From an uncultured Thermoleophilia bacterium (lineage in GTDB: Bacteria > Actinomycetota > Thermoleophilia > UBA2241), in assembly GCA_963715985.1 (NCBI GenBank), contig CAVQSP010000013.1, positions 224,001 to 288,000 on the forward strand: DNA of 64,000 nt, given 5' to 3'. The position numbers were made by a program, and so were the translations under genes. Below the pieces are notes generated by a model, which saw only the letters and a list, made by a program, of their open reading frames with translations, did not search any database and was not told the DNA's origin. Positions within the stretch are counted from its first letter, which is position 1. Every line of letters begins with the position of its first letter. This document shows positions 1 to 64,000 of the stretch, one piece after another.

Positions 1-415
1 GGTCAGGGTGGCCTCTTCCTCGATCAGCCGGGCGACGATCTGCGCGGAATCGAGGGCCACGTCAACGCCCCAGCTGCGGTTGTACAGCCAGCGGTTGCGG
101 GGATTGCGGACGGCGGCGATGACCTTCTTCACCTTGTACTCGTTCTTGGCCAGCAGGCAGGCGACGAGGTTGTCCTCGTCGTCCCCCGTGGCGGCGACGA
201 ACACGTCGGCGCGGTCCGTGCCCGCCTCGAGCAGCACGCTGGGCTCGTCGGCGTCCCCCTGCAACACGGTGACTTCCGCCCAGCCGATGAACTCCTCGAC
301 CATGGCCTTGCAGCGCTGCGGCGTCCTGCTCGATGAGCGTCACGGTGTGCTCTTTGCTCACGTAGCGCGTGACGCGCCGGCCGAGCCTGCCGGCGCCGGC
401 AACGACGACTCTCAT
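1..415 (-). CDS. trkA: TrkA/RCK-family K+ uptake regulatory protein, second copy; runs off the left edge; apparent frameshift near 305-320
   Basis: MRVVVAGAGRLG (GxGxxG); continues in another frame as ...VLQGDADEPSVLLEAGTDRADVFVAATGDDEDNLVACLLAK...; ATG overlaps the upstream TGA. Confidence 0.85.
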
Positions 416-1065
416 CACTTCCACCCCATCATCTTCTGGAACGTGTCCACAGCGGATGTGTGCACCAGCACGTGCACCTGGTCGTCCTTCTCGAACGTGG
501 TTCCGGAGACCGGCAGGAACCCCCGGCCCATGCGCACGATGAGCGCGACGCGGATCTCACCGGGCACGCGGAGGTCGTTGACCGGCTTCCCGATGAAGTG
601 CTCCGGGACCCACGCGGCGAGCATCTGGATCTCGCCGTTGCCGAACGTGTGCTCGCGTTCCAGGTCGGCGCTGGTGATGAGCTCGATGATCTTGCTCGCG
701 CTCCAGGCCGTCGGCGCGAACGTCTGCACGCCGTACCGTCGGTAGATCTCGGCGCGCTGCGGGTCGTAGATGCGGCTGATCACATCCGGCACCCGGTAGA
801 CCTCCTTGGCGACACGCGCGGTCACGGCATTGGTGTTGTCGCCGGAGGTGGCCGCCACGAGCGCGTCCGCCTCGGCGATGCCGGCATCCTCCAGGACGGA
901 GCGCTCGAAGGCGTAGCCCTCAAGGGTGCGTCCACTGAAGCCGTGGGGCAGCAGGCGGAACGCCATGGGGTCCTTGTCGATGACCACGATGTCGTGGCCC
1001 TCGCGGGCGAGCGCGGCCGCGGTGTACGCCCCGACCCTGCCGCACCCGACGATGATGACCTTCAT
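415..1065 (-). CDS. trkA: TrkA/RCK-family K+ uptake regulatory protein
   Basis: MKVIIVGCGRVG, AATSGDNTN, RCK-N and RCK-C domains; ATG overlaps the ATPase stop codon. Confidence 0.92.
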   Translation of the reverse strand: MKVIIVGCGRVGAYTAAALAREGHDIVVIDKDPMAFRLLPHGFSGRTLEGYAFERSVLEDAGIAEADALVAATSGDNTNAVTARVAKEVYRVPDVISRIYDPQRAEIYRRYGVQTFAPTAWSASKIIELITSADLEREHTFGNGEIQMLAAWVPEHFIGKPVNDLRVPGEIRVALIVRMGRGFLPVSGTTFEKDDQVHVLVHTSAVDTFQKMMGWK

Positions 1066-4000
1066 CAGGCTGACTTCCTTTCGGTCGCGGTGAGGGCGGC
1101 AGGTGACGGAACCTTCCGGTGCCGCAGGAACCATTTTCTCGCCTCTTCGGCGAAGAACAAGACGACGGCCGAGATCACCAGGAAGATCCAATCGGCGAGC
1201 GTGAGCGGGCCGGTCTTGAAGATGTCGGCGATGAACGGCACGTAGGAGATGGCGAGGATGATGCCGATGCCGACGAGCTCGCCGATCACGAGGAAGCGGT
1301 TGGTGAAGAGGCCGACCTTGAAGAGCGACTCACGCTCGGTGCGGCAGCCGAAGCCGTTGGCCACCTGGCCGAACACGATGGCCGCCTGGGTCATGGTGAG
1401 GGCCTCCCGATAGACGGCGTAGTGGATGCTGGACGGGTCCATCCAGCTGGCGTCGCCCCAGGTCCAGCCGTGCGAAAGCAGCACGTACAGGAAGCCGGTG
1501 ATGGCGAAGACGGACTGGATCGCCCCGATGAATGCGACGCGGCGCAAGGTGGCTCCGCTGAGGAGGCGCTCGCTCCGCGCCCGTGGCGGCTGGTCCATGA
1601 CCCCCGGCTCCGGATGCTCGGTGCCCAGGGCGAGGCCGGGGAGGACGTCTGAGCCCAGGTCGATGGCCAGCACCTGCAGGGCGCCGAGAGGCACCAGGCC
1701 TACACCCCCGAGGGCGCAGAAGACGAAGGGGAAGAGTTCGGCCATGTTGTGCGAGAAGATGTAGGTGACCATCTTCTTGACGTTGGCGTACACCCCGCGC
1801 CCCTGCTCCACGGCCTTGATGATGCTGGCGAAGCTGTCGTCCAGCAGGATCATGGTGGCGGCCTCGCGCGAGACGTCTGTGCCCGTGAGACCCATGGCGA
1901 CGCCGATGTCGGCCTTCTTGAGGGCAGGGGCGTCGTTCACGCCGTCGCCGGTGACGGCGACGATCTGCCCCATATCCTTGAGAGCGGTCACGACCTGCAT
2001 CTTGTGCTCCGGCGCGACCCTCGCGAAGATCACGTCCTGCGGCTTCTGCAGCTCGGCCTTGAGGTCATTCTCGGTCATTGCTTCGAGGTCGACGCCGGTG
2101 ACGACGCGCACGTTCCTGTCCCCGCGGACGATGCCGATGCGGCGGGCGATGGCCTCGGCAGTCAACCCGTAGTCGCCCGTCACCATGATGATGCGGATGC
2201 CGGCCGTGAGGGCGTGCTCCACGGCCTCGCTCACCTCCGGCCGCGGCGGGTCGATCATGCCGACGAGACCGAGGAAGGTGAGGTCGGTCTCGACCGCGTC
2301 GGGAGCGTAGTCGGTGAGCTCGTTCGGCAGGTCGCGCTCGCACACCGCCAGCACGCGCAACGCCTGCCGCGACATCTCGTCGTTCTGCGCCACGATGCGC
2401 TCGCGCAGCTCGTCGGTCATGGCGACGACGTCGCCGTCCAGGCGCATGCGCGTGCAGCGCGACAGGGTCTCAGAGGGCGCGCCTTTGACGTAGGCCTTCT
2501 GGCCGTCGCCCTCCACGTGCACCACGGACATGCGCTTGCGCACCGACTCGAACGGCAGCTCGTAGATCTTGGGCCGTTCGATGAGCTCCGTCTGCAGGTC
2601 GAAGTCGGCCTTCTGTGCGGCGACGAGCAGGCAGCCCTCGGTGGGGTCACCGATCACGCGCCAGCCCTGGTCGTCCGACGGCGCCAGCACCTTGGCGTCG
2701 TTACAGAACGTCATGGCGCGCATCATCGGTTCGAGCTGCCGCCTGGCCTCCGTGCGGTCGAGCTCGGCGCCGTCCACGACGAACCCGCCGACAGGCTCGT
2801 AGCCGGCGCCGGTCACCTCGACGTCGCGCCCACCGACGGAGAGCGCCTTCACGGTCATCTCGGCCTTGGTGAGCGTGCCCGTCTTGTCGGTACAGATGAC
2901 GTTGGTGCACCCCAGCGTCTCCACGCTGGCGAGCTTCTTGATGAGCGCCTGGACCTTGGCCATGCGCTGCACGCCGATGGAGAGGGCCACGGACAGCGTC
3001 GCCGGCAGGCCCTCCGGCACCAGCGCCACCATCACACCGAGGGCGAACAGCAGCGCCGGGACGGCGCCGAAGTGGAAGACCAGGAGGGCCAGGACGAACA
3101 GCAGCACGCCGCAGAAGACGGCGATCATGGACACCGTCCGCGCCATGCGGTCGATCTCCTTGAGCAGCGGAGACCTCTCGTCGGAGACGCCGGCTGTGAG
3201 CGTGAAGATGCGCCCGAACTCGGTCTTGAGGCCGGTGTTGAACACGACCGCCCGCCCGGTGCCCGAGGCCACGCTCGTGCCCATGAAGACGAGGTTGGGC
3301 ATGTTGATGACGGCCAGCTCCTCTTCGAGGATGGGGTCGTCCGTCTTGCGCACCGCGTCCGACTCCCCCGTGAGGGCGATGTTGTTGGTCGAGAGCTCGT
3401 ACTGGCGCACGACGCGGGCGTCGGCGCTGATGCTGTCGCCCTCCTCCAGGACCAGCAGGTCGCCGGGGACCAGATCCTTGGCGGCGACCATGGTCACCTC
3501 GCCGTCACGCACCACTTTGGCGTTCGCAGGCACCAGCTTCTGCAACGCTTCGGTCGCCTTCTCGGCCCGGTACTCCTGGAAGAAGCCGATGATGCCGTTG
3601 AGGAGCACGACGCCGATGATGGCGACGGTGACGTTGATGTTGTCCTGGCGAGCCGAGCCGGTGGACAGCATGGCGGCGACGAAGACGAGGACCGCCGCCA
3701 CCTCGAGCATGATCGCGAAGAGCGACGTGAACTGGTCGAGGAACTTGTAGATGATCGGGCGGCTGACCTTGGCGGGCAGCACGTTGTGCCCGTACTGCTG
3801 CAGCCGCTTGAAGGCCTCGTCCTCAGTCAATCCCGCGGACGACGAGCCGAGGCGCTCGTAGACCTGGTCGTCGGGGAGCTGCCAGAGCTCGGCCGCCGGC
3901 GCGGGACCGGCCGGCCGGTCAGGCGCCGAGCCGGCCGGCCCGCTGCCGTTGCCGCCCGTCCGGTGGACGAGCGCCGGCGAAGCCGGGTCATCCTCGTCGG

Positions 4001-4067
4001 GCAGCATTGCCTGGACCCGTGAAGGGCGGATCTCCGCCCGTGTCGAGATGTGGTCATGCGGCGTCAA
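1065..4067 (-). CDS. Cation-translocating P-type ATPase, type II, Na+/K+-ATPase-like (P2C-like), about 1000 aa
   Basis: TGES, VALVPEGL, DKTGT, KGAP, TGD, GDGVNDAP, TM6 LAIDLGSDVLP; TTG start at 4067 inferred from a GGAGG RBS. Confidence 0.9.
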   Translation of the reverse strand: MTPHDHISTRAEIRPSRVQAMLPDEDDPASPALVHRTGGNGSGPAGSAPDRPAGPAPAAELWQLPDDQVYERLGSSSAGLTEDEAFKRLQQYGHNVLPAKVSRPIIYKFLDQFTSLFAIMLEVAAVLVFVAAMLSTGSARQDNINVTVAIIGVVLLNGIIGFFQEYRAEKATEALQKLVPANAKVVRDGEVTMVAAKDLVPGDLLVLEEGDSISADARVVRQYELSTNNIALTGESDAVRKTDDPILEEELAVINMPNLVFMGTSVASGTGRAVVFNTGLKTEFGRIFTLTAGVSDERSPLLKEIDRMARTVSMIAVFCGVLLFVLALLVFHFGAVPALLFALGVMVALVPEGLPATLSVALSIGVQRMAKVQALIKKLASVETLGCTNVICTDKTGTLTKAEMTVKALSVGGRDVEVTGAGYEPVGGFVVDGAELDRTEARRQLEPMMRAMTFCNDAKVLAPSDDQGWRVIGDPTEGCLLVAAQKADFDLQTELIERPKIYELPFESVRKRMSVVHVEGDGQKAYVKGAPSETLSRCTRMRLDGDVVAMTDELRERIVAQNDEMSRQALRVLAVCERDLPNELTDYAPDAVETDLTFLGLVGMIDPPRPEVSEAVEHALTAGIRIIMVTGDYGLTAEAIARRIGIVRGDRNVRVVTGVDLEAMTENDLKAELQKPQDVIFARVAPEHKMQVVTALKDMGQIVAVTGDGVNDAPALKKADIGVAMGLTGTDVSREAATMILLDDSFASIIKAVEQGRGVYANVKKMVTYIFSHNMAELFPFVFCALGGVGLVPLGALQVLAIDLGSDVLPGLALGTEHPEPGVMDQPPRARSERLLSGATLRRVAFIGAIQSVFAITGFLYVLLSHGWTWGDASWMDPSSIHYAVYREALTMTQAAIVFGQVANGFGCRTERESLFKVGLFTNRFLVIGELVGIGIILAISYVPFIADIFKTGPLTLADWIFLVISAVVLFFAEEARKWFLRHRKVPSPAALTATERKSA

Positions 4068-4127
4068 GCGTCGCCTCCATCTGCTGCCGCCTGATAGCGC
4101 AGGCGGAAACGGCACATACGACATCAG

Positions 4128-4192
4128 AGGGTAGCGAGCAGCCCGTGAACCCGGCGTGAAGCAGGGGCCCCGGACCCTCAAGAAGCCGTTAA
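4128..4192 (-). promoter_or_regulatory. Putative KdpE-box promoter P4, upstream of ATPase-trkA-trkA
   Basis: TTAACG-N5-TTGAGG-N15-TTCACG-N5-TTCACG-N10-TACCCT; same spacing as three other promoters in the locus. Confidence 0.75.
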
Positions 4193-5339
4193 GGCTCCGG
4201 CGCGCCTTGCTCGGATCTGCCACGATGAGGATGTCGACGTGCTCCATGTCCCGCATGAGCCGCATCACGAGCGGCGAGCCGCGCAGCACTTCGTTGGCGC
4301 GGCTCCGCTTTGACTGGCCGAGCACGATGAAGGTGGCGCGCTTCTGGCGTGCGAACTTCAGGATCTCCTCGGCGATCGAATCGCCGCTGAGCTCCACGGC
4401 ATGCCCGCCGAGCTCGTGGGTCAGATCGAACAGGCGCTTGAGCTCCTTCGTGTGGCCGGGCGACTGCGGCCCCTTGTGCACGTACACGACCCAGAAGGGG
4501 CCCCGGAAGCGGTGCGCCAGACGGTGACCACGGCGCACCAGCTTCGCCGCGACCTGGCCCGGCCGCAGGCAGACCACCACCCGCTCCTCCGTCGTCAACG
4601 GGCGCTCGGTCTCGCGGCCGGAGATGTAGCGCTCCAGGCTCTCGTCGACCTCCTCCGCGGCCTTGCGCAGCGCCAGCTCGCGGAGGGCGACCAGGTTCTC
4701 CTGCTTGAAGAAGTTGGCCAAGGCACCGGGCACCGTGCCGAGGTCGTAGATCACACCGCGCCGGAGCCTGTTGAGGAGGGCATTGGTGGTGAGGTCCACG
4801 AGGACGATCTCGTCGGCGCGGTCGAGCACGAAGTCCGGCACGGTCTCCTGGACACGCACACCCGTGATCTGGAGCACGGTGTCGCTGAGGCTCTCCACGT
4901 GCTGGATGTTGACGGTGGTCAGTACGTCGATGTCGGCGGCGAGGATCTCCTCCACGCTCTGCCAGCGCTTCTTGTGGGCGGTCCCGGGGATGTTGGTGTG
5001 CGCGAGCTCGTCAACGAGAGCCAGCGACGGCGCACGAGCGATGACCGCCGCGGTATCGAGCTCATCGAACGCTTTGCCGCGATACTCGAGGCGCTTGAGC
5101 GGCACCTGCTCCAGGCCCTCCGCCGCCTCTGCGGTCTCCTTGCGCCCGTGCGTCTCCACGAAACCGATGACCACGTCCTCGCCACGCGAGCATCGCCGCT
5201 GGGCTTCGGCCAGCATCATGTAGGTCTTGCCGACGCCCGGGGCGTAGCCAAGGAAGACCTTCAGGTGACCGCGCTTGCGGAGCGTGCGCAGCGACAGCAC
5301 CTCCGCCACATCGTTCGCGGCTGCCCGATCGTTCGCCAT
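4189..5339 (-). CDS. kdpD: KdpD N-terminal module (KdpD domain + USP); as sequenced it reads through into the ATPase
   Basis: GHLKVFLGYAPGVGKTY Walker A, ETHGR, LVDELAHTN, LRELALR, USP domain; out-of-frame TAA at 4189-4191. Confidence 0.88.
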
Positions 5340-5929
5340 CAGCGTCGGGCGACGATACCGCCGCCTGCCTGGTCCAGAGCCAGGTTCAGCGCCAGGACGT
5401 TGACGCGGGGCTCACCCAGGAATCCGAACTGCCGGCCGGTCGTGTGCGCCTCGATCAGCGCGAGCACCCGCGACACCTGCAGGTCTCGCGCTGCCGCGAC
5501 ACGTGGAGCCTGGGCGCGAGCGTTGGCGATGGTGATGTCCGGGTCGAGTCCGCTCGCCGACGTCGTCACCATGTCGATGGGCACCTGCCCGATCTTGAGT
5601 CCGGGGTTCGCCGTGGTCGCGGCAATCACATCTGCTCGTACCCTGTCACGCAAGACCCTGCTCGTCGGGCCGAGGTTGGAGGACGACGAGCTCATCGCGT
5701 CGTAGCCCGCGCCTGCGGCCGAGGGGCGCGGGTGGAAGTAGCCGGCGGCGCTGAACTCCTGGCCGATGAGCGACGAACCGATCGCCCTGCCGTTCACCTT
5801 CACGATGCTCCCGTTCGCCTTGCCCGGGAACAGGATCTGGGCCGCGCCCGTCATCGCGAAGGGATAGATGAGGCCGAGGACGACCGCCGTGACGATCAGC
5901 ATACGGAGCGCGATGAAGGTGGTGCGCAC
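5339..5929 (-). CDS. kdpC: K+-transporting ATPase subunit C
   Basis: GSSLIGQ, YFHPRPSA, SNLGP, TTSASGLDPDI, EPRVNVLALN. Confidence 0.96.
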   Translation of the reverse strand: MRTTFIALRMLIVTAVVLGLIYPFAMTGAAQILFPGKANGSIVKVNGRAIGSSLIGQEFSAAGYFHPRPSAAGAGYDAMSSSSSNLGPTSRVLRDRVRADVIAATTANPGLKIGQVPIDMVTTSASGLDPDITIANARAQAPRVAAARDLQVSRVLALIEAHTTGRQFGFLGEPRVNVLALNLALDQAGGGIVARR

Positions 5930-5939
5930 GACTCCCCTC

Positions 5940-8036
5940 CTATCCCGCGAGACCGAGGGCGACGAGGACGAGGTCTATGGCCTTGATGCCCACGAACGGT
6001 GCGATCACGCCTCCGAGGCCGTACACGAGCAGGTTGTAGCGAAGCAGTGCGGCGGCGCCGATGGGCCTGAACTTGACTCCGCGCAGGGCGAGCGGGATCA
6101 GGAGCACGATGATGATGGCGTTGAAGATCACCGCCGAGAGCACAGCACTGTGCGCCGAGTGCAGGCGCATCAGGTTGAGGGTCTCGAGCTGGGGGAACGC
6201 GACCATGAACATCGCCGGGATGATGGCGAAGTACTTGGCTACGTCGTTGGCGATGCTGAACGTGGTCAGAGCGCCGCGCGTTATGAGCAGCTGCTTGCCG
6301 ATCTCCACGATCTCGATGAGCTTGGTGGGATTGGAGTCGAGATCGACCATGTTGCCGGCCTCTTTGGCGGCCACGGTGCCGGAGTTCATGGCGACGCCCA
6401 CATCGGCCTGAGCCAGGGCCGGGGCGTCGTTGGTGCCGTCCCCCGTCATCGCCACGAGCTTGCCGTTCTGTTGCTCCCGCTTGATGAGCTCCATCTTGGT
6501 CTCCGGCGTCGCCTCGGCGAGGAAGTCGTCTACGCCCGCCTCCTCTGCGATGACCGCGGCCGTGAGGGGGTTGTCCCCGGTGATCATGACGGTGCGGATG
6601 CCCATGGCGCGGAGCTGGTCGAACCGCTCGCGGATGCCGCCCTTGACGATGTCCTTCAGCTGGACGACGCCGAGCGCTTTGTCGTCGCGCGCCACGGCCA
6701 GCGGGGTGCCGCCTTCGTTCGAGACGCCCCTCATGGCCGCCTCGAGCTCGGGGGGCACCTCGCCGCCACGACTGCGGACCCAGCTGACGACCGCGTCACC
6801 GGCGCCCTTGCGGATCGCGTGGCCGTCGATGTCGATCCCGCTCATGCGCGTCTGCGCCGTGAACTCGACGAAGACGGCGTGTTCGGGATCGATGTGGCGA
6901 GCCCTGATCCCATACTGCTTGGCGAGCACCACCACCGAACGGCCCTCGGGCGTCTCGTCGGCGAGTGACGCCAGTTGGGCCGCGTCCGCCAGCTCCTGCT
7001 CCGTGACGCCGGGCACGGGGAGAAAGGCCACCGCCTGGCGATTGCCGAGCGTGATCGTGCCCGTCTTGTCGAGCAGGAGCACATCCACGTCGCCGGCCGC
7101 CTCCACCGCGCGGCCGGACATCGCCAGCACGTTGTGCCGCACGAGGCGGTCCATGCCGGCGATGCCGATGGCGGACAGCAGGCCGCCGATGGTGGTCGGG
7201 ATGAGGCACACGAGGAGGGCGATGAGCACGGTGGGCGAGACCGGCGCGCCGCTGTACACGGCGTAGGGCTGCAGCGTGACGACGACGATGATGAAGATGA
7301 TCGTGAGCCCGGCGAGCAGGATGTTGAGGGCGATCTCGTTGGGCGTCTTCTGGCGCTCCGCGCCTTCGACGAGCGCGATCATGCGGTCGAGGAACGTCTC
7401 GCCCGGGTCCGAGGTGATCTCCACCACGATGCGGTCAGACAGCACGCGGGTGCCGCCGGTGACGGCGCTGCGGTCGCCGCCGCTCTCGCGGATGACCGGC
7501 GCCGATTCGCCCGTGATCGCCGACTCGTCCACCGAGGCGATGCCTTCGATGACCTCGCCGTCGCCGGGGATGATCTCGCCCGCCGTGACGACGACGACGT
7601 CGCCACGACGCAGCTGTGCGCTCGGCACCTGGGTGATCGTGCCGTCCACCCGAAGGTTGGCCAGCGTCTCGGTGCGCGTGCGGCGCAACGCCTCGGCCTG
7701 CGCCTTGCCGCGCCCTTCGGCCATGGCGGTGGCGAAGTTGGCGAACAGCACGGTGAACCAGAGCCAGGCGGAGACGGAGCCCACGAAGAAGAGGGGTCCG
7801 CCGCGGAACAGCTCGTCGAGAAACGCGATGGTGGTGATGACGCTCCCCACCTCCACCACGAACATGACGGGGTTGCGAGCCACGTCGCGGGGGTCGAGCT
7901 TGACGAACGAGCGGCCGATGGCGGGCCAGATCAGCTCCCGCATGGACGCCCGCTGCGGCTTGGGCGTCGAGCCACTCGGCACGATGTCCTGCTGCGTCCC
8001 CGCCTGCTCCGTCGGCTGCTCCATCCTGGTCGCCAT
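5940..8036 (-). CDS. kdpB: K+-transporting ATPase subunit B
   Basis: [45 protein letters not shown]. Confidence 0.98.
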
Positions 8037-8046
8037 GCCCGCGCCT

Positions 8047-9771
8047 CTAGAAGACCTTGCCCGCGTGCATCAGGAGCTGCTCCAGGATCGGCCCCAGCGC
8101 GAGTGCGGGAAGGAAGGTGAGGGCGCCGACGATCAGGATCACACCCACGAGCAGCACGACGAAGATGCCCCCGGTCGTGGGGAACGTGCCGCTGGACTCG
8201 GGCACGTGCTTCTTGGCCGCCAGTGAGCTCGCCAGTGCCAGACACGGGATGATGAAGAAGAAGCGCCCCCAGAGCATGGCGAGGCCACCGAGCGTGGACC
8301 AGAACTTGCCGCTCACGGTCAGACCGGCGAACGCACTGCCGTTGTTGCCCGTCTGTGAGAAGGCCGCATACAGGATCTCCGACAGCCCGTGCGGCCCCTG
8401 GTTGAGGATCGCGTCCCTGCCTGCGGGGACCACGCTCGCCAGCGCAGAGAGGCCCAGCGCCGCGACGCTGAAGTAGAGCACGGCGAGCACGGCCAGCTTC
8501 ATCTCCCGGGCCTCGATCTTCTTGCCGAGGTACTCCGGCGTTCGGCCCACCATGAGGCCCGCGATGAAGACCGCGAGGATCGCCATGACCAGGAGGCCCA
8601 TCAGACCGACACCGACTCCCCCGAAGACCACCTCGCCGAGCGCGATGTTGAGCATCGCCATGCCTCCGGCGAGCGGGGTGAGACTGTCGTGCGAGGTGTT
8701 CACGGCGCCGGTGGACGTGTCCGTGGTGATGTTCGCCCAGAGGGCGGAGTTGGCGATGCCGAAACGCACCTCCTTGCCCTCCTGGTTGCCGCCGGACTGG
8801 GTCGACGTCAACGCCTGGTTCGCGCCCTGTGCGGTGAGGATGGGATTGCCCGCCTGCTCGCTCCAGTACATGACCGCGACGCCCATGACGAGGAGCGCGC
8901 CGGCGGCGGCGAACAGCGCCCATCCCTGCCGCTGGTTGCCGGCGAACCGTCCGAACGTGTACGTGAGCGCGGCCGGGATGGCGAGGATCGCCAGCATCTC
9001 GATGAGGTTCGTGAGCGGCGTCGGATTCTCGTACGGGTGCGCCGAGTTGGCGTTGTAGGAACCGCCGCCGTTCGTCCCCAGCTCCTTGATGATCTCCTGC
9101 GAGGCGAACGGGCCCTGCGCGATCGTCTGCGTCACGCCCTGGACGGTGAGGGCTTTGGTGGGCGCGTTCAGGTTCTGCACGACGCCCTGCGAGACCAGCA
9201 CCAGCCCGCCGACGATGGAGATGGGCAGCAGGATCCAGACGATGCTGCGCGTGAGGTCGACCCAGAAGTTGCCCAGCTCCTTCGTGGTGTGCCGCGTCAG
9301 CCCGCGGATGAAGGCGACGGCGACGGCCATCCCGATCGCGGCCGAGACGAAGTTCTCGCGGGCGAGGCCGAGCATCTGCGTCAGGTAGCTGACCGACGTC
9401 TCCGGGACGTAGACCTGCCAGTTCGTATTGGTCGAGAAACTCACGGCCGTGTTGAACGCGACCCAGGGATCCATGCCGGGGACGTGCGCCGGGTTCAGGG
9501 GCAGGTGGCCCTGGAGGCGGAGCAGGACGTAGAGGAAGAGGAGGATGACGAGGTTGAACACGAGAACGGCGACGACGTACCCCCCAACGCCCATCTCGCG
9601 CTTCTCGTCCACACCGGCAAGTCGGTAGATGAGGCGCTCGACCGGGCGGGCGACGGGGTCGAGGAACGTCCGCTCGCCGCGGTAGACGTGCGCCATGTAG
9701 ACGCCGAGTGGCTTGGTGACCAGCACCACCAGCACGAGCAGGATGACGATCTGGAGGATCTCCCAGGCCAT
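8047..9771 (-). CDS. kdpA: K+-transporting ATPase subunit A
   Basis: Filter motifs TNTNWQ, GTNGGG, TSTGAV, GNNGSAF; also EGKEVRFG and [12 protein letters not shown]. Confidence 0.98.
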
Positions 9772-9777
9772 GGCGTC

Positions 9778-9867
9778 TCAGAACTTCTCCGGCCGCAACA
9801 GGGCGTAGAAGACATAGGCCGCGAGGCACGCCGCGACGATCAGGAGGACGATGTTGATGGCGCTCAT
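9778..9867 (-). CDS. kdpF: KdpF small subunit, 29 aa
   Basis: MSAINIVLLIVAACLAAYVFYALLRPEKF has the KdpF C-terminal Y..YALL.PE.F pattern; directly upstream of kdpA. Confidence 0.92.
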   Translation of the reverse strand: MSAINIVLLIVAACLAAYVFYALLRPEKF

Positions 9868-9875
9868 CGGGACCC

Positions 9876-9959
9876 TCAGAGCCGCGGCGCCACACGGGCG
9901 TACGCCGCCGCGGCCAGGAAGAAGACGAGCACGAGCGCGATGAAGGCGAGGTCTCCCAT
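9876..9959 (-). CDS. 27-aa hydrophobic peptide upstream of kdpF
   Basis: MGDLAFIALVLVFFLAAAAYARVAPRL; fits the gap before kdpF; GC3-rich codons. Confidence 0.7.
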   Translation of the reverse strand: MGDLAFIALVLVFFLAAAAYARVAPRL

Positions 9960-9983
9960 AGCATGCTGCGGTCCGGAGGCGGG

Positions 9984-10227
9984 TCAGACGTGCTTCTCGC
10001 GCAGCGCGCTTGCCTTCTCGCGCGCGACGCGAGCTGTCTGCGGACTGCGCCGCTGTGGTCGCGGTGAGATGACGAGGACCGATACCGGCGTCTCGATCGC
10101 GCCGCTGCCGGCGCAGGTGGACCTGCTCACGCACGCCGGCCTGGATCGCCCACGCCAGAATGCCGACGGCCAGCATCACGGCAGCGATCATGACGATCTC
10201 GATGAGGATCTCTCCAACCAGCATCAT
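9984..10227 (-). CDS. Small single-TM protein, paralog C (about 80 aa if one extra base is removed; as sequenced it reads into kdpF)
   Basis: MMLVGEILIEIVMIAAVMLAVGILAWAIQAGVREQ...; AGGAGG RBS; follows promoter P3. Confidence 0.7.
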
Positions 10228-10275
10228 GTCGGCCTCCTGGGTGGTCCACTGGCGTGGCGTGACTGCTACACAGGG

Positions 10276-10340
10276 ACCGTACCCGGGGCTGCCTTAAGGA
10301 GCCGTGAACGAGCCTCCGACCCTCATTAAGACTCCGTGTA
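10276..10340 (-). promoter_or_regulatory. Putative KdpE-box promoter P3, upstream of paralog C and kdpFABC
   Basis: TACACG-N5-TTAATG-N15-TTCACG-N5-TTAAGG-N10-TACGGT. Confidence 0.78.
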
Positions 10341-10422
10341 GGCTTGCGGCGGTCAAGCCAGCCGGGCTGGAGAGCTAAGCCGCGGCGTCAGCTTCGACAC
10401 GCGGCGCAGGGTGGTGGAGCGT

Positions 10423-10641
10423 CTAGGGACGCGACAGCCAGTGGGGAAGAAGCAGCGCAACGCGCCGGCCGAGAGGCGACGGCGTCGAGGCTACCGCGCG
10501 TGGGGACTTCCGCCTTCTGCCGGGCCGCGTCCTGGGCGACGTCTCGACAAGAGTCACGCGCAACAGGTACACAATGAAGACGACCGCGGCGACGACAGCG
10601 GCGATCACCACGATTCCGCTCACGATCGAGTACAGTTCCAT
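10423..10641 (-). CDS. Small single-TM protein, paralog B, 72 aa
   Basis: MELYSIVSGIVVIAAVVAAVVFIVYLLRVTLVE plus an Arg-rich tail; AGGGGG RBS; follows promoter P2. Confidence 0.72.
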   Translation of the reverse strand: MELYSIVSGIVVIAAVVAAVVFIVYLLRVTLVETSPRTRPGRRRKSPRAVASTPSPLGRRVALLLPHWLSRP

Positions 10642-10687
10642 GACAACGACCCCCTGGGGAGCGCCTGAACAGCATGCCTATGCTCCG

Positions 10688-10752
10688 ACGGTAGTCGTCG
10701 TGCCGTGAACGTGCCGTGTAGGCGGGGGGGTGCGGCATCAAGAACCTGTGAA
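10688..10752 (-). promoter_or_regulatory. Putative KdpE-box promoter P2
   Basis: TTCACA-N5-TTGATG-N15-TACACG-N5-TTCACG-N10-TACCGT. Confidence 0.75.
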
Positions 10753-10811
10753 GGCGGAAGCCGGTGGAGAGCGGCCGATCCCGGCTCGCGTGGCGCCGGC
10801 GCTCCGGCGCC

Positions 10812-11516
10812 TCAGCCGTCGGACGGTGGCGTGAGGCGGAACCCCACCCCGGGCTCCGTGACGATGTGTCTGGGGCCGCCGGGCGTCTCGATCTTCTTGC
10901 GCAGGTGGCTCACGTGCACGCGCAGCGTCTGCGCGTCCTCCACCCATTCCGGTCCCCAGACCTGCTCCAGGATCATCTTCTGGGTGACCACCAGCCCCGC
11001 GTTGCGGGCCAGGAAGGCGAGGATGTCGAACTCGGTGGGGGTGAGGGAGACGTCGCGCCCGCCCAGTGTGACGTGGCGGCGCGCTATGTCCACGGTCAGG
11101 TCGCCGACGGTGATCTGCGGCGGCGGCGAGGTCAGCGCAGCGGCCCGCCGCAGCAACGCCCGGATGCGCGCCAGCAGCTCGCCCGCCGAGAACGGTTTTG
11201 TGAGGTAGTCGTCGGCGCCCTCGTCGAGCGCCCGGATCTTGTCCGCCTCCGCGGAGTGGACCGACAGGATGAGGATGGGGGCGCTGCACCAGGTGCGCAG
11301 CTCCCGGCAGACCTCGATGCCGCTCATGTCGGGCAACGCCAGGTCGAGGACGACGAGGTCAGGCGGCGTGTCGATGGCGTGCAACAGCGCCTCCTGCCCG
11401 GTCGCGACCAGATCCAGTGCGTAGCCGCGCGTCCTCAGGATCGACGTGAGCGCACGCCGGATCTGCTCCTCGTCGTCCACCACGAGGACGTGCACCGGGC
11501 GTTCCGGGATGCTCAC
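10812..11516 (-). CDS. kdpE: OmpR-family response regulator KdpE
   Basis: VLVVDDE, LDLALPD, GADDYLTKPF, LTPTEF, LRVHVSHLRKKIE, TEPGVGFR; GTG start overlaps the kinase stop. Confidence 0.9.
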   Translation of the reverse strand: MSIPERPVHVLVVDDEEQIRRALTSILRTRGYALDLVATGQEALLHAIDTPPDLVVLDLALPDMSGIEVCRELRTWCSAPILILSVHSAEADKIRALDEGADDYLTKPFSAGELLARIRALLRRAAALTSPPPQITVGDLTVDIARRHVTLGGRDVSLTPTEFDILAFLARNAGLVVTQKMILEQVWGPEWVEDAQTLRVHVSHLRKKIETPGGPRHIVTEPGVGFRLTPPSDG

Positions 11517-13024
11517 GTGGGCTCCTCTCGCGTCCCGTCTGTCGGCAGCGTGATCACGAATCGAGCCCCGTGCGGGACCACATCCTCCACGTGCACCGTG
11601 CCGCCGTGCGCGCGGACGATCTCCCGCGTGATGGCGAGCCCGAGGCCGGTGCCTGAGGGAGCTGCGGCACCGGCTCCGCGGCCGCGGTAGAACTTCTCGA
11701 ACACGGCCTCGTATTCGGCGGCGGCGACGCCCGGTCCTTCGTCCTCTACCCACACTCTCAGGGCGCGATGCGACTCTCGCGCGCCCACCGTGACCGTGGT
11801 GCCGGCTCCGCCGTACAGCATCGCGTTCTCGAGCAGGTTCTGCACGACACGCACCCACTGGCTGTAGTCGACGAGCACCGGATCCAGGTCGTCGGGGATG
11901 TCCAGCTTGACCTTGTCGCGCTGATGGGCGGGGAGGGTGTCGACGCCGGCTGCGACGATGTCACTCAGGTCGTACATCTCGCGCCGTGGCTCCCACGTGT
12001 GCGCCTCGAGCCTCGACAGGTCGAGCAGGGCGCTGATGCTGCTGTTCAGCCGGGTGATATCGCCCACGATCGAGCGCAGCTCGTCGCGCACGCTCTCCTC
12101 GTCCCACTGTACGTCGCTCTCGAGCAGGTTGCTCACTGTGGCCGTGAGCGCCGCCAGCGGCGTCTTGAGCTCGTGCGACACGGAAGAGAGCAGGCTCGAC
12201 TTGAGGCGGTCCGCTTCGCGGCCCGCCTCGGCCCGCGTCGCCTTGGCCTGCAGTTCCTGGCGCTCCAGGAACGCGGAGACGAGGTTGGCCAGGGAGGTCG
12301 CCAGACGCAGGTCGGCCGCCGTGAAGGCGCGGCCACCGGCGGCCGCGCTCACGCTGAGGACGCCGAAGGTCGTCGAGGAGCTCTGGAGCGGGAGGGCGAG
12401 GTCGGGCTCGGCCATGCCTTTGTACGACCCCTGAGGCCCGCCGCCGGCGTACACGCGCTCGGCCTGCTCGACCGTCTTGGCCGGCGGAACGACGTGCGCC
12501 GGCCAAGAGCAGTACGCCCTGAGTTCCCCCTGGTCCGGGAGGAACAGCGTGGCCGACGCCACGCCGAGCTGCTCGACCACCTCGCGGGCCACGGCCTGCG
12601 CCATGGCGGCGGTGGACGTCTGGGACACAAGCTCTGCGCTCACGCGGTTGAGCGTCATCGCTTCGTCCTCCCGCGAGATAGCTCTCGCCTCCCGTTCGCG
12701 CATCCGGCCCGCCATGATGCCGACGATGACGCCGACGATGAGAAAGGCGACGAGCGACAACCAGTCCTTGGGATCCTGGATGGAGAGGGTGTGATACGGC
12801 GGCAGGAAGAAGAAGTTCCAGGAGAAGAAGGCGAGCACGGCCGCCACGACGGCCGGTCCGGCGCCTGCGGCGCTTGCCACCAGCAGGATCACGAGCAGGT
12901 ACAGGAGCGCCCACTGCTCTTTGGCGAACATCTCTCGCCCGGGGAGGAAGATGAGAGTGGAGACAACGACAGCGAGGACCCCGACGATGTAACCGCGACT
13001 GGCGAGGCGCCTGACCCGGTTCAT
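11513..13024 (-). CDS. kdpD: Sensor histidine kinase, KdpD C-terminal part (DUF4118 TM region, GAF, HisKA, HATPase)
   Basis: WNFFFLPPYHTL, SVSHELKTPL, NLLENA, EDEGPG, FEKFYR, GTGLGL; lacks the KdpD N-terminal domain. Confidence 0.88.
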   Translation of the reverse strand: MNRVRRLASRGYIVGVLAVVVSTLIFLPGREMFAKEQWALLYLLVILLVASAAGAGPAVVAAVLAFFSWNFFFLPPYHTLSIQDPKDWLSLVAFLIVGVIVGIMAGRMREREARAISREDEAMTLNRVSAELVSQTSTAAMAQAVAREVVEQLGVASATLFLPDQGELRAYCSWPAHVVPPAKTVEQAERVYAGGGPQGSYKGMAEPDLALPLQSSSTTFGVLSVSAAAGGRAFTAADLRLATSLANLVSAFLERQELQAKATRAEAGREADRLKSSLLSSVSHELKTPLAALTATVSNLLESDVQWDEESVRDELRSIVGDITRLNSSISALLDLSRLEAHTWEPRREMYDLSDIVAAGVDTLPAHQRDKVKLDIPDDLDPVLVDYSQWVRVVQNLLENAMLYGGAGTTVTVGARESHRALRVWVEDEGPGVAAAEYEAVFEKFYRGRGAGAAAPSGTGLGLAITREIVRAHGGTVHVEDVVPHGARFVITLPTDGTREEPT

Positions 13025-13204
13025 CGTCGACTCCTCCTGGCGGGGTTTCCGTCGCCGCGGGAGGCATCAGTCCTCACGGGCGCGGTAGTCTGTTCGCAAC
13101 AGACAGTAGCACTGCCCGGTGGGAATCGTCGTCATCATGAGGGCGAGCGCGCAGCCGAACCGGGCGCGACTCGTGGTACGCCATCGGTCCCGTCGGTCGT
13201 GGTG

Positions 13205-13456
13205 TCAGGGGTGGTGCTGGAGCGAGTGAGAGGGAGCCGCGGCCGGCGCCGGAGTGCGCATGATCATCGCGTGCGCCGGTTCGGGGACAGAGGCGCGCCG
13301 CGCGGCACGCTCACGACGATAGTCGTCCAGGAACGCCAGTTCTTCGCGGTGCTCCCACCAGACCAGGGCTATGAAGTAGGCGATCAAGGCCACCCCGCCC
13401 ACACCGGCGATGATGGCCGCGAGCTCGATCACGACCTCTGCGATTCCTGCGACCAT
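13205..13456 (-). CDS. Small single-TM protein, paralog A, 83 aa
   Basis: MVAGIAEVVIELAAIIAGVGGVALIAYFIALVWWEH...RRERAARR; GGAG RBS; follows promoter P1. Confidence 0.72.
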   Translation of the reverse strand: MVAGIAEVVIELAAIIAGVGGVALIAYFIALVWWEHREELAFLDDYRRERAARRASVPEPAHAMIMRTPAPAAAPSHSLQHHP

Positions 13457-13508
13457 CGTCTGCTCCCGAGTCCTCCGGCATGGCCCGCGGCACGCGGAGC
13501 CTGACCAA

Positions 13509-13573
13509 GACGTACCCGGGCGGTCATAAAGGACGTGTGAACTGTGCCTACTGCCGTCTAAAGATTCCATAAA
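13509..13573 (-). promoter_or_regulatory. Putative KdpE-box promoter P1
   Basis: TTTATG-N5-TTTAGA-N15-TTCACA-N5-TTTATG-N10-TACGTC. Confidence 0.75.
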
Positions 13574-13678
13574 GAGGTCGCTGTCCGACGCGCGGCAGGC
13601 GAAGCCGGGCCCGTGACGCGCAGGCACGGTCTGGATGAGAAGGACACAGGGCAGATGGCCGTCGGAAGGAGGAGAAGG

Positions 13679-13754
13679 TGGTGCCCCCAACGGAATTCGA
13701 ATCCGTGCCGCCGGCTTGAAAGGCCGGTGTCCTAGGCCGCTAGACGATGGGGGC
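13679..13754 (-). tRNA. tRNA-Glu(TTC)
   Basis: 76-nt cloverleaf, GCCCCCA/TGGGGGC acceptor stem, anticodon loop CTTTCAA, TTCGAAT, encoded CCA; TATACT -10 upstream. Confidence 0.97.
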
Positions 13755-13865
13755 ACGATGACGCGCCTCGGGGAGTATACCCGACGACCGCGGCGCGACG
13801 TTCGCGCGAGGCCGCGCGTCCGGTAGGCTTGCGGGCGAGGTCGCAGCAGCCGGCGGGAGGTGGGC

Positions 13866-15174
13866 ATGGAGTATCCGTTCGTCATCGACGGTGCGGCCGG
13901 GAGGGACGTCGTGCTCCCGGCCATGCACGAAGTGCGCCAGCAGTTCGACGTCCTGCCGGAGGTCGACGCCAGGGCGGAACTGGCGGAGGAGTGGCCGCGC
14001 GCGGCGGAGCAGCTGGCGCGGCTCAGGCCCGGGGCGAGCATCGCCGTCGCCGTGGGCAGCCGCGGGATCACCGGGATCGCGGACATCGTGCGCGACGTCG
14101 TCGCCCGCCTCCGCGCCGCAGGCTGCGAGCCCTTCATCGTCCCCGCCATGGGCTCGCACGGCGGCGCCACCGCCGAAGGCCAGACCGGGGTGCTCGCCAG
14201 CCTGGGTGTCACCGAGGAGGTCGTGGGCGCGCCCGTGCACGCCACCATGGAGGTCGTCTCGCTGGGCGAGGCCGACGGCATCCCGCTGTACCTCGACCGC
14301 TTCGCCTGGGAGGCCGACGGTATCGTCCTCATCAATCGTGTGAAGCCGCACACCGACTTCCACGGTCATGTCGAGAGCGGCCTCATGAAGATGATCGTCA
14401 TCGGCCTTGGCAAGCAGGCCGGCGCCGAACACTACCATCGCCTCAGCGTGGTGCGCGGCCTCGCCGACACCGTGCCCGTGGCCGCGCGGGCGCTGCTCGA
14501 GCGCGCCAACGTGGTGTTCGGCGTCGCGCTCGTCGAGAACGAGGAGCATCGCACGGCCGCAGTGCGCGTCGTGCCGCCGGAGGAGATCGAGGAAGCGGAG
14601 AGCGTCCTGCTCGATCTGGCGCGGTGGCACCTGCCCGACCTGCCCGTCGACGACATCGACCTGCTGATCCTCGACGAGATGGGCAAGGAGATCAGCGGCA
14701 ACGGCCTGGACCCGAACGTGACCGGCCGCAACGTCACACCGTGGGCCGCGCACCCGCCGCGCCCGCGCGTCTCGCGCATCTTCGTGCGCCAGCTCACCGA
14801 GGCCTCGCACGGCAACGCCTGCGGCCTCGCCTGCGTGGACGCCGTCCCGGCGCGCTTTCTGGAACGCTTCGACTACCGGGCGACGCTGATGAACGGCTTC
14901 ACGTCGGCGGCGCCGGAGGACGGCAAGATGCCGATGGTCTTCGCCGCCGACCGCGACGCCGTCACCACCCTGCTCACGGTGATCCGCCCCACCACGCCCG
15001 AGGACGTGCGCGTGGTGTACGCGCGCAACACGCTGGAGGTGGCGCGCCTCTGGGTGTCGGCCGGCTGCCTGCCGGTGCTGCGGGAGCAGCCGGCCTGCAC
15101 GGTGGACGACGCGCCGCGGGCGCTGCAGTTCGACGCGGCCGGCGGCCTTGATCTCGCCCTTCGTGAGCGCCTGA
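13866..15174 (+). CDS. Lactate racemase (LarA/DUF2088) domain protein; probable frameshift near the C-terminus
   Basis: IAVAVGSRGI, PAMGSHGGATAEGQ, NRVKPHTDF, ESGLMKM, GKEISGNGLDPNV; alternative frame ends ...LISPFVSA* at 15174 (ORF track runs to 15425). Confidence 0.8.
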
Positions 15175-15282
15175 CGACGCCGCGCGGGGGAGCTGCGCGG
15201 AAGCGTACGCGTAGCGGCGGGCGGAAGCCCTGTGGCTTCCGCCCGCCGTGCACGGCTCGTGGTCCGTTCGGCTATCCGCGGC

Positions 15283-15552
15283 TCACACGACGGGGCGACC
15301 GAAGCTTGCGGCCGCCCGGTCCGGGGCCGTCCCACGCGGTGTGGAGACGGCGTCACCGAGACCGCGCACCACTTCCATCACACCGAACCACGGGGCGTGG
15401 TCGTTGGCTGCCTTGCGCATCGTGATCACCGCTCTTCCGTTCGTCGCCGGCGGCTCGGACGCGCCTCGCGCACGAGGCGAGCACGATCCGCGGTCCGCTG
15501 CAGCTCCGTCGATCTGCTGCTTGACCAGATCCCAGGCCATGAACCCGTACAT
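15283..15552 (-). CDS. Hypothetical protein, 89 aa
   Basis: ORF with a GGAAGG RBS downstream of a consensus promoter. Confidence 0.5.
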   Translation of the reverse strand: MYGFMAWDLVKQQIDGAAADRGSCSPRARGASEPPATNGRAVITMRKAANDHAPWFGVMEVVRGLGDAVSTPRGTAPDRAAASFGRPVV

Positions 15553-15602
15553 CTGCGCTCACTTCCTTCCAGCCCGGCCTGCCTCTCTCGGCACCGTTGC
15601 GA

Positions 15603-15668
15603 AACCTGTGAAACTTATTATACCGGTTATCAGGTAACTAGTCAAACAGGTTTGCCGGTTGGTATAGT
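15603..15668. promoter_or_regulatory. Divergent promoters with two candidate operators
   Basis: Minus strand TTGACT-N17-TATAAT (15645-15617); plus strand TATAGT at 15663; AACC-N18-GGTT and AACT-N17-GGTT. Confidence 0.65.
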
Positions 15669-15695
15669 GAGGTGAGTCGACGAGGAAGGCCACCG

Positions 15696-16266
15696 ATGCC
15701 GGCACAGTCAAAGGAAGCACCAGGGGATCTGGCTGCTCGTGCGCGGGTTCGTGAACACCCTGGACATCGATCTGGGGAAGGAGACGCTCGACACGCCGGA
15801 GAATCTGGCCGCGTGGCTGCGGCAGGCCGGGCTGCTGGCGAGAGAAGGATCGACGGGCGCCGAGGCTCTGGAGCGCTCGCTTGCGCTCCGCGAAGCTCTG
15901 CGCGAGCTGTTGCTCAGCAACAACGACGGCCATCCGCCCGAGCCGTCCGCCGCGGTGGCCCTCGACGAGGTCGCCGCTCGTGCCGGCCTGCGGCTGCGCG
16001 CGGGCGCGGACGGCCACACGTGGCTGGAGGCGCAGGCGCCGGGAGTGGACGGCGCTCTGGGACGCCTGATGGTGATCGTCCACGAATCCATGGCGGCCGG
16101 TACGTGGGCGCGGCTCAAGGCCTGCCGCAACGACACGTGCCGGTGGGCATTCTACGACCACTCCAAGAACCACTCCGGACACTGGTGCACGATGTCGGTG
16201 TGCGGCAACCGGCAGAAGGTCCGCGGGTACCGCGAACGGAACAGGGCCGGCGCGTCGCGGGCTTGA
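15696..16266 (+). CDS. CGNR zinc finger/ABATE domain putative regulator; frameshift near 15730
   Basis: FVNT, RLKAC...C.WAFYDHSKN...WCTMSVCGNRQKV. Confidence 0.9.
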
Positions 16267-16295
16267 GACGCGCGGCCGGCCGCGGCAAGGTCGGG

Positions 16296-16371
16296 TGGTG
16301 GGCCGCACAGGGATCGAACCTGTGACCTTGGGATTAAAAGTCCCCTGCTCTACCAACTGAGCTAGCGGCCC
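16296..16371 (-). tRNA. tRNA-Lys(TTT)
   Basis: 76-nt cloverleaf, GGGCCGC/GCGGCCC acceptor stem, anticodon loop CTTTTAA, TTCGATC, CCA; TACAAT -10 upstream. Confidence 0.97.
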
Positions 16372-16599
16372 GGGAGCGCGATTGTACCACCGCCGGCACG
16401 GGGGTCGTGACCGCACGAGCCAGGCCCTGGGGCGGCCCTCCGCCCGACCCTCATGGTGCGTCGCACGGTGAGGTCGAGGCCGGACCGGCCGCCGCCGATC
16501 CCGCCCTTCGAGCGCACATCCCTGACCTTGAAGGAGAGCCTGAAGAAAGCCGGCCGCCAAACCCCTTGCATTGCCGGATCGGGGGCGTAGAATGCGCCT

Positions 16600-16695
16600 A
16601 CCCTAAGTCGTGAAGGTTCGCTGGATCGGCAACGGGGCGTTCGGGTGAGAGGCCCGAAAGAGCCGCCGGCCGCGAGGTCTGGCGGCTCTTTTGTT
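16600..16695 (+). ncRNA. Candidate small RNA or short-peptide transcript
   Basis: TTGCAT-N16-TAGAAT (16566-16593), about 60 nt of sequence, then an intrinsic terminator; no long ORF. Confidence 0.4.
16657..16695. terminator. Intrinsic terminator, possibly bidirectional
   Basis: AAAGAGCCGCC...GGCGGCTCTTT stem with T-runs on both strands. Confidence 0.8.
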
Positions 16696-16747
16696 GCGCA
16701 GCCTGCCCTTCCGCGAGGGCACGGCGGCGCCGCCTTCTCGTCGCCCT

Positions 16748-17915
16748 TCAGCCCTCCCACTCGCTGCGAAGCAGCGCGAACTGCACCTGGTCGTCGCGCG
16801 CCGGAGCCTCCACGCCCGGGGCCGGCTCGAAGCGGCCCTCGCGGCCCTTGCCGGGCTCCGCCTCGAGGAATCCGCGGAGCAAGCCCTCGCGGCGAAAGCC
16901 GAGCTTCTCGGCGAGGGCCTGGGAGGCGAAGTTGCCCGGGTACGTGAGGATCTCGAGGCGCTCTACGCCCTGCTCCTCGAAGGCCCAGCGCACGACGAGG
17001 CGCAGCGCCGCCTCCGCGATGCCCCGGCGCCTCGCCTCCTTCTTGACCCAGTAACCGATCTCGGCGGCCTCGCGCTCGGGGAACAGGTCGAGGCTGATGC
17101 TGCCGAGGAGCTCGTCGGTCTGGGCGGCGGCGATGGCCAGGCGCGCACGCTCGCCGGCGGTGAGACGGCGCCAGGAGTCGGCGATGAACCCCTCGGCGTC
17201 GGCCCGCGAGTACTCCAGGGGCACGTGGTAGATCCAGTGCGTGATGTCCGCGTCCGAGCAGGCGGCCCGGACGGCCCCCGCGTCGTCGGCCGTGAACGGC
17301 CGGACGACGATGCGGCCGTCCTCCAGGCGCGGCTCCCCCAGCGGTCCAAACCGGTTCTCGCGGATCTGTCGCGACCATGCCGAAGAGCACGTCGTCCGTG
17401 CGGCGGTCGCGCGCCGTGAGGTAGCCGCGCATCACGCCTTCGCGGCGAAAGCCGGCCGCTTGCGCCACGCGCTGGGAGCCGATGTTGTCGACGTCCGTGG
17501 TCAGCTCGAGACGCTCCAGCTCGAGCACGTCGAAGGCCCAGTCGCGCACCAGACGCACGGCGGCGCTCATCACGCCGCGCCCGCGCGCCCACGGCGCGCA
17601 CCAGTAGCCGATCTCGGCGGCCTGGCGTACGGCCACCACTTCAAGGGAGATCATCGCCAGCAGGGCGTCGTCCTCGGCTCTCACCACAGCCCAGCTGGCG
17701 ACGAGCTCGCGCTCCCAGTAGTGCTCGTTGTACGCGAGGAACTCCATGAAGTCGCTCTCGTCGTACGGGAAGGGCACGCGGTAGCAGAAGCGCGCCACGA
17801 GGCCGTCGTTGCAGGCCTTGACCACAGAAGCCTTGTCCGCCGCCTTGAGGCGGCGCAGGCGGATGAGGCCGTCGCTCAGCTCCGGCGGGTGGGAGATGTC
17901 GCCGAGGTCCTTCAC
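16748..17915 (-). CDS. Tandem two-domain RimJ/RimL-type GNAT acetyltransferase; frameshift near 17345
   Basis: Two homologous domains: AEIGYW...ARGRG...N.GSQRVA..AGF.REG and AEIGYW...ARRRG...N.ASQALAEKLGF.REG. Confidence 0.82.
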
Positions 17916-17943
17916 GCCGCCCCCAGACGACTGCAGGCCGCCG

Positions 17944-19491
17944 TCAGTGCAGGAAGTGGCGGCGGCCCGTGAACACCATGGCCGCGCCGCGCTCGTCGCA
18001 GGCGGCCACGGCCGTCTCGTCGCCCTTGGAGCCGCCCGGTTGCATGAAGGCGGTGACTCCGTTGTCGATGGCCAGCTCCACGGCATCCGGGAACGGGAAG
18101 AACGCGTCCGAGCCCACCACGGCGCCCTGGAGATCGGTGCGCGCCTTCTCGACGGCGATGCGGGTGGCGTCCACGCGGCTCATCTGGCCGGCGCCGACGC
18201 CCACGGTCGCGAGGTTGCGGGCCAGCACGATGGCGTTGCTCTTGACGTGCTTGGCGACGCGGAAGGCGAAGATGAGGTCGCCCCACTCCTGCTCGGTGGG
18301 GTGCCGCTTGGTGGCGACCTCCATCTCGTCCCGCTCCTCCTGGTCGCTGTCCTTGTCCTGCACCAGGATGCCGCCGATGACGCGCTTGTAGTCGAACTCG
18401 CCGGGATTCAGCTGCCGGCGCTCCTCGTTGCGGAGGATGCGGATGTCCTGCTTCTTGCGGAGGATCTCGAGCGCCTCCTCCTCGTACCCGGGCGCGAAGA
18501 GCACCTCGACGAAGAGCTCGCTGAGCCGCTCCGCAAGCGGTACGTCCACAGCACGGTTCACGGCGATGACCGATCCGAAGGCGCTCACCGGATCGCAGGC
18601 GAAGGCCTTGTCGTAGGCGGCGGCAAGGTTCTCGGCCAGGGCACAGCCGCACGGGTTGTTGTGCTTGATGATGGTGACGCAGGGCAGCGTGAACTCCTCG
18701 CAGATGTTGCGCGCCGCGTTGAGGTCGTACAGATTGTTGAAGCCGAGCTGCTTGCCGTGCAGCTGCTCCACCTGCGAGAGCAGGTGCTGGCGCATGCCCA
18801 CCTCGGCGTAGTAGGCGGCGCGCTGGTGCGGGTTCTCGCCGTACTTGAGCTCGAGGATCTTCTCGTAGTCGCGCATCACGTACTCGGGGAAGTCGCCGTC
18901 GGCCTCGCTGAACCAGTTGGCGATGACGAAGTCGTAGTGGGCGGTGCGGTGGAAGGCCTTGGTGGCGAGGTCGCGAAGCGTCTCGTAGGCGAGCTCGCCG
19001 CCGTTGTCCCTGAGCTCCTTGAGCAGCCTGTCGTAGTCCTTGTGGCTGGTGACCACGGCCACGCCGGCGTGGTTCTTGGCGGCGGCGCGGATCATGCTGG
19101 GGCCGCCGATGTCGATGTTCTCGATGACGACCTCGTCCTCCACGCCGCGCCGGTTCGCGACCTCCTCGAAGGGATAGAGGCTGCAGACCACCATGTCGAT
19201 GGGCTCGATGCCGTGCGCCTTGATGGTCTCCATGTGCTCGGGCACGTCGCGGCGCGCGAGGATGCCGCCCATGAGCTTGGGGTGCATGGTCTTGACGCGG
19301 CCGTCGAGCATCTCGGGGAAGCCGGTGACCTCCTCGACGAGTGTGACGGGGATGCCTGAATCCTTGAGCAGCTTGGCCGTGCCGCCGGTGGAGATGAGCT
19401 GTACGCCCATGTCCGAGAGGCCCTTGGCGAACGACTCGAGACCGCTCTTGTTGAACACGGAGATGAGGGCTCGCTGGACTTTCACGGACAC
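17944..19491 (-). CDS. purH: Bifunctional AICAR transformylase/IMP cyclohydrolase
   Basis: RALISV, STGGT, GRVKTMHP, IDIGGPSM, YGENPHQ, KHNNPCG, SDAFFPF, GRRHFLH. Confidence 0.98.
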   Translation of the reverse strand: MSVKVQRALISVFNKSGLESFAKGLSDMGVQLISTGGTAKLLKDSGIPVTLVEEVTGFPEMLDGRVKTMHPKLMGGILARRDVPEHMETIKAHGIEPIDMVVCSLYPFEEVANRRGVEDEVVIENIDIGGPSMIRAAAKNHAGVAVVTSHKDYDRLLKELRDNGGELAYETLRDLATKAFHRTAHYDFVIANWFSEADGDFPEYVMRDYEKILELKYGENPHQRAAYYAEVGMRQHLLSQVEQLHGKQLGFNNLYDLNAARNICEEFTLPCVTIIKHNNPCGCALAENLAAAYDKAFACDPVSAFGSVIAVNRAVDVPLAERLSELFVEVLFAPGYEEEALEILRKKQDIRILRNEERRQLNPGEFDYKRVIGGILVQDKDSDQEERDEMEVATKRHPTEQEWGDLIFAFRVAKHVKSNAIVLARNLATVGVGAGQMSRVDATRIAVEKARTDLQGAVVGSDAFFPFPDAVELAIDNGVTAFMQPGGSKGDETAVAACDERGAAMVFTGRRHFLH

Positions 19492-19676
19492 GCTCCTTCG
19501 GACGGAGTACCCCTGGGTGCCGGCCCACCCTGCCGGCCGCGGCCCGTGTACGCGGGCTCCCTCGCCGCAAGCCTACAAGAAAGGCGACACACGAGGAATA
19601 GGCCGCGGCGTCGGCCCCCCCGGCCCGTGCCCGGAGGAGACCGGCGTAGTCTTGGCGCTCGCCGCGTGCCGACGAC

Positions 19677-20308
19677 TCAGCGCAGACTCGCGGCCGCGTC
19701 GCGCTGCTCGCGCTCGACCGCGTCGCGCACGCAGCAGCCGTCGGCGTGGTCGTTGACGATGCCGGCTGCCTGCATCAGGGAGTAGGCGGTCGTCGGGCCG
19801 ACGAAGCGGAAGCCGCGCCTCTTGAGCTCCTTGGCGAGCGCCGTGGACTCGGGGCTCGCGGCGACGAAGTCGTCCCGCGAGCGCGGCGCCCTCTGCGCCT
19901 CCGGCCGGAACCGCCAGAAGAACGCCGCCAGAGAGCCGTGCTCCTCGATCACCGGCAGGGCGGCGCGGGCGTTGGCGATGGCCGCCTCGATCTTGAGGCG
20001 GTTGCGCACGATGCCGGCGTCGCGCCATGCAGCCGGGCGAAGTCGGTCTCGCCGAAGGCGGCCACGGCAGGGATGCTGAAGTCCGCGAAGGCCTCGCGGA
20101 AGGCCGGCCGCTTGCGCAGGATCGTGAGCCACGAGAGGCCGGACTGGAAGGCCTCGAGGGTCAACCGCTCGAAGAGCAGGTCGTCCTCCAGCACCGGCCG
20201 CCCCCACTCGTCGTCGTGGTAGGCGACGTACTCGGGCGCTCCGCCGACGGCCCAGAAGCAGCGCGGCCGGCCGTCCGGGCCGGCCGCGAGCGCGTCGTTC
20301 TCGATCAT
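19677..20308 (-). CDS. tag: DNA-3-methyladenine glycosylase I; frameshift near 20030
   Basis: YHDDEWG, LEAFQSGLSW, DAGIVRNRLKI, GFRFVGPTT, QAAGIVNDH. Confidence 0.93.
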
Positions 20309-20312
20309 CGCG

Positions 20313-20624
20313 TCAGGAGAGCTTCTCCCTGGCCTTGGCGATGAGCTCGTTGGCCTCTTTCTGAGCCCTCTCCAGCAGGTCGGCGGCCTCCTTCTTGGCC
20401 CGCTCCAGGAGCTCGGCGGCCTCGGCCTTGGCCTTCTCGATGATCTCGGCCGCCTCGGCCTTGGCCTTGTCGGTGGTGGGCTTGGCCTTCTCGCTCCAGT
20501 CGCCGGCCTTGGCCTTGGCCTTCTCGCCGAGGTCGACGGCCGTGGCCTTTGCCTTGTCGAGAGCCGGTCCCGACTTCTCCTTGGCGTCCGCTGCGGCCTG
20601 CTTGGCCTTGTCTGTGATCCCCAT
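20313..20624 (-). CDS. Ala/Lys/Glu-rich 11-mer repeat protein (LEA-like), 103 aa
   Basis: MGITDKAKQ...; repeats of the form (E/D)(K/R)AKxEAAExx. Confidence 0.78.
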   Translation of the reverse strand: MGITDKAKQAAADAKEKSGPALDKAKATAVDLGEKAKAKAGDWSEKAKPTTDKAKAEAAEIIEKAKAEAAELLERAKKEAADLLERAQKEANELIAKAREKLS

Positions 20625-20731
20625 GAGGTCCTCCAGTCTTCGGTGCGTGGTGGTCTGGTTCTCACTGTACCCGGCTCGAGGCATCGCCAAGTGGGGACGA
20701 GGGCGGCCGGCCGTCGCGGGGCTGCTCGCGG

Positions 20732-21505
20732 TCACTTCACGAAGTAGACGACGGCGATGACGACTCCCAGGACGACGACCACGGTGCGGAGCGTGCTCGC
20801 CGGCACCCTGCCGGCGAATCGTCCCCCCAGCGAGCCGCCGATGAGGGCGCCGACCGCCATGACGGCGACGGCGCTCCAAACAACGCCGCCGGCCGAGGCG
20901 AACAGCACGGCCGCGGCGGCGTTGGCGAAGAACGAGATCGCCTGCTTGAGCGCGTTCACGCGGGTAAGCGAGTCGGGCAGCGCCAGCGAGAAGAGCGACA
21001 GCAGGATGATGCCGAGACCGGCGCCGAAGTAGCCTCCGTACACGGCGCCGGCGAACGCGGCCGCGACGCCGGCGACGCCCGCGCGGCCCGCCGCGTCGTG
21101 CTCGCGGAGCCGCCTGACGGCCGTCTTCTTGAGCCACGGCTCGGCCGCCAGCAGCGCCGTGGCCAGCAGGACGAGCCACGGCACGAGCTGGCCGAAGAGC
21201 TTCTCGCCGGTGAGCAGCAGCAGGGCGCCGCCGATCAGGCCGCCGGCCACGGCCGGCACGAGCATGACCCACACGCGCCGCCGCTGGCCGCTCAGGTCGT
21301 GGCGCTGGCCCAGCGTGCCGCCGAGGTAGCCCGGCACGAGGGCCACCGTGTTCGTCGTGTTTGCGTTCAGCGCGGGCACGCCCACGGCGATGAGTGCCGG
21401 GAAGGTGATCAGGGTCCCACCGCCGGCGAGGGCGTTCACGGCTCCGCCGCCGACTGCCGCCAGGCCGAGCAAGCCGAGGTCGAGCGCCGTGATGGTCACG
21501 GGCAC
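20732..21505 (-). CDS. TauE/SafE (TSUP) family exporter
   Basis: NALAGGGTLITFP, YGGYFGAGLG, NALK. Confidence 0.92.
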   Translation of the reverse strand: MPVTITALDLGLLGLAAVGGGAVNALAGGGTLITFPALIAVGVPALNANTTNTVALVPGYLGGTLGQRHDLSGQRRRVWVMLVPAVAGGLIGGALLLLTGEKLFGQLVPWLVLLATALLAAEPWLKKTAVRRLREHDAAGRAGVAGVAAAFAGAVYGGYFGAGLGIILLSLFSLALPDSLTRVNALKQAISFFANAAAAVLFASAGGVVWSAVAVMAVGALIGGSLGGRFAGRVPASTLRTVVVVLGVVIAVVYFVK

Positions 21506-21535
21506 ACGCAGACGTACGGCGGGCGCGGGCCGGGT

Positions 21536-21805
21536 CTACTTCTTCAGCGCGTCGCTGGCCTTCTGCGCCAGGTCCGAGGCCTCCTGCTTGGCCTGCTCGA
21601 GGTGGGGCTTCGCCTTCTCCGCGAGCCCGGCCGCGTCGGTCTTGGCCTGTTCCATCATCGGCTTGGCTTTCTCGCCGTACTCGGCCGCCTTCTCCTTGGC
21701 CTTCTCCAGGGTCGGTGCGGCCTTCTCCTGCAGGTCGTCCGCGGCGGCCTTGGCCGCCGCCGCGGCCTCCTCGGCCATCTGCTTGGCCTTGTCGAAGAAT
21801 CCCAT
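21536..21805 (-). CDS. Ala/Lys/Glu-rich 11-mer repeat protein (LEA-like), 89 aa
   Basis: MGFFDKAKQ...EKAKP repeats; GGGAG RBS. Confidence 0.8.
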   Translation of the reverse strand: MGFFDKAKQMAEEAAAAAKAAADDLQEKAAPTLEKAKEKAAEYGEKAKPMMEQAKTDAAGLAEKAKPHLEQAKQEASDLAQKASDALKK

Positions 21806-21883
21806 GCTCCCTCCCGGTGGTCGGCTCTGCGCCTGTGCAGACCTTGTACCCTGCGCCGCTTGCGACGCATCTCCTGCATATGC

Positions 21884-21912
21884 TTGACTGAGCTATATCA
21901 AGTAGATATAGT
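21884..21912 (+). promoter_or_regulatory. Sigma70-type promoter overlapped by a palindromic operator, likely PadR autoregulation
   Basis: TTGACT-N17-TATAGT; CTATATC-N5-GATATAG at 21893-21911. Confidence 0.8.
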
Positions 21913-21946
21913 AAGTTTCGTCATAGCAAGCGACAACGGAGGAACG

Positions 21947-22555
21947 ATGCCCCGGGAGAACAAGACGAAGTACGCGGTGCTCGGCCTGCTCACCTACGGC
22001 CCTCTCTCCGGGTACGACATCAAGCGCATCTACGCGCAGAGTCTCGGCAACTTCTGGAGCGAGAGCTACGGCGCCATCTACCCCATCCTGAAGCGGCTCG
22101 AGGAAGAGGGCCTGGCCACCTCCGAGGTGCAGCGCCAGGCCGGCAGGCCCGACCGCAACGTGTACACCATCACCGACCTGGGCCGCGATGAGCTGCACCG
22201 CTGGCTGGCGCAGCCCCCCGAGCCGGTCAAGGAGCGTGTCGAGCTGCTGCTCAAGCTGTTCCACGGCTGGGAGATCGGGCCCGCTGCCATGATCGAGCAC
22301 GTCAAGCAGACCCGCGCCCAGCACGTCGCGCTCCTCGAGCGGTACGCGCACTACGACGAGGTGATGACGCGCGACAACGAGCCGCCTTCGCCGTACTGGC
22401 TCATGACCGTGAGCTGCGGCCGGCACAACAGCACGGCGTACATCGACTGGTGTGACGAGACCATCGCCAAGCTGGAGCGACTCCCCGCGGAGCCGCGCGC
22501 CGGCGCCGAGAACTGGACCCCGACGGACCATCAGGACCTGGAGGCGAACGAATGA
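21947..22555 (+). CDS. PadR-family transcriptional regulator
   Basis: YAVLGLL, SGYDIK, FWSESYGAIYPILKRL, YTITDLGR. Confidence 0.93.
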   Translation: MPRENKTKYAVLGLLTYGPLSGYDIKRIYAQSLGNFWSESYGAIYPILKRLEEEGLATSEVQRQAGRPDRNVYTITDLGRDELHRWLAQPPEPVKERVELLLKLFHGWEIGPAAMIEHVKQTRAQHVALLERYAHYDEVMTRDNEPPSPYWLMTVSCGRHNSTAYIDWCDETIAKLERLPAEPRAGAENWTPTDHQDLEANE

Positions 22556-23193
22556 CCACCGAACCGACCCGCACGGCCCTGCTCCTGGACGGGCGCCGCG
22601 ACGACGAGCCGACCCTCGCGCTGGCGCACGACGCGCTGGTCGGCGGCCTGGCCGCAGGCGGCTGGGCCGTCGACGACTGGCGCCTGCGCGACGACAAGAT
22701 CGCCTGGTGCGCCGGCTGCTTCAAGTGCTGGACGCAGACGCCCGGCGTGTGCGCCCACCGCGACGACGGGCGCACCGTCGCCGAGCGCTGGGTCCACAGC
22801 GATCTCGTCGTCTTCCTCACGCCGGTGACGTTCGGCGGCTACTCGTCCGAGCTCAAGAAGGCGCTCGACCACGTGATCCCGATCCTGCAGCCGTTCATGC
22901 AGAAGCGGCGCGGCGAGACGCGCCACCCGCAGCGCTACGTGCGGCGGCGCGACCTGCTCGTGGTCGGCACCGTCCCTGCCGGCGAGGCCGGCGGCCCCGA
23001 GGCGACGACGTTCCGCCGGCTGGTGGAGCGCAACACCCTGAACATGCAGCCGCCGCGCTGGACGGCCGGCGTGCTCGAAGAGGGCGCCGGCGAGTGGGAG
23101 GTCCGCGTGGCGGTCGCCGCTCTGCTCGCCGAGGTGGGCGTCGAGGGCGAGCGCGCCGCACATGGCGCCGGCCGGGAGAAGGTGGTCGCATGA
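22552..23193 (+). CDS. Flavodoxin-like NAD(P)H-dependent oxidoreductase with a Cys motif
   Basis: CAGCFKCW..TPGVC, TPVTFGGYSSELKK; overlaps the padR stop. Confidence 0.82.
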   Translation: MTTEPTRTALLLDGRRDDEPTLALAHDALVGGLAAGGWAVDDWRLRDDKIAWCAGCFKCWTQTPGVCAHRDDGRTVAERWVHSDLVVFLTPVTFGGYSSELKKALDHVIPILQPFMQKRRGETRHPQRYVRRRDLLVVGTVPAGEAGGPEATTFRRLVERNTLNMQPPRWTAGVLEEGAGEWEVRVAVAALLAEVGVEGERAAHGAGREKVVA

Positions 23194-23882
23194 ACGCTCC
23201 AAAGCAGGCGCTGCTGCTGGTCGGCAGCCCCAAGCCGGGCGAGAGCACCTCGGAGTCGCTCGGCGCCTATCTGCTCGACGATCTCGAGAAGCGCGGTGTG
23301 AGGACGCAGACCCTGCACGTCACCAAGGCGGTGCGCACGGAGGAGTCGATTGCGGAGTTGCACGCGGCCGTCGCCGCGGCCGACCTGGTCGTCCTCTCGT
23401 TCCCGCTGTACGTGGACAGCCTGCCTGCGCCGGCGATCCGCGCGCTCGAGCTCATCGCGGCGGAGCGCGCGGGCGAGGCCGGCGCCCGTGCGGCAGGCCC
23501 GGACGGCCAGGCGTTCGTCACCATCTGCCAGTCGGGCTTCCCGGAGGTGGACCACAGCGAGGTCGCCGTCGAGATCTGCCGGCACTTCGCGCAGGACGCC
23601 GGGTTCGAGTGGGCCGGCGGGCTGATCCTGCCCGCCGGCGGCATGCTCGACGGCCAGCCGCTGGCCAAGATGAAGGGCATGATGCGCACGGCGGTCGACG
23701 CGCTCGACCTCAGCGCCGAGGAGCTGGCGGCCGGACGGCCGGTGCCCGACGAGGCGGTCCGGCTCATGGCCAAGCTGCCGATCCCCGCGTTCGGCTACCG
23801 CTTCATGGCCAACCGGGGCTGGCACTCGCAGTTCAAGAAGCGCGGCGAAGGCGAGTCGTTGAAGGCGCAGCCGTTCGCCTGA
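23190..23882 (+). CDS. Flavodoxin-like NAD(P)H-dependent oxidoreductase
   Basis: LLVGSPK...STS, FPLYVDSLP, QSGFPE. Confidence 0.82.
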   Translation: MNAPKQALLLVGSPKPGESTSESLGAYLLDDLEKRGVRTQTLHVTKAVRTEESIAELHAAVAAADLVVLSFPLYVDSLPAPAIRALELIAAERAGEAGARAAGPDGQAFVTICQSGFPEVDHSEVAVEICRHFAQDAGFEWAGGLILPAGGMLDGQPLAKMKGMMRTAVDALDLSAEELAAGRPVPDEAVRLMAKLPIPAFGYRFMANRGWHSQFKKRGEGESLKAQPFA

Positions 23883-23908
23883 GGCCGCGGACGCGTTCCT
23901 CCCAGACC

Positions 23909-25004
23909 CTACACTGCTTGGGGGTCTTGGGCCGGCATGGGCTGCGCCGCACGCGCCTGCTCCTCGCGGATGAGCAGGCGGATGGTCACGAAGGTGACGA
24001 GCACGATGGCGAGGCCGAACACGGCCGTCAGCTGCTGCCGGTAGAAGGCGAAGAACTCGTTGATGAAGAGCGTCACGAGCACGGCGCGCTCGAACCAGCG
24101 GTACGCCGTGAGCCTCGAGTGTCGCCAGCGCAGGATCCCGATGACGACGAGCACCCCGGCCGCCAGGGCGGACGCCACCTGTCCCTTCTGGGCGAAGTCC
24201 ATCGCCGCGACGCTCGAGGCGGCGACGAACGGGTAGGCCAGCGACACCAGCGCGAGGGCCACGTACCAGCCGACGACGACGATCCTGAACCAGCGGTTCG
24301 CGCTGATCCGGGCGATCCAGCTGCCCAGGCGCGCCTTGAGCCGCAGGAGCGCAGGCGGCGCGGACGCGGGGACGTCTGTCATGCCTTCCACCATCGTCCT
24401 GAGCTGCCCGACGATCGGGTCGGTCTGGTCGCAGCGCGCCAGCATCGCCAAGGCGTCGGCGCGCTCGGCCTGGTCCATGTCGCGGATGACAGCCTCTTTG
24501 GCCAGGTCGAAGGCGTTGACGAGCGCCGACTGTGGCGACACGGCCAGGCGATGCGGATGATCGCCCGGGCGACGAGGAACAGCACCACGAAGACCAGGTA
24601 GATGATGGCGATGGCGGGCTTGAAGAAGTAGTCGTTGTCGGACGTGATGAACTTGCCGAGCTCGTCGATGAAGAGGCCGAAGCCGATGCCGGCGGCGAAC
24701 GTCGCCAGGACCTTCCAGAGGCGGCCCTGCATGGCCATGAAGAGGACGAGGGCGATGAGCATCCCGAGGCCGCCCCACAGCAGGTGGGCGAAGTGGATCT
24801 TGCCGCCGCCGAGCTGCGGCCACCGGTCGCCGCGAGGGCGGCGCGCACGATGAGGATGGTGGCGAAGGCCGTGACCAGGAAGAGCTCGAGGTCACGGCCC
24901 GCGTAGATGCTGCGCACGAAGAAGGATCGCTTCGGGGCGGCGCAGCGACACTGGCCTGCGCCTCGACCCTGCCATCGGCGATCCCTGTGATTCCAGTCGG
25001 CCAC
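23909..25004 (-). CDS. Conserved-looking membrane protein with several frameshifts
   Basis: Hydrophobic segments across frames: LELFLVTAFATILIVR, HFAHLLWGG, GIGFGLFIDELGKFITSDNDYF. Confidence 0.7.
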
Positions 25005-25015
25005 TCTGGACTCCT

Positions 25016-26526
25016 TCAGAGCAGTCGTGAGAACAGCCGGTAGATGGAGTTCCGGAACTTCGCTGCGCGCTGAAGCGATTGCACCCACTCGAGCGTGACC
25101 TCGCAGCACTCAGCGATGTCCTTCTCGTACTGCGTGGCGTAGTTCCGTCGCGATGGTATCGTCGTAGAAGATGGACACCACCTCGTCGTGCAGGATGAAG
25201 CTGCGGATGTCCCAGTTGCAGGTGCCGATGAGCGAGAACTGGTCGTCGACGGTCACGGTCTTCGCGTGCAGAAAGCCTGCCTTGTACTGGTAGACCTTCA
25301 CGCCGGCGCGCAGCAGCTGCGGGTAGTAGGCGTGCGCGGCGTAGAACGGGATCTTCTTGTCCGGCACGCCGGTCATCATGAAGCGCACGTCCACTCCCGC
25401 CGCGGCGCCTGCGCACATCGCCGTGATCAGCGGTTCGTCCGGCACGAAGTACGGCGACTGGATCCAGATGCGCCGGCGCGCGTTGGTGAGGGCGATGATG
25501 AACACGTCGCGGATCGTCTTGAAGTCGGTGGCCACGCTCGAGTGCAGCACCTGTACCGGCGTGCCTTCGCCGGGCGCGTGCGTCCGTCGGCTCGGCCGCG
25601 TACCCCGTGACCAGGTCTTCCTTGCGCCCGTTGAGCAGCCACGTGGCCGCGAACAGCATGAGGTAGGGCGTCACGACGGGGCCGGTCAGGCGGAACGACG
25701 TGTCGCGCCAGACGGCGAAGCGCGGCCCGCCGTCGATGTACTCCTGGCCCATGTTCATGCCGCCGCTGTACACGCTCTTGCCGTCGATGATCACCATCTT
25801 CATGTGGTTGCGGTAGTTGATGTGCGAGAGGTGCTTGAAGCACGGGACGACCACGGCGCCGGCCGGCGGCGAGCTGCTTGAGCTCGTCCTTCTTGTAGGT
25901 GATGCAGCTCAGCCAGTCGTAGATGATGTGGACCTGCACGCCGGCCTTGAGGCGGTCGAGCAGCACCTCTGTGACCTTGGCCGTGAGCTCGTCCTGCTCC
26001 CAGATGAGGTACATGAGGTGGATGTACCTGCTCGCGCCGTCGCCATCTCCTCGAGCAGGCGCCGGGAACTTCTGCGAGCCGGCCGTGTAGATCTCGACGG
26101 TGTCGGCCGGCAGCGGCACGATGCCGTCCTCGTGACGGCCTGTGGACTCGACCCGCGCCGCCCGGTGTGCCCTCCATGCTCGCCGATCGCGGCCTCAGAG
26201 AAGCTCCGCGTTGGCGGCCAGCGTCGGCGCCAGCGAGCGTTCGGCGAGCCGGGTCCATCTGCGCCGAGCACTCTCGGTGCGCCTCCTGGACGCGCGCCGG
26301 TAGTTCCGCCCGATGAAGAAGTAGGCGACGATGCCGATGACCGGCACCAGCATGATCACGAACAGCCAGGCGAGCACGGTGCTCGGGTCGCGGTCGTCGG
26401 TGGCGAGCGCGATCACCACGCCCGCCAGCGCGAGCAGGATGATGATCTCGAAGACCCAGCCGGCGACGCTCTGCGCGGTGACGGCGGTGAGCAGCGTGCG
26501 CGGCCGGGCAGCGCCAGGGCGGTCAT
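25016..26526 (-). CDS. cls: Cardiolipin synthase with several frameshifts
   Basis: N-terminal TM segment (RDPSTVLAWL), two HKD motifs (RNHMKMVIIDG, LHAKTVTVDD), QSPYFVP. Confidence 0.85.
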
Positions 26527-27188
26527 GCCGCCCTCCGCGCCGCACGCCGCGCGTGCTCGGCCCGCCAGATCGGGTCGATCAGCACGAGCAGCGAGATGGC
26601 CAGGTACACGACGACGGCGGCGACCGGCAGGATGAGCCCGAGCAGCGTCGCCGCGGCCTGGATGATCACGGCCACGCGCCGCTGCCGGTCGAAAGCCTTG
26701 AGCTCGGCGTCGGCCGCGTCGTCGGCCGCGACGCCCGGGGTGCGGCTCGCATAGCCGAACATCACGTTCACCATCAGCGAGGCCAGCGTGAGGTTGATGC
26801 CGAAGATCACGACCGCGATGTGGGCGGCGCTGTCGTCGAGGTGATTGGCCAGCAGGCTCGTCGTGAAGGGGAGGAAGGAGACGAAGAGCAGGAGGACCAG
26901 GTTGAGGCCCATCATCACCTGGTCCGCCGCCTTGGTGAACCGCGTCAGGTTGCTGTGCGCCATCCAGACGCCGCCGATGAAGGCGAAGCTGACGAAGTAG
27001 CCCGAGGTAGCTCGGCCACTCAGCGCCCAGCTCGTGCAGCAGGGCCTCGCGGGTCGAGTGGGACGTGCAGCTCGAGGACCAGCAGCGTGATCGCGATGGC
27101 GAACACGCCGTCCGAGAACGCCTCGAGACGTGTGGTCGGCAGGAGGCGGCTCTCGATGCCTCCGCCTTGTGTTCCCGTCGTCAGGCAT
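26523..27188 (-). CDS. TMEM175-family K+ channel-like protein, frameshifted
   Basis: RLEAFSDGVFAIAITLLVL in one frame; YFVSFAFIGGVWMAH and FLPFTT in another. Confidence 0.85.
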   Translation of the reverse strand: MPDDGNTRRRHREPPPADHTSRGVLGRRVRHRDHAAGPRAARPTRPARPCCTSWALSGRATSGYFVSFAFIGGVWMAHSNLTRFTKAADQVMMGLNLVLLLFVSFLPFTTSLLANHLDDSAAHIAVVIFGINLTLASLMVNVMFGYASRTPGVAADDAADAELKAFDRQRRVAVIIQAAATLLGLILPVAAVVVYLAISLLVLIDPIWRAEHARRAARRAA

Positions 27189-27218
27189 CGTGCTCCTCTT
27201 GTCAGGGTTGTGCGATGT

Positions 27219-27990
27219 TCAGTCGAGTTCCTGCGTGCCGCCGCCGCTGACGGTGAGCACCTGACCGCTCACCCACGAGGACATCGGGGAGACGAGGAAC
27301 AGCACGGCGTTCGCCATGTCCTCGGGGTCACCCAGGCGGCCCAGCGGCGTGTGCTTCAGCATCTGCTTCTCGATCTCCGGGGTGAGCACCGTCGCAAGCG
27401 CGTGGGTGCGGGTGGCTCCCGGGGCGATGGCGTTCACGCGGATGCCCTTCGGGCCGAGGTCGAACGCCATGTTGCGCGTGAGGTGGTCCACGGCGGCCTT
27501 GGACGCGGCGTAGGACGTCATGTTGCCGTCCTTGTTCTCGCCGGCCATGGAGCTGACGTTGACGATGGCGCCGTGGCCGGCGGCCTCCATGTGCGGCGCG
27601 CAGAGCTGGCAGAAGCGGAAGCCGGCGAAGACGTTGAGCTCGAAGGCCCACTCGAACTGGTCCAGCGGCATGTCGAAGGGCTTGCGGTCCGCCGCCGCCG
27701 GCGTTGTTGACGAGGATGGTCACGCCGCCGAACGCGTCCACCGCCGCCTTCACGACGGCCTCGCGCTGGTCCTCGCTCGGTCACGTCGCAGGCGAGCGCG
27801 GCGGCTCTGCCGCCGGCCGCGCCGATCGCCGTCGGCGACCTCCTGCGCGGTCGCGGCGTCGAGGTCGCTGACGAGCGACCGCGGCGCCGGCTTCGGCGAG
27901 CCGCTCGGCGATGGCGCGGCCGATGCCGGCGCCGGCGCCGGTGACGACGGCGACCTCGCCGGAGAGGTCGAGCAGTGAGTCGAGCGGCAT
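27219..27990 (-). CDS. Short-chain dehydrogenase, 7-alpha-HSDH-like, frameshifted
   Basis: VTGAGAGIG, NNAGGGG, SSMAG, YAASK, VSGGGTQELD. Confidence 0.85.
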
Positions 27991-28004
27991 GGGAGTCTCC
28001 TCTC

Positions 28005-28711
28005 AGTCTCAGTTCCGGCGCCACGGAAGTGGCAGACGTACCGGCACGTGTCCCCGCCGAACGACCTGTGACTCGCCGGGAGCGACGGCTTGCCGCCGAT
28101 GCGGTGGCAGTACAGACAGGTGGCGAAGGCGCCCGAGACGGGGTGCGTGACCTTGGGCGCCGGCAGCGCCGCCACACCTGCGGCGGGCGGCTGCTGGGTC
28201 TGGTCCGGGTTCCCGACGTGGCAGAACGAGCAGCGCTGCACCCGGAAGGACAGGTGGTCCGCCGGCATGCCGAGCTTCTGCGCCGGGTCGCCGTGGCAGA
28301 GCACGCAGCGCTCCTCCAGGTCCGGCCGTGGCGTGCGGCACGACGGTCGCCGGCTCCGTCTCGTGGCAGGCCTCGCAACTCGAGGTGGGGAAGTTGCGGT
28401 GCGTCACCGGCAGCGTGTGCGCCGCGACGGAGTGGCAGGTGCCACAGGCGGCGGTCTGCCGGTCGACGGGGTGCGGGATGCCGACCATGCCGGCCTGGCC
28501 GTGACACGAGCGGCAGTCGCCCACGGTGAAGCCGGCGTGCGAGGCCGGGAGCTTCGCGATCTCGTGGCACTTCACGCAGTCGGCCTTGTCGCCGGTGACG
28601 CCGTGCGGGATGGCCGGTGCGGCGGCCGGCGACCCCGCGGTGAGTGGGGACCTTGGCCGAGACTGCCCAGGCGAACGCGCAGGCGGCGGCGATCAGCACG
28701 ACGAGGACCAT
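28005..28711 (-). CDS. Membrane-anchored multiheme cytochrome c with 8 heme motifs; frameshifted, both ends approximate
   Basis: CVKCH, CRSCH, CGTCH, CEACH, CVLCH, CSFCH, CLYCH, CRYVCH; hydrophobic N-terminus. Confidence 0.82.
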
Positions 28712-28754
28712 GACGACGACCGCGGAGACGATCTCTGTGCGTCATCTCATCACC

Positions 28755-30096
28755 TCAGACCATGTCGAAGCGTTCGGTGTGCACGCGGTCGCGCGGGACG
28801 CCGATCTGCGGCAGCGCCTTCTCCATCGCGTCCATGAGCGCGTTCGGCCCGCAGATGAAGTACTGGAAGCGCGTGAAGAGGCGCTCCGGCAGGTGCCGCT
28901 TCAGGATGTCCGTGTCGATGAAGCCGCGCTCGCCGGTCCAGTCTTCGCCGGGCCTGGCGAGCACGCGCACGACGGTGAGGTTGTCCATGCGCCGGTCCAG
29001 CTCGGCGAGCTCCTCGTCGTAGGTCAGGTCGGCCTCGTCGTTGGCGCCGTAGAACAGCACGATGGGGCGCACGTCCCCCCGCTCCTCCATGGCCAGGACC
29101 ATCGCGCGCAGCGGCGTGATGCCGACCCCGCCGCCGATGAGCCCGTACCCGGCGCCCTCCTCGCGGTCGATGGTGAACACGCCGTGCGGACCGTCGACCC
29201 ACGCCTTGGCGCCGGGCTTCACCTGCGGGACCACCTTGCCCGACCAGTCGCCGAGCGCCTTGATCGTGAACGAGACCTCGTCGCCGGGCTGTTCCGCGTC
29301 GTTGGCCGAGGAGATGCAGATCGGGTGCTGCGTCATGGCGAAGGGCGTGCGGCCGAAGCCGATCCAGGCGAACTGCCCCGGCTCCGCCGTGAACCCCTTG
29401 TGACCCCTGGGCTTCACGACCACGGTGCGGGCGTTGCCGTGCTCGGGCCGGTTCTCGACGACCTCCCACGGCCGGCTCCAGAGCCGCAGCGGCTTGAAGA
29501 GCCGGTAGCGGAGGAACAGCCCGATGAACACGACCAGGTACACGGCCCAGAGGGCCTGCATGACGGGCATCGCCGCGAAGCGGCCGACCGCCACGATGTG
29601 GATGCACGGCCGTGGCGACGAGCGCCATGGCGAGCACGCCGTGCGTGGCCTGCCACAGCTCGTAGGGGGTGTGCAGCCGCTTGCGGAGCAGCGAGAGACC
29701 CACGACGAGCAGGACGGCGATGAAGGCGACCGTGCCCATCCACACCGGCCAGGCCATCCCTCCCCCCGGCCAGAGGATCGCGGCCGGGTAGGCGTGCGAG
29801 AGGATGAGCAGCGCCGGATGCGCCAGCACGAGCAGGAACGCGGCGATGCCGATCTGGCGGTGGAACTGCAGCAGCGCGTCCTCGCCGAAGGCGCCCGCGG
29901 CGCCCTTGGTGCGCGTGACCAGCGCCAGCTCGAACGCCATCAGCGCGAGCCCCAGGTAGCCGAGGGCGTCGGCAAGCGCGACGCCGAAGTCGGCGGCGTC
30001 GGCCGAGCTGATGAAGACGGCGCCGACGACGAGCGGCAGGAAGACGATGAAGGCGTACAGCCCGAGCCAGAAGGCGCCCTTGACGATCAGCCTCAT
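28755..30096 (-). CDS. Ferric reductase-like TM domain fused to FAD/NAD-binding domains (NOX-like); frameshift near 29605
   Basis: Two His-x13-His TM pairs; QHPICISS, DGPHG, GGGVGITP, FICGP, ERF. Confidence 0.9.
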
Positions 30097-30172
30097 GGAG
30101 TCTCCGGCTGGGCGGACGGGGCGGGCCGTGTGACAGACGCCGTAGCCTGAAGCCCGGAACTCGGAAGTGACA

Positions 30173-30292
30173 CAAGTGCCTCCCGTGTGACCAGATGACA
30201 AGTGGCAGTGTCAATTGGCAGTGCCACTTGACATCGTCTGACTGAGCCGCGATAGTGCACCACGAATGCACTACGTGTCAAGTGGAAACTTG
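30173..30292. promoter_or_regulatory. Divergent promoter region with repeated operator-like motifs
   Basis: CAA(G/T)TGGCAGTG twice, inverted TGCCACTTG, TTGACA-N17-GATAGT, TAGTGCA-N7-TGCACTA, CAAGT-N4-ACTTG. Confidence 0.6.
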
Positions 30293-30327
30293 GCTCTCGC
30301 TTGTGAGAAGGTGAAAGGGGATTGACC

Positions 30328-31530
30328 GTGGACTCTCCGGACCAGGTCCGGCCTGCCGACAGCACCGAGGAACGTTCCGCCGGCGGAGGCCGCCGACCGT
30401 CAGGCAGGTCGTGATCACGACCGGTACCATCTGGCGGGCGGTCGCGATCGTCCTCGTTACCCTGGCCGCGCTCTGGGGGCTCAACCAGATGCGCAGCCTC
30501 GTCATGATGCTGGTCGTCTCGCTGTTCTTCGCGCTCGCCCTGACACCAGGGGTCAACTACCTGCATGCCAAACGGGGCTGGCGCCGCGGCGCTGGCCGTC
30601 GGCGGTGATCTACGTGGTCGGCATCGTGGCCGTCGTCGTGATGCTCGTGCTGATCGTGCCGGCGATCGCCAAGGTCGGCGGGCACATCAGCCAGAACGGA
30701 ACGCAGTGGATGACCAGTCTGGACGGCTGGACGTCCTCGAAGCTCGGCTTCCACATCGTCGACAAGCAGGCGTACAAGGACGGTGCGGTCACCGTCGGCG
30801 AGTTTCTCAAGCAGTGGGCCGGCAAGCTGCTGCCGGCGGCGGGCAAGCTCGTGTCGACCGGCGCGGGCCTGGTCTTCGAGGTCGCCACGATCGGTCTGTT
30901 CACCTTCTACCTGACGGCCGACTTCCCGCGGCTGCAGCGGGCCTTCCTCTCGTGGTTCAAGCCCGGCGCAGCAGGAGCGCCTGGGCTGGACGGTGGACCA
31001 GTCGATCAAGCAGGTCGGCGGCTACCTGTACTCGCGCCTGCTGCTGACCGTCATCAACGGCCTCGGGTTCCTGGCCGTGATGGTCGCGGTCGGCGTCCCG
31101 ACCGGGCTGGCCATCCCGCTGGCCGTGTTCGGCGGCTTCGTCTCCGAGTTCATCCCGAGCGTGGGGACGTACATCGGAGGCGCGGTCCCGGTCGTGCTCA
31201 CGCTCGCGCTCGCGGGCCTGGTCCCGGCGCTCATCGTCGTCGCCTACATCGTGGTCTACCAGCAGATCGAGAACTACTGGCTGAGCCCCAGGATCAGCGC
31301 GAAGACGATGGAGCTCAACGGCGGTCTGGCGTTCGGCGCGGCCATCGCCGGCGGCGCCTTGTTCGGCCCCATGGGGGCCTTCATGGCGCTGCCCGTGGCC
31401 GCGCTCATCGTGGCGGTGCTGCACAACTACCGCCACGCGTACCCGGTCTTCTATCAGTCTCAGTACGCCGACGCGGCGGACAAGGCCGCGGCGGCAGCGG
31501 CCGCGGCGGACGACGAACCGGGTGGGACGA
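30328..31530 (+). CDS. AI-2E (UPF0118) family transporter; frameshifted, end approximate
   Basis: SLFFALALTP, GGYLYSR, EFIPSVGTYIG, YQQIENYWLSPR, GGALFGPMGAFMALP. Confidence 0.85.
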
Positions 31531-31580
31531 GCCGGCAGGTCGAGTACGATCGTCCCGGATCCGGGACGAGGAGGAGCGCA

Positions 31581-32205
31581 GTGCAGCAGAAGGTAGACTG
31601 GGAGGAGCGCAGGGCGGAGCTCGCGGAGGCCGTGTGGCGCACCATCGCGCACCGGGGCCTCGAGAACACCTCGATCCGCAACATCGCCGAGGAGACCCAC
31701 TGGACGCGCGGCGTGCTGCAACGCTACTTCCGTGACAAGGACGAGCTCATGCTGTTCGCGTACGAGCTCGCGAGCGACCACGCCGTCTCCGTCAATGTGC
31801 GGGCCGTCGGCGATGCAAGGAGGCTCGAAGCCCTGCGCCGTCGCCTGATCGCCTACGCTCGTCCCGACGCCGAGCAGCGCCAGGTGATGGAAGTCCTCAG
31901 CGCCTTCGCGGTGCATGCCAGGACCCAGCCCGAGCTCACCGCGGCCATCCGCCACAGGTACGGCGAGTGGGTTGGCGTTACGCAGGCCATCTTCCGCGAC
32001 CTGGACGCCCAGGGTGTGCTCCGCGAGGGGCTCGACCTCGAACACACTGCGGTGGAGTACCTGGCCTTCGCCACCGGGCTTGGCGCGGCTGGACTATCTG
32101 GACAACGAGATGTTCGAAAGGGTCGACCCCGAGAAGGTGGTCGACGGGTACCTGAGCCGGATCGGCGCACCCGCCGAGCTGGAGCGGCTGGGCATCCGGC
32201 CGTGA
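31581..32205 (+). CDS. TetR-family regulator (BetI-like); frameshift near 32080
   Basis: GGAGGAG RBS plus GTG; RRAELAEAVWRTIA..GLE.TSIRNIA...G.LQRYF.DKDEL. Confidence 0.85.
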
Positions 32206-32337
32206 CGGCGCGGCGCGGGGGCCGTCAGGCGAGCCGCGCCACCGCCTCCAGCTGCTCGGCCTCGACCGCGCCGTGCACGCAGCTGCATGCGGCGTGATCC
32301 CTGACGATGCCGGCGTCGGCCACGAGGCGGTCGCAGG

Positions 32338-33966
32338 TCAAGAAGAGGGCTGCAGGGACGCCGGTGGACGCATAGCCGTACCGGTGAGGGGCGGGGCCGG
32401 CGGACCCGCCGGCGCTTCGGCCGGCGGGCGCAGCCGCCTCGGCATCGCGCCGCCTCCGCTGCCGAAGCGATCGAGCATGGTCTCGAGCAGCGGCACGAAG
32501 CGATGGACCTGTCCGTTGCGGATCACCCAGTCCCAGAGGGGCTCCAGCTTCTTCCAGCCGCCGGTGTAGGCAAGGTGGCGGGCGCGCTCGCGCAGATCTC
32601 CGTGCGTGAAGGCCGCCGTGCAGATACTGGCCCAACGGTAGAAGTCGCGATAGGCGCCCCAGTAGCCGTCCTCGAGCTGGCCGGCCGTCATTCGGGCGGG
32701 ACGGAAGACGGCATGGCGCGTGTCGTAGCGATCCCAGTCACGGCTCGTGATGCGGCCCTCGCCGGCCAGGCGTCGCTCCAGGGCGGTGCCGGGGTAGGGG
32801 GTCATGATGTGGAAGGTGGCGGTCTCGATACCGCGGCTCACCGCCCAGTCCACGGTGCGCGCGAAGACCGAGAGGTCGTCGCCGTCCATCCCGAAGACGA
32901 AGGCGGCGTTGACCATCACGCCCAGGTCGTGCAGACGGCGCACCGCGGCATCGTGGGATGGACCTCCGGAGCCGCCCAGGTTCTGCGTCTTGCCCGCGCT
33001 GCGCAGATTGGCCTCACTCAGCGTCTCGAAGCCGACGAAGAGGCTGCGCAGGCCGCTCTCGACCGCCTTCTCGAGGAGGCCGGGGCGGAGGACGGCCTGC
33101 ACGGTGCCGGCTGCCTGCCACACCCGGCCCATCCCCTTCAGGCCATCGAACAGCGCCTCGGCGAACGGCGGGCTGCCGAAGAGGTTGTCGTCGAGGAAGT
33201 ACAGATGGCGGCCGGGAAGGCGGTCCACCTCGGCGAGCGCGTCGTCGACGGCCTGGACGTAGAACGATCTGCCGCCGCGGAAGAACGCCTCCTTGTAGCA
33301 GAAGTCGCAGACGTGCGGGCAGCCGCGGCTCACCACCAGCGAGTTCGGCACGAGGTAGCGCTCGCGCTTGATGAGGTCGCGACGCGCCGGCGGCAGGCCG
33401 GCGAGGGTGCGCCGCGTCGACCGGTAGAGCGGCTGGGGCCGGCCGGCGCGAAAGTCGGCGAGAAACGCCGGCCAGGTGTCGTCCCCGGGGCCGCAGAACA
33501 CGCTGTCGGCGTGCCGGGCGGCCTCTGCCGGCAGACTGGTGGGATGCAGCCCGCCGAGACACACGTAGGCTCCTCTGGCCCGGTAGTGGTCGGCGTAGCG
33601 GTACGCCCGCCGCGCGGAGGTGATGTACGCCTCGATGACGACGAGGTCGGGTTCGTCGTCGAGGCGGAGCTCCTCAACGTGCTCGTCCTGCAGGTCGACC
33701 TCGTCGTCCGGGTCCAGGTGTCCGGCCAGCGTGGCGAGGCCGAGCGGCGGGAAGAGCGAGTACTTGATCGAGCGCCAGAACACGCTGTCGGCGGCCGTCT
33801 TGGCCGGGATGATCATCTTGACCCGAAGGGGGCGCCTCAGCGGAGTCCGGCGTGCCGGAGCCGGTCGCCGGTCGAGTCCGCCGCCGGACTCGCCGCTCCC
33901 ATGCGTCGCCACCGCGTGGCCGGACGGGCTCTCGGGCTTGCCGGCAGCGGGCACGGCCACCTCCAC
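32338..33966 (-). CDS. B12-binding-domain radical SAM protein; start uncertain
   Basis: IKYSLFPPLGLATLA, LGGLHPT, RGCPHVCDFC, GFET, TPYPGT. Confidence 0.9.
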   Translation of the reverse strand: MEVAVPAAGKPESPSGHAVATHGSGESGGGLDRRPAPARRTPLRRPLRVKMIIPAKTAADSVFWRSIKYSLFPPLGLATLAGHLDPDDEVDLQDEHVEELRLDDEPDLVVIEAYITSARRAYRYADHYRARGAYVCLGGLHPTSLPAEAARHADSVFCGPGDDTWPAFLADFRAGRPQPLYRSTRRTLAGLPPARRDLIKRERYLVPNSLVVSRGCPHVCDFCYKEAFFRGGRSFYVQAVDDALAEVDRLPGRHLYFLDDNLFGSPPFAEALFDGLKGMGRVWQAAGTVQAVLRPGLLEKAVESGLRSLFVGFETLSEANLRSAGKTQNLGGSGGPSHDAAVRRLHDLGVMVNAAFVFGMDGDDLSVFARTVDWAVSRGIETATFHIMTPYPGTALERRLAGEGRITSRDWDRYDTRHAVFRPARMTAGQLEDGYWGAYRDFYRWASICTAAFTHGDLRERARHLAYTGGWKKLEPLWDWVIRNGQVHRFVPLLETMLDRFGSGGGAMPRRLRPPAEAPAGPPAPPLTGTAMRPPASLQPSS

Positions 33967-34033
33967 ATCGGGCGCCGTCGGCGGTGTCGCAGCGCGTACC
34001 CGGCACGGTAGCGGAGGCCGGGGCGAGGCGACA

Positions 34034-34049
34034 CCGTACCGCTGTACGG
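34034..34049. promoter_or_regulatory. Candidate TetR operator upstream of the radical SAM gene
   Basis: CCGTAC-N4-GTACGG inverted repeat. Confidence 0.5.
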
Positions 34050-34113
34050 GAGTGCGTGCAGCCGCCCGCTCCCGGCCGATGCCGAGGCCCGTTGGCGGCC
34101 CTGCCGGCGTTCG

Positions 34114-34786
34114 TCAGCCGGCGGCCGGCAGCTGCGCGGCGAAGTGGTCCAGCTGGATGTCGAGCGCCGTGTCGAAGTCGCCGGGGCGGTCCCACAGGGC
34201 CAGCTGCAGACCCACGCGCAGCAGGTGGGGGTAGTCGGCCCAGTGCCCGGTGAGCTCGCCGACGATGGTCGCCGGCGGCACGTCCAGGCTGAGCATGCTG
34301 GCGTACCCGAGCCCGATGGTGTACGCACCGAGCGTGTGGAACAGGGAGGCGGCCTGGTCGGGCGTGAAGCCGGCCCCGAGCAGCACGCCCATCAGCTCCT
34401 CCATCCAGCGGCGCCCGCTGGGGGTGCGCAGCACGGCCGTGCTGATCAGCGGCAAGGCGCGCGGGTGGTCCTGCACGAGCTCGTACAGGCCGATGAACAG
34501 CTCCCGCGTGCGCTCCCGCCAGCCGGTCGCGCGCGACGGTGCTGCGCCCGCGCGCGCCGGTGCCCTGCGCGCCGTGGTCGCCCAGCGCCGCCTCCGCGAT
34601 GCACTCCGCCACGGCGTCGAGGATCGACTCCTTGTTGGGGACGTGGTGGTAGAGGCTCATCGGCTTCACGCCGACCGCCGCCGCCAGCCGCCGCATGTTG
34701 AGCGCGCCCAGGCCCTCGTCGTCGATGATCTCCAGCGCGGCCTCGATGATGCGCACGCGTGTAAGGGGTTCTCGAACGCCGGCCAC
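34114..34786 (-). CDS. TetR/TetR_C-family regulator, frameshifted
   Basis: LTRVRIIEAALEIID.EGL.AL.MRRLAAAVGVKPMSLYHHVPNK; HPRALPL. Confidence 0.88.
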
Positions 34787-34804
34787 GGCGCCTCCAGTCG
34801 TCGA

Positions 34805-34833
34805 CCGTACAAAGTATGACATACAAAGTACGG
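34805..34833. promoter_or_regulatory. Tandem candidate TetR operators
   Basis: CCGTAC-AAA-GTATG-A-CATAC-AAA-GTACGG immediately upstream of the tetR start. Confidence 0.6.
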
Positions 34834-34912
34834 TAACGGCCGCCGCCCCCTGGGGCAAGACGTGGCGTGTGAGGGGAGTGGTCGACGAGGTCCCGGCGGT
34901 CCCGCTGCTCCG

Positions 34913-35140
34913 TCACCGTCCCAGGGCTTCGAAACGTGCGGCGGTCAGACCAGCCTGGCGGAGGATGCTGCGTAGCGTGCCGGCGGCGATCTCGGCATGA
35001 CGCGGGACGATCACAACGCGCTCCCCACTGGTCGTCGCGAGGATGAACTTGACGTGACTACCGCGAGTGCCGCGCTCAACGAAGCCGGCGGCGAGGAGTC
35101 TGCGCCGGACCTCCCGATACGGGAGGGCCCTAAGCGGCAT
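34913..35140 (-). CDS. hicA: HicA-family toxin
   Basis: GF...RGSH...VPRH.EI..GTLRSILRQAG. Confidence 0.9.
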   Translation of the reverse strand: MPLRALPYREVRRRLLAAGFVERGTRGSHVKFILATTSGERVVIVPRHAEIAAGTLRSILRQAGLTAARFEALGR

Positions 35141-35336
35141 CGATGTCGGCGCGGACCTTTCTCACGCGGGGCGGGGCTGTAGCTCGGGGTGCCTCGAAGA
35201 ACAGCTCAAGCGCTTCCCGGAGGTTGCGCAACGCCTCGTCCTCGGACGAGCCCTGACTGGCAACGTCCACATCAAGACACTGCGCGACGAACTGGTCGCC
35301 TTCCAAGGTGACAACGGCGCTGAATTCGCGAGTCAC
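35130..35336 (-). CDS. hicB: HicB-family antitoxin, short form
   Basis: FVAQCLDVDVASQG...EAL.NLREALELF. Confidence 0.9.
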   Translation of the reverse strand: MTREFSAVVTLEGDQFVAQCLDVDVASQGSSEDEALRNLREALELFFEAPRATAPPRVRKVRADIDAA

Positions 35337-35442
35337 GTCGATCCTCCAAGCTCAGCCGATTCGATGATAGGCGGCCTTACGCGAGACAGCAAGGTGGACG
35401 ATCCGTCGGCGCTGGCGCGACCGAGCCAAGCCCGGCGAGCCC

Positions 35443-36273
35443 TCAGCCCAGTGGCGCCACCCAGCTGGCCGTGGCGCGCCCGGTCCAGCGGCCGTCGTCG
35501 TGCCGTGAGACGCTGACGGGGGCGCCGAAGCAGGCGGTGAGCGGGTCGTCGGCGAGCACGTCGGCGACGGGGCCGGCGGCGACCACCTGCCCCGCGCGCA
35601 GCAGCAGGGCGTGGGTCGTTGTGGCCGGCAGCTCCTCGAGGTGGTGCGTGACGGTGACGACGGCCGGGGCGGGCTGCTCGCCGGCGAGCAAAGCGAGCGC
35701 CGCGAGCAGCGCCTCCCGGCCGGGCAGGTCCAGACCGTCGGCCGGTTCGTCCAGCAGGAGCAGAGGTGGGCGGCGCACGAGGGCGCGAGCCAGCAGGACG
35801 CGCCGCCGCTCGCCTTGCGAGCAGGACGCGAACGTGTGCCCGGCGACGGCGGCGCAGCCGAACTGCCCCAGCAGCGCGACGGCGCGTTGGCGGTCCTCCG
35901 GCGCGAGTCGCTCCGGCAGCACCTGAATGGTCCCGGTGACGCCGGTGAGCGTGACCTCGAGCGCCGTGCGCCGCGGCGAGAACGCCTCCTCGGTCTTCAC
36001 GTCCACGTGGCCGATGCTCTCGCGCAGCGTGCGCAGGTCCACGTGGCCGACGGTCTGGCCGAGGATGCGCACGGCGCCACGGCTGGGGTGGCGTACGCCG
36101 GCGGCGATGTCCATCAGGGTCGACTTGCCGGCGCCGTTGGGGCCGAGTACCGCCCATTGCTGGCCCGGTCCGACCGACCAGGTCACCTCGCTGAGGATGG
36201 GCTGCCGAACGCGAGCGCGCTCGTCCCACTCCCAGACGGTGACACCGTCGAAGGCCAGAGCGGGGCGCGTCAC
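35443..36273 (-). CDS. ABC transporter ATP-binding protein (ModF-like), no permease nearby
   Basis: GPNGAGKS, CSQGE, LLLDEP, VTHHLEE. Confidence 0.9.
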   Translation of the reverse strand: MTRPALAFDGVTVWEWDERARVRQPILSEVTWSVGPGQQWAVLGPNGAGKSTLMDIAAGVRHPSRGAVRILGQTVGHVDLRTLRESIGHVDVKTEEAFSPRRTALEVTLTGVTGTIQVLPERLAPEDRQRAVALLGQFGCAAVAGHTFASCSQGERRRVLLARALVRRPPLLLLDEPADGLDLPGREALLAALALLAGEQPAPAVVTVTHHLEELPATTTHALLLRAGQVVAAGPVADVLADDPLTACFGAPVSVSRHDDGRWTGRATASWVAPLG

Positions 36274-36278
36274 GCCGG

Positions 36279-37346
36279 TCAGCCGAGCCGCGCGACGCGC
36301 TCGCCGCGGACGCTCAGCCGCGCTGCGGCGGAGGCCACGGCGAGTGCCTCAGGCTCTTCGGCGGTGAGGCCGACGCGGGCGCGCGCAGGTCCGCTGGCGC
36401 GCGCGCCCGTCTTCGCTCTCGGCCAGGCGCGCACGGCCGCCTCCACGGCCTCGTGGCCGCCTGTGGCGAAGGCCGTCGCGAGGCGCGCGGCGACCTCTGC
36501 GTCGGGGCTCGCGGCCGCGAACTCGGCCGCCGCGAGCGCATAGCCGTTGCCGTTGAAGCTCAGCGAGACGCCGCCCCACTCGCGCACGGCGGCCAGCGCC
36601 GGCGCGTCCGTGATCGAGTCGCCGACGTACATCACCGCGTCACCGCTCACGCCCTCAGCGGCCATGATCTCCTCGAGCGCGGCGAGCTTCATGCCGCCGC
36701 CCACGGGGCGGACGGCGGCCAGCATCTCGCCGCTCACGCGCCCCGCCATCTGCGTCCAGAACAGATCGTCCAGGCGCGCCACGGTGACGGCATCGCCGGC
36801 CGTGAGGTCGTTCGCGGTCCGCGCCTCGTCGGGGATCTCGATGAGGCTGCGCTCCATGATCCCGCCGGCCTCGTCGCGGAGCCACGCCTTCTCGTCTGCC
36901 GGCATGTGCCAGGCGTCCAGGCTCAGCTCGGTACAGCGGACCCGCTCGAAGGGGAACCCGCTGACGAGGCACAGCGCTCTGAGATACGGCGTGTAGGAGG
37001 TCGAGATGATGTAGGCCGGCAGCCGCGCGCCGATCTGCGCAAGTGCCTTGAGTGCCCCGGGCACCGTGAGCACGCCCTCGGCGCTGAAGAGTCCCACATC
37101 CTCGTCGGTGACCTCGAACGCCTTGAGAAATGGAGGCAGCAGGCGCAGCGTGTCGCCGGCGTTGTAGCCCGGCCTGCGGACCACGTCGGCGAGGAAGTCG
37201 TCGTAGCGGCTCAGGCGCGCGAAGAAGTCGGCCCCGTCGGGGAGGAAGCGCGCGGCGATCTCCTGGGCGTTGTCGTTGCGGGTGAGCGGGCCTTCGCAGT
37301 CGGTGACGTAGATACGGCGGGCCGGCGCGGCGCCCCCGTCGCTCAT
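36279..37346 (-). CDS. HAD-superfamily hydrolase, EhaR/COG4030-like
   Basis: TDCEGP...NDNA.E, ISTSY, YVGDSITD, SFNGNGYA. Confidence 0.78.
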   Translation of the reverse strand: MSDGGAAPARRIYVTDCEGPLTRNDNAQEIAARFLPDGADFFARLSRYDDFLADVVRRPGYNAGDTLRLLPPFLKAFEVTDEDVGLFSAEGVLTVPGALKALAQIGARLPAYIISTSYTPYLRALCLVSGFPFERVRCTELSLDAWHMPADEKAWLRDEAGGIMERSLIEIPDEARTANDLTAGDAVTVARLDDLFWTQMAGRVSGEMLAAVRPVGGGMKLAALEEIMAAEGVSGDAVMYVGDSITDAPALAAVREWGGVSLSFNGNGYALAAAEFAAASPDAEVAARLATAFATGGHEAVEAAVRAWPRAKTGARASGPARARVGLTAEEPEALAVASAAARLSVRGERVARLG

Positions 37347-38152
37347 CGCGCCGCGACCTCCTCGTCGACCGCCTCGGTGAGGTCGAGCGGCAGTCTGGCC
37401 GCCTCGGCGAACACGGCTCCGTTGGACGTGTTGAGGCGGCCCTCGGTGAACAGCCTGAGCGTCCGGTACAGCAGGGGGATCTCGCGCACCTCGCCGCGCC
37501 GGCGGATCTCCGCGAAGAGCGGCTCGTCCTCACCCTCGGCGGCGGCGATCTCGGCCACGCTCATCGAGGCGCGTTTGGCCCGGAACTGCTGCCACAGCGG
37601 AGCCCAGTCGTCGCCGCGCAACGGCAGCCGGAAGAAGGCGACCACCGGTCCGCGGTCCAGCTCGGCGGTGGCGAGGTGGATCATGGCTCCGGTCTCGACG
37701 GCCTCCTCCTCGAGCAGCTGCCAGATGACCTCCTGCCACGTGCCCGTGGGCCCGCCGGGGAGTGCCGGATGCAGGTTGAGGATGGCGTACCGGCGGCACA
37801 TGGCAGGGCTGGCGATGAGCATGTACCCGGCCATGACGAGCACGCCGAGGCGGTAGGGTACGAGCAGGTCCATCACGCCACGGTGATACTCCTCGCGCCA
37901 GGTCGCCCGGCTCACGCCCAGCTCCTGCGCGGCCCTCCAGCTGGCGGCGCTGGAGAGGGTGACCAGAGGGACGTCGAGCCGCTCGACGAGGTCCAGGAAG
38001 CGGTCGCTCTCGGGCGCCTCGCCGCGCTCGCGGTCGCTGAACACCGCGCCGATGTGCAGCGGAAGGCCGTCCAGCTGGGCACGTGCGAGCACGTCGGCGA
38101 GGAGGTTGACGGCCGCCTGGTCGCGTCCCGTGGAGAGCCAGCCGATCCTCAC
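37343..38152 (-). CDS. Formyltransferase, divergent PurN-like
   Basis: IGWLSTGRD, MAGYMLI, NLHPALP, GAMIH...LDRGP. Confidence 0.8.
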   Translation of the reverse strand: MRIGWLSTGRDQAAVNLLADVLARAQLDGLPLHIGAVFSDRERGEAPESDRFLDLVERLDVPLVTLSSAASWRAAQELGVSRATWREEYHRGVMDLLVPYRLGVLVMAGYMLIASPAMCRRYAILNLHPALPGGPTGTWQEVIWQLLEEEAVETGAMIHLATAELDRGPVVAFFRLPLRGDDWAPLWQQFRAKRASMSVAEIAAAEGEDEPLFAEIRRRGEVREIPLLYRTLRLFTEGRLNTSNGAVFAEAARLPLDLTEAVDEEVAAR

Positions 38153-39156
38153 GGCGCCCTCCAGGCCGCGCCGGTGAGGTCGGGCTCGCCACGCTCCTCC
38201 GCGAGCCGGGCGCGCCACTGGACGGCGTCCGGGTACGTGCTGCGCCCGAGGCCGGCGATGCCGCGGCTGGCCGCCCAGGCCGCCAGCCGGCCGGCGCCTT
38301 CGAGGCCGACGCCCTCCATCATGCCGGCCAGGAAGCCGGCCGCGAACAGGTCGCCGGCGCCTGTGACGTCGACCACTTCCACGGGCAACGGCGGTACGTA
38401 CGCGTCCACGCGGCGGCCGACAAGGCGCGCGCCGCGGCCGCCCATCTTGCACACCACGAGGCCGACGCCGGCGTTGAGGATGAAGTCGAGCGACTCGGGC
38501 AGCGAGAGCCCGCAGAGCATCTCGAGCTCCTTCTCGGTCGCGAACAGGTACGAGCAACGCCGCAGCAGGGGCAGAAAGCGTTTGACGCCCTTGCGCGCGT
38601 AGATCTCACCCGGGTCGAAGGCGATCTCGGTCTCGGCGGGCAGCCGCCCCAGCAGCGCAAGCTGGGCCGCCAGCGGCCCGTCGCCGACGAAGCTGGAGAA
38701 GTAGGCGAAGCGGGTGCGCGGCAGCCGCTTGGGGACGTCGGCGGCGGAGAGCTCGTCGTTGGCCCCCGGCCACACGAGGTTGCGGCGCTCGCCGTTCTCG
38801 TCCAGCAGTACGTACACGCGCCCGGTCTCGCCGCCGCGGGCGACGAAGCGGCCCTCAGCGGGCGCGAGCTCGTCGACCATGAAGCGGCCCTCGTCGTCCT
38901 CACCCACGCGCCCGAGCATGGCCGCGTGGTAGCCCAGGCGCCCGATGGCGTTGGCTGTGTTGGCCGCCTGGCCGCCGCCAGAGCGCGCAGGCGTGACGTG
39001 GGCCAGCGCCTCGTCCACGGCGCGGCGCACGCGGGCGTCCAGGAGCTGCTCAGTGCCCGGCGGCCCGAGCTCCTCCCAGAGCGGGAACGTGCGCGGCAGA
39101 CGGTAGATGAGATCGAGGTTCAGCGCGCCGCAGCCGATGAGATCGAGCGGCCTCAC
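38149..39156 (-). CDS. PfkB-family carbohydrate/nucleoside kinase
   Basis: SGGGQAAN, GRVGED, FDPG, VVDVTGAGDLFAAGF. Confidence 0.92.
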   Translation of the reverse strand: MRPLDLIGCGALNLDLIYRLPRTFPLWEELGPPGTEQLLDARVRRAVDEALAHVTPARSGGGQAANTANAIGRLGYHAAMLGRVGEDDEGRFMVDELAPAEGRFVARGGETGRVYVLLDENGERRNLVWPGANDELSAADVPKRLPRTRFAYFSSFVGDGPLAAQLALLGRLPAETEIAFDPGEIYARKGVKRFLPLLRRCSYLFATEKELEMLCGLSLPESLDFILNAGVGLVVCKMGGRGARLVGRRVDAYVPPLPVEVVDVTGAGDLFAAGFLAGMMEGVGLEGAGRLAAWAASRGIAGLGRSTYPDAVQWRARLAEERGEPDLTGAAWRAP

Positions 39157-40232
39157 AGCTTGAGCTCACCCCGGTAGCGCACGGCCGGTCCGTCGCCGCG
39201 CGGCGCGACACGTCCCACCACCTCGGCCTCGAGCTTCCCGCGCCTGATCACTTCGAGGTTCTTCTCCACGTGCTTCGGGTCCATCGACACGACCATGCCG
39301 AGCCCGCAGTTGAAGGTGTCCAGCATCTCCTCACGGCTCACTCCCAGGGAGTGCAGCCAGCTGAACACCGGTCCTGGCGGCCAGGTCTCCAGGTCGATCT
39401 CGGCGGCCAGACCGTCGGGCACGGCCCTGCCGACGTTGTCGGGAAACCCGCCGCCGGTGATGTGCGCGGCGGCGTGCACGCCCCCGGCGTGCCCCAGGTC
39501 GTGCAGCACAGGGCTGTAGATGGTGGTCGGCGTGAGGATGACGTCGCCGACTGTCGCGTTGGGACCGGCGTGCACACAGAAGGCGCCGCCCTCGCTGAGG
39601 AACTTGCTGTGCAGGTCGATGGCGTGCTCCTTGAGCAGGTGGCGCACGAGGCTGAAGCCGTTGGAGTGCAAGCCGCTGGAGCAGATGCCGACGAGCACGT
39701 CCCCGTCGGCCACGAGGTGGGGCCCCCACAGCTCGTCGCGCTCAGCCAGCCCGACCGCGAACCCAGCCATGTCGAAGTCGCCCGCGGGGAACTGACCAGG
39801 GTGCTCTGCCGTCTCGCCGCCGAGCAGCACGCACTGCGCCAGCAGGCAGCCCTCGTCCACGCCGGCCACGATCTCCGCGACCTCATCGGGCACGACCTTG
39901 CCGACCACCAGGTAGTCGAGGAAGAAGAGCGGCACCGCCCCGCAGGCGGAGACGTCGTTGACGCTCATCGCGACGAGGTCGATGCCTATGGTGCCGAGCC
40001 GGCCCATGGCGCGGGCGATCTCGATCTTGGTGCCGACGCCGTCGGTGCCGGCCACGAGCACCGGGTCTTTGAGCTTCGGCAGGCGCATCGCTCCGCCGAA
40101 GCCGCCCAGGCCGCCCAGCACGAGCGGGTGCTGCGTGCTCTTGAGGCGCTCCTTGAGGAGGTCCACGGCGCGGTTCCCGGCCTCCACGTCCACCCCGGCC
40201 GCCTTGTAGGTGAACCCCTGGTCGTCAGTCAT
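39153..40232 (-). CDS. purM: AIR synthetase
   Basis: YKAAGVD, GTDGVGTK, GGETAE, SSGLHSNGFSL, HITGGG, TFNCG. Confidence 0.97.
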   Translation of the reverse strand: MTDDQGFTYKAAGVDVEAGNRAVDLLKERLKSTQHPLVLGGLGGFGGAMRLPKLKDPVLVAGTDGVGTKIEIARAMGRLGTIGIDLVAMSVNDVSACGAVPLFFLDYLVVGKVVPDEVAEIVAGVDEGCLLAQCVLLGGETAEHPGQFPAGDFDMAGFAVGLAERDELWGPHLVADGDVLVGICSSGLHSNGFSLVRHLLKEHAIDLHSKFLSEGGAFCVHAGPNATVGDVILTPTTIYSPVLHDLGHAGGVHAAAHITGGGFPDNVGRAVPDGLAAEIDLETWPPGPVFSWLHSLGVSREEMLDTFNCGLGMVVSMDPKHVEKNLEVIRRGKLEAEVVGRVAPRGDGPAVRYRGELKL

Positions 40233-40381
40233 GCAGCTCCCCCGTCGCCGATGCCGCCCAGTCTACGTCGACGGTCGGGGACGGGCCAGTGGTCCGCCGC
40301 GGCCTGCGCTGCTTGAGGCAGGAGCGGGCGAGCCATACTGTGTGAGCAGGGCGGCGACTCTCCGGGACGTGGCGATCATCT

Positions 40382-41110
40382 ATGACAGGGCGTGCGACAG
40401 GCGACGAGCGGGACGCGAGCGGCCGGCTCCGCCTCCGGCCGCGGCGCCTGAACACCGCCGTGGCGGCGCTCTTCATGACCGGCTCACTGGGCTTCGCGCT
40501 GGGCTCGACCGGGGCCTACGCCGGGGCGGTGAGCACCACCGCAGACGCTGTGACGTTCTTTGTCTCCTCGGTCTTCTTCACGTCGGCGTCATTCCTTCAG
40601 CTGGTGCAGAGCCAGAGCCCGGCGATGGCACCCGCGGCCGGCAGCGATGTCGAGCCTGCACCCGTGCGCCTGCTCGCCTGGCTGCCTCGCGACAAGGCCT
40701 GGCTGGCTGCGGCCATCCAGTTCCCCGGGACGCTCTACTTCAACGGCACCACGTTCTGGGCCATCACGACGTCGATGTCGTCGAGCCAGTACGACGCGGT
40801 GGTATGGCGCCCAGACTTCTACGGCTCGATCCTCTTTCTGGTCTCCAGCGCCTTCGCGATCCTCGCCGCCGGACGACTCCTCTCATGGCGTCCCCGCGAT
40901 GCCGGGTGGCGCATCGCGTGGCTCAACATGATCGGGTCCATCGCCTTCATGGCATCGGCCGTCGCCGCCTACGTCGCGCCTGAAGCGACCGCGCCGGTCG
41001 ATGCCACCCTTGCCGACCGCGGGACGTTCGTGGGCGCCGTGTGCTTCTTCGCCGGCGCTCTGCTCATGATCCCGGCCTGGCGGCGCGCCCGGCGCCAGGT
41101 CGTGACCTGA
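40382..41110 (+). CDS. Membrane protein with YrhK-like repeats
   Basis: Several TM segments; F.TGS..FALG, PDFYGSILFL, NMIGSIAF. Confidence 0.72.
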   Translation: MTGRATGDERDASGRLRLRPRRLNTAVAALFMTGSLGFALGSTGAYAGAVSTTADAVTFFVSSVFFTSASFLQLVQSQSPAMAPAAGSDVEPAPVRLLAWLPRDKAWLAAAIQFPGTLYFNGTTFWAITTSMSSSQYDAVVWRPDFYGSILFLVSSAFAILAAGRLLSWRPRDAGWRIAWLNMIGSIAFMASAVAAYVAPEATAPVDATLADRGTFVGAVCFFAGALLMIPAWRRARRQVVT

Positions 41111-41267
41111 GCGAAAGACGTGACGCGGGGCTGGGCGCGTGCGGGTGCCCAGGAAGCGTCCCCGGAGTCTTGTCCCCGCGTACTGGCAGAAGGTGCCACC
41201 CTAAGTGAGCAACGACCCGTCCCCGTCTCAGGGGGTCTTCAGGATCCGCCGTGCTCCGGCGGCAACC

Positions 41268-42666
41268 TCACACGCCCGTCTGCGCCTGCACTGTGCCGTC
41301 GGCGATGGCCGCCTTGAGGGTCTCCCAGTCCGCGACGGTCTGGTCGGCGTAGGCGATGGCGAAGGCCTCCATGGCGCGTTCGAACGAGGAGCCGGCTCCA
41401 AGGTAGGCGGCCAGCGCGACGGGGTCGCCGGAGCGGGCGTGCGCATTGGCAAGGCACCACGCGCAGGCGTCCACGTACCGGGTGAAGGCCTTGGCACCGA
41501 GCAGGCCGATCTCCGCCGAGGCCTTCATGTCTTTGAGCTGGCGCCAGTAATAGTGGCGGTCCTCGTCGGCCAGCGTGCTCCAGCCGAGGAAGACGTCGGT
41601 CTCCAGCTGCACCAGGCGCTGGCCCTGCACCACGCGTGCCCCACGGTGCCGGTAGACGCTGCGCCCGGCGTAGGGCTCGAGCACCGAGCGGTCGGCCTCC
41701 TTGAACTGCAGTACCAGCGGATCGCTCTCGTCGCGCCCGATCATCAGGGCGATGAAGCAGCGCGTGCCCACGCTGCCGACGCCCACGACCTTGCGCGCGA
41801 TGTCGACCATCTGGTAGCGGTCGAGCAGCAGGCGGCGCTCGGGGGCGAGGCTGGCGCGATAGGTGGAGAAGCCGGTCGTGATGACGTCGGTGATGTGGTC
41901 GACGTCGTGGTCGCCGACGAGGTCGCGGAGCGGGGTCACGAGAGGCGGCACGCTCCTGAAGCGCAGCTCCCCGTCCACCACTTCGGCGAGCCTGCCGACC
42001 ACCTGGCGGCTCGAGCGGGCGCGGATCTTGCTGAGCACTTTGTCGAGCCGCGCCTGGTTCTTCTTCTTGCCCCATGCCGCCGCCGACGTCCTCCACGTCG
42101 AGGTGCGCGTACCACACGTCCAGCGTGGTGTTCTCGGCGAACCCGAGCACGGAGACGCGGTAGGCGGCGGCGGCGTGGCGGGCGGCCGCCGCGACAGCTG
42201 CGTTGCCGGCGCCGTTGTCGCGGGCCGCCACTGTGGCGCTCGCCACGAAGCGTTTGACGTCCCACTCCCACGGGCCCGGCAGCGTCTCGTCGAAGTCGTT
42301 GACGTCGAACACCATGCGCCGCTCCGGGCTCGCGAACACGCCGAAGTTGGAGATGTGCGCGTCGCCCACGGCCTGCACGCGCAGGCCGCTGACCGACGAG
42401 TCCGCGAGGTCGGCGGCCATGACGGCGGCGGCGCCGCGGAGGAAGGCGAACGGCGACGCCGCCATCCGGCCGTAGCGGATCGGCACGAGGTCCTGCTGGC
42501 GCGTGACGTCCTGCGCCGCAAGGATCGCGATGGGATCGCGTCGCTCCTCAGGCGTGTGGACGGCGAGGGAGCTGCGCGGAGCCTTCTCGCGGGCGGCGCG
42601 CCCGTGTGCGGCGCGCTCCTCCACAGTCAGGTGTTTGCCGGTCGCGCGCGGCGTCTCAGCATCCAT
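41268..42666 (-). CDS. DUF2252 protein; frameshift near 42075
   Basis: IRYGRMAASPFAFLRG, GDAHISNFG, FDVNDFDE, KVVGVGSVGTR, YWRQLKDMK. Confidence 0.9.
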
Positions 42667-42782
42667 CGCCTCTGGCCTCCCCTACGGGTGGCCGGCGGCG
42701 CAGCGAGGGCCGCGCCCGCCGGCTGTCTGGACGTGATGGTATCGCAAGATGTGGCGCGGGCGCGGCTCTGTAGGGGGCCCGG

Positions 42783-43427
42783 TCAGGTCGTGGGCGCCTG
42801 CCGCCGGCGCACGCGGTGCACGAGCCACACGATCACGCCCGGCGTCGCCGAGAGGGCGAAGGCGATGGCCAGGGCGACAGCGAGGTAGTCCTGCACCCAC
42901 GGTACGTTGCCGAACAGGTAGCCGGCGCCGAAGAACACCGTCACCCACAGCGCTGCGGCGATGGCCGCGTACAGCAGAAGGCGGTGGAACTCCATCCGCG
43001 CCACACCGGCCACGAACGGGGCGAGCGTCCTCACGATGGGCAGGAAGCGTGCGAAGACGATGGCCATACCGCCGTGCCGCTCGTAGAACTCGTGGGCCTG
43101 CTCGATGTGCTCCGGCTTGAGGTAGCGGCGCGGCTTGCTCAGCAGGTGCCGCCCGATCCAGCGGCCGATGAGGTAGTTGCACACGTCGCCGAGAAAGGCG
43201 GCCGTGAAGAGCAGCGGCGCGAGCACCGCGGCATGCAGGACGTCGGCGCCGGCCAGCGTGCCGCTGGCGAGCAGCAGCGACTCTCCGGGCAGGAACGGCG
43301 CGACCACCAGGCCGGTCTCACAGAAGATGGTCGCGAAGATGGCCGCGTACGCCCACGGGCCCAGCACGTCGATGAGCTGGGCCAGGTAGACGTCGAAGTC
43401 GAGGATGTAGGTGACGAGCTGGTGCAC
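42783..43427 (-). CDS. DedA/VTT-domain membrane protein
   Basis: FCETGLVVAPFLPGESLL, ARFLPIVRTLAPFVAG. Confidence 0.93.
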   Translation of the reverse strand: MHQLVTYILDFDVYLAQLIDVLGPWAYAAIFATIFCETGLVVAPFLPGESLLLASGTLAGADVLHAAVLAPLLFTAAFLGDVCNYLIGRWIGRHLLSKPRRYLKPEHIEQAHEFYERHGGMAIVFARFLPIVRTLAPFVAGVARMEFHRLLLYAAIAAALWVTVFFGAGYLFGNVPWVQDYLAVALAIAFALSATPGVIVWLVHRVRRRQAPTT

Positions 43428-43459
43428 CAGTCAGGGGACGCCCTGTCGGGCTGCTTGGT

Positions 43460-44645
43460 TCAGGCCGGCTCGGGTGAGGCGCCGGCGTCGGAGGCCGCCG
43501 CCTGCTCGTCGCGCCGGTGCAGGCGCCGTGCCTTGTACACCACGCGGTACCGGTCGTAGAGCACGATGATGAGCGTCAGCAGGTACGAGAAGAAGAGCGT
43601 CATGCCGAACGGCGCGCGGGCCGACCTGACGCCGAGCCAGCGGTCGAGAGCCTCGAGGGCCAGCACGATGACGAGGTTGACCACCAGCATCGTCACGAGC
43701 TCCCCGGCCAGCAGCCGCCAGCTGCGTCCGCGGGTCGCCATGAAGTGGCTCACGGCGGCGTTGATCACCGTGAAGATCGCCACGCCGACGGCGATGCGCA
43801 CCGGGTTCGCGTCGCCGCCGGTGATCATCGTGCCGAAGATGATGCAGACGATCGCCGTGAGCGCGACCTTCTCGCGGAGCGCCCAGCCGAAGATGCTGGT
43901 CTCGGCGCGGACCTTGCGATACGGCTCGGCGCCGTGCAGCTCCGGCGGCAGCGGGTCGGCGGCGATGTGCGCCTTGTGGTCGAACTTCGGCGCCTTGCGC
44001 GTGACGATCCAGTAGACGAGGGCGGCGAGGGCGGCGAAGAAGGCGATCGCCGCGACCAGCACCCACGGCCGGTTGGCGATGGCCGTCGCCCAGCTGTCTG
44101 TCGCGTCTCACGCCGAACAGCGTCTCCTTGATGAAGTCGGTCATGTCGAGCTGCGCGATGTGGATCCACCACTCCTGCGGCAGCTTGATGAAGATCCAGA
44201 TGCCGGCCGTGGCGAGGATCACCGTCCACTTGCCCATGCGGTTGGTGTTCCAGCCCAGGCGCACGAGCTCGACGAAGAGGAAGAAGTACTCGAAGGTGTT
44301 CGGGAAGATGAAGAGGATGGCGCGCACCTGCGTAAGCTCGAAGGCGATCACCCCGACCATCCGGTAGTAGTAGAGGAACTGGCTCATGCGGAACGCGGTC
44401 TGGTTGGTCCAGTTGCGCAGCGTGGAGAGGTAGGCGACCGACAGGTAGTAGACGTCGAGCGCCTTGTCGTAAGACTGATACCCGTCCAGCGGGATGCTGG
44501 GGAACTGCTGGAAGATGCTCTGGTCGACCGAGTCGAGGAGCAGGCACGCGAGGAGCGCCGGCACCGGGAAGTAGGGGATCAGCAGCGGCAGGGCGAGGCG
44601 GCCGCCGACGACGAGCACGACCACGGTCCATTCCACGGTCCCCAT
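43460..44645 (-). CDS. Conserved-looking membrane protein; frameshift near 44105
   Basis: LDSVDQ, YQSYDKALD, FPNTFEYF, IKLPQEWWIH; many TM segments. Confidence 0.75.
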
Positions 44646-44914
44646 GTCAGGCTCTGGGCTGCGCTGCGCTCTTCATGTCCCCGACTCTACTTGCGGCCCA
44701 AGACCGCTCGCAAGAGGTGAGACGCTCAAGCTGAGGGTGATCCCGGTCTGCCGGTGACGGTCGCCCACCCGGCGGCTCGGCTGGGTGGTGCGGCCATCGC
44801 GCTCATCGGTATGATGGTGTCGTTGTTCGCCCCCGGCGGTCTCACGGCGCGCCGGCGGTGAGACGGCTACGGTCCGCCGCCCGGCAACGGGCATCCACAC
44901 GAACGGGAGATCGC

Positions 44915-45433
44915 ATGAGTGAACTGATGGTGCTGGGCTTCGAGAACGAGATGGAGGCCGACCGCTTCGGCCTCAAGCTCGCGGAGCTGCAGAAAGACAT
45001 GATCATCCAGCTCGAGGACGCCGCCGAAGTGGTGCGCGACCCCGACGGCAAGCCGCACGTCAAGCACGGCCACGGCCTGGTCGGCGCCGGCGCCATGGGC
45101 GGCGCCTTCTGGGGCATGCTCTTCGGCCTGCTCTTCTTCATGCCGTTCCTCGGCATGGCCATCGGCGCCGGCCTGGGCGCCCTCTTCGGCAAGGGCGCGA
45201 AGACCGGCATCGACCGCCAGGTGCTCGAGCAGATGGGCGACGCGGTGCCGCCGGGCAAGGCCGGCTGGTTCCTCGTCATCGGCCAGTTGACCGAGGACAA
45301 GTTCCTCGCCGCCATCGAGGGCACGCACGCCACGCTCGTGCGCTCCAACCTCTCGACGGAGCAGGAGGCGGAGCTCAAGCACGCCTTCGGCGCCAAGCAC
45401 CACAAGAAGGACGCGACGGCGGAGACCGCCTGA
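44915..45433 (+). CDS. DUF1269 membrane protein
   Basis: LEDAA.V.RD.DGK, GAFWGMLFGLLF, GID, SNLS.EQE. Confidence 0.88.
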   Translation: MSELMVLGFENEMEADRFGLKLAELQKDMIIQLEDAAEVVRDPDGKPHVKHGHGLVGAGAMGGAFWGMLFGLLFFMPFLGMAIGAGLGALFGKGAKTGIDRQVLEQMGDAVPPGKAGWFLVIGQLTEDKFLAAIEGTHATLVRSNLSTEQEAELKHAFGAKHHKKDATAETA

Positions 45434-45543
45434 CGTGTTCTGAGGGCGGGGCGGCCCGACAGGGCCGCCCCGCCCGCTGTCGTTTGGCAGCGAGTCCGCA
45501 CCGGTGCGGCGGGGAGCCGGCCGGCACGGATGGGGGAGTCGAC

Positions 45544-46197
45544 ATGGCTGAGTCGCAGAATGCGGCGAAGATCACGCACAAGAAGAACCGCCTCGAGGCG
45601 TTCAGCGACGGCGTCTTCGCCATCGCCATCACGCTCATGGTGCTCGAGATCGCCATCCCGGTGGAGAACGGTGAAGGCGAGAGGCTGCTGAGCGGGCTCC
45701 TTCACGAGTGGCCCGTCTATCTCACCTATTTCGTCTCGTTCATGACCATCGGCGCGGTGTGGATGGAGCACAGCGCGCTCGTGGACGCGCTCGACCACAT
45801 CGACGGCGTCTTCATGCGGCTCAATCTCGTCCTGCTCCTCTTCTGTGCCTTCCTGCCGTTCCCGACGCGCCTCATGAGTGAGTTCGCCGGCGACATTCCC
45901 GGAGAGCGTGTCGCGGTCGTGTTCTACGGTGCCGTACTGTTGATGATGACGCTCATGCTTCTGGTGATGGGGCGGCACGCCGAGAACGAGGGTCTGTTCG
46001 GCGACGATCTCGTTGATGAGCGCAAGGAGGAGGCCCGGGTCAAGTACCAGCTGCTGCCGGGCCTCATCGCCTACATCGCGGGCGGCGCCCTGGGGCTGCT
46101 GTCGCCGCGCATCGGCGTCATCATCTATCTCATCATCGCCATCTACCTGGCGATCCCGATCCGTGAAGTGACACGGCTGTACCGGAAGAAGGCCTGA
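45544..46197 (+). CDS. TMEM175-family K+ channel-like protein
   Basis: RLEAFSDGVFAIAITL, YFVSF..IG.VW..H, FLPFPT. Confidence 0.92.
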   Translation: MAESQNAAKITHKKNRLEAFSDGVFAIAITLMVLEIAIPVENGEGERLLSGLLHEWPVYLTYFVSFMTIGAVWMEHSALVDALDHIDGVFMRLNLVLLLFCAFLPFPTRLMSEFAGDIPGERVAVVFYGAVLLMMTLMLLVMGRHAENEGLFGDDLVDERKEEARVKYQLLPGLIAYIAGGALGLLSPRIGVIIYLIIAIYLAIPIREVTRLYRKKA

Positions 46198-46274
46198 GCT
46201 GGTCGCACATTGCATCGTTCTGACCGTTGGGTAACATGGCGCGGGCAAGCCGACCGTGCGACCAGGGGGATGTG

Positions 46275-47957
46275 ATGGCCAAAGAGGCGACGTCCGCATC
46301 AGGGGGAGCGGGCAAGGCCGCCGGCGCTGCGGCGGGCGGTGCGGGACTGATCCTCTTCACGCTGGCCACCGGCCAGTTCCTCATGACCCTCGACACGTCG
46401 GTCATGAACGTGTCCATCGCCACGGTGGCCAACGACCTCGGCACGACGGTCACCGGCGTGCAGACCGCGATCACCCTCTACACGCTGGTCATGGCCAGCC
46501 TGATGGTGCTGGGCGGCAAGATCGGGAGCATCATGGGCCGCAAGCGGGCCTTCTCCCTGGGCTGCATCATCTACGGGTGCGGCTCGATGACCACCGCGCT
46601 TTCGCCGAACCTTACGGTCCTCATCATCGGGTGGTCGTTTCTGGAGGGCATCGGCGCCGTGCTGATCATGCCGGCCATCGTCGGGCTGGTGGCCGGCAAC
46701 TTCCCGCTGGCGGCCAGGCCCAAGGCCTACGGCCTCATCGCCGCCGCCGGCGCCATCGCTGTCGCCGTCGGCCCCGTGATCGGCGGCTTCATGACCACCT
46801 ACTTCTCTTGGCGGTACGTGTTCGCCGGCGAGGTGATCATCGTCATCGCCATCCTGTTCCTGGCGCGCCGCGCCTCGGACGAGCCGGTCGCCGTGCGTCC
46901 GCACCTCGACATGTTCGGCGTCGTCTTGTCGTCGGCGGGCCTCGCCTTCCTCGTCCTCGGTGTGCTCAAATCGTCGACGTGGGGCTGGTTCCTGCCCAAG
47001 GAGGGCGCTCCGTCCCTGTTCGGCCTCTCGCTCACTATGTGGTTCATCATCGCCGGCCTCTTCCTGCTCTGGCTGTTCATGCGCTGGCAGCGGCGCCTTG
47101 AGAACGCCGGCAAGGAGCCGCTCATCTCTCCGGCCCTGTTCAAGCACAGGCAGCTCACCGGCGGCCTCATCACGTTCCTGTTCCAGTTCCTGATCCAGGC
47201 GGGCCTGTTCTTCATCGTGCCGCTGTTCCTCTCGGTGGTGCTCGGTCTGTCGCCCATGGCCACCGGCGTGCGCCTGCTCCCGCTCTCGCTGTCGCTGCTC
47301 GTGGCTGCCGTGGGCGTCCCGCGCCTCCTGCCGCACGCCAATCCGCGCCGCGTGGTGCGCATCGGCATGCTCTCCCTCGTCGCCGGCATCCTGGTGCTGA
47401 TCGGCAGCTTGGAGGTTGGGGCAGATTCCTCCATCGTCTTCATCCCCATGCTCATCATCGGCTTCGGCATCGGCGCGCTGGCGTCGCAGCTCGGCAACGT
47501 AACCGTCTCGTCGGTGCCTACGGAGAAGAGCGCGGAGGTCGGCGGGCTGCAGAACACCGCCAGCCAGCTGGGCGCCTCGTTCGGCACGGCGCTGGCCGGC
47601 TCGGTGCTCATCGCCGTCCTGACGACCTCGTTCCTGGCGGGCATCGAACAGAACCCCAACGTGCCGCAGCAGGCCAAGGAGCAGGCCAACGTCAATCTGG
47701 CCGCCGGCGCGCCGTTCATCTCGGACGCCGACCTCCAGGCGCGGATGAGCCAGGCCGGCTACACGCAGGACCAGATCGACATCGCGCTCGAGCAGAACCA
47801 GGCGTCGCAGATCGACGGCCTGCGCGCGGCGCTCTCGGTGCTGGGCATCATCGGCGTCATCGCCCTCTTCTTCACCGGGAGCATCCCCAAGCGGCAGCCG
47901 GGCTCGGAGCCGGAGTCTCAGCCGGGGTCTGAGCCGGCGCCCGCGGCCGCGGGCTGA
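46275..47957 (+). CDS. MFS transporter (DHA2-like, about 14 TM)
   Basis: LDTSVMNVS, GGKIG...GRKR, GPVIGG. Confidence 0.92.
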   Translation: MAKEATSASGGAGKAAGAAAGGAGLILFTLATGQFLMTLDTSVMNVSIATVANDLGTTVTGVQTAITLYTLVMASLMVLGGKIGSIMGRKRAFSLGCIIYGCGSMTTALSPNLTVLIIGWSFLEGIGAVLIMPAIVGLVAGNFPLAARPKAYGLIAAAGAIAVAVGPVIGGFMTTYFSWRYVFAGEVIIVIAILFLARRASDEPVAVRPHLDMFGVVLSSAGLAFLVLGVLKSSTWGWFLPKEGAPSLFGLSLTMWFIIAGLFLLWLFMRWQRRLENAGKEPLISPALFKHRQLTGGLITFLFQFLIQAGLFFIVPLFLSVVLGLSPMATGVRLLPLSLSLLVAAVGVPRLLPHANPRRVVRIGMLSLVAGILVLIGSLEVGADSSIVFIPMLIIGFGIGALASQLGNVTVSSVPTEKSAEVGGLQNTASQLGASFGTALAGSVLIAVLTTSFLAGIEQNPNVPQQAKEQANVNLAAGAPFISDADLQARMSQAGYTQDQIDIALEQNQASQIDGLRAALSVLGIIGVIALFFTGSIPKRQPGSEPESQPGSEPAPAAAG

Positions 47958-47965
47958 ACAGGACG

Positions 47966-48011
47966 CGCACGACGAGTGCGGGGGCCGAACGGCCCCCGCA
48001 CTCGTCGTGCG
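47966..48011. terminator. 21-bp perfect hairpin between convergent genes
   Basis: CGCACGACGAGTGCGGGGGCC-GAAC-GGCCCCCGCACTCGTCGTGCG. Confidence 0.7.
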
Positions 48012-48029
48012 GTCTGCGCACCAGCCGTT

Positions 48030-48890
48030 CTACTTGGCCACGTAGTGGGCGAGGGCTGCGCCGCCCGAGTCCCTCAGCCAGAGCTCATCGCCCTCGATGG
48101 TGTACGTGGCCGTCTTGGGAAGCGCCGCCAGGTACGCGGCTTCCTGCTGCATCAGATCCTCCGGCCCCGCCATCTGCGTCGTGACGATCTGCGCGTCTAT
48201 CGACATCGTGTCGCCCGCTGTCGAGTAGGTCGTGCTGTACTGATTGATGCTCGCATTGCCGGCCAGGCGACCGTCGGACCCGAACGTCGCCGTGATGGCG
48301 CTCGACGCAACGAGCGACTGCAGGGCACCCTTGCCGTTGTTGTAGGCGAGGGCGTCCCACTCGGTGCCCTCGAGCGCGGTGGGCTGGACGACCGCGTAGC
48401 GGACGAGCACGGTGCCCTGGTCGTCCGTGAGCGTCAGGGAGTCCGCGGTCACGGTGTACTTCTTGGCCTGCGTCAGCGCTGCGAAGTAGGCCTGCTCCTG
48501 CGCCATCGCCTCGTCCGAGCCGGCCATGAGCGTCGCCGCCGGCTGCGAGATCGTGATGAGGTCACCGGCCTGGGTCTCGTAGGTGGCGGTGTAGCGGTTC
48601 ACGCCGCCGGAACCGGAGAGCTGGCCCGCGGCGAAGGAGGCGGTGACCTCGGTGCCCTTGGCTGTGAGGACGCTGGTCACCCCCGCTATCTCGGTCGCCT
48701 TCCACACGCCGGCCTCGAGCGCCTTGCTGTTGTCCGCGCCGGCGCTGCCGGAGTCGGAAGAGCACCCGGAGACGGCGAGTGGAGCCAGCGCGACGAGGCC
48801 GACCGCGACGAGCGAGAGGGCGGAGCGGCGACGTAGCAGGGTCGCGGCAGACCGCACTGTGTGCCGATGGGCGTGGCGACGAACGTCCAT
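48030..48890 (-). CDS. Lipoprotein with two META (HslJ-like) domains
   Basis: Lipobox-like VSGC; two repeats G..G/S.N.Y...T.MAG...M.QE.AY..AL. Confidence 0.85.
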   Translation of the reverse strand: MDVRRHAHRHTVRSAATLLRRRSALSLVAVGLVALAPLAVSGCSSDSGSAGADNSKALEAGVWKATEIAGVTSVLTAKGTEVTASFAAGQLSGSGGVNRYTATYETQAGDLITISQPAATLMAGSDEAMAQEQAYFAALTQAKKYTVTADSLTLTDDQGTVLVRYAVVQPTALEGTEWDALAYNNGKGALQSLVASSAITATFGSDGRLAGNASINQYSTTYSTAGDTMSIDAQIVTTQMAGPEDLMQQEAAYLAALPKTATYTIEGDELWLRDSGGAALAHYVAK

Positions 48891-49008
48891 TCCAGTCTCC
48901 TTCGATCTCGGCTCAGCATGAACAGGGCGAAGCAAGAAGGAGTCTATTACGGGTCCGGGTGGTCGGGCGGCCGCGGACCGCCCCCTCGGCGGTGTGGTCG
49001 GGCGCGGT

Positions 49009-50445
49009 TCAGGGCTCGCAGACCGAGGCCGCCGCGCCCTTCTCGAAGCGCATCTTGCACATCGAGTACTCCTCGGGGACGGCGATGGGGTAGTCCCCGT
49101 CGAAGCAGGCGCGGCAGAACTGGTCGCGAGGCAGGCCGGTGCTGGCCTGCAGGCCTTCGAGGGTGAGGTAGTGGAGGCTGGTCGCGCCCACGCGGGCGCG
49201 GATCTCCTCCACGCTCAGGTTGGCGGCGATGAGCTCCGCGCGCGTGGCCATGTCGATGCCGTAGAAGCAGGGGTACTGGATGGGCGGCGAGCTGATGCGC
49301 AGGTGCACTTCTTTGGCACCGGCGCTGTACAGCATGTCGACGAGCTTGCCCGTGGTGTTGCCGCGCACGATGGAGTCGTCCACCACGACGAGGCGCTTGC
49401 CGCTGATGACGGCGCTGAGCGGGTTGAGCTTCATGCGGATACCCACCTGGCGCAGCTGGTCGTCCGGCTGGATGAAGGTGCGGTGCACGTAGCGGTTCTT
49501 GATGAGGCCTTCGGCGTAGGGGATGCCGGAGGCGGCGGCGTAGCCGATCGCCGCCGGCATGCCCGTGTCCGGGACCGGGATGACGAGGTCGGCTTCGACC
49601 GGCGCCTCCCTGGCCAGATGCTTGCCCATCTCCTGGCGCACGACGTGTAGGGTCTGGCCGCCGATCAGGCTGTCCGGACGCGCGAAGTAGATGAACTCGA
49701 AGATGCACAAGGCCGGGCGCGAGCCCTCGAGCTCCACGCGCTCGCTGCGCAGGCCGTGCTCCTTGTCGGCGATGACGATCTCGCCGGGCTGGATCTCGCG
49801 CACGAACTTCGCGCCGATGATGTTGAGGCCGGCGGTCTCGCTGCTGATGACGGGGTGACCCTCGTAGCTGCCCAGGCACAACGGGCGCACGCCGTACGGG
49901 TCGCGGAAGCCGACCAGGGCGTCGCCGCTCATCACGGTGGCAGAGAAGGCGCCGCGGATCTTGGCCACGGCTGTGCGCACGGCGCTCAGCAGGTCGCTGT
50001 CCGCCTCGTGGGCGATGAGCGCCGTGATGACCTCGGTGTCGGTGGTGCCGGCGAACTTGACGCCCTCGGCCATGAGCTCCTCGCGCAATTGGCTCGTGTT
50101 GACGAGGTTGCCGTTGTGGCCCAGAGCGATGACGTCGCCGTTGCGGCTGCGCACCAGCGGCTGCGAGTTCTGCCAGTGGCTGGACCCGGTGGTGGAGTAA
50201 CGCACGTGGCCGATGGCGTGCTGGCCGCTGAGGCTCGTGAGCATCTGCTCGTTGAACACCTGGCTCACGAGCCCGAGGTCCTTGATGACCGTGATCTGGC
50301 CGTCATCGCTGACCGCGATCCCTGCGCTCTCCTGCCCGCGGTGCTGCAGGGCGTAGAGACCGAAGAAGGTCAGGCGTGCGACGTCATGCCCCGGCGCGTG
50401 GATGCCGAAGACGCCGCAACTGTCGTGGAGATGGTCGTTGTGCAC
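49009..50445 (-). CDS. purF: Amidophosphoribosyltransferase
   Basis: Propeptide plus CGVFG, LQHRGQES, HVRYST, VDDSIVRG, PCFYGID. Confidence 0.98.
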   Translation of the reverse strand: MHNDHLHDSCGVFGIHAPGHDVARLTFFGLYALQHRGQESAGIAVSDDGQITVIKDLGLVSQVFNEQMLTSLSGQHAIGHVRYSTTGSSHWQNSQPLVRSRNGDVIALGHNGNLVNTSQLREELMAEGVKFAGTTDTEVITALIAHEADSDLLSAVRTAVAKIRGAFSATVMSGDALVGFRDPYGVRPLCLGSYEGHPVISSETAGLNIIGAKFVREIQPGEIVIADKEHGLRSERVELEGSRPALCIFEFIYFARPDSLIGGQTLHVVRQEMGKHLAREAPVEADLVIPVPDTGMPAAIGYAAASGIPYAEGLIKNRYVHRTFIQPDDQLRQVGIRMKLNPLSAVISGKRLVVVDDSIVRGNTTGKLVDMLYSAGAKEVHLRISSPPIQYPCFYGIDMATRAELIAANLSVEEIRARVGATSLHYLTLEGLQASTGLPRDQFCRACFDGDYPIAVPEEYSMCKMRFEKGAAASVCEP

Positions 50446-50465
50446 GGCGCTCGTTCGCTGGATGG

Positions 50466-52762
<2,297 letters not shown>

Positions 52763-52766
<4 letters not shown>

Positions 52767-53491
52767 GCCGTCACCTCCGCCGCGCGCAGGGAGTCGATCA
52801 TCGACTGGAAGAACCGCCTGCCGTCGGCGCCGCCGGCCAGGCCGGCCTCCACCGAGTTCTCCGGGTGGGGCATCATGCCGAACACGTTGCGCGTCTCGTT
52901 GCAGACGCCGGCGATGTCGTCGAGGGAGCCGTTGGGGTTGGCGCCCGGAGCGCGCTCGCCGGATGCGTCTGCATAGCGCACCACGATCTGGTCGTTCGCC
53001 TTCAGGCGCTCGAACGTCGCCGGGTCCACCGTGTAATTGCCCTCGTTGTGCTTGACCACGATGCGCAGCAGCTCGCCGGGGGCGCAGGCGCTCGTAAACG
53101 GCGTGGCCGTGGTCTCCACCCGCAGGTTCACGTACTTGCAGACGAACTTGAGCCCCGTGTTGCGGATGAGGCCGCCGGGCAGGAGGCCGGCCTCGATGAG
53201 GATCTGGAAGCCGTTGCAGATGCCCATCACCAGGCCGCCGTCCGCGGCGAAGTCGGCGATGGGCTGCATGATGGGGCTGAAGCGGGCGATGGCGCCGCAG
53301 CGCAGGTAGTCGCCGTAGCTGAACCCGCCGGGGATGACGATACCGTCCACACCCTTGAGGTCGGTGTCCTTGTGCCAGAGGTACTCGGCGCTGACGCCGG
53401 GGAAGGTCTCGAGGCCGTGGTGCGTGTCGCCGTCGGTGTTGATGCCCGGAAACACGACCACGCCGAGACGCACGGGGCTGGGGGAGCTCAT
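52763..53491 (-). CDS. purQ: FGAM synthase subunit PurQ
   Basis: PGGFSYGDYLR, GICNGFQ, NPNGS, GMMPHPE. Confidence 0.97.
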
Positions 53492-53498
53492 GCCGGCC

Positions 53499-53750
53499 TC
53501 ACCCCTCGGCGATCTCGAAGGTGTAGTCCTCGATGATCGGGTTGGAGAGCAGCCTGCGGCACATGTCGTCGACCTCCGCGGTGGCCTGCTCGCGGGTGAG
53601 TCCGTCACGCGCTATGGTGAGGTCGATGATCTTGCCGACGCGCACCCCGCTCACGCCTTCGAAGCCGAGGTTGGGGAGCGACCGCTCCACGGCCGCGCCC
53701 TGGGGGTCGAGGATGCCCTGCTTGGGCGTGACGTAGACGCGGACGTTCAT
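53499..53750 (-). CDS. purS: FGAM synthase subunit PurS
   Basis: ILDPQG, VRVGK, LLSNPIIEDY. Confidence 0.96.
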   Translation of the reverse strand: MNVRVYVTPKQGILDPQGAAVERSLPNLGFEGVSGVRVGKIIDLTIARDGLTREQATAEVDDMCRRLLSNPIIEDYTFEIAEG

Positions 53751-54015
53751 CAAGCTCACCTGCCCGGAGAGATGGTGCGGGGACGCCCCTGAGTCTATCG
53801 CACGGGCGTGCACCGCGGGACGCCTGTCGGCGCCCGTCCGGTCGGCCCGGAGGACGAGAAGGGCCGCCCCGGGCTGACCGTTGCCCGCGGTGCAGCAGGG
53901 CGCCGCTCGTAACGCCCACGGCATCTCGTGCGTGTACGAGGCTGTCGCACGTTTGCCCGAGGGCACAAACCGAGAAGAAAGCACCTGCACACACTCGACG
54001 AGCTCGGAGGAGACG

Positions 54016-55203
54016 ATGGCGCGAGTACAGATGTACTCGATGGAGTGGTGCCCGTACTGCGCCAAGGGCAAGGCCCTGCTTGGCGCCAAGGGCATCGAGT
54101 ACGACGAAGTGGACGTCACGAATGACGAGCAGGCGGCGCTCGAGATGATCGAGCGCACGGGCCAGCGTGGCGTGCCGCAGTTCTTCGTCGACGGGCAGTG
54201 GATGGGAGGCTACGACAACCTCACGTACCTGAACGCCACCGGGGCACTCGACCAGATGTTCGGCATCGAGTCCACGGTGGATCTCACGCGCGTCTGGGAC
54301 GTGGCCGTGGTGGGCGGCGGCCCGGCCGGCCTGACGGCCGCCCTCTACGCCGCCCGCAAGAACCTCTCCACCATCATCATCACGCTGGACCTGGGCGGCC
54401 AGGTCGGCATCACGCACCTCGTCACCAACTACCCCGGCATGCCCGTCGTCGAGGGCCCGGAGCTCGTGCGCCTCATGTTCGAGCAGGCGTACATGTATGG
54501 CCTCGAGCGCATGATCGGGGAGCGCGTGACCGGCATGCGCGTCGAGAGCGGGGCCAAGGTCCTCGAGCTGCAGTCGGGCAAGGAGGTCAAGGCGCGCTCG
54601 GTGATCGTGGCCAGCGGCGCCCAGAAGCGGCGCCTGGAGATCCCCGGCGAGAGCGAGTTCGCCGGCAAGGGCGTGGTGTACTGCTCCACCTGCGACGGAC
54701 CGTTCTATCGCCAGAAGACCATCGCCATCGTGGGCGGGGGCAACTCGGCGCTCGAGGCGGCCATCGAGATGAGCGGTATCGCCAAGAAGGTGTACGTGGT
54801 GAGCCGCGGCGTGTGGAGCGGCGACGAGATCCTCAAGGACAAGGCCGGGTCGGCCCCGGGCGTCAAGCCGCTGGTGGGCTACGAGCCGCTCGAGATCACC
54901 GGCAACGAGGTGGTCGAGAAGCTGCGGCTGAGGAACAAGAAGAACGGCAAGGAGCGGACGCTCAAGGTGGACGGCGTCTTCATCGAGGTCGGCCTGTCAC
55001 CGAACTCCGAGCTCGTGCTCGACCTCGCCCACACCAATCAGCGCGGCGAGGTCGTCGTGGACGCCAAGGGCGACACGGGGGTGCGCGGCGTGTTCGCGGC
55101 CGGCGACGTGACCGCCACCAAAGACAAGCAGATCGTCATCGCGGCCGGCGAGGGCGCCAAGGCCGCGCTGGCCGCGTTCGAGTACCTGATCACCCAGCGC
55201 TGA
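54016..55203 (+). CDS. Glutaredoxin-thioredoxin reductase-like fusion
   Basis: N-terminal WCPYC...VPQ.F...GG.D; then GGGPAG, YCSTCDG, GGGNSA, AAGD. Confidence 0.92.
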   Translation: MARVQMYSMEWCPYCAKGKALLGAKGIEYDEVDVTNDEQAALEMIERTGQRGVPQFFVDGQWMGGYDNLTYLNATGALDQMFGIESTVDLTRVWDVAVVGGGPAGLTAALYAARKNLSTIIITLDLGGQVGITHLVTNYPGMPVVEGPELVRLMFEQAYMYGLERMIGERVTGMRVESGAKVLELQSGKEVKARSVIVASGAQKRRLEIPGESEFAGKGVVYCSTCDGPFYRQKTIAIVGGGNSALEAAIEMSGIAKKVYVVSRGVWSGDEILKDKAGSAPGVKPLVGYEPLEITGNEVVEKLRLRNKKNGKERTLKVDGVFIEVGLSPNSELVLDLAHTNQRGEVVVDAKGDTGVRGVFAAGDVTATKDKQIVIAAGEGAKAALAAFEYLITQR

Positions 55204-57001
55204 CGGCGGTGTGCCGCAGGATGAACTCCACGGTGCGCGCGTCGTAGTCCACGCGGTTCTCGAGGCCGCTGATCTCGTGGCCCTCGTCCTCGTAGATCAC
55301 GGCCTCGCATTCCACGCCCCGCGCGCGCAGCGTGGCCGCCACTCCGTCCAGCTGCTTGGGCGGGCAGCGCGGGTCCAGGCGCCCGCCGAGCATCAGCAGG
55401 GGTGTCCGGATCCGCTGCAGGTGGTTGATGGGTGAGTAGTACTCGAGCTTGGCCTTGTCCTTGACGACGTCGCCGGTGTTCTCGCGGTCCCACCAGCGCA
55501 GATCCTCGCGGATGTCCGGGTCCAGCTGGCTGTCGATGAAGTCGAAGAACGGCACCCCGGCGACGCCGGCCGCCCACAGGTCGGGGAACTGGGTGAGCAT
55601 GGCCAGGGTGAGGAAGCCTCCCCAGCTGCGCCCCGTCACGGCGATGCGCCGCGGGTCGCAGCCCACGGAGACGAGGTACTCGTGGGCGGCCGCCACGTCC
55701 AGCGCCTCGCCCTGACCCATGAGGAAGCGATTGGCGAGCTGCCAGCGGCGGCCATAGCCGTCGCTGCCTCGGTAGTTGGGGTGCACCACGGTGACGTCTG
55801 CCGCCACGAACGCCTGGCGGAGGACGTCCCACTCGTTGGAGTGGTGCCACGTGGGACCGCCGTGGACGATGACCACGCCGGCGCCGCTGGGCTCGTCCGG
55901 CTCCACGAGCAGACTGGGCACCTCGGCGAGGTGGTCCCAGCTCGTGTAGCGCACCGGACGGGCGCTCTTGAAGCTCGTCTCGGGCAGGTCCGCCGGCAGG
56001 GAGTCCGTGACGCGAGTCGCCGTGCCGGCCAGAGGGACGCGGTACAGCTCACCGGGGTGGGTCGGCCCGCTCAGCACGACGAGGATCGCTGTACCGTCCG
56101 CCGTGAAGGCCGGCTGGTAGTGGTTGCCGGGGCCGGCGCTCAGGTCCTTCACGGCGCCGGTCGCGAGGTCGAGATGCACCAGGCCCGTCTCCGCCTCGCG
56201 GTCCACGAGGAAGGCGAGCGCCCTCCCGTCGGGCGCCCAGACGGGGTGGTGCGCGTCGGCGTCGCCCTCCCAGGCCCACACCACGGCGCCGGTGTCGATC
56301 TCGTACACGCCGACGGCGGGGTGGTCGAAGGGCCCGCCGGAGAAGGCGAGGCGCCGTCCGTCGGGGGCCCACGCGGGGTGCCCGGCGAAGAACCCGTCGC
56401 CGCCGCCGACGACCGCCTCGCCGCCGGCCGCGTCCAGCACGTACACGGCGGTGTCCTGACCGCGCGTGCCGGCGGCCACGGCCAGCCGCGTGCCGTCGGG
56501 AGACCAGCGCGGCGAGCTCTCGGTGTACGGGTAGACGGCGAGGTGGACGATGCCTTCGCCGCCGGGCGCGGGCTCGGCCGGCATGACGGCCACGGAGTAG
56601 CCGTGCCCGTGCGACGCCGTCATGGCGATGCGCGTGCCGTCCGGCGAGAGGTCGAAGTCCGGCAGCGGTGCGAAGTCCGGCGTGTCCGGGAGCAGGTTCA
56701 CGAGCGCGCCGGTGGCCGGCTCGTAGCGGAAGAAGTCGAAGCACTCCGACCCGCGGTCATCCCTGGCGAAGTAGAGCCAGCGCCCGTCGGGCGAGAACAG
56801 CGGGCACCAGCAGGCGTCGTCAAGATCGCCGACGCGCCGGGGCTCGCCGCCCTCCAGCGTCGTCATGAAGACCTGCCAGTCGCCGTCGCGGTACCACTGC
56901 AGGGCGACGGTCTGGCCGTCCGGCGCGACCGCGAACGGACGGTAGTCGGTGCCCACCGTCGGTACGGCCGCGAGGCGCTCGATGAGGCTTCTGGTCATCA
57001 T
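55190..57001 (-). CDS. S9-family peptidase with a TolB-like beta-propeller
   Basis: SPDG/APDG repeats, HGGP, NYRGS.GYG, GRSWGG, D.RC, EGH. Confidence 0.93.
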   Translation of the reverse strand: MMTRSLIERLAAVPTVGTDYRPFAVAPDGQTVALQWYRDGDWQVFMTTLEGGEPRRVGDLDDACWCPLFSPDGRWLYFARDDRGSECFDFFRYEPATGALVNLLPDTPDFAPLPDFDLSPDGTRIAMTASHGHGYSVAVMPAEPAPGGEGIVHLAVYPYTESSPRWSPDGTRLAVAAGTRGQDTAVYVLDAAGGEAVVGGGDGFFAGHPAWAPDGRRLAFSGGPFDHPAVGVYEIDTGAVVWAWEGDADAHHPVWAPDGRALAFLVDREAETGLVHLDLATGAVKDLSAGPGNHYQPAFTADGTAILVVLSGPTHPGELYRVPLAGTATRVTDSLPADLPETSFKSARPVRYTSWDHLAEVPSLLVEPDEPSGAGVVIVHGGPTWHHSNEWDVLRQAFVAADVTVVHPNYRGSDGYGRRWQLANRFLMGQGEALDVAAAHEYLVSVGCDPRRIAVTGRSWGGFLTLAMLTQFPDLWAAGVAGVPFFDFIDSQLDPDIREDLRWWDRENTGDVVKDKAKLEYYSPINHLQRIRTPLLMLGGRLDPRCPPKQLDGVAATLRARGVECEAVIYEDEGHEISGLENRVDYDARTVEFILRHTAVSAG

Positions 57002-57026
57002 TCCTCCTGCACGTGGTCGCCGCCGC

Positions 57027-57073
57027 GGGAAGAGCGAAGGCGGGCCGCGCCTGCTGCAGGAGGCGCGGCCCGC
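57027..57073 (-). terminator. Terminator-like hairpin in the peptidase leader
   Basis: 13-bp stem GCGGGCCGCGCCT/AGGCGCGGCCCGC followed by a pyrimidine run. Confidence 0.5.
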
Positions 57074-57075
57074 TG

Positions 57076-57224
57076 GAACCCTATCGCGTCGTCCGGCCGC
57101 GCGCACACCCCAGGAACGTCACCCTGCCGCTGCTCGCAGCTCCACCCTGGGGCGCTTGCGCGGGGCGCGGGACCGTGCTCTCGGCTGCGCTGCGGCTCAT
57201 ACCGCGGTATGACGACACGGGCTC
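57076..57224 (-). ncRNA. Candidate structured RNA (leader or stand-alone)
   Basis: Begins 6 nt after TAGACT; 5' GAGCCC/GTGTCGTC can pair with 3' GACGACGC/GGGTTC; inner stem GCGCCCCAGG/CCTGGGGTGT. Confidence 0.35.
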
Positions 57225-57378
57225 GCGGCGAGTCTACGATGCGAGTGCCACGACCCCCGGCGGACACCGGTCACCGACAGCCACGGGCGCTCAGGGCGAC
57301 GAGCTCACGACGCGTCCACCCTCGAGTGCGGAGGTCACGGTGATGAGGACCGGCGTCGGCCCGCGCGGTGCGGCAAGG

Positions 57379-57684
57379 TCAGCCGCGCGTCTCCGCGAAC
57401 GCCTTGAACTCCTTGAGGTCGCGCTCGAGGTGGGCGCCCACAGCGGACTCGGCGGCGGAGTCGCCGGTGTACTCGACGGCTACTGTGACCCGCGTGCGGC
57501 CGCCCTCGAGCCTGGCCATCGTCACGAGCCCGCCCTGCTCTACGTCCTCCGCGAGGGACCACTCCACGTCCTCGGCTTTGGTCTGGTAGTGCCCCACGAG
57601 ACTGCGGAACATGAACTCGGTCCAGTCCTTGTCCGCGTCGGTGATCTCGGCGTCCACGTCGATGGATCGTTCGATGGTCGGCAT
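57379..57684 (-). CDS. Small SRPBCC/cyclase-like protein
   Basis: MPTIERSIDVD...TRVTV..EY...DLKEFKAFAE.RG; GGAGG RBS. Confidence 0.75.
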   Translation of the reverse strand: MPTIERSIDVDAEITDADKDWTEFMFRSLVGHYQTKAEDVEWSLAEDVEQGGLVTMARLEGGRTRVTVAVEYTGDSAAESAVGAHLERDLKEFKAFAETRG

Positions 57685-57856
57685 CGTTCCTCCCCGGTGT
57701 GAAGTGGTCATCCGTGCCGTACTTCTCCACGCCACCGGCAACCCAAACGGACGGGAGGCGCGCCTGAGCCTCCCCGCACATGCCCCCACCCCCACCCTCC
57801 CCACGGGGGCCGGCGGCCCGCTGCGGCGGGCCGCCGGCCGGGCTTCTCCGCCTGCG

Positions 57857-58405
57857 GTGGGGCTCGTCGCCGAGCCGGACGCGCTCCTGCGTCTGCAGGT
57901 GTGCGAGGCCGTGCAGGCCCTGGGGCTGCGCGCCTGCGAGGCGCCGGCCGGGCGGACTCCGGTGGGCGATGCCGCCGCGCCCGTCGCCGAGTTCGTGAAC
58001 CTCGACAGTGCGTCGTGCCGCGCGGCCGCCGGGCCCGGCGCCGGCTTCGTGACCGGGCGCGATGCCGCCGGACCGCTGCGCGTGGGGTACGCGGCGCGGG
58101 CCCCGGCACTGCTGGCGGCGCACCGTCTGCATCGCTGCTGCGACGTGCTCCTCGAGTTGCGCGCAGACGCGGGGCGGCCGCGCTTCGCGCACCCCTCGCC
58201 GGGCTCCGCCGTGGAGCGCGCCGGGCTCACGGCGCGCGAGGCGGACGTCGTGCTGCTCCTCTGCGCAGGTCACACGACACCGGCCGTGGCCGCCTGTCTC
58301 TGCGTCTCCCCGGCCACGGCGCGAAGCCACTGCCGCAGCGTGCTGCGCAAGCTGGGCGTTCGCGACCGCAGGGAGCTGCGGGCGCTGCTTCTGGGCGGCG
58401 GCTGA
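57857..58405 (+). CDS. LuxR-type HTH regulator; start uncertain
   Basis: GLTAREADVV.LL..G.....VA..L.VS..TARSH...VLRKLGV.DR.EL. Confidence 0.75.
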   Translation: MGLVAEPDALLRLQVCEAVQALGLRACEAPAGRTPVGDAAAPVAEFVNLDSASCRAAAGPGAGFVTGRDAAGPLRVGYAARAPALLAAHRLHRCCDVLLELRADAGRPRFAHPSPGSAVERAGLTAREADVVLLLCAGHTTPAVAACLCVSPATARSHCRSVLRKLGVRDRRELRALLLGGG

Positions 58406-58510
58406 AGCACGGGCCCCGGGCGGCATGTGGTTTGCGCCCGGGCGGCGCGAAGTTTGCCGATGAATGCACCGTGGCCTCGGCTGGGGCGGTCCGTGATACT
58501 TGACGCCAGA

Positions 58511-58557
58511 GCCGGGGCCCGGGCTGTGCACGCTCTGCGGACAGCCCGGGCCCCGGC
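58511..58557 (+). promoter_or_regulatory. 17-bp hairpin in the 5' leader of the APC permease
   Basis: GCCGGGGCCCGGGCTGT...ACAGCCCGGGCCCCGGC between a GATACT -10-like element and the RBS. Confidence 0.45.
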
Positions 58558-58582
58558 GTCCACGTCCGCCCAGGGGGAGCGC

Positions 58583-60061
58583 ATGAGCACGGAGACCTCG
58601 ACCACGGCGGGCGCCGGCCTCAAGCGGGCCCGCGTCCGTGTCGTCACCGTCTTCTTCATGATCTACATCCTCGTGTCCGGCGGCTCGTTCGGCATCGAGG
58701 ACATGGTGTCGTCATCAGGGCCCGGGCTCACGCTGCTGCTGCTCATCCTGCTGCCCGTGTTCTGGAGCCTGCCCATGGCCCTCATCGCCAGCGAGCTGGG
58801 CTCGGCGCTGCCCGGGGAGGGCGGCTTCTACGTGTGGGCGCGGCGCGCGCTCGGCGACTTCTGGGGCTTCCAGACGGCCTGGTGGTGGTCGCTGTCCATC
58901 TTCGTGGATTCATCCGTCTACGTGGTCCTCGGCGTGACGTACCTGCAGAACTGGCTCGGCTTCGGGCAACTGTGGTTCTACGTGATCTGCTGGGCCGTCA
59001 TCGCCGTCTTCACCGTGGTCAACATCGTCGGGGTCAAGGTGGTGGCGCTGGGATCGACGCTGTTCTCCATCCTGATCCTGGCGCCGTTCGTGGTGCTCAT
59101 CGTCGTCGGTCTGGCGAAGTGGCAGTTCGACCCGTTCACGCCGGTCACCGCCCCCGGCGTGCCGTTCTTCGGCACCGGCGGCGTGTTCGCCCTGGGCCTC
59201 GCCATCGGTGTGTGGATGTACTCGGGGTACGAGTCCATGTCCACGCTCTCGGGGGAGATCCGCGAACCCCAGCGGGTGATCCCTCGCGCGCTGATGCTGG
59301 CGGTGCCCTTCATCATCGTGATGTACGTGCTGCCGACCATGGCCAGCCTCGCCGCCTACGGCCACTGGGACACGTTCGCCACGGTCGCCGGCGACGGCTA
59401 CCTTTCGTTCGTCGAGATCGGCAAGAAGCTCGGCGGGTCGGCTCTCGGCGTCGCCCTGCTGGCCTCGGCTCTGCTCGGCAACCTGGCCCTGTACCTGGAC
59501 TACCTGGCCTCCGGCGCCCGTCCGCTGTTCGCGATCTCCGCGGACGGGCTGTTCCCGCGGTCGATCTCGCGGGTGAGCAAGCGGTTCGGCACGCCCGTGG
59601 CGGCGATCCTGCTGATGGCCGCGCTCAACGCCGTCCTGATCGTCGGTCCGTTCCAGAACCTCGTGGTGATCGACGTCATCCTCTTCATCTCGGCGTACGT
59701 GCTGATCTTCGTCTCGGCGGTCCGGCTGCGCGTCAAGGAGCCGGACCTCAAACGTCCGTTCCGCGTGCCGCTCGGCACCACCGGCATGACGCTCATGGTG
59801 ATCCCGCCCATCGCCATCGTGGCCTTCACGATCTACGTCAACGCCATCGACCGCAGCACCGAGATCTTCGGGCTCACCGGGTTCAGCGTGGGAGGCTTCA
59901 ACGTGGGCTGGTACGGGATCGCCGGCTTCGCGGCGCTGCTCTCGGGCCCGGTGCTGTACTACGTCTTCCGGGCCCTGTACGGTGGCCCGCGGAGCCCGTC
60001 GTCGGAGGCGGGCGACGAGGCCGTCGCCCTGGCGGAGGCCGAGGCGCGGGAGGCCGTCTGA
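58583..60061 (+). CDS. APC-family amino acid/polyamine permease
   Basis: GGSFGIEDMV, SELGSALPGEGG, WMYSGYE, RPFRVP. Confidence 0.92.
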   Translation: MSTETSTTAGAGLKRARVRVVTVFFMIYILVSGGSFGIEDMVSSSGPGLTLLLLILLPVFWSLPMALIASELGSALPGEGGFYVWARRALGDFWGFQTAWWWSLSIFVDSSVYVVLGVTYLQNWLGFGQLWFYVICWAVIAVFTVVNIVGVKVVALGSTLFSILILAPFVVLIVVGLAKWQFDPFTPVTAPGVPFFGTGGVFALGLAIGVWMYSGYESMSTLSGEIREPQRVIPRALMLAVPFIIVMYVLPTMASLAAYGHWDTFATVAGDGYLSFVEIGKKLGGSALGVALLASALLGNLALYLDYLASGARPLFAISADGLFPRSISRVSKRFGTPVAAILLMAALNAVLIVGPFQNLVVIDVILFISAYVLIFVSAVRLRVKEPDLKRPFRVPLGTTGMTLMVIPPIAIVAFTIYVNAIDRSTEIFGLTGFSVGGFNVGWYGIAGFAALLSGPVLYYVFRALYGGPRSPSSEAGDEAVALAEAEAREAV

Positions 60062-61494
60062 TGGAGCTCAGCGTCCGTGTCCTCTCCGAGGACGAGAAGG
60101 CGCAGATCCACGAGCGCACGCTGCGGGTGCTGCACTCCACCGGCGTGCGCTGCGATACCGCCGAGGGGCGCCGCCTCCTGGCGGCGGCCGGCGCCCAGGT
60201 GGACGAGGCCACTCGCATGGTGCGCTTCCCGCCCGAGCTCGTGGAGAGCCTTCTCGCCCAAGCCACGCGCCGTTTCACCCTGCACGGGCGCCGTCCGGAC
60301 TGGAGCTTCTCCGTCAACGACGGCGCCTTCACGCTGCTCGCCGACGGCGGGGCCACGGCCGTGTTCGACACGCAGACCGGCGAGCGCCGCCCCACCACGC
60401 ATCACGACTGGCTCGCTGCCACGCGCGTCCTGGACGCGCTCGACGACGTGGGTCTGTACTGGTGCCCCATCGAGTACGACGCCGACTACGAGCGCGCCGG
60501 CGGTCTCGTGCGCTACTTCACCGACGTCTTCGCCACGTTCGGCAAGCACGTGCAGGATTCGTTCGGCACGCCCGCGCTGGCGCCGTGGCTCAAGGAAGTG
60601 CTGGACATCGTGTTCGGCGGGCGCGAGGCGGTGCGCGAGCGCCTGCCCTTCTCGTTCCTCATCACGCCGGCGTCGCCGCTCACCATCGAGCACGACTACA
60701 CGCAGTCGTGGCTGGAGCTCAGGGACTACGGCCTGCCCGTGGCCGTCATGCCCATGCCGCTGCAGGGCGCCACGGCGCCCGGCAGCCGCCTCGGCACGCT
60801 GCTCGCGGCCAACTGCGAGACGGTGGCCACGCTCTGCCTCGTGCAGGCGGCGGCGCCGGGCACGCCGGTGTTCTACGCGCCGGTGGTGGCCACCATGGAC
60901 CCGCGCACCGGCCTGTACGCGGCGGGCGCCATCGAGCACGCCGTGCTCTGCGTGGCCGCCACGGAGATGGCGCGCTACTACGGCCTGCCGGCCGAGTCGT
61001 CCGGCCTCTGCACGCAGACCTGGGAGCCGGGCATCCAGACGGCGTGGGAGAAGGCCGACAGCGGCCTGCTGGTCGCGCTCGCCGGACCCGACGTGCTCGT
61101 CGGCCCGGGTCTGCTCGGCGGCGCCACCGTGCTCTGCCTCGAGCAGATCGTGCTGGACGTGGAGGTCATGCGCCGGGCCCGTCAGGGGCGCACCGGCGTC
61201 CCCGTGCGCGACGATCTGTGGCTCGACGACGTCCTCGCGGAGGTGGGCCCCTGCGGCTCCTTCCTGGGGCAACGGTCCACGCGCACCGGCCTGCGCTCCG
61301 GCGAGTGGTGGCTGAGCGACTTCGGCGTACAGGGCAGCTGGGACGCGTGGAAGGCGGCGGGTGCGCCGGACGCGGTCGCCGCCGCCCACGAGCGTGTGCA
61401 AGGCCTGCTCGACACGCAGGTCTCCCTGCCCTTCACCGACGACCAGACCAGGGCGCTCGCCGCGCTGCAGCGCCGCGCCGACCTGGCCGGCTGA
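60061..61494 (+). CDS. Trimethylamine methyltransferase (MttB) superfamily protein, no in-frame TAG
   Basis: LSEDE...IHE...VL...GV, SPL, GATAP, VQAAAPGTP, MDPRTG, MARYYGLP, QTAWEK, LEQIVLD.E. Confidence 0.88.
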   Translation: MELSVRVLSEDEKAQIHERTLRVLHSTGVRCDTAEGRRLLAAAGAQVDEATRMVRFPPELVESLLAQATRRFTLHGRRPDWSFSVNDGAFTLLADGGATAVFDTQTGERRPTTHHDWLAATRVLDALDDVGLYWCPIEYDADYERAGGLVRYFTDVFATFGKHVQDSFGTPALAPWLKEVLDIVFGGREAVRERLPFSFLITPASPLTIEHDYTQSWLELRDYGLPVAVMPMPLQGATAPGSRLGTLLAANCETVATLCLVQAAAPGTPVFYAPVVATMDPRTGLYAAGAIEHAVLCVAATEMARYYGLPAESSGLCTQTWEPGIQTAWEKADSGLLVALAGPDVLVGPGLLGGATVLCLEQIVLDVEVMRRARQGRTGVPVRDDLWLDDVLAEVGPCGSFLGQRSTRTGLRSGEWWLSDFGVQGSWDAWKAAGAPDAVAAAHERVQGLLDTQVSLPFTDDQTRALAALQRRADLAG

Positions 61495-61791
61495 CGCGGC
61501 GCCACCGCATGGGCGGCGGCCCAGAACGCCCCGCTGCCGCTTGCCGGGCCCCGGCGGCCCGGTCACTCTGCGCCGGCCGCTTCTGCGCGTTCGGACGAGC
61601 GTCCGAAAGCCGCCGCATGGAACCACGCTAATCGTATCTGTTTGGACAATTCTCTACGAATACAGCAGCACGTTGTGCAATCTGACACCGTACTCGTGGC
61701 ACTCTGCCTCACACATCGGAGTATCGTTCCCGGGTCGTGATGAGGAACGCCGGCGGCTGTGGGGCCGCCCGGCCGCCGCTGAGGGGTGCCG

Positions 61792-63243
61792 ATGTCTGAG
61801 CTGATCGCCGACCTGAAGAGCGCGGGTCTCGAGCGCGTCGACATGAAGGTGTGGACCGCGGTGTTCGTGGTCTTCTCGTTCGTGTGTTCCGGCGGCTTCG
61901 GGATCGAGGACATGGTCTCGGGAGCGGGCCCCGGCTTCGCTCTCCTGCTGCTCCTCATCCTGCCGTTCGTGTGGGGCTTGCCGCAGGCGCTCGTGTGCTC
62001 CGAGCTCGGCTCCGCCCTGCCCGAGGACGGCGGCCTGTACCGCTGGTCGCGCCGCGCCAACGGCGAGTTCATGGGGTTCCAGACCGGCTGGTGGTGGCTG
62101 CTCTCCATCTTCGTGGACTCGGCCGTCTACATCGCCCTCACCGCCGACTACATGCAGAACTGGTTCGGCTTCAGCGACGCAGTGCGCTGGGGCATCGCCG
62201 TGGTGCTCATCGCGGTCTTCGCCTACATCAACATCCGCGGTCTGCAGCTGGCCGCCTGGGTGCTCGTGATCATGCAGATCCTCGTGTTCATCCCGTTCGC
62301 GGCGCTGGCCGTGATAGGTCTCGCCAACTGGCATCACGATCCGTTCAGCCCCATCCTGCTGTCCGGCAACTCGCTGATCGGCGGCGTGGGGGTCGCGCTC
62401 AGCGTGGGCATCTGGATGTACTCGGGCTTCGAGTCGCTCTCCACGATGGCCGGGGAGATCAAGCGCCCGCAGTACGTGATCCCGCGGGCGCTCATGATCA
62501 CGCTGCCCATCGTGCTCGGCTTCTACGTGCTCTCCACGATGGGCGGCCTCGCCAGCGTCGGGCAGTTCAGCCGCTGGGCCACCGAGGGCAGCACGGCTCT
62601 CGACTTCATGGGCGTGGGCCGGGAGGTGGGCGGCGAGGTGCTGCGCTACCTCTTCTTCGCCGCCATGCTGGCCGGCAACTTCGCCCTCTTCCTCGCCTTC
62701 CTGGCGGCGGGCGCGCGCCCGGCCTTCGTGCTCTCCCGCGACAAGCTGTTCCCCAGGTTCCTCGGCAGGACCAGCAAGAAGTTCGGCACGCCGTACGCGG
62801 CGATCATCCTCATGGCGGTCGTGGACGCCGTGCTCGTGCGCTGGGGCTTCGCGACGCTGATCGTGATCGACGTCTTCCTACTCATGCTGGCCCACATCAC
62901 GATCTACATCTCGGCCGTGCGGCTGCGCGTCAAGGAGCCCGACCTGCCGAGGCCCTTCCGGGTGCCGGTGGGGACGCTGGGCCTCACGCTGATCAGCGCC
63001 GTTCCCATCTGCGTGGCGGTGCTCGCCATGTCTCCGTTCGGCAACGGCTGGGACTACTTCATCGGCGGGTGCGTCGCGGCGCTCACCGGGCCGCCGGCGT
63101 ACTTGATCTTCCGCGGCATCTACGGCGGCAAGAAGGCGCTGGAGGCGGAGGAGCGAGCAGGCCGAGAGGTCGCCGGCGCGACTCCGCCGGCGACCTCCGC
63201 AGGTGGGCGGGCCGCCGGTGCCACCGAGCAGGCGGTGGGCTGA
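61792..63243 (+). CDS. APC-family amino acid/polyamine permease, paralog of 58583-60061
   Basis: GGFGIEDMV, SELGSALPEDGG, WMYSGFE, RPFRVP. Confidence 0.92.
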   Translation: MSELIADLKSAGLERVDMKVWTAVFVVFSFVCSGGFGIEDMVSGAGPGFALLLLLILPFVWGLPQALVCSELGSALPEDGGLYRWSRRANGEFMGFQTGWWWLLSIFVDSAVYIALTADYMQNWFGFSDAVRWGIAVVLIAVFAYINIRGLQLAAWVLVIMQILVFIPFAALAVIGLANWHHDPFSPILLSGNSLIGGVGVALSVGIWMYSGFESLSTMAGEIKRPQYVIPRALMITLPIVLGFYVLSTMGGLASVGQFSRWATEGSTALDFMGVGREVGGEVLRYLFFAAMLAGNFALFLAFLAAGARPAFVLSRDKLFPRFLGRTSKKFGTPYAAIILMAVVDAVLVRWGFATLIVIDVFLLMLAHITIYISAVRLRVKEPDLPRPFRVPVGTLGLTLISAVPICVAVLAMSPFGNGWDYFIGGCVAALTGPPAYLIFRGIYGGKKALEAEERAGREVAGATPPATSAGGRAAGATEQAVG

Positions 63244-63264
63244 GGAGGCTGCCGGAGTCGCCGG

Positions 63265-64000
63265 TCAGTCGCCGAGCGCGTCGAGGACGAGCCCGGTGAG
63301 CAGCTTGGGGTAGAAGTACGTGGACTTCTGCGGCATGACCTCGCCGCGGTCCGCGACGGCGCGCATCTGCCCGACCTCGGTGGCGTTGAGGAACGCGGCG
63401 GCGTCGAAGCCGCCGCCGGCGAGCGCGGCGAGCGCGTCCGCCACGTTCTTGACGTACTCGACCTGCTCCTCCTCCGCGCCCGGGTCCATGCCAAGCACGT
63501 CGCGGAGGACCAGGTCGTGAAGCACCGTGACCGAGAGCGCCGCGATCTCCGTCGACAGACCGGCGGCGAGGAGGTGCTGCGTCGCCGCCGGCTCGCGGGC
63601 GCGGATGGCGATGCAGACGTCCTCGCCCGCGAGGTACAGGCCGAAGACCCTGCCGGGGTCGGCCTGCTCAGGCAGCCGCTCCAGGAGGGTCCGCGCGGCC
63701 GCATGGCCGTGCACGGGCTCTCCCGCGAGGTCGAAGTACGGCCGCAGGCGCTCGAGCAGCTCGCCGAGCGGCGGCACGGCCAGGCCTTTGAGCAGGCGGT
63801 GCGTGGGGAAGACGGTGAGGCCGGGGTCCGACAGGCTGCAGAGGTACACCATGAGCATGTCGGCGCTGTGGTCGCCGGCGGCGCGCCGCTCGTCGCGGTA
63901 GGCCAGGGCGGTCTCGTAGCGGTGATGGCCGTCGGCGATGTAGACGGGGCGCTCGTGCAAGGCGGCGGATATGCGCTCGGCGACTTCGGCGCCCAGCGGC
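63265..64000 (-). CDS. DUF1015 family protein, 5' part outside the window
   Basis: YIADGHHRYETA, PTHR, MPQKSTYFYPKLLTGL. Confidence 0.93.
   Translation of the reverse strand, partial: PLGAEVAERISAALHERPVYIADGHHRYETALAYRDERRAAGDHSADMLMVYLCSLSDPGLTVFPTHRLLKGLAVPPLGELLERLRPYFDLAGEPVHGHAAARTLLERLPEQADPGRVFGLYLAGEDVCIAIRAREPAATQHLLAAGLSTEIAALSVTVLHDLVLRDVLGMDPGAEEEQVEYVKNVADALAALAGGGFDAAAFLNATEVGQMRAVADRGEVMPQKSTYFYPKLLTGLVLDALGD

Follow-up and report, generated by a model that had tools for sequence, protein, structure and literature searches.

In the kdp locus of an uncultured Thermoleophilia bacterium, four 65-bp elements of one architecture lie on the minus strand of a 64,000-nucleotide stretch of contig CAVQSP010000013.1, here called the window. 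The initial annotation took them for promoters to which the neighboring KdpE binds as two dimers, controlling three small-protein genes and a second P-type ATPase as well as kdpFABC. The locus raises the question of whether these elements are promoters of a KdpE regulon and whether their rigid spacing is peculiar to this lineage.

Architecture of the four elements

The coordinates, hexamers and spacers of 5, 15, 5 and 10 nt reported for the four elements in the initial annotation were all reproduced (Table 1). The layout, 6-5-6-15-6-5-6-10-TAnnnT, is identical in P1 to P4. Half-sites of the form C-TTnAYR are located at offsets of 0, 11, 32 and 43 bp, which places them on one face of the helix, and TAnnnT follows 10 bp further. 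Each 6-5-6 unit corresponds to a known KdpE box, with two pairs per element here and likewise in the orthologues. Assuming transcription from the predicted start 7 nt past TAnnnT, the upstream box would span -71 to -55. The proximal box of the four in-phase half-sites lies over the -35 position in elements that have no canonical -35, and no canonical sigma70 -35/-10 pair was found in positions 3800 to 13800. A search of positions 1 to 20000 for riboswitches and other RNAs yielded two tRNAs only.

Table 1. Features of the kdp locus, in window coordinates
Feature	Position	Strand	Remarks
P1	13509..13573	-	two KdpE-type boxes, TTTATG/TTTAGA and TTCACA/TTTATG; -10-like TACGTC
P2	10688..10752	-	two boxes, TTCACA/TTGATG and TACACG/TTCACG; TACCGT
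P3	10276..10340	-	two boxes, TACACG/TTAATG and TTCACG/TTAAGG; TACGGT; conserved promoter position upstream of small gene-kdpF-kdpABC
P4	4128..4192	-	two boxes, TTAACG/TTGAGG and TTCACG/TTCACG; TACCCT; predicted internal promoter of second ATPase and trkA genes
tRNA-Glu	13679..13754	-	neighbor directly upstream of P1; outside the regulon as far as tested
Small protein 1	13205..13456	-	83 aa, single-helix membrane protein; start 52 nt past P1 -10; member of the family behind these promoters
KdpD membrane/kinase half	11513..13024	-	DUF4118, GAF, HisKA, HATPase; lacks N-terminal KdpD/Usp domains
KdpE-like response regulator	10812..11516	-	50% identity to E. coli KdpE; equivalents of R193, R200 and T215 present
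72-aa protein	10423..10641	-	N-terminal hydrophobic stretch; start 46 nt past P2 -10
Small protein 3	9960..10227	-	single helix; start 48 nt past P3 -10
27-aa hydrophobic ORF	9876..9959	-	directly upstream of kdpF; kept in relatives
kdpF	9778..9867	-	
kdpA	8047-9771	-	
kdpB	5940-8036	-	
kdpC	5339-5929	-	
Stand-alone KdpD N-terminal protein	4189..5339	-	KdpD domain and Usp; Walker A G-X5-GKT
Type II P-type ATPase	1065..4067	-	about 1000 aa; closest solved relatives are Na,K-ATPase alpha subunits
Two trkA-like (RCK) genes	62..1065	-	follow the ATPase; second apparently frameshifted, extends past the window end

When a four-site matrix was run against the entire 4.35-Mb genome, P1 to P4 scored 42.0 to 43.6 bits and were the four best of 8,699,168 positions. 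The next score, 19.9, belonged to the reverse strand of P3 itself, and the top unrelated match reached 14.1. In leave-one-out scans of the whole genome, each held-out site ranked in the top 4, above all background. A matrix built from 123 sites of other genomes alone again placed P1 to P4 first, bar one poly-T tract. A motif at background frequency genome-wide had been named as the outcome that would speak against the elements; the four sites instead stand far above background. The element is restricted to the kdp locus, with no sites found elsewhere in the genome by the matrix scan.

As the initial annotation had noted, the spacers differ in sequence and are constant in length: pairwise identity among P1 to P4 is 0.57 to 0.83 for the hexamers and -10 and 0.29 to 0.49 for the spacers, with 0.29 expected at random. 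Since the spacers are near random while the cores are kept, the elements are not plain DNA repeats. P1 to P4 are probably real promoters, each docking two KdpE pairs at fixed spacing.

Genes downstream of the elements

P1 is predicted to drive small protein 1 and probably also kdpD-kdpE: no terminator-like site was found between small gene 1 and kdpD, and kdpD is preceded by a P1-equivalent site in loci L031, L032, L328 and L332. Positive autoregulation of kdpD-kdpE via P1 would follow. An equivalent of P3 is present in 11 of the 11 loci of the same type in the genus. In this assembly the frame of small protein 3 continues into kdpF (149 codons, 9778-10227), and its orthologues end after about 50 to 80 codons. 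None of the small proteins matched a Pfam or NCBIfam family above cut-off, and their Atlas matches were all unnamed and under 0.9; the 72-aa protein behind P2 was missed by the script that gathered the small-protein family.

In this assembly P4 sits within a 1424-codon open frame (1065-5339), missed in the initial annotation, in which the KdpD N-terminal gene and the second ATPase are read as one. A KdpD-ATPase fusion protein was rejected, as a stop occurs 7 to 27 codons past the KdpD N-terminal match in each of the 10 orthologous loci, and the 4 near-identical public contigs that bridge 4094-4248 all have one extra base at 4202/4203. With the extra base, the frame stops inside the first half-site of P4. 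The apparent fusion is most likely due to a one-base deletion in this sequence (assembly error or strain change), and the stop of the KdpD N-terminal gene most likely shares bases with the first P4 half-site. The KdpD N-terminal domain is described as acting as a serine kinase on KdpB (PMC11018627).

Of the 10 orthologous loci, 8 have a P4 equivalent of exact spacing upstream of the ATPase. Among near-identical strains, 4 of the 5 changes within P4 fall in spacers and 1 at a loose sixth position, although the numbers are small. The targets claimed originally, namely three small proteins, the second P-type ATPase and kdpFABC, stand, and they are retained in orthologous loci.

The second ATPase likely starts at a TTG 60 nt past the P4 -10, behind GGAGG. 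Its best matches among solved structures are Na,K-ATPases (2e-149), and it resembles this P2C family in M4 (PEG), M5 (N..E) and M6 (IDLGSD, compared with IDLGTD). Both M6 aspartates (IDLGxD) are present in 11 of 11 sequences; Ca pumps have an asparagine in M6 in place of the IDLGxD aspartate. In contrast to Na,K-ATPase, this pump has N in place of the M8 aspartate and H in place of the M5 serine, the M5 glutamate is Q in 5 of 11 pump orthologues, and trkA genes lie downstream. The P2C model TIGR01106 gave 579 bits, short of its cut-off of 946, and was outscored by the PMR1-type Ca model TIGR01522 with 621 bits, which is itself below the cut-off of 798. In three loci of the genus with no kdpA nearby (L324, L326, L328), the pump directly follows kdpDE and the promoter. 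What prokaryotic Na,K-ATPase homologues do is listed among the open questions in a 2023 review, which includes uncharacterized archaeal homologues (PMC10654040).

Probable assignment to KdpE

Four observations support the assignment of the elements to KdpE: the form of the half-site pair, the DNA-binding residues of the adjacent regulator, the restriction of the element to the kdp locus and its co-occurrence with KdpE in the genus. The adjacent regulator is paired with KdpD, and KdpE was its best NCBIfam model of 107 at 230 bits, missing the curated cut-off of 325. In E. coli, the operator is described as a pair of 6-bp direct repeats that begin with TT and have a 5-bp gap between them, at roughly -72 to -50 (PMC3264566), and the half-site pair matches it. 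The three DNA-binding residues named in the same source are retained in the adjacent regulator. The genome contains 9 full-length OmpR-like genes, and the element occurs at the kdp locus only.

In the genus, the pattern gave 81 matches in 38 of 54 genomes, compared with 4 for the reversed pattern. With the KdpE orthologue defined at E<=1e-75, all 31 genomes carrying this KdpE had a match, as did 7 of the 23 lacking it; 2 of these 7 carry a broken-up kdpE next to the sites. The genomes of the genus are kin and not independent, so the Fisher value overstates the association between KdpE and the element.

Distribution of the layout across phyla

The exact pattern was detected at no fewer than 121 loci, 80 of which had long flanks whose downstream genes were sorted by hand. 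Among the matches listed, the pattern lies upstream of kdp, trk, kup or kimA-like genes in 68 of the 78 loci that were informative, which come from many phyla. Among the 80 long-flank matches listed, kdpA follows in 41 (two on the same contig), trk genes in 13, kup in 5 and KimA-like genes in 6; 3 are located before or inside kdpD or kdp genes, and 4 precede another APC permease adjoining a kdpE-like gene; 6 precede unrelated genes and 2 are without data. Having been built from sites of this genus, the exact pattern over-samples promoters of such form. When both gaps were left free over 120 combinations, 47 of 152 distinct matches had gaps of 15/10. Where a K+-related gene lay downstream, 26 of 27 matches had gaps of 13-15/10-11, and the remaining one was a second reading of one such site. 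Of the 47 metagenome matches with gaps of 15/10, 30 had no detected K+ gene, and many of these 30 have short flanks.

A motif-blind sample of 78 kdpA upstream regions was compared with 78 coding controls. The centre genomes and L376, L381 and L407 (including two without upstream DNA or a full match) were left out of this sample, L414 repeats a training site, and the unpublished genome G258 was excluded from all counts. A box-to-box offset of 32 was the best in 31 of the 78 regions. Strong double boxes were found in 27 of 78, 25 of them at an offset of 31 to 33, and in 0 of 78 controls. About two thirds of the sampled kdpA promoters (51/78) lack a strong double box, and the layout was not seen at the Rhizobium, Acetobacter, Deinococcus, Listeria innocua and Parabacteroides plasmid loci examined. 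Several sampled actinobacteria have inverted double boxes at offset 32 upstream of kdpA. E. coli K-12 and Duffyella, the sole Enterobacterales sampled, both have the layout.

These results indicate that the fixed two-box geometry is not lineage-specific and that the layout is widespread but not universal. The local targets proposed in the initial annotation are upheld, but the extent of the layout, common to many phyla and to E. coli, was understated. According to the cited source, KdpE of S. fredii did not bind the trkA or kup promoters (PMC9239096), indicating that trk and kup targets are lineage-dependent. The two-box promoter may be an old, widely shared design for K+-uptake genes, E. coli kdpF included.

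Comparison with published KdpE sites

The layout recurs in the kdpF promoter of E. coli, and the matrix of P1 to P4 ranked this promoter first of 20,874 positions (20.7 vs 8.0). Its upstream box coincides with the published footprint of -72 to -50, which, as cited in PMC3264566, spans the upstream box only. Single changes in the first four bases of the E. coli site are reported to leave partial binding and double changes to abolish it (PMC3264566). The E. coli downstream half-sites carry G where the tested sites carry A. The kdpF region is present in 5424 of 5426 E. coli genomes at >=95% identity, a weak indicator of selection.

The E. coli operator shares with P1 to P4 the regulator family, the DNA-binding residues and the main target. 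It differs in that one box has been described for it, whereas a second box 32 bp downstream is conserved here and is also present in the E. coli sequence. In addition, E. coli KdpE is reported as a single-target regulator (PMC5934670), compared with four promoters at this locus. No second KdpE box or geometry of this kind was described in the literature searched, whose scope did not extend to the original footprinting papers and the 2014 KdpE-DNA structure. A cryo-EM study that combined KdpE and polymerase with a derivative of the kdpFABC promoter is reported to have yielded neither a ternary complex nor a cross-link (bioRxiv 10.1101/256826).

For M. smegmatis KdpE, one 22-bp footprint was reported (PMC5401905). 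By our reading of the sequence given there, its opposite strand is TTGATG-N5-TTTACG, and the minimal site is thus one box of the P1 to P4 consensus. In contrast to P1 to P4, this site is inverted relative to kdpFABC and single, and its authors saw no similarity to E. coli (PMC5401905). The Caulobacter KdpE ChIP motif differs from the half-sites of P1 to P4.

Proposed mechanism and alternatives

Each element is likely a KdpE-activated promoter with two operator boxes, on which KdpE~P would bind as two dimers; this reading rests on the sequence comparisons above. Under K+ limitation, the KdpD membrane half would phosphorylate KdpE. A first KdpE~P dimer, arranged head-to-tail, would occupy roughly -71 to -55, which corresponds to the known E. 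coli site; a second would bind at roughly -39 to -23 and there substitute for the -35 element. The downstream dimer may recruit RNA polymerase via sigma region 4 and the beta flap. The need to keep the polymerase and both dimers in phase would account for the fixed geometry. The regulon in this genome would comprise one locus only: P1 would serve a small protein and probably also kdpDE, P2 another small protein, P3 small protein-kdpFABC-kdpD(N), and P4 the Na,K-ATPase-like pump with two TrkA proteins.

At PhoB-dependent promoters, the pho box consists of direct repeats with an 11-bp period; the proximal repeat takes the place of the -35, about 10 bp upstream of the -10. The PhoB consensus differs from that of P1 to P4, and tandem pho boxes are contiguous, with no free turn between them. 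A precedent for four protomers at such a position is actinobacterial GlnR, an OmpR/PhoB-family activator whose activation complex is described with four head-to-tail protomers on two boxes around -35, the upstream pair class I-like and the downstream pair class II-like (PMC10235972). As in that complex, the upstream KdpE dimer would act via the alpha subunit. GlnR differs in regulator, consensus and signal, and its two 22-bp boxes lie six nucleotides apart, whereas the box starts of P1 to P4 are 32 bp apart and leave one helical turn free.

The textbook model, with KdpE on the upstream box only, would make the downstream pair, for instance, a contact for sigma or the alpha subunit, or a site of DNA bending, that merely resembles a KdpE box. 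Many downstream hexamers are indeed TTGACA-like, one footprint each is reported for E. coli and M. smegmatis in the sources cited above, and the downstream box is the weaker one in E. coli (9.7 vs 13.0) and, by the matrix of other-genome sites, in P2 and P4. However, the ends of the downstream hexamers are separated from the -10 by 21 and 10 nt, not 16 to 18, so neither is a canonical -35. The downstream box also matches the upstream box in consensus, in its 5-nt spacer and in having a C ahead of the second half-site. The 32-bp offset persists even in elements that are inverted as a whole with respect to kdpA, for which a core-promoter contact is no explanation. We consider the textbook model unlikely for these elements.

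Binding of the element by another OmpR-family regulator (PhoP/PhoB-, MtrA- or GlnR-like), or of one box by KdpE and the other by such a regulator, appears very improbable. TTnAYR half-sites are generic for the OmpR family, and the genome has 8 further full-length OmpR-like genes. Cross-talk between KdpDE and PhoRB is also reported for E. coli (PMC5458449). A global regulator, however, would need sites elsewhere in the genome, where they are absent; presence of the element follows the KdpE orthologue in the genus, and the targets are K+-uptake genes across phyla. Still less probable is local duplication of a promoter with its small gene, by which the identical spacing would reflect shared descent and not selection. 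Small proteins 1 and 3 do look paralogous, and the spacers of P1 and P3 are 0.49 identical, but most spacers are at or near random identity while the cores are kept, P4 has no small gene here, and identical spacing is found in unrelated phyla and E. coli. Duplication as the sole explanation is largely refuted, and it probably seeded some copies of the element.

Implications

As a switch, the local regulon is of an ordinary kind. KdpD/KdpE, which has yielded a full-length regulator-DNA structure, counts among the textbook two-component systems. A conserved box at about -39 to -23 would lend itself to direct testing in E. coli K-12 and would improve the DNA template for structural studies. An overlooked second site in E. 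coli could explain why the KdpE-polymerase complex was not captured.

Taken jointly, the comparisons raise a wider reading that we regard as evenly poised: KdpE would act as four protomers at many promoters, with the second dimer over the -35 and overlooked at E. coli kdpFABC; the 65-bp signature would detect K+-starvation regulons across phyla; KdpDE would run trk, kup and kimA-type importers where kdpFABC is missing; and this lineage would induce a Na,K-ATPase-like pump together with TrkA. The strict geometry would make the motif specific enough for regulon calls from sequence across phyla, and KdpE targets would thereby extend past kdpFABC to Trk, Kup and KimA-type importers. The small proteins would form a new family of membrane proteins. 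In this lineage the motif would link the Na,K-ATPase-like pump to K+ starvation, and K+ scavenging would then be a physiological lead for an uncharacterized class of prokaryotic pumps.

The four elements in the window genome

The initial annotation had described four 65-bp elements (P1 to P4), each built of two boxes (pairs of hexamers 5 nt apart) separated by 15 nt and followed after 10 nt by a TAC-type -10. All four were recovered with the coordinates, hexamers and spacer lengths it had claimed. With a matrix built from the four and applied to 8,699,168 genome positions, P1 to P4 scored 42.0 to 43.6 bits and the top unrelated position 14.1 bits. In a whole-genome leave-one-out analysis every held-out element still outranked all background, and a matrix trained on 123 sites of other genomes retrieved the same four, the sole intruder being one poly-T tract. 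Identity between copies was 0.57 to 0.83 in the cores and 0.29 to 0.49 in the spacers (chance, 0.29). A canonical -35 is absent from the elements. P1 to P4 are a real feature, whose half-site sequence and spacing are under selection.

Coordinates of the elements and of further loci (L-numbers, loci fetched from other genomes or contigs)
Feature	Source	Position	Strand
P1	window	13509-13573	-
P2	window	10688-10752	-
P3	window	10276-10340	-
P4	window	4128-4192	-
Small gene behind P3	window	9778-10227	-
27-codon hydrophobic ORF directly before kdpF	window	9876-9959	-
Second trkA-like gene	window	62-424	-
Lactate racemase N-terminal domain gene	window	13860-15425	+
tRNA-Lys	window	16296-16371	-
kdpDE module adjoining three or four clustered trkA-like genes (seen in several relatives)	L031	13167-15675	
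Same	L032	12059-14567	
Same, trkH also present	L335	508-4541	
Double box divergent from kdpD/kdpE-like pair	L329	8065	+
Same	L331	8378	+
Inverted double box before kdpA, offset 32 (genus)	L043	10616-10964	
Same (genus)	L044, L045, L048, L049		
Inverted double box before kdpA, offset 32	L351, L353, L354, L356, L358-L361, L387		
Exact double box before two ORFs	L073	8001-8066	+
Exact double box before exporter genes	L051	5378-5443	-

Gene order and the reading frame across P4

The order on the minus strand is tRNA-Glu, P1, a small gene, the membrane/kinase half of kdpD, kdpE, P2, a small gene, P3, a small gene, the 27-codon ORF, kdpF, kdpA, kdpB, kdpC, a stand-alone KdpD N-terminal gene, P4, a type II P-type ATPase gene and two trkA-like genes. 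Among the matches listed, three Thermoleophilia records have KdpE 79 to 83% and KdpA 80 to 81% identical to those of the window. The lactate racemase-domain gene and tRNA-Lys lie beyond tRNA-Glu, and no link of either to the regulon was seen.

A 1424-codon frame, seen only in this assembly, spans P4 and fuses the KdpD N-terminal gene with the ATPase. Because all 10 orthologues stop soon after the KdpD domain and all four near-identical public contigs bridging window positions 4189-4210 (minus strand) have one extra base, this fusion is most likely not real. With the extra base, the frame meets a stop codon within the first half-site of P4. The ATPase likely starts at a TTG behind GGAGG, 60 nt past the P4 -10, a distance similar to the 46 to 52 nt at P1 to P3. 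The small gene behind P3 runs without a stop, in frame, into kdpF (149 codons); its orthologues end after about 50 to 80 codons, and the read-through is possibly another indel. The 27-codon ORF had a tblastn match in 5 of 11 orthologous loci and in L328. The second trkA-like gene shows an apparent frameshift relative to its orthologues.

Relatives in the genus

The element precedes the small gene and kdpF in all 11 fetched loci of the window's kdp type in the genus. It precedes the ATPase at exact spacing in 8 of 10 loci; in the other two, from indel-rich assemblies, the boxes are present and the central gap, judged by eye, measures 14 and 17 nt. In 27 relative sites, selected with the motif itself, the most informative positions were those of the four half-sites (C-TTnAYR), together with T, A and T of the -10. 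The pattern gave 81 matches in 38 of 54 genus genomes (reversed control, 4). It was matched in 31/31 genomes having window-type KdpE and in 7/23 without this type, two of those seven showing a broken-up kdpE at the site.

A small ORF whose product has a single hydrophobic helix plus a basic tail follows 36 of the 57 sites examined; these ORFs match no known family. In several genomes the fetched region shows just kdpDE and small genes, and in L324, L326 and L328 the ATPase and trkA genes come next, with kdpA absent from the region. The gene driven by the divergent double box of L329 and L331 encodes a conserved protein of 60 aa that looks soluble and has no assigned family.

The second pump

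Among solved structures, Na,K-ATPase alpha subunits come nearest to the ATPase (503 bits), ahead of SPCA1 (477) and SERCA (461), and the two-aspartate M6 motif is present in 11/11 orthologues. Because the M8 aspartate of Na,K-ATPase is replaced by N, the M5 glutamate is replaced by Q in 5 of 11 orthologues, and no subfamily cut-off is reached (a Ca-pump model scoring slightly higher), the pump, judged by its sequence, fails full Na,K-ATPase membership. An orthologue, full-length or nearly so, was found in 16 of 54 genus genomes. Two variants occur, PEGM with HNMAQ (L033, L035, L036, L038, L040) and PEGL with HNMAE (window, L034, L037, L324, L326, L336), which may differ in ion specificity. The dedicated KdpE-type promoter and the linked trkA genes suggest K+ uptake as a somewhat favored putative role.

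Distribution beyond the genus

In a cross-phylum scan with the exact pattern (one genome per species), at least 121 loci matched; phyla among the matches listed include Bacillota, Desulfobacterota, Bacteroidota, Chloroflexota, Acidobacteriota, Armatimonadota, Planctomycetota, Pseudomonadota and others. Eighty long-flank loci among the matches listed (two rows being one contig) were sorted by hand: kdpA was downstream in 41, trk genes in 13, kup in 5 and KimA-like permeases in 6, 3 were at kdpD or kdp genes, 4 preceded another APC permease adjoining a kdpE-like gene, 6 had unrelated genes and 2 gave no data. K+-related genes were thus present at 68 of the 78 informative loci. In metagenomes with free gaps (central 4 to 27, last 8 to 12; 120 combinations), the peak lay at 15/10 (47 of 152 matches) and K+-linked matches grouped at 13-15/10-11. 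Tandem repeats of 11 bp made up both the peak at 16 and that at 27, as well as some of the peak at 5.

Among 78 kdpA upstream regions chosen blind to the motif (21 Actinomycetota, 12 of the class of genome G218, 16 Bacillota, 29 Bacteroidota), an offset of 32 bp between box starts was best in 31. Strong double boxes occurred in 27, 25 of them at offset 31 to 33, and in 0/78 coding controls. The two-box design is therefore widespread yet present at roughly one in three kdpA promoters. The layout is found at Duffyella and Caballeronia promoters and is absent at the Rhizobium, Acetobacter, Deinococcus, L. innocua and Parabacteroides plasmid loci examined.

In many actinobacteria and in the genus's second kdp type, the double box stands in reverse orientation with respect to kdpA, with offset 32 kept. 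At the five genus loci, by eye, some 28 nt separate its end from TACCGT or TACGCT; the ATG follows 6 to 7 nt later, suggesting a leaderless transcript.

The two ORFs in L073 (248 and 925 aa) have no Pfam match and are a candidate distant KdpE target; kdpA lies elsewhere in that genome with its own double box. The L051 box precedes a peptidase C39 ABC exporter and an HlyD gene; 1.6 kb away, the opposite strand carries a kdpE-like gene. Eight loci on GC-rich metagenome contigs (L222, L223, L226, L236, L241, L259, L260, L268) carry TTGAC-type half-sites in a contiguous run of four (gap 5), with TAnnnT 10 nt further on. No K+ gene was detected near them in those contigs, and the class probably belongs to another OmpR-family regulator.

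Probable assignment to KdpE and proposed occupancy of the second box

OmpR/PhoB regulators dock head-to-tail on repeats of this kind, and the window KdpE keeps the DNA-binding residues; the boxes very probably belong to KdpE. Two KdpE~P dimers would bind per promoter, the proximal one touching sigma region 4. In the parts of the GlnR study consulted, GlnR activates transcription as four protomers that occupy two boxes around -35 (PMC10235972).

The window matrix places the E. coli K-12 kdpF promoter, TTTATA-5-TTTACA-15-TTTGCG-5-TTTGCA-10-TACCCT, first among 20,874 positions. The first of its two pairs coincides with the established KdpE site, according to the accessible text (PMC3264566); the second lies at about -39 to -23. 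No description of a second E. coli box was found in open-access text, and older footprinting papers or supplements may mention one. A cryo-EM study, as far as its text was available, took that region as polymerase-binding DNA and did not obtain the KdpE-polymerase complex (bioRxiv 10.1101/256826). Against occupancy of both boxes, published footprints show a single site in the portions consulted (PMC3264566, PMC5401905), the second E. coli box has G where A tested as important in the accessible part of one of these reports (PMC3264566), and the Caulobacter KdpE ChIP motif differs from the double-box consensus. On balance, the second box is likely to be occupied in the window organism, and occupancy in E. 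coli is favored by a smaller margin. The M. smegmatis KdpE footprint, reported in the available text as unlike other KdpE sites, reads as one box of the double-box consensus on the opposite strand (PMC5401905).

The KdpE box and the control of kdpFABC by KdpDE are already known. The present analysis adds the conservation of the double box across phyla, with spacing controls, the match of the E. coli kdpF promoter to this layout, the reading of the mycobacterial KdpE site as an inverted box, and a broader list of KdpE targets.

Follow-up and report, generated by a model that had tools for sequence, protein, structure and literature searches.

The window analysed here is a 64,000-nucleotide stretch of DNA from an uncultured Thermoleophilia bacterium, and the features described below all lie on its reverse strand. 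The locus begins with a four-box, KdpE-like promoter (13508–13575), in which boxes starting with TT are spaced by 11, 21 and 11 bp, with a putative −10 element at 13514–13509. It is followed by ORF A (13205–13456; 83 residues), assigned to a small-protein family by its orthologues and a profile test. Next come kdpD′ (11513–13024), a split-type KdpD histidine kinase with a DUF4118 membrane domain, GAF, HisKA and HATPase domains and without the N-terminal KdpD/USP part (Pfam, NCBIfam; NCBIfam KdpD positions 396–883 of 895), and kdpE (10812–11516), a response regulator by Pfam whose top NCBIfam match, KdpE PRK10529, is under its cut-off. Two further four-box promoters were located by matrix score. 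The more divergent one (10687–10754) precedes ORF B (10423–10641; 72 residues), the most divergent family member, assigned by its orthologue P0112 and the profile test, and the other (10275–10342) precedes ORF C (9984–10227), the commonest subtype. Downstream lie ORF X (9876–9959), a conserved, hydrophobic ORF of 27 residues outside the family; kdpF (9778–9867; PF09604 above cut-off, TIGR02115); kdpA (8047–9771), kdpB (5940–8036) and kdpC (5339–5929), assigned by Pfam and together spanning 5339–9771; and a gene for a stand-alone KdpD N-terminal/USP protein (4200–5339, end approximate). A fourth four-box promoter (4127–4194; score 41.6) stands ahead of a P2-type ATPase gene with Na,K-ATPase-like ion-site motifs (1065–3899, start approximate), which trkA genes follow. 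The stop codon of the stand-alone KdpD N-terminal/USP gene is lost in the window and intact in 13 of 13 relatives; an in-frame fusion with the P2 ATPase was rejected as a genuine feature, given the relatives' stop and the contigs of related strains.

The translations confirm ORFs A and B as given in the preliminary description, and the three helices quoted there, with their Y/W-x-I/L-x5-E pattern, are present. The ribosome-binding site that it assigned to each ORF holds for ORF A (GGGAG) and ORF C (GGAGG), whereas ORF B has just a weak G-run. It had ORF C run from 10227 to about 9984, which agrees with contigs of related strains and with the database protein P0087, but not with the window as assembled. 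There, ORF C has no stop at 9984, which belongs to a different frame, and continues for 149 codons, reading in frame into kdpF. Related-strain contigs from two of four runs (X1 and X2; X20 and X24 gave no alignment row over the site) have two extra bases at 10084–10085, placing a frameshift near 10085 and restoring an 81-residue ORF that ends at 9984. P0087, which is 94% identical to ORF C over 47 residues, keeps this frame and has 81 residues, about the length found in relatives. Contigs from the RNA runs span 13249–13481 (ORF A) and 10384–10644 (ORF B). In RNA run X24, parts of kdpD′ are uncovered; since such contigs are unable to rank genes, this gap was given no weight.

The claim that each small gene has its own KdpE-box promoter was borne out. 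A matrix trained solely on the promoters of 13 relatives and scanned over 8,699,036 genome positions ranked the site of ORF A first (52.0), that of ORF C second (46.3) and that of ORF B third (14.4). With a broader matrix, ORF A scored 55.6, ORF B 44.5 and the P2 ATPase 41.6, while the next background site reached 12.9; the only strong four-box matches genome-wide were the A, B and C sites and the one ahead of the P2 ATPase. (A strict four-box pattern overlooks even the ORF B promoter.) Because no further site lies ahead of kdpF, the ORF C promoter probably also drives kdpFABC here. The motif was found in 34 of 35 kdpD′ genomes and in 0 of 19 others, and a reversed control in 0 of 54. The boxes are 11-bp repeats starting with TT, like those described for E. 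coli kdpFABC (PMC3264566), and each small gene is thus preceded by a predicted operator of the cognate response regulator, at which KdpE would bind. In this bacterial family, most copies of the operator stand ahead of kdpFABC, the P2 ATPase–trkA unit or the small ORFs. It was also seen ahead of genes for DUF2795, CBS/DUF294 and DUF2254 proteins, which have no K+ link, and ahead of APC-type transporter genes at other loci.

Profile comparison places ORFs A, B and C in one unnamed single-helix family, as paralogues that have diverged from one another. Pairwise similarity of the helices alone is not convincing, since shuffled sequences matched the score in 117 (A–C), 444 (A–B) and 40 (B–C) of 2000 trials each. 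On a profile of 79 C-type homologues, with 445 single-helix ORFs from the same genome as controls, ORF A scored 18.0 bits and ORF B 18.9 bits, against 9.7 for the best control; helix shuffles matched these scores in 0 of 300 cases for ORF A and 4 of 300 for ORF B. The claimed similarity beyond that of shuffled helices therefore stands on the profile test and is marginal between pairs. In a quick-method tree from 51 columns, where 7 of 97 branches reach ≥95, each of the three ORFs joins outside sequences rather than the other two. ORF A has orthologues at 56% (P0195) and 54% (P0157) identity, and others in G011, G036, G034, G001 and G029; a single orthologue of ORF B was found (P0112, 53% over 72 residues). 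The family comprises about 139 representatives at 50% identity, with lengths of 42–134 residues and a median of 76 (122 of the ~139). ORF X was rejected as a member, as its 6.0 bits on the family profile were equalled by 22 of the 445 controls.

The preliminary description did not recognize the family, and no named family was matched here either. Searches of Pfam and NCBIfam with 51 members gave no informative match (at most seven share any weak family), and PHROGs (six proteins), PDB sequences (best E 0.079) and the ESM Atlas (best 0.81 and 0.85) returned nothing informative. Toxin and channel families were unmatched in Pfam, NCBIfam, PHROGs and PDB. MgrB was matched neither by A, B and C nor among the matches listed for the 51 members (Pfam, NCBIfam). 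Kinship with KdpF was rejected by the family profile, on which the two score as unrelated; the KdpF profile (PF09604/TIGR02115) had no match in A, B or the core of C in Pfam and NCBIfam, and KdpF was absent among the 25 families listed for the 51 members. The 149-residue read-through of ORF C matches KdpF in its last 24 residues only, which are kdpF itself. KdpF has about 29 residues, lies directly before kdpA and is obligately associated with kdpABC, whereas the family has its median at 76 residues and 14 of 31 carriers have no adjacent kdpFABC. Origin from a KdpD fragment (fourth helix plus Arg cluster, positions 478–511) was likewise rejected: the match had an E-value of 0.0036 and was found for ORF C alone among the 51 members, and the fourth helix of the window's own KdpD′ scored 4.7 bits on the family profile, equalled by 51 of the 445 controls. 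Also set aside were five weak class-level matches outside the bacterial family, with no kdp genes nearby and no resemblance to a member, weak matches in G021 and G025 of the same genus, and two long proteins (P0176 and P0203), removed as false hits. No description of the family was found in the literature searched.

A single helix was predicted over residues 2–47 (mean pLDDT 94.3), with one hydrophobic segment, as in a small single-pass membrane protein. The conserved positions (E6, I9, E10, A16, A20, L24 and E34 in ORF C numbering) form one helix face, and the periodicity of conservation was maximal at 100°, matched by 50 of 5000 shuffles; this single conserved face suggests a specific membrane partner. 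The E6/E10/A16/E34 pattern is kept at 84–93% by residue class. A dN/dS check, as proposed in the preliminary description, indicated purifying selection, with 0.15–0.35 across the five closest pairs, 0.18 for a 49-residue subtype linked to the P2 ATPase, and, for three pairs (123 codons) from loci that lack both pumps, a pooled value of 0.28 (95% 0.16–0.45), in a set in which five of six genomes have full-length kdpD and kdpFABC elsewhere. At pump-less loci, kdpD′ is also under purifying selection (pN/pS 0.13–0.19 in G036, G034 and G001). Past residue ~45, the tails of the members evolve near-neutrally in many pairs.

Among the genomes searched, the family is confined to one family of uncultured Thermoleophilia. 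The genomes surveyed are incomplete assemblies and are related to one another, so that the counts given here are not independent. The homologue search tied the family to kdp regulatory genes: every one of the 31 carriers in the genus also has kdpD′, and 30 of them place a member no more than about 3 kb away from kdpD′ or kdpE; in the remaining one, the contig stops 303 bases past kdpE. Other genera contributed 16 loci, of which 15 have the gene within 1.6 kb of kdpE; the operator precedes it at all 16 (one weak), and at 7 of them kdpFABC has a separate promoter downstream of the small gene. By comparison, kdpFABC is adjacent in 17 of the 31 carriers, and a P2 orthologue was found in 17 of 31 and undetected in 14. 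Neither kdpA nor a P2 orthologue was found in G023, G075, G036, G065 and G067, and five carriers examined closely had just P2 paralogues of 34–42% identity. The preliminary list of targets (KdpFABC, the P2C-like pump or the split KdpD) is thereby narrowed, as only kdpD′/kdpE accompanies the family throughout. No member was found beside full-length kdpD loci or beside any of 18 distant kinases. Conversely, the family is missing from 4 of the 35 genomes in the genus that have kdpD′ and, in a wider census, from 17 of 62 kdpD′ loci.

Small one-helix proteins also head other, KdpE-regulated kdp operons, among them KdpF and, in Clostridium acetobutylicum, KdpZ and KdpY. The operon of the latter two has been named kdpZYABCXDE (PMC5401905). 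In contrast to KdpF, the present family persists without kdpFABC, and the window has its own kdpF as well as the 27-residue ORF X. FXYD proteins and sarcolipin are one-helix modulators of P-type ATPases. MgtS and MgtR have been described in the same role (PMC12648545), and here the gene of a P2 ATPase bearing Na,K-like motifs lies behind the same operator, yet the sequences of all these proteins are unmatched, and the cognate P2 orthologue, as the counterpart of the FXYD and sarcolipin targets, went undetected in 14 of the 31 carriers. Split KdpD systems have been described as a KdpD/Usp serine kinase plus a histidine kinase with TM, GAF and DHpCA parts (PMC11018627). The window shows precisely this arrangement in two chains, the N-terminal one being encoded downstream of kdpC; the excerpted account of these systems (PMC11018627) does not mention a small accessory protein, and here kdpD′ and kdpE are often kept without the N-terminal chain or kdpA.

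It is probable that expression of A, B and C is switched on by the KdpD/KdpE sensor pair, and the small proteins may in turn tune this sensor. Our leading reading, held tentatively and with the target taken from gene linkage alone, is that they are KdpE-induced modulators of a KdpD-type kinase in the manner of MgrB and SafA. As accessory proteins of the split-type KdpD′/KdpE system, the small genes would be induced at low K+ when phosphorylated KdpE binds the boxes. In the membrane, the acidic N-terminus of the products would face out and their Arg-rich segment in, and the conserved face would pack on the four-helix membrane domain of the kinase, shifting its kinase/phosphatase balance, in the simplest form as negative feedback on KdpD′. 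Paralogues with promoters of unequal strength could provide graded or opposing inputs, in the way that PhoQ receives such inputs from several small proteins. The topology of MgrB and SafA is the opposite of that proposed here. MgrB, SafA, UgtL and UgtS provide a precedent, as small membrane proteins of which several modulate one sensor kinase, PhoQ, and MgrB is induced by the system that it inhibits (PMC12648545). They differ from the present family, which they do not match in sequence (Pfam, NCBIfam), in acting largely via the periplasmic domain of PhoQ, which KdpD′ lacks; here, moreover, the proteins are paralogues of a single family with genes beside the kinase. Mycobacterial KdpF contacts KdpD in a two-hybrid test (PMC10730256); this contact aside, no dedicated small-protein regulator of KdpD was found in the literature searched. 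The preliminary term "undescribed system" is fair for the family, while small membrane proteins tuning kinases or pumps are of a known kind. Loop residues R30 and K35 of KdpD′, which could pair with E6 and E10, are conserved also in kinases without a neighbouring member. A complex prediction with two copies each of KdpD′ 1–345 and ORF C 1–46, each supplied with an alignment, gave no answer (0.00 against a mark of 0.32, controls not folded) and was given no weight on binding in either direction.

Linkage to kdpE would be expected of any gene that KdpE controls, and it leaves the binding partner unnamed. A close rival, quite possible in its own right, is that the helices are an output of KdpD′/KdpE that binds, stabilizes or tunes K+ transporters, as MgtS, KdpF or FXYD proteins do. 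The target would be a pump, KdpFABC or the P2 ATPase, if there is one, and otherwise APC+USP (KimA-like) or Trk transporters in trans; targets may differ between subtypes. ORF C-type genes head the kdpFABC transcription unit at 17 of 17 split-kdpD loci (with a second promoter ahead of ORF X in one), and the 49-residue subtype, itself under selection, stands directly before the P2 ATPase in all three genomes in which it was found (G015, G077 and G035). Since kdpD′ is selected at pump-less loci, the system needs an output there, and the small genes are the sole operator-bearing genes found at these loci; a system with its own brake as sole output would be hard to maintain, which speaks for an effector role, unless some targets escaped detection, as the ORF B promoter does with the strict pattern. 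APC-type genes elsewhere share the operator, and APC+USP transporters occur in 5 of 5 and TrkH in 4 of 5 genomes without kdpA and a P2 orthologue, but this co-occurrence is non-discriminating, as only six genomes were looked at and all are carriers. Against this rival, adjacent kdpFABC and the P2 orthologue each accompany the family in just 17 of 31 carriers, kdpFABC has a promoter of its own at 7 of the 16 loci in other genera, and two KdpF-sized peptides (ORF X and KdpF) are already at the locus. A mixed arrangement is rather unlikely, in which KdpD′/KdpE runs a small-protein control layer, some paralogues setting kinase gain and others serving as FXYD-like subunits, either of the Na,K-ATPase-like K+ pump or of K+ importers with a housekeeping role; just as improbably, the one-helix proteins would then be the most constant output of KdpD′/KdpE.

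An autonomous or non-K+ role is doubtful. Here, the proteins might assemble as homo-oligomers, changing the permeability or the potential of the membrane, or might serve as connectors to some kinase or protease unrelated to K+; the KdpD′/KdpE signal may itself differ from K+. A conserved face with A16 and A20 is compatible with self-association and the operator also heads the DUF2795, CBS/DUF294 and DUF2254 genes, but its usual place is on K+ genes and the small ORFs, and toxin and channel families are unmatched. It is very improbable that the ORFs are leftovers or untranslated leaders, with the promoter or RNA being what counts. The near-neutral tails, the frameshift in ORF C, and the weak ribosome-binding site and single orthologue of ORF B would fit such an origin; against it, the ~139 representatives keep frame, length and the E6/E10/A16/E34 pattern, and the closest pairs are under purifying selection.

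Modulation of a KdpD-type kinase remains our preferred, tentative reading. Within one family of uncultured bacteria, and with roles predicted from sequence, small proteins with their own KdpE-like promoters offer a defined handle on intramembrane tuning of KdpD signalling; if the P2-linked subtype does bind the pump, bacteria would have an equivalent of FXYD regulation. In favour of a kinase modulator, at 12 of the 17 kdpD′ loci that are without the family, another small one-helix ORF lies behind the same type of operator.

On its minus strand, the window (G000:C13:224001-288000 of the 4.35 Mb source assembly, GC 70%) contains, in order, tRNA-Glu, ORF A (13456-13205), kdpD', kdpE, ORF B (10641-10423), ORF C (10227-9984), ORF X, kdpF, kdpA, kdpB and kdpC, followed by genes for a KdpD-N/USP protein and a P2-type ATPase and by two trkA genes. 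The product of kdpD', a split-type kinase gene, comprises a membrane domain, a GAF domain and the kinase, and lacks the N-terminal part; such a two-chain KdpD is already described (PMC11018627).

ORFs A and B were borne out as genes, with orthologues at 56% and 54% identity for A and a single one at 53% for B. ORF C, which has an orthologue at 94% identity, also stood as a gene, but the end at about 9984 given in the preliminary description is not reached in frame in the sequence as assembled, in which a 149-codon reading frame enters kdpF. Related contigs from two of four runs have two additional bases at 10084-10085, yielding an 81-aa ORF C that does stop at 9984, and the database protein P0087 is consistent with this frame. 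Because these contigs represent other strains (47 differences from the window over 1063 bases), an assembly error and a strain lesion are indistinguishable. Contigs of one RNA run span 13249-13481, 10384-10644 and 9955-10054 (one study, contigs only, which is not proof of transcription).

Compared pairwise, A, B and C show only marginal similarity. With a family profile built from 79 C-type homologues, A and B scored 18.0 and 18.9 bits, higher than every one of 445 control single-helix ORFs, and these scores were matched by 0 of 300 and 4 of 300 helix shuffles, respectively. In a six-frame scan of the source genome, C, B and A alone scored with a profile that contained all three. The helices of ORF X, KdpF and KdpD' were considered as kin and rejected, since they scored at background. 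Among 1.84 billion representatives, there were 141 matches to the family, two of them long false matches; none of the named families, structures or Atlas clusters matched it. The predicted structure is a single helix, for which the charge distribution suggests an N-out/C-in topology. By residue class in 100 sequences (ORF C numbering), an acidic residue is kept at positions 6 (85%), 10 (86%) and 34 (91%), and A16 (88%), Y/W26 (73%) and R/K39 (78%) are conserved. Conservation along the helix is periodic at helical spacing, to a degree reached by 50 of 5000 shuffles. In the dN/dS check, ratios were 0.15-0.35 in the closest pairs over 41 codons, and 0.28 (0.16-0.45) when pooled for three pairs of pump-less loci, which lack kdpFABC and the P2 gene; of the six genomes behind the pooled value, five also contain a full-length kdp system at another locus. 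More distant pairs were saturated, and the protein tails look near neutral.

Each ORF had been assigned its own KdpE-box promoter, and with a matrix from relatives' C promoters, 13 of 15 of which aligned without gaps, the A, C and B sites did rank highest among 8.7 million genome positions. With a broader matrix of 88 relatives' sites, for whose selection a matrix informed by two of the window's own sites had been used, the sites of A, C, B and the P2 gene stood out clearly at 41.6-55.6, the next scoring 12.9. The four boxes of this operator begin with TT at spacings of 11, 21 and 11 bp, and the final box stops ≈10 bp upstream of the putative -10, the same arrangement as in PhoB-type promoters. 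We infer KdpE binding and K+ control of these operators. In E. coli, the sequences bound by KdpE are TTTATA and TTTACA at a distance of 11 bp (PMC3264566). Of the 35 genus genomes with kdpD', 34 contain the motif, versus none of the 19 without kdpD'. Genus loci with a full-length kdpD instead share another upstream motif, which resembles the same box on the opposite strand (L033-L035, L038, L046, L047, L052, L054, L055).

The expected linkage to K+ genes was constant only for kdpD', which is present in all 31 of the 54 genus genomes that carry the family; kdpFABC adjoins a family gene in 17 of these 31, and a P2 orthologue occurs in 17, two of the copies being broken or cut. Neither kdpA nor a P2 orthologue was found in G023, G075, G036, G065 and G067 (63-92% complete). 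Four further genus genomes have a divergent kdpD' without the family, and the remaining 19 yielded no convincing member. Among 400 genomes of the class, matches occurred in 42 of the 79 from the same family of bacteria; five in other families were false. In a kinase-based census of 62 loci at 50% identity or higher, a member lay within the 5 kb covered in 36; four loci end too soon, kdpE has moved further off in five, and 17 have no member. In 12 of these 17, the same operator is followed by a small one-helix ORF that is unrelated to the family. No member was found beside any of 18 distant kinases.

Family members likely have a specific membrane partner, given the KdpE-like control, the constraint at the protein level and the conserved helix face. 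Since the KdpD'/KdpE pair is the sole constant companion of the family, and since PhoQ provides established cases of induced small proteins acting on their own kinase (PMC12648545), we tentatively put first, at somewhat short of even chances, the analogy-based reading that family proteins would modulate the KdpD-type kinase. The main objection is that the family genes are the only targets found at pump-less loci, which suggests that the proteins themselves are the useful output, acting in trans on K+ transporters. APC+USP and TrkH genes do occur among the pump-less genomes, and one family subtype directly precedes the P2 ATPase in three of three cases; we regard this alternative as possible, if on the doubtful side. 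Kinase modulation and transporter action may both hold, for different paralogues. Small-protein modulation is already known as a kind, and the family is real; the parts of the literature that the search covered contained no account of this family, of its expansion into paralogues or of its link to split KdpD.

The P2-type ATPase gene (1065-3899, minus strand), with an operator upstream (4127-4194) and the two trkA genes downstream, is a candidate second K+ pump under putative KdpE control. Its helix motifs VPEGL, FSHNMAE and IDLGSD resemble those of Na,K/H,K-ATPase; the NCBIfam IIA2 (622 bits) and IIC (580 bits) matches are each below cut-off, and identity to copies in 15 other genus genomes is 79-87%. 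An apparent 1424-aa fusion with KdpD-N/USP (1065-5339, minus strand) probably reflects a strain lesion or an error in assembly, given that a stop codon separates the two in 13 of 13 relatives and that related contigs from two runs have one extra base at 4202-4203. An ORF with a partial match to the TMEM175 potassium channel (26523-27188, minus strand; E = 7.7e-10) has no operator site nearby. ORF X (9876-9959, minus strand; 27 aa, hydrophobic), directly before kdpF, is kept in split as well as full-length kdp loci and resembles an ORF of the Armatimonadota locus L211; it had no match in Pfam or NCBIfam, and it may be the KdpZ-type subunit.

Other kdpD'/kdpE loci vary in content. In L215-L219, L221 and L236, KdpD'-like kinases of ≈350 aa, apparently without a GAF domain, occur together with kdpE and, behind the four-box operator, a hydrophobic ORF of 27-28 aa in convergent orientation. 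Further unrelated small one-helix ORF types (L195, L151, L155, L202; L109, L111, L040, L050; L056, L121; L114) score at background on the family profile, most with the operator upstream. An APC-type transporter gene lies behind the operator in L117 (5725-7461; APC+USP, KimA-like), L204 and L211, and other genera have a second kdpA-C-B operon between kdpD' and kdpE (L146, L147, L149, L150, L155). Other genes with the operator upstream are one for a DUF2795 protein of 60 aa (L115:11167-11349, L116:11481-11663) and genes of the cNMP/CBS/DUF294 type (L121, L149, L202).
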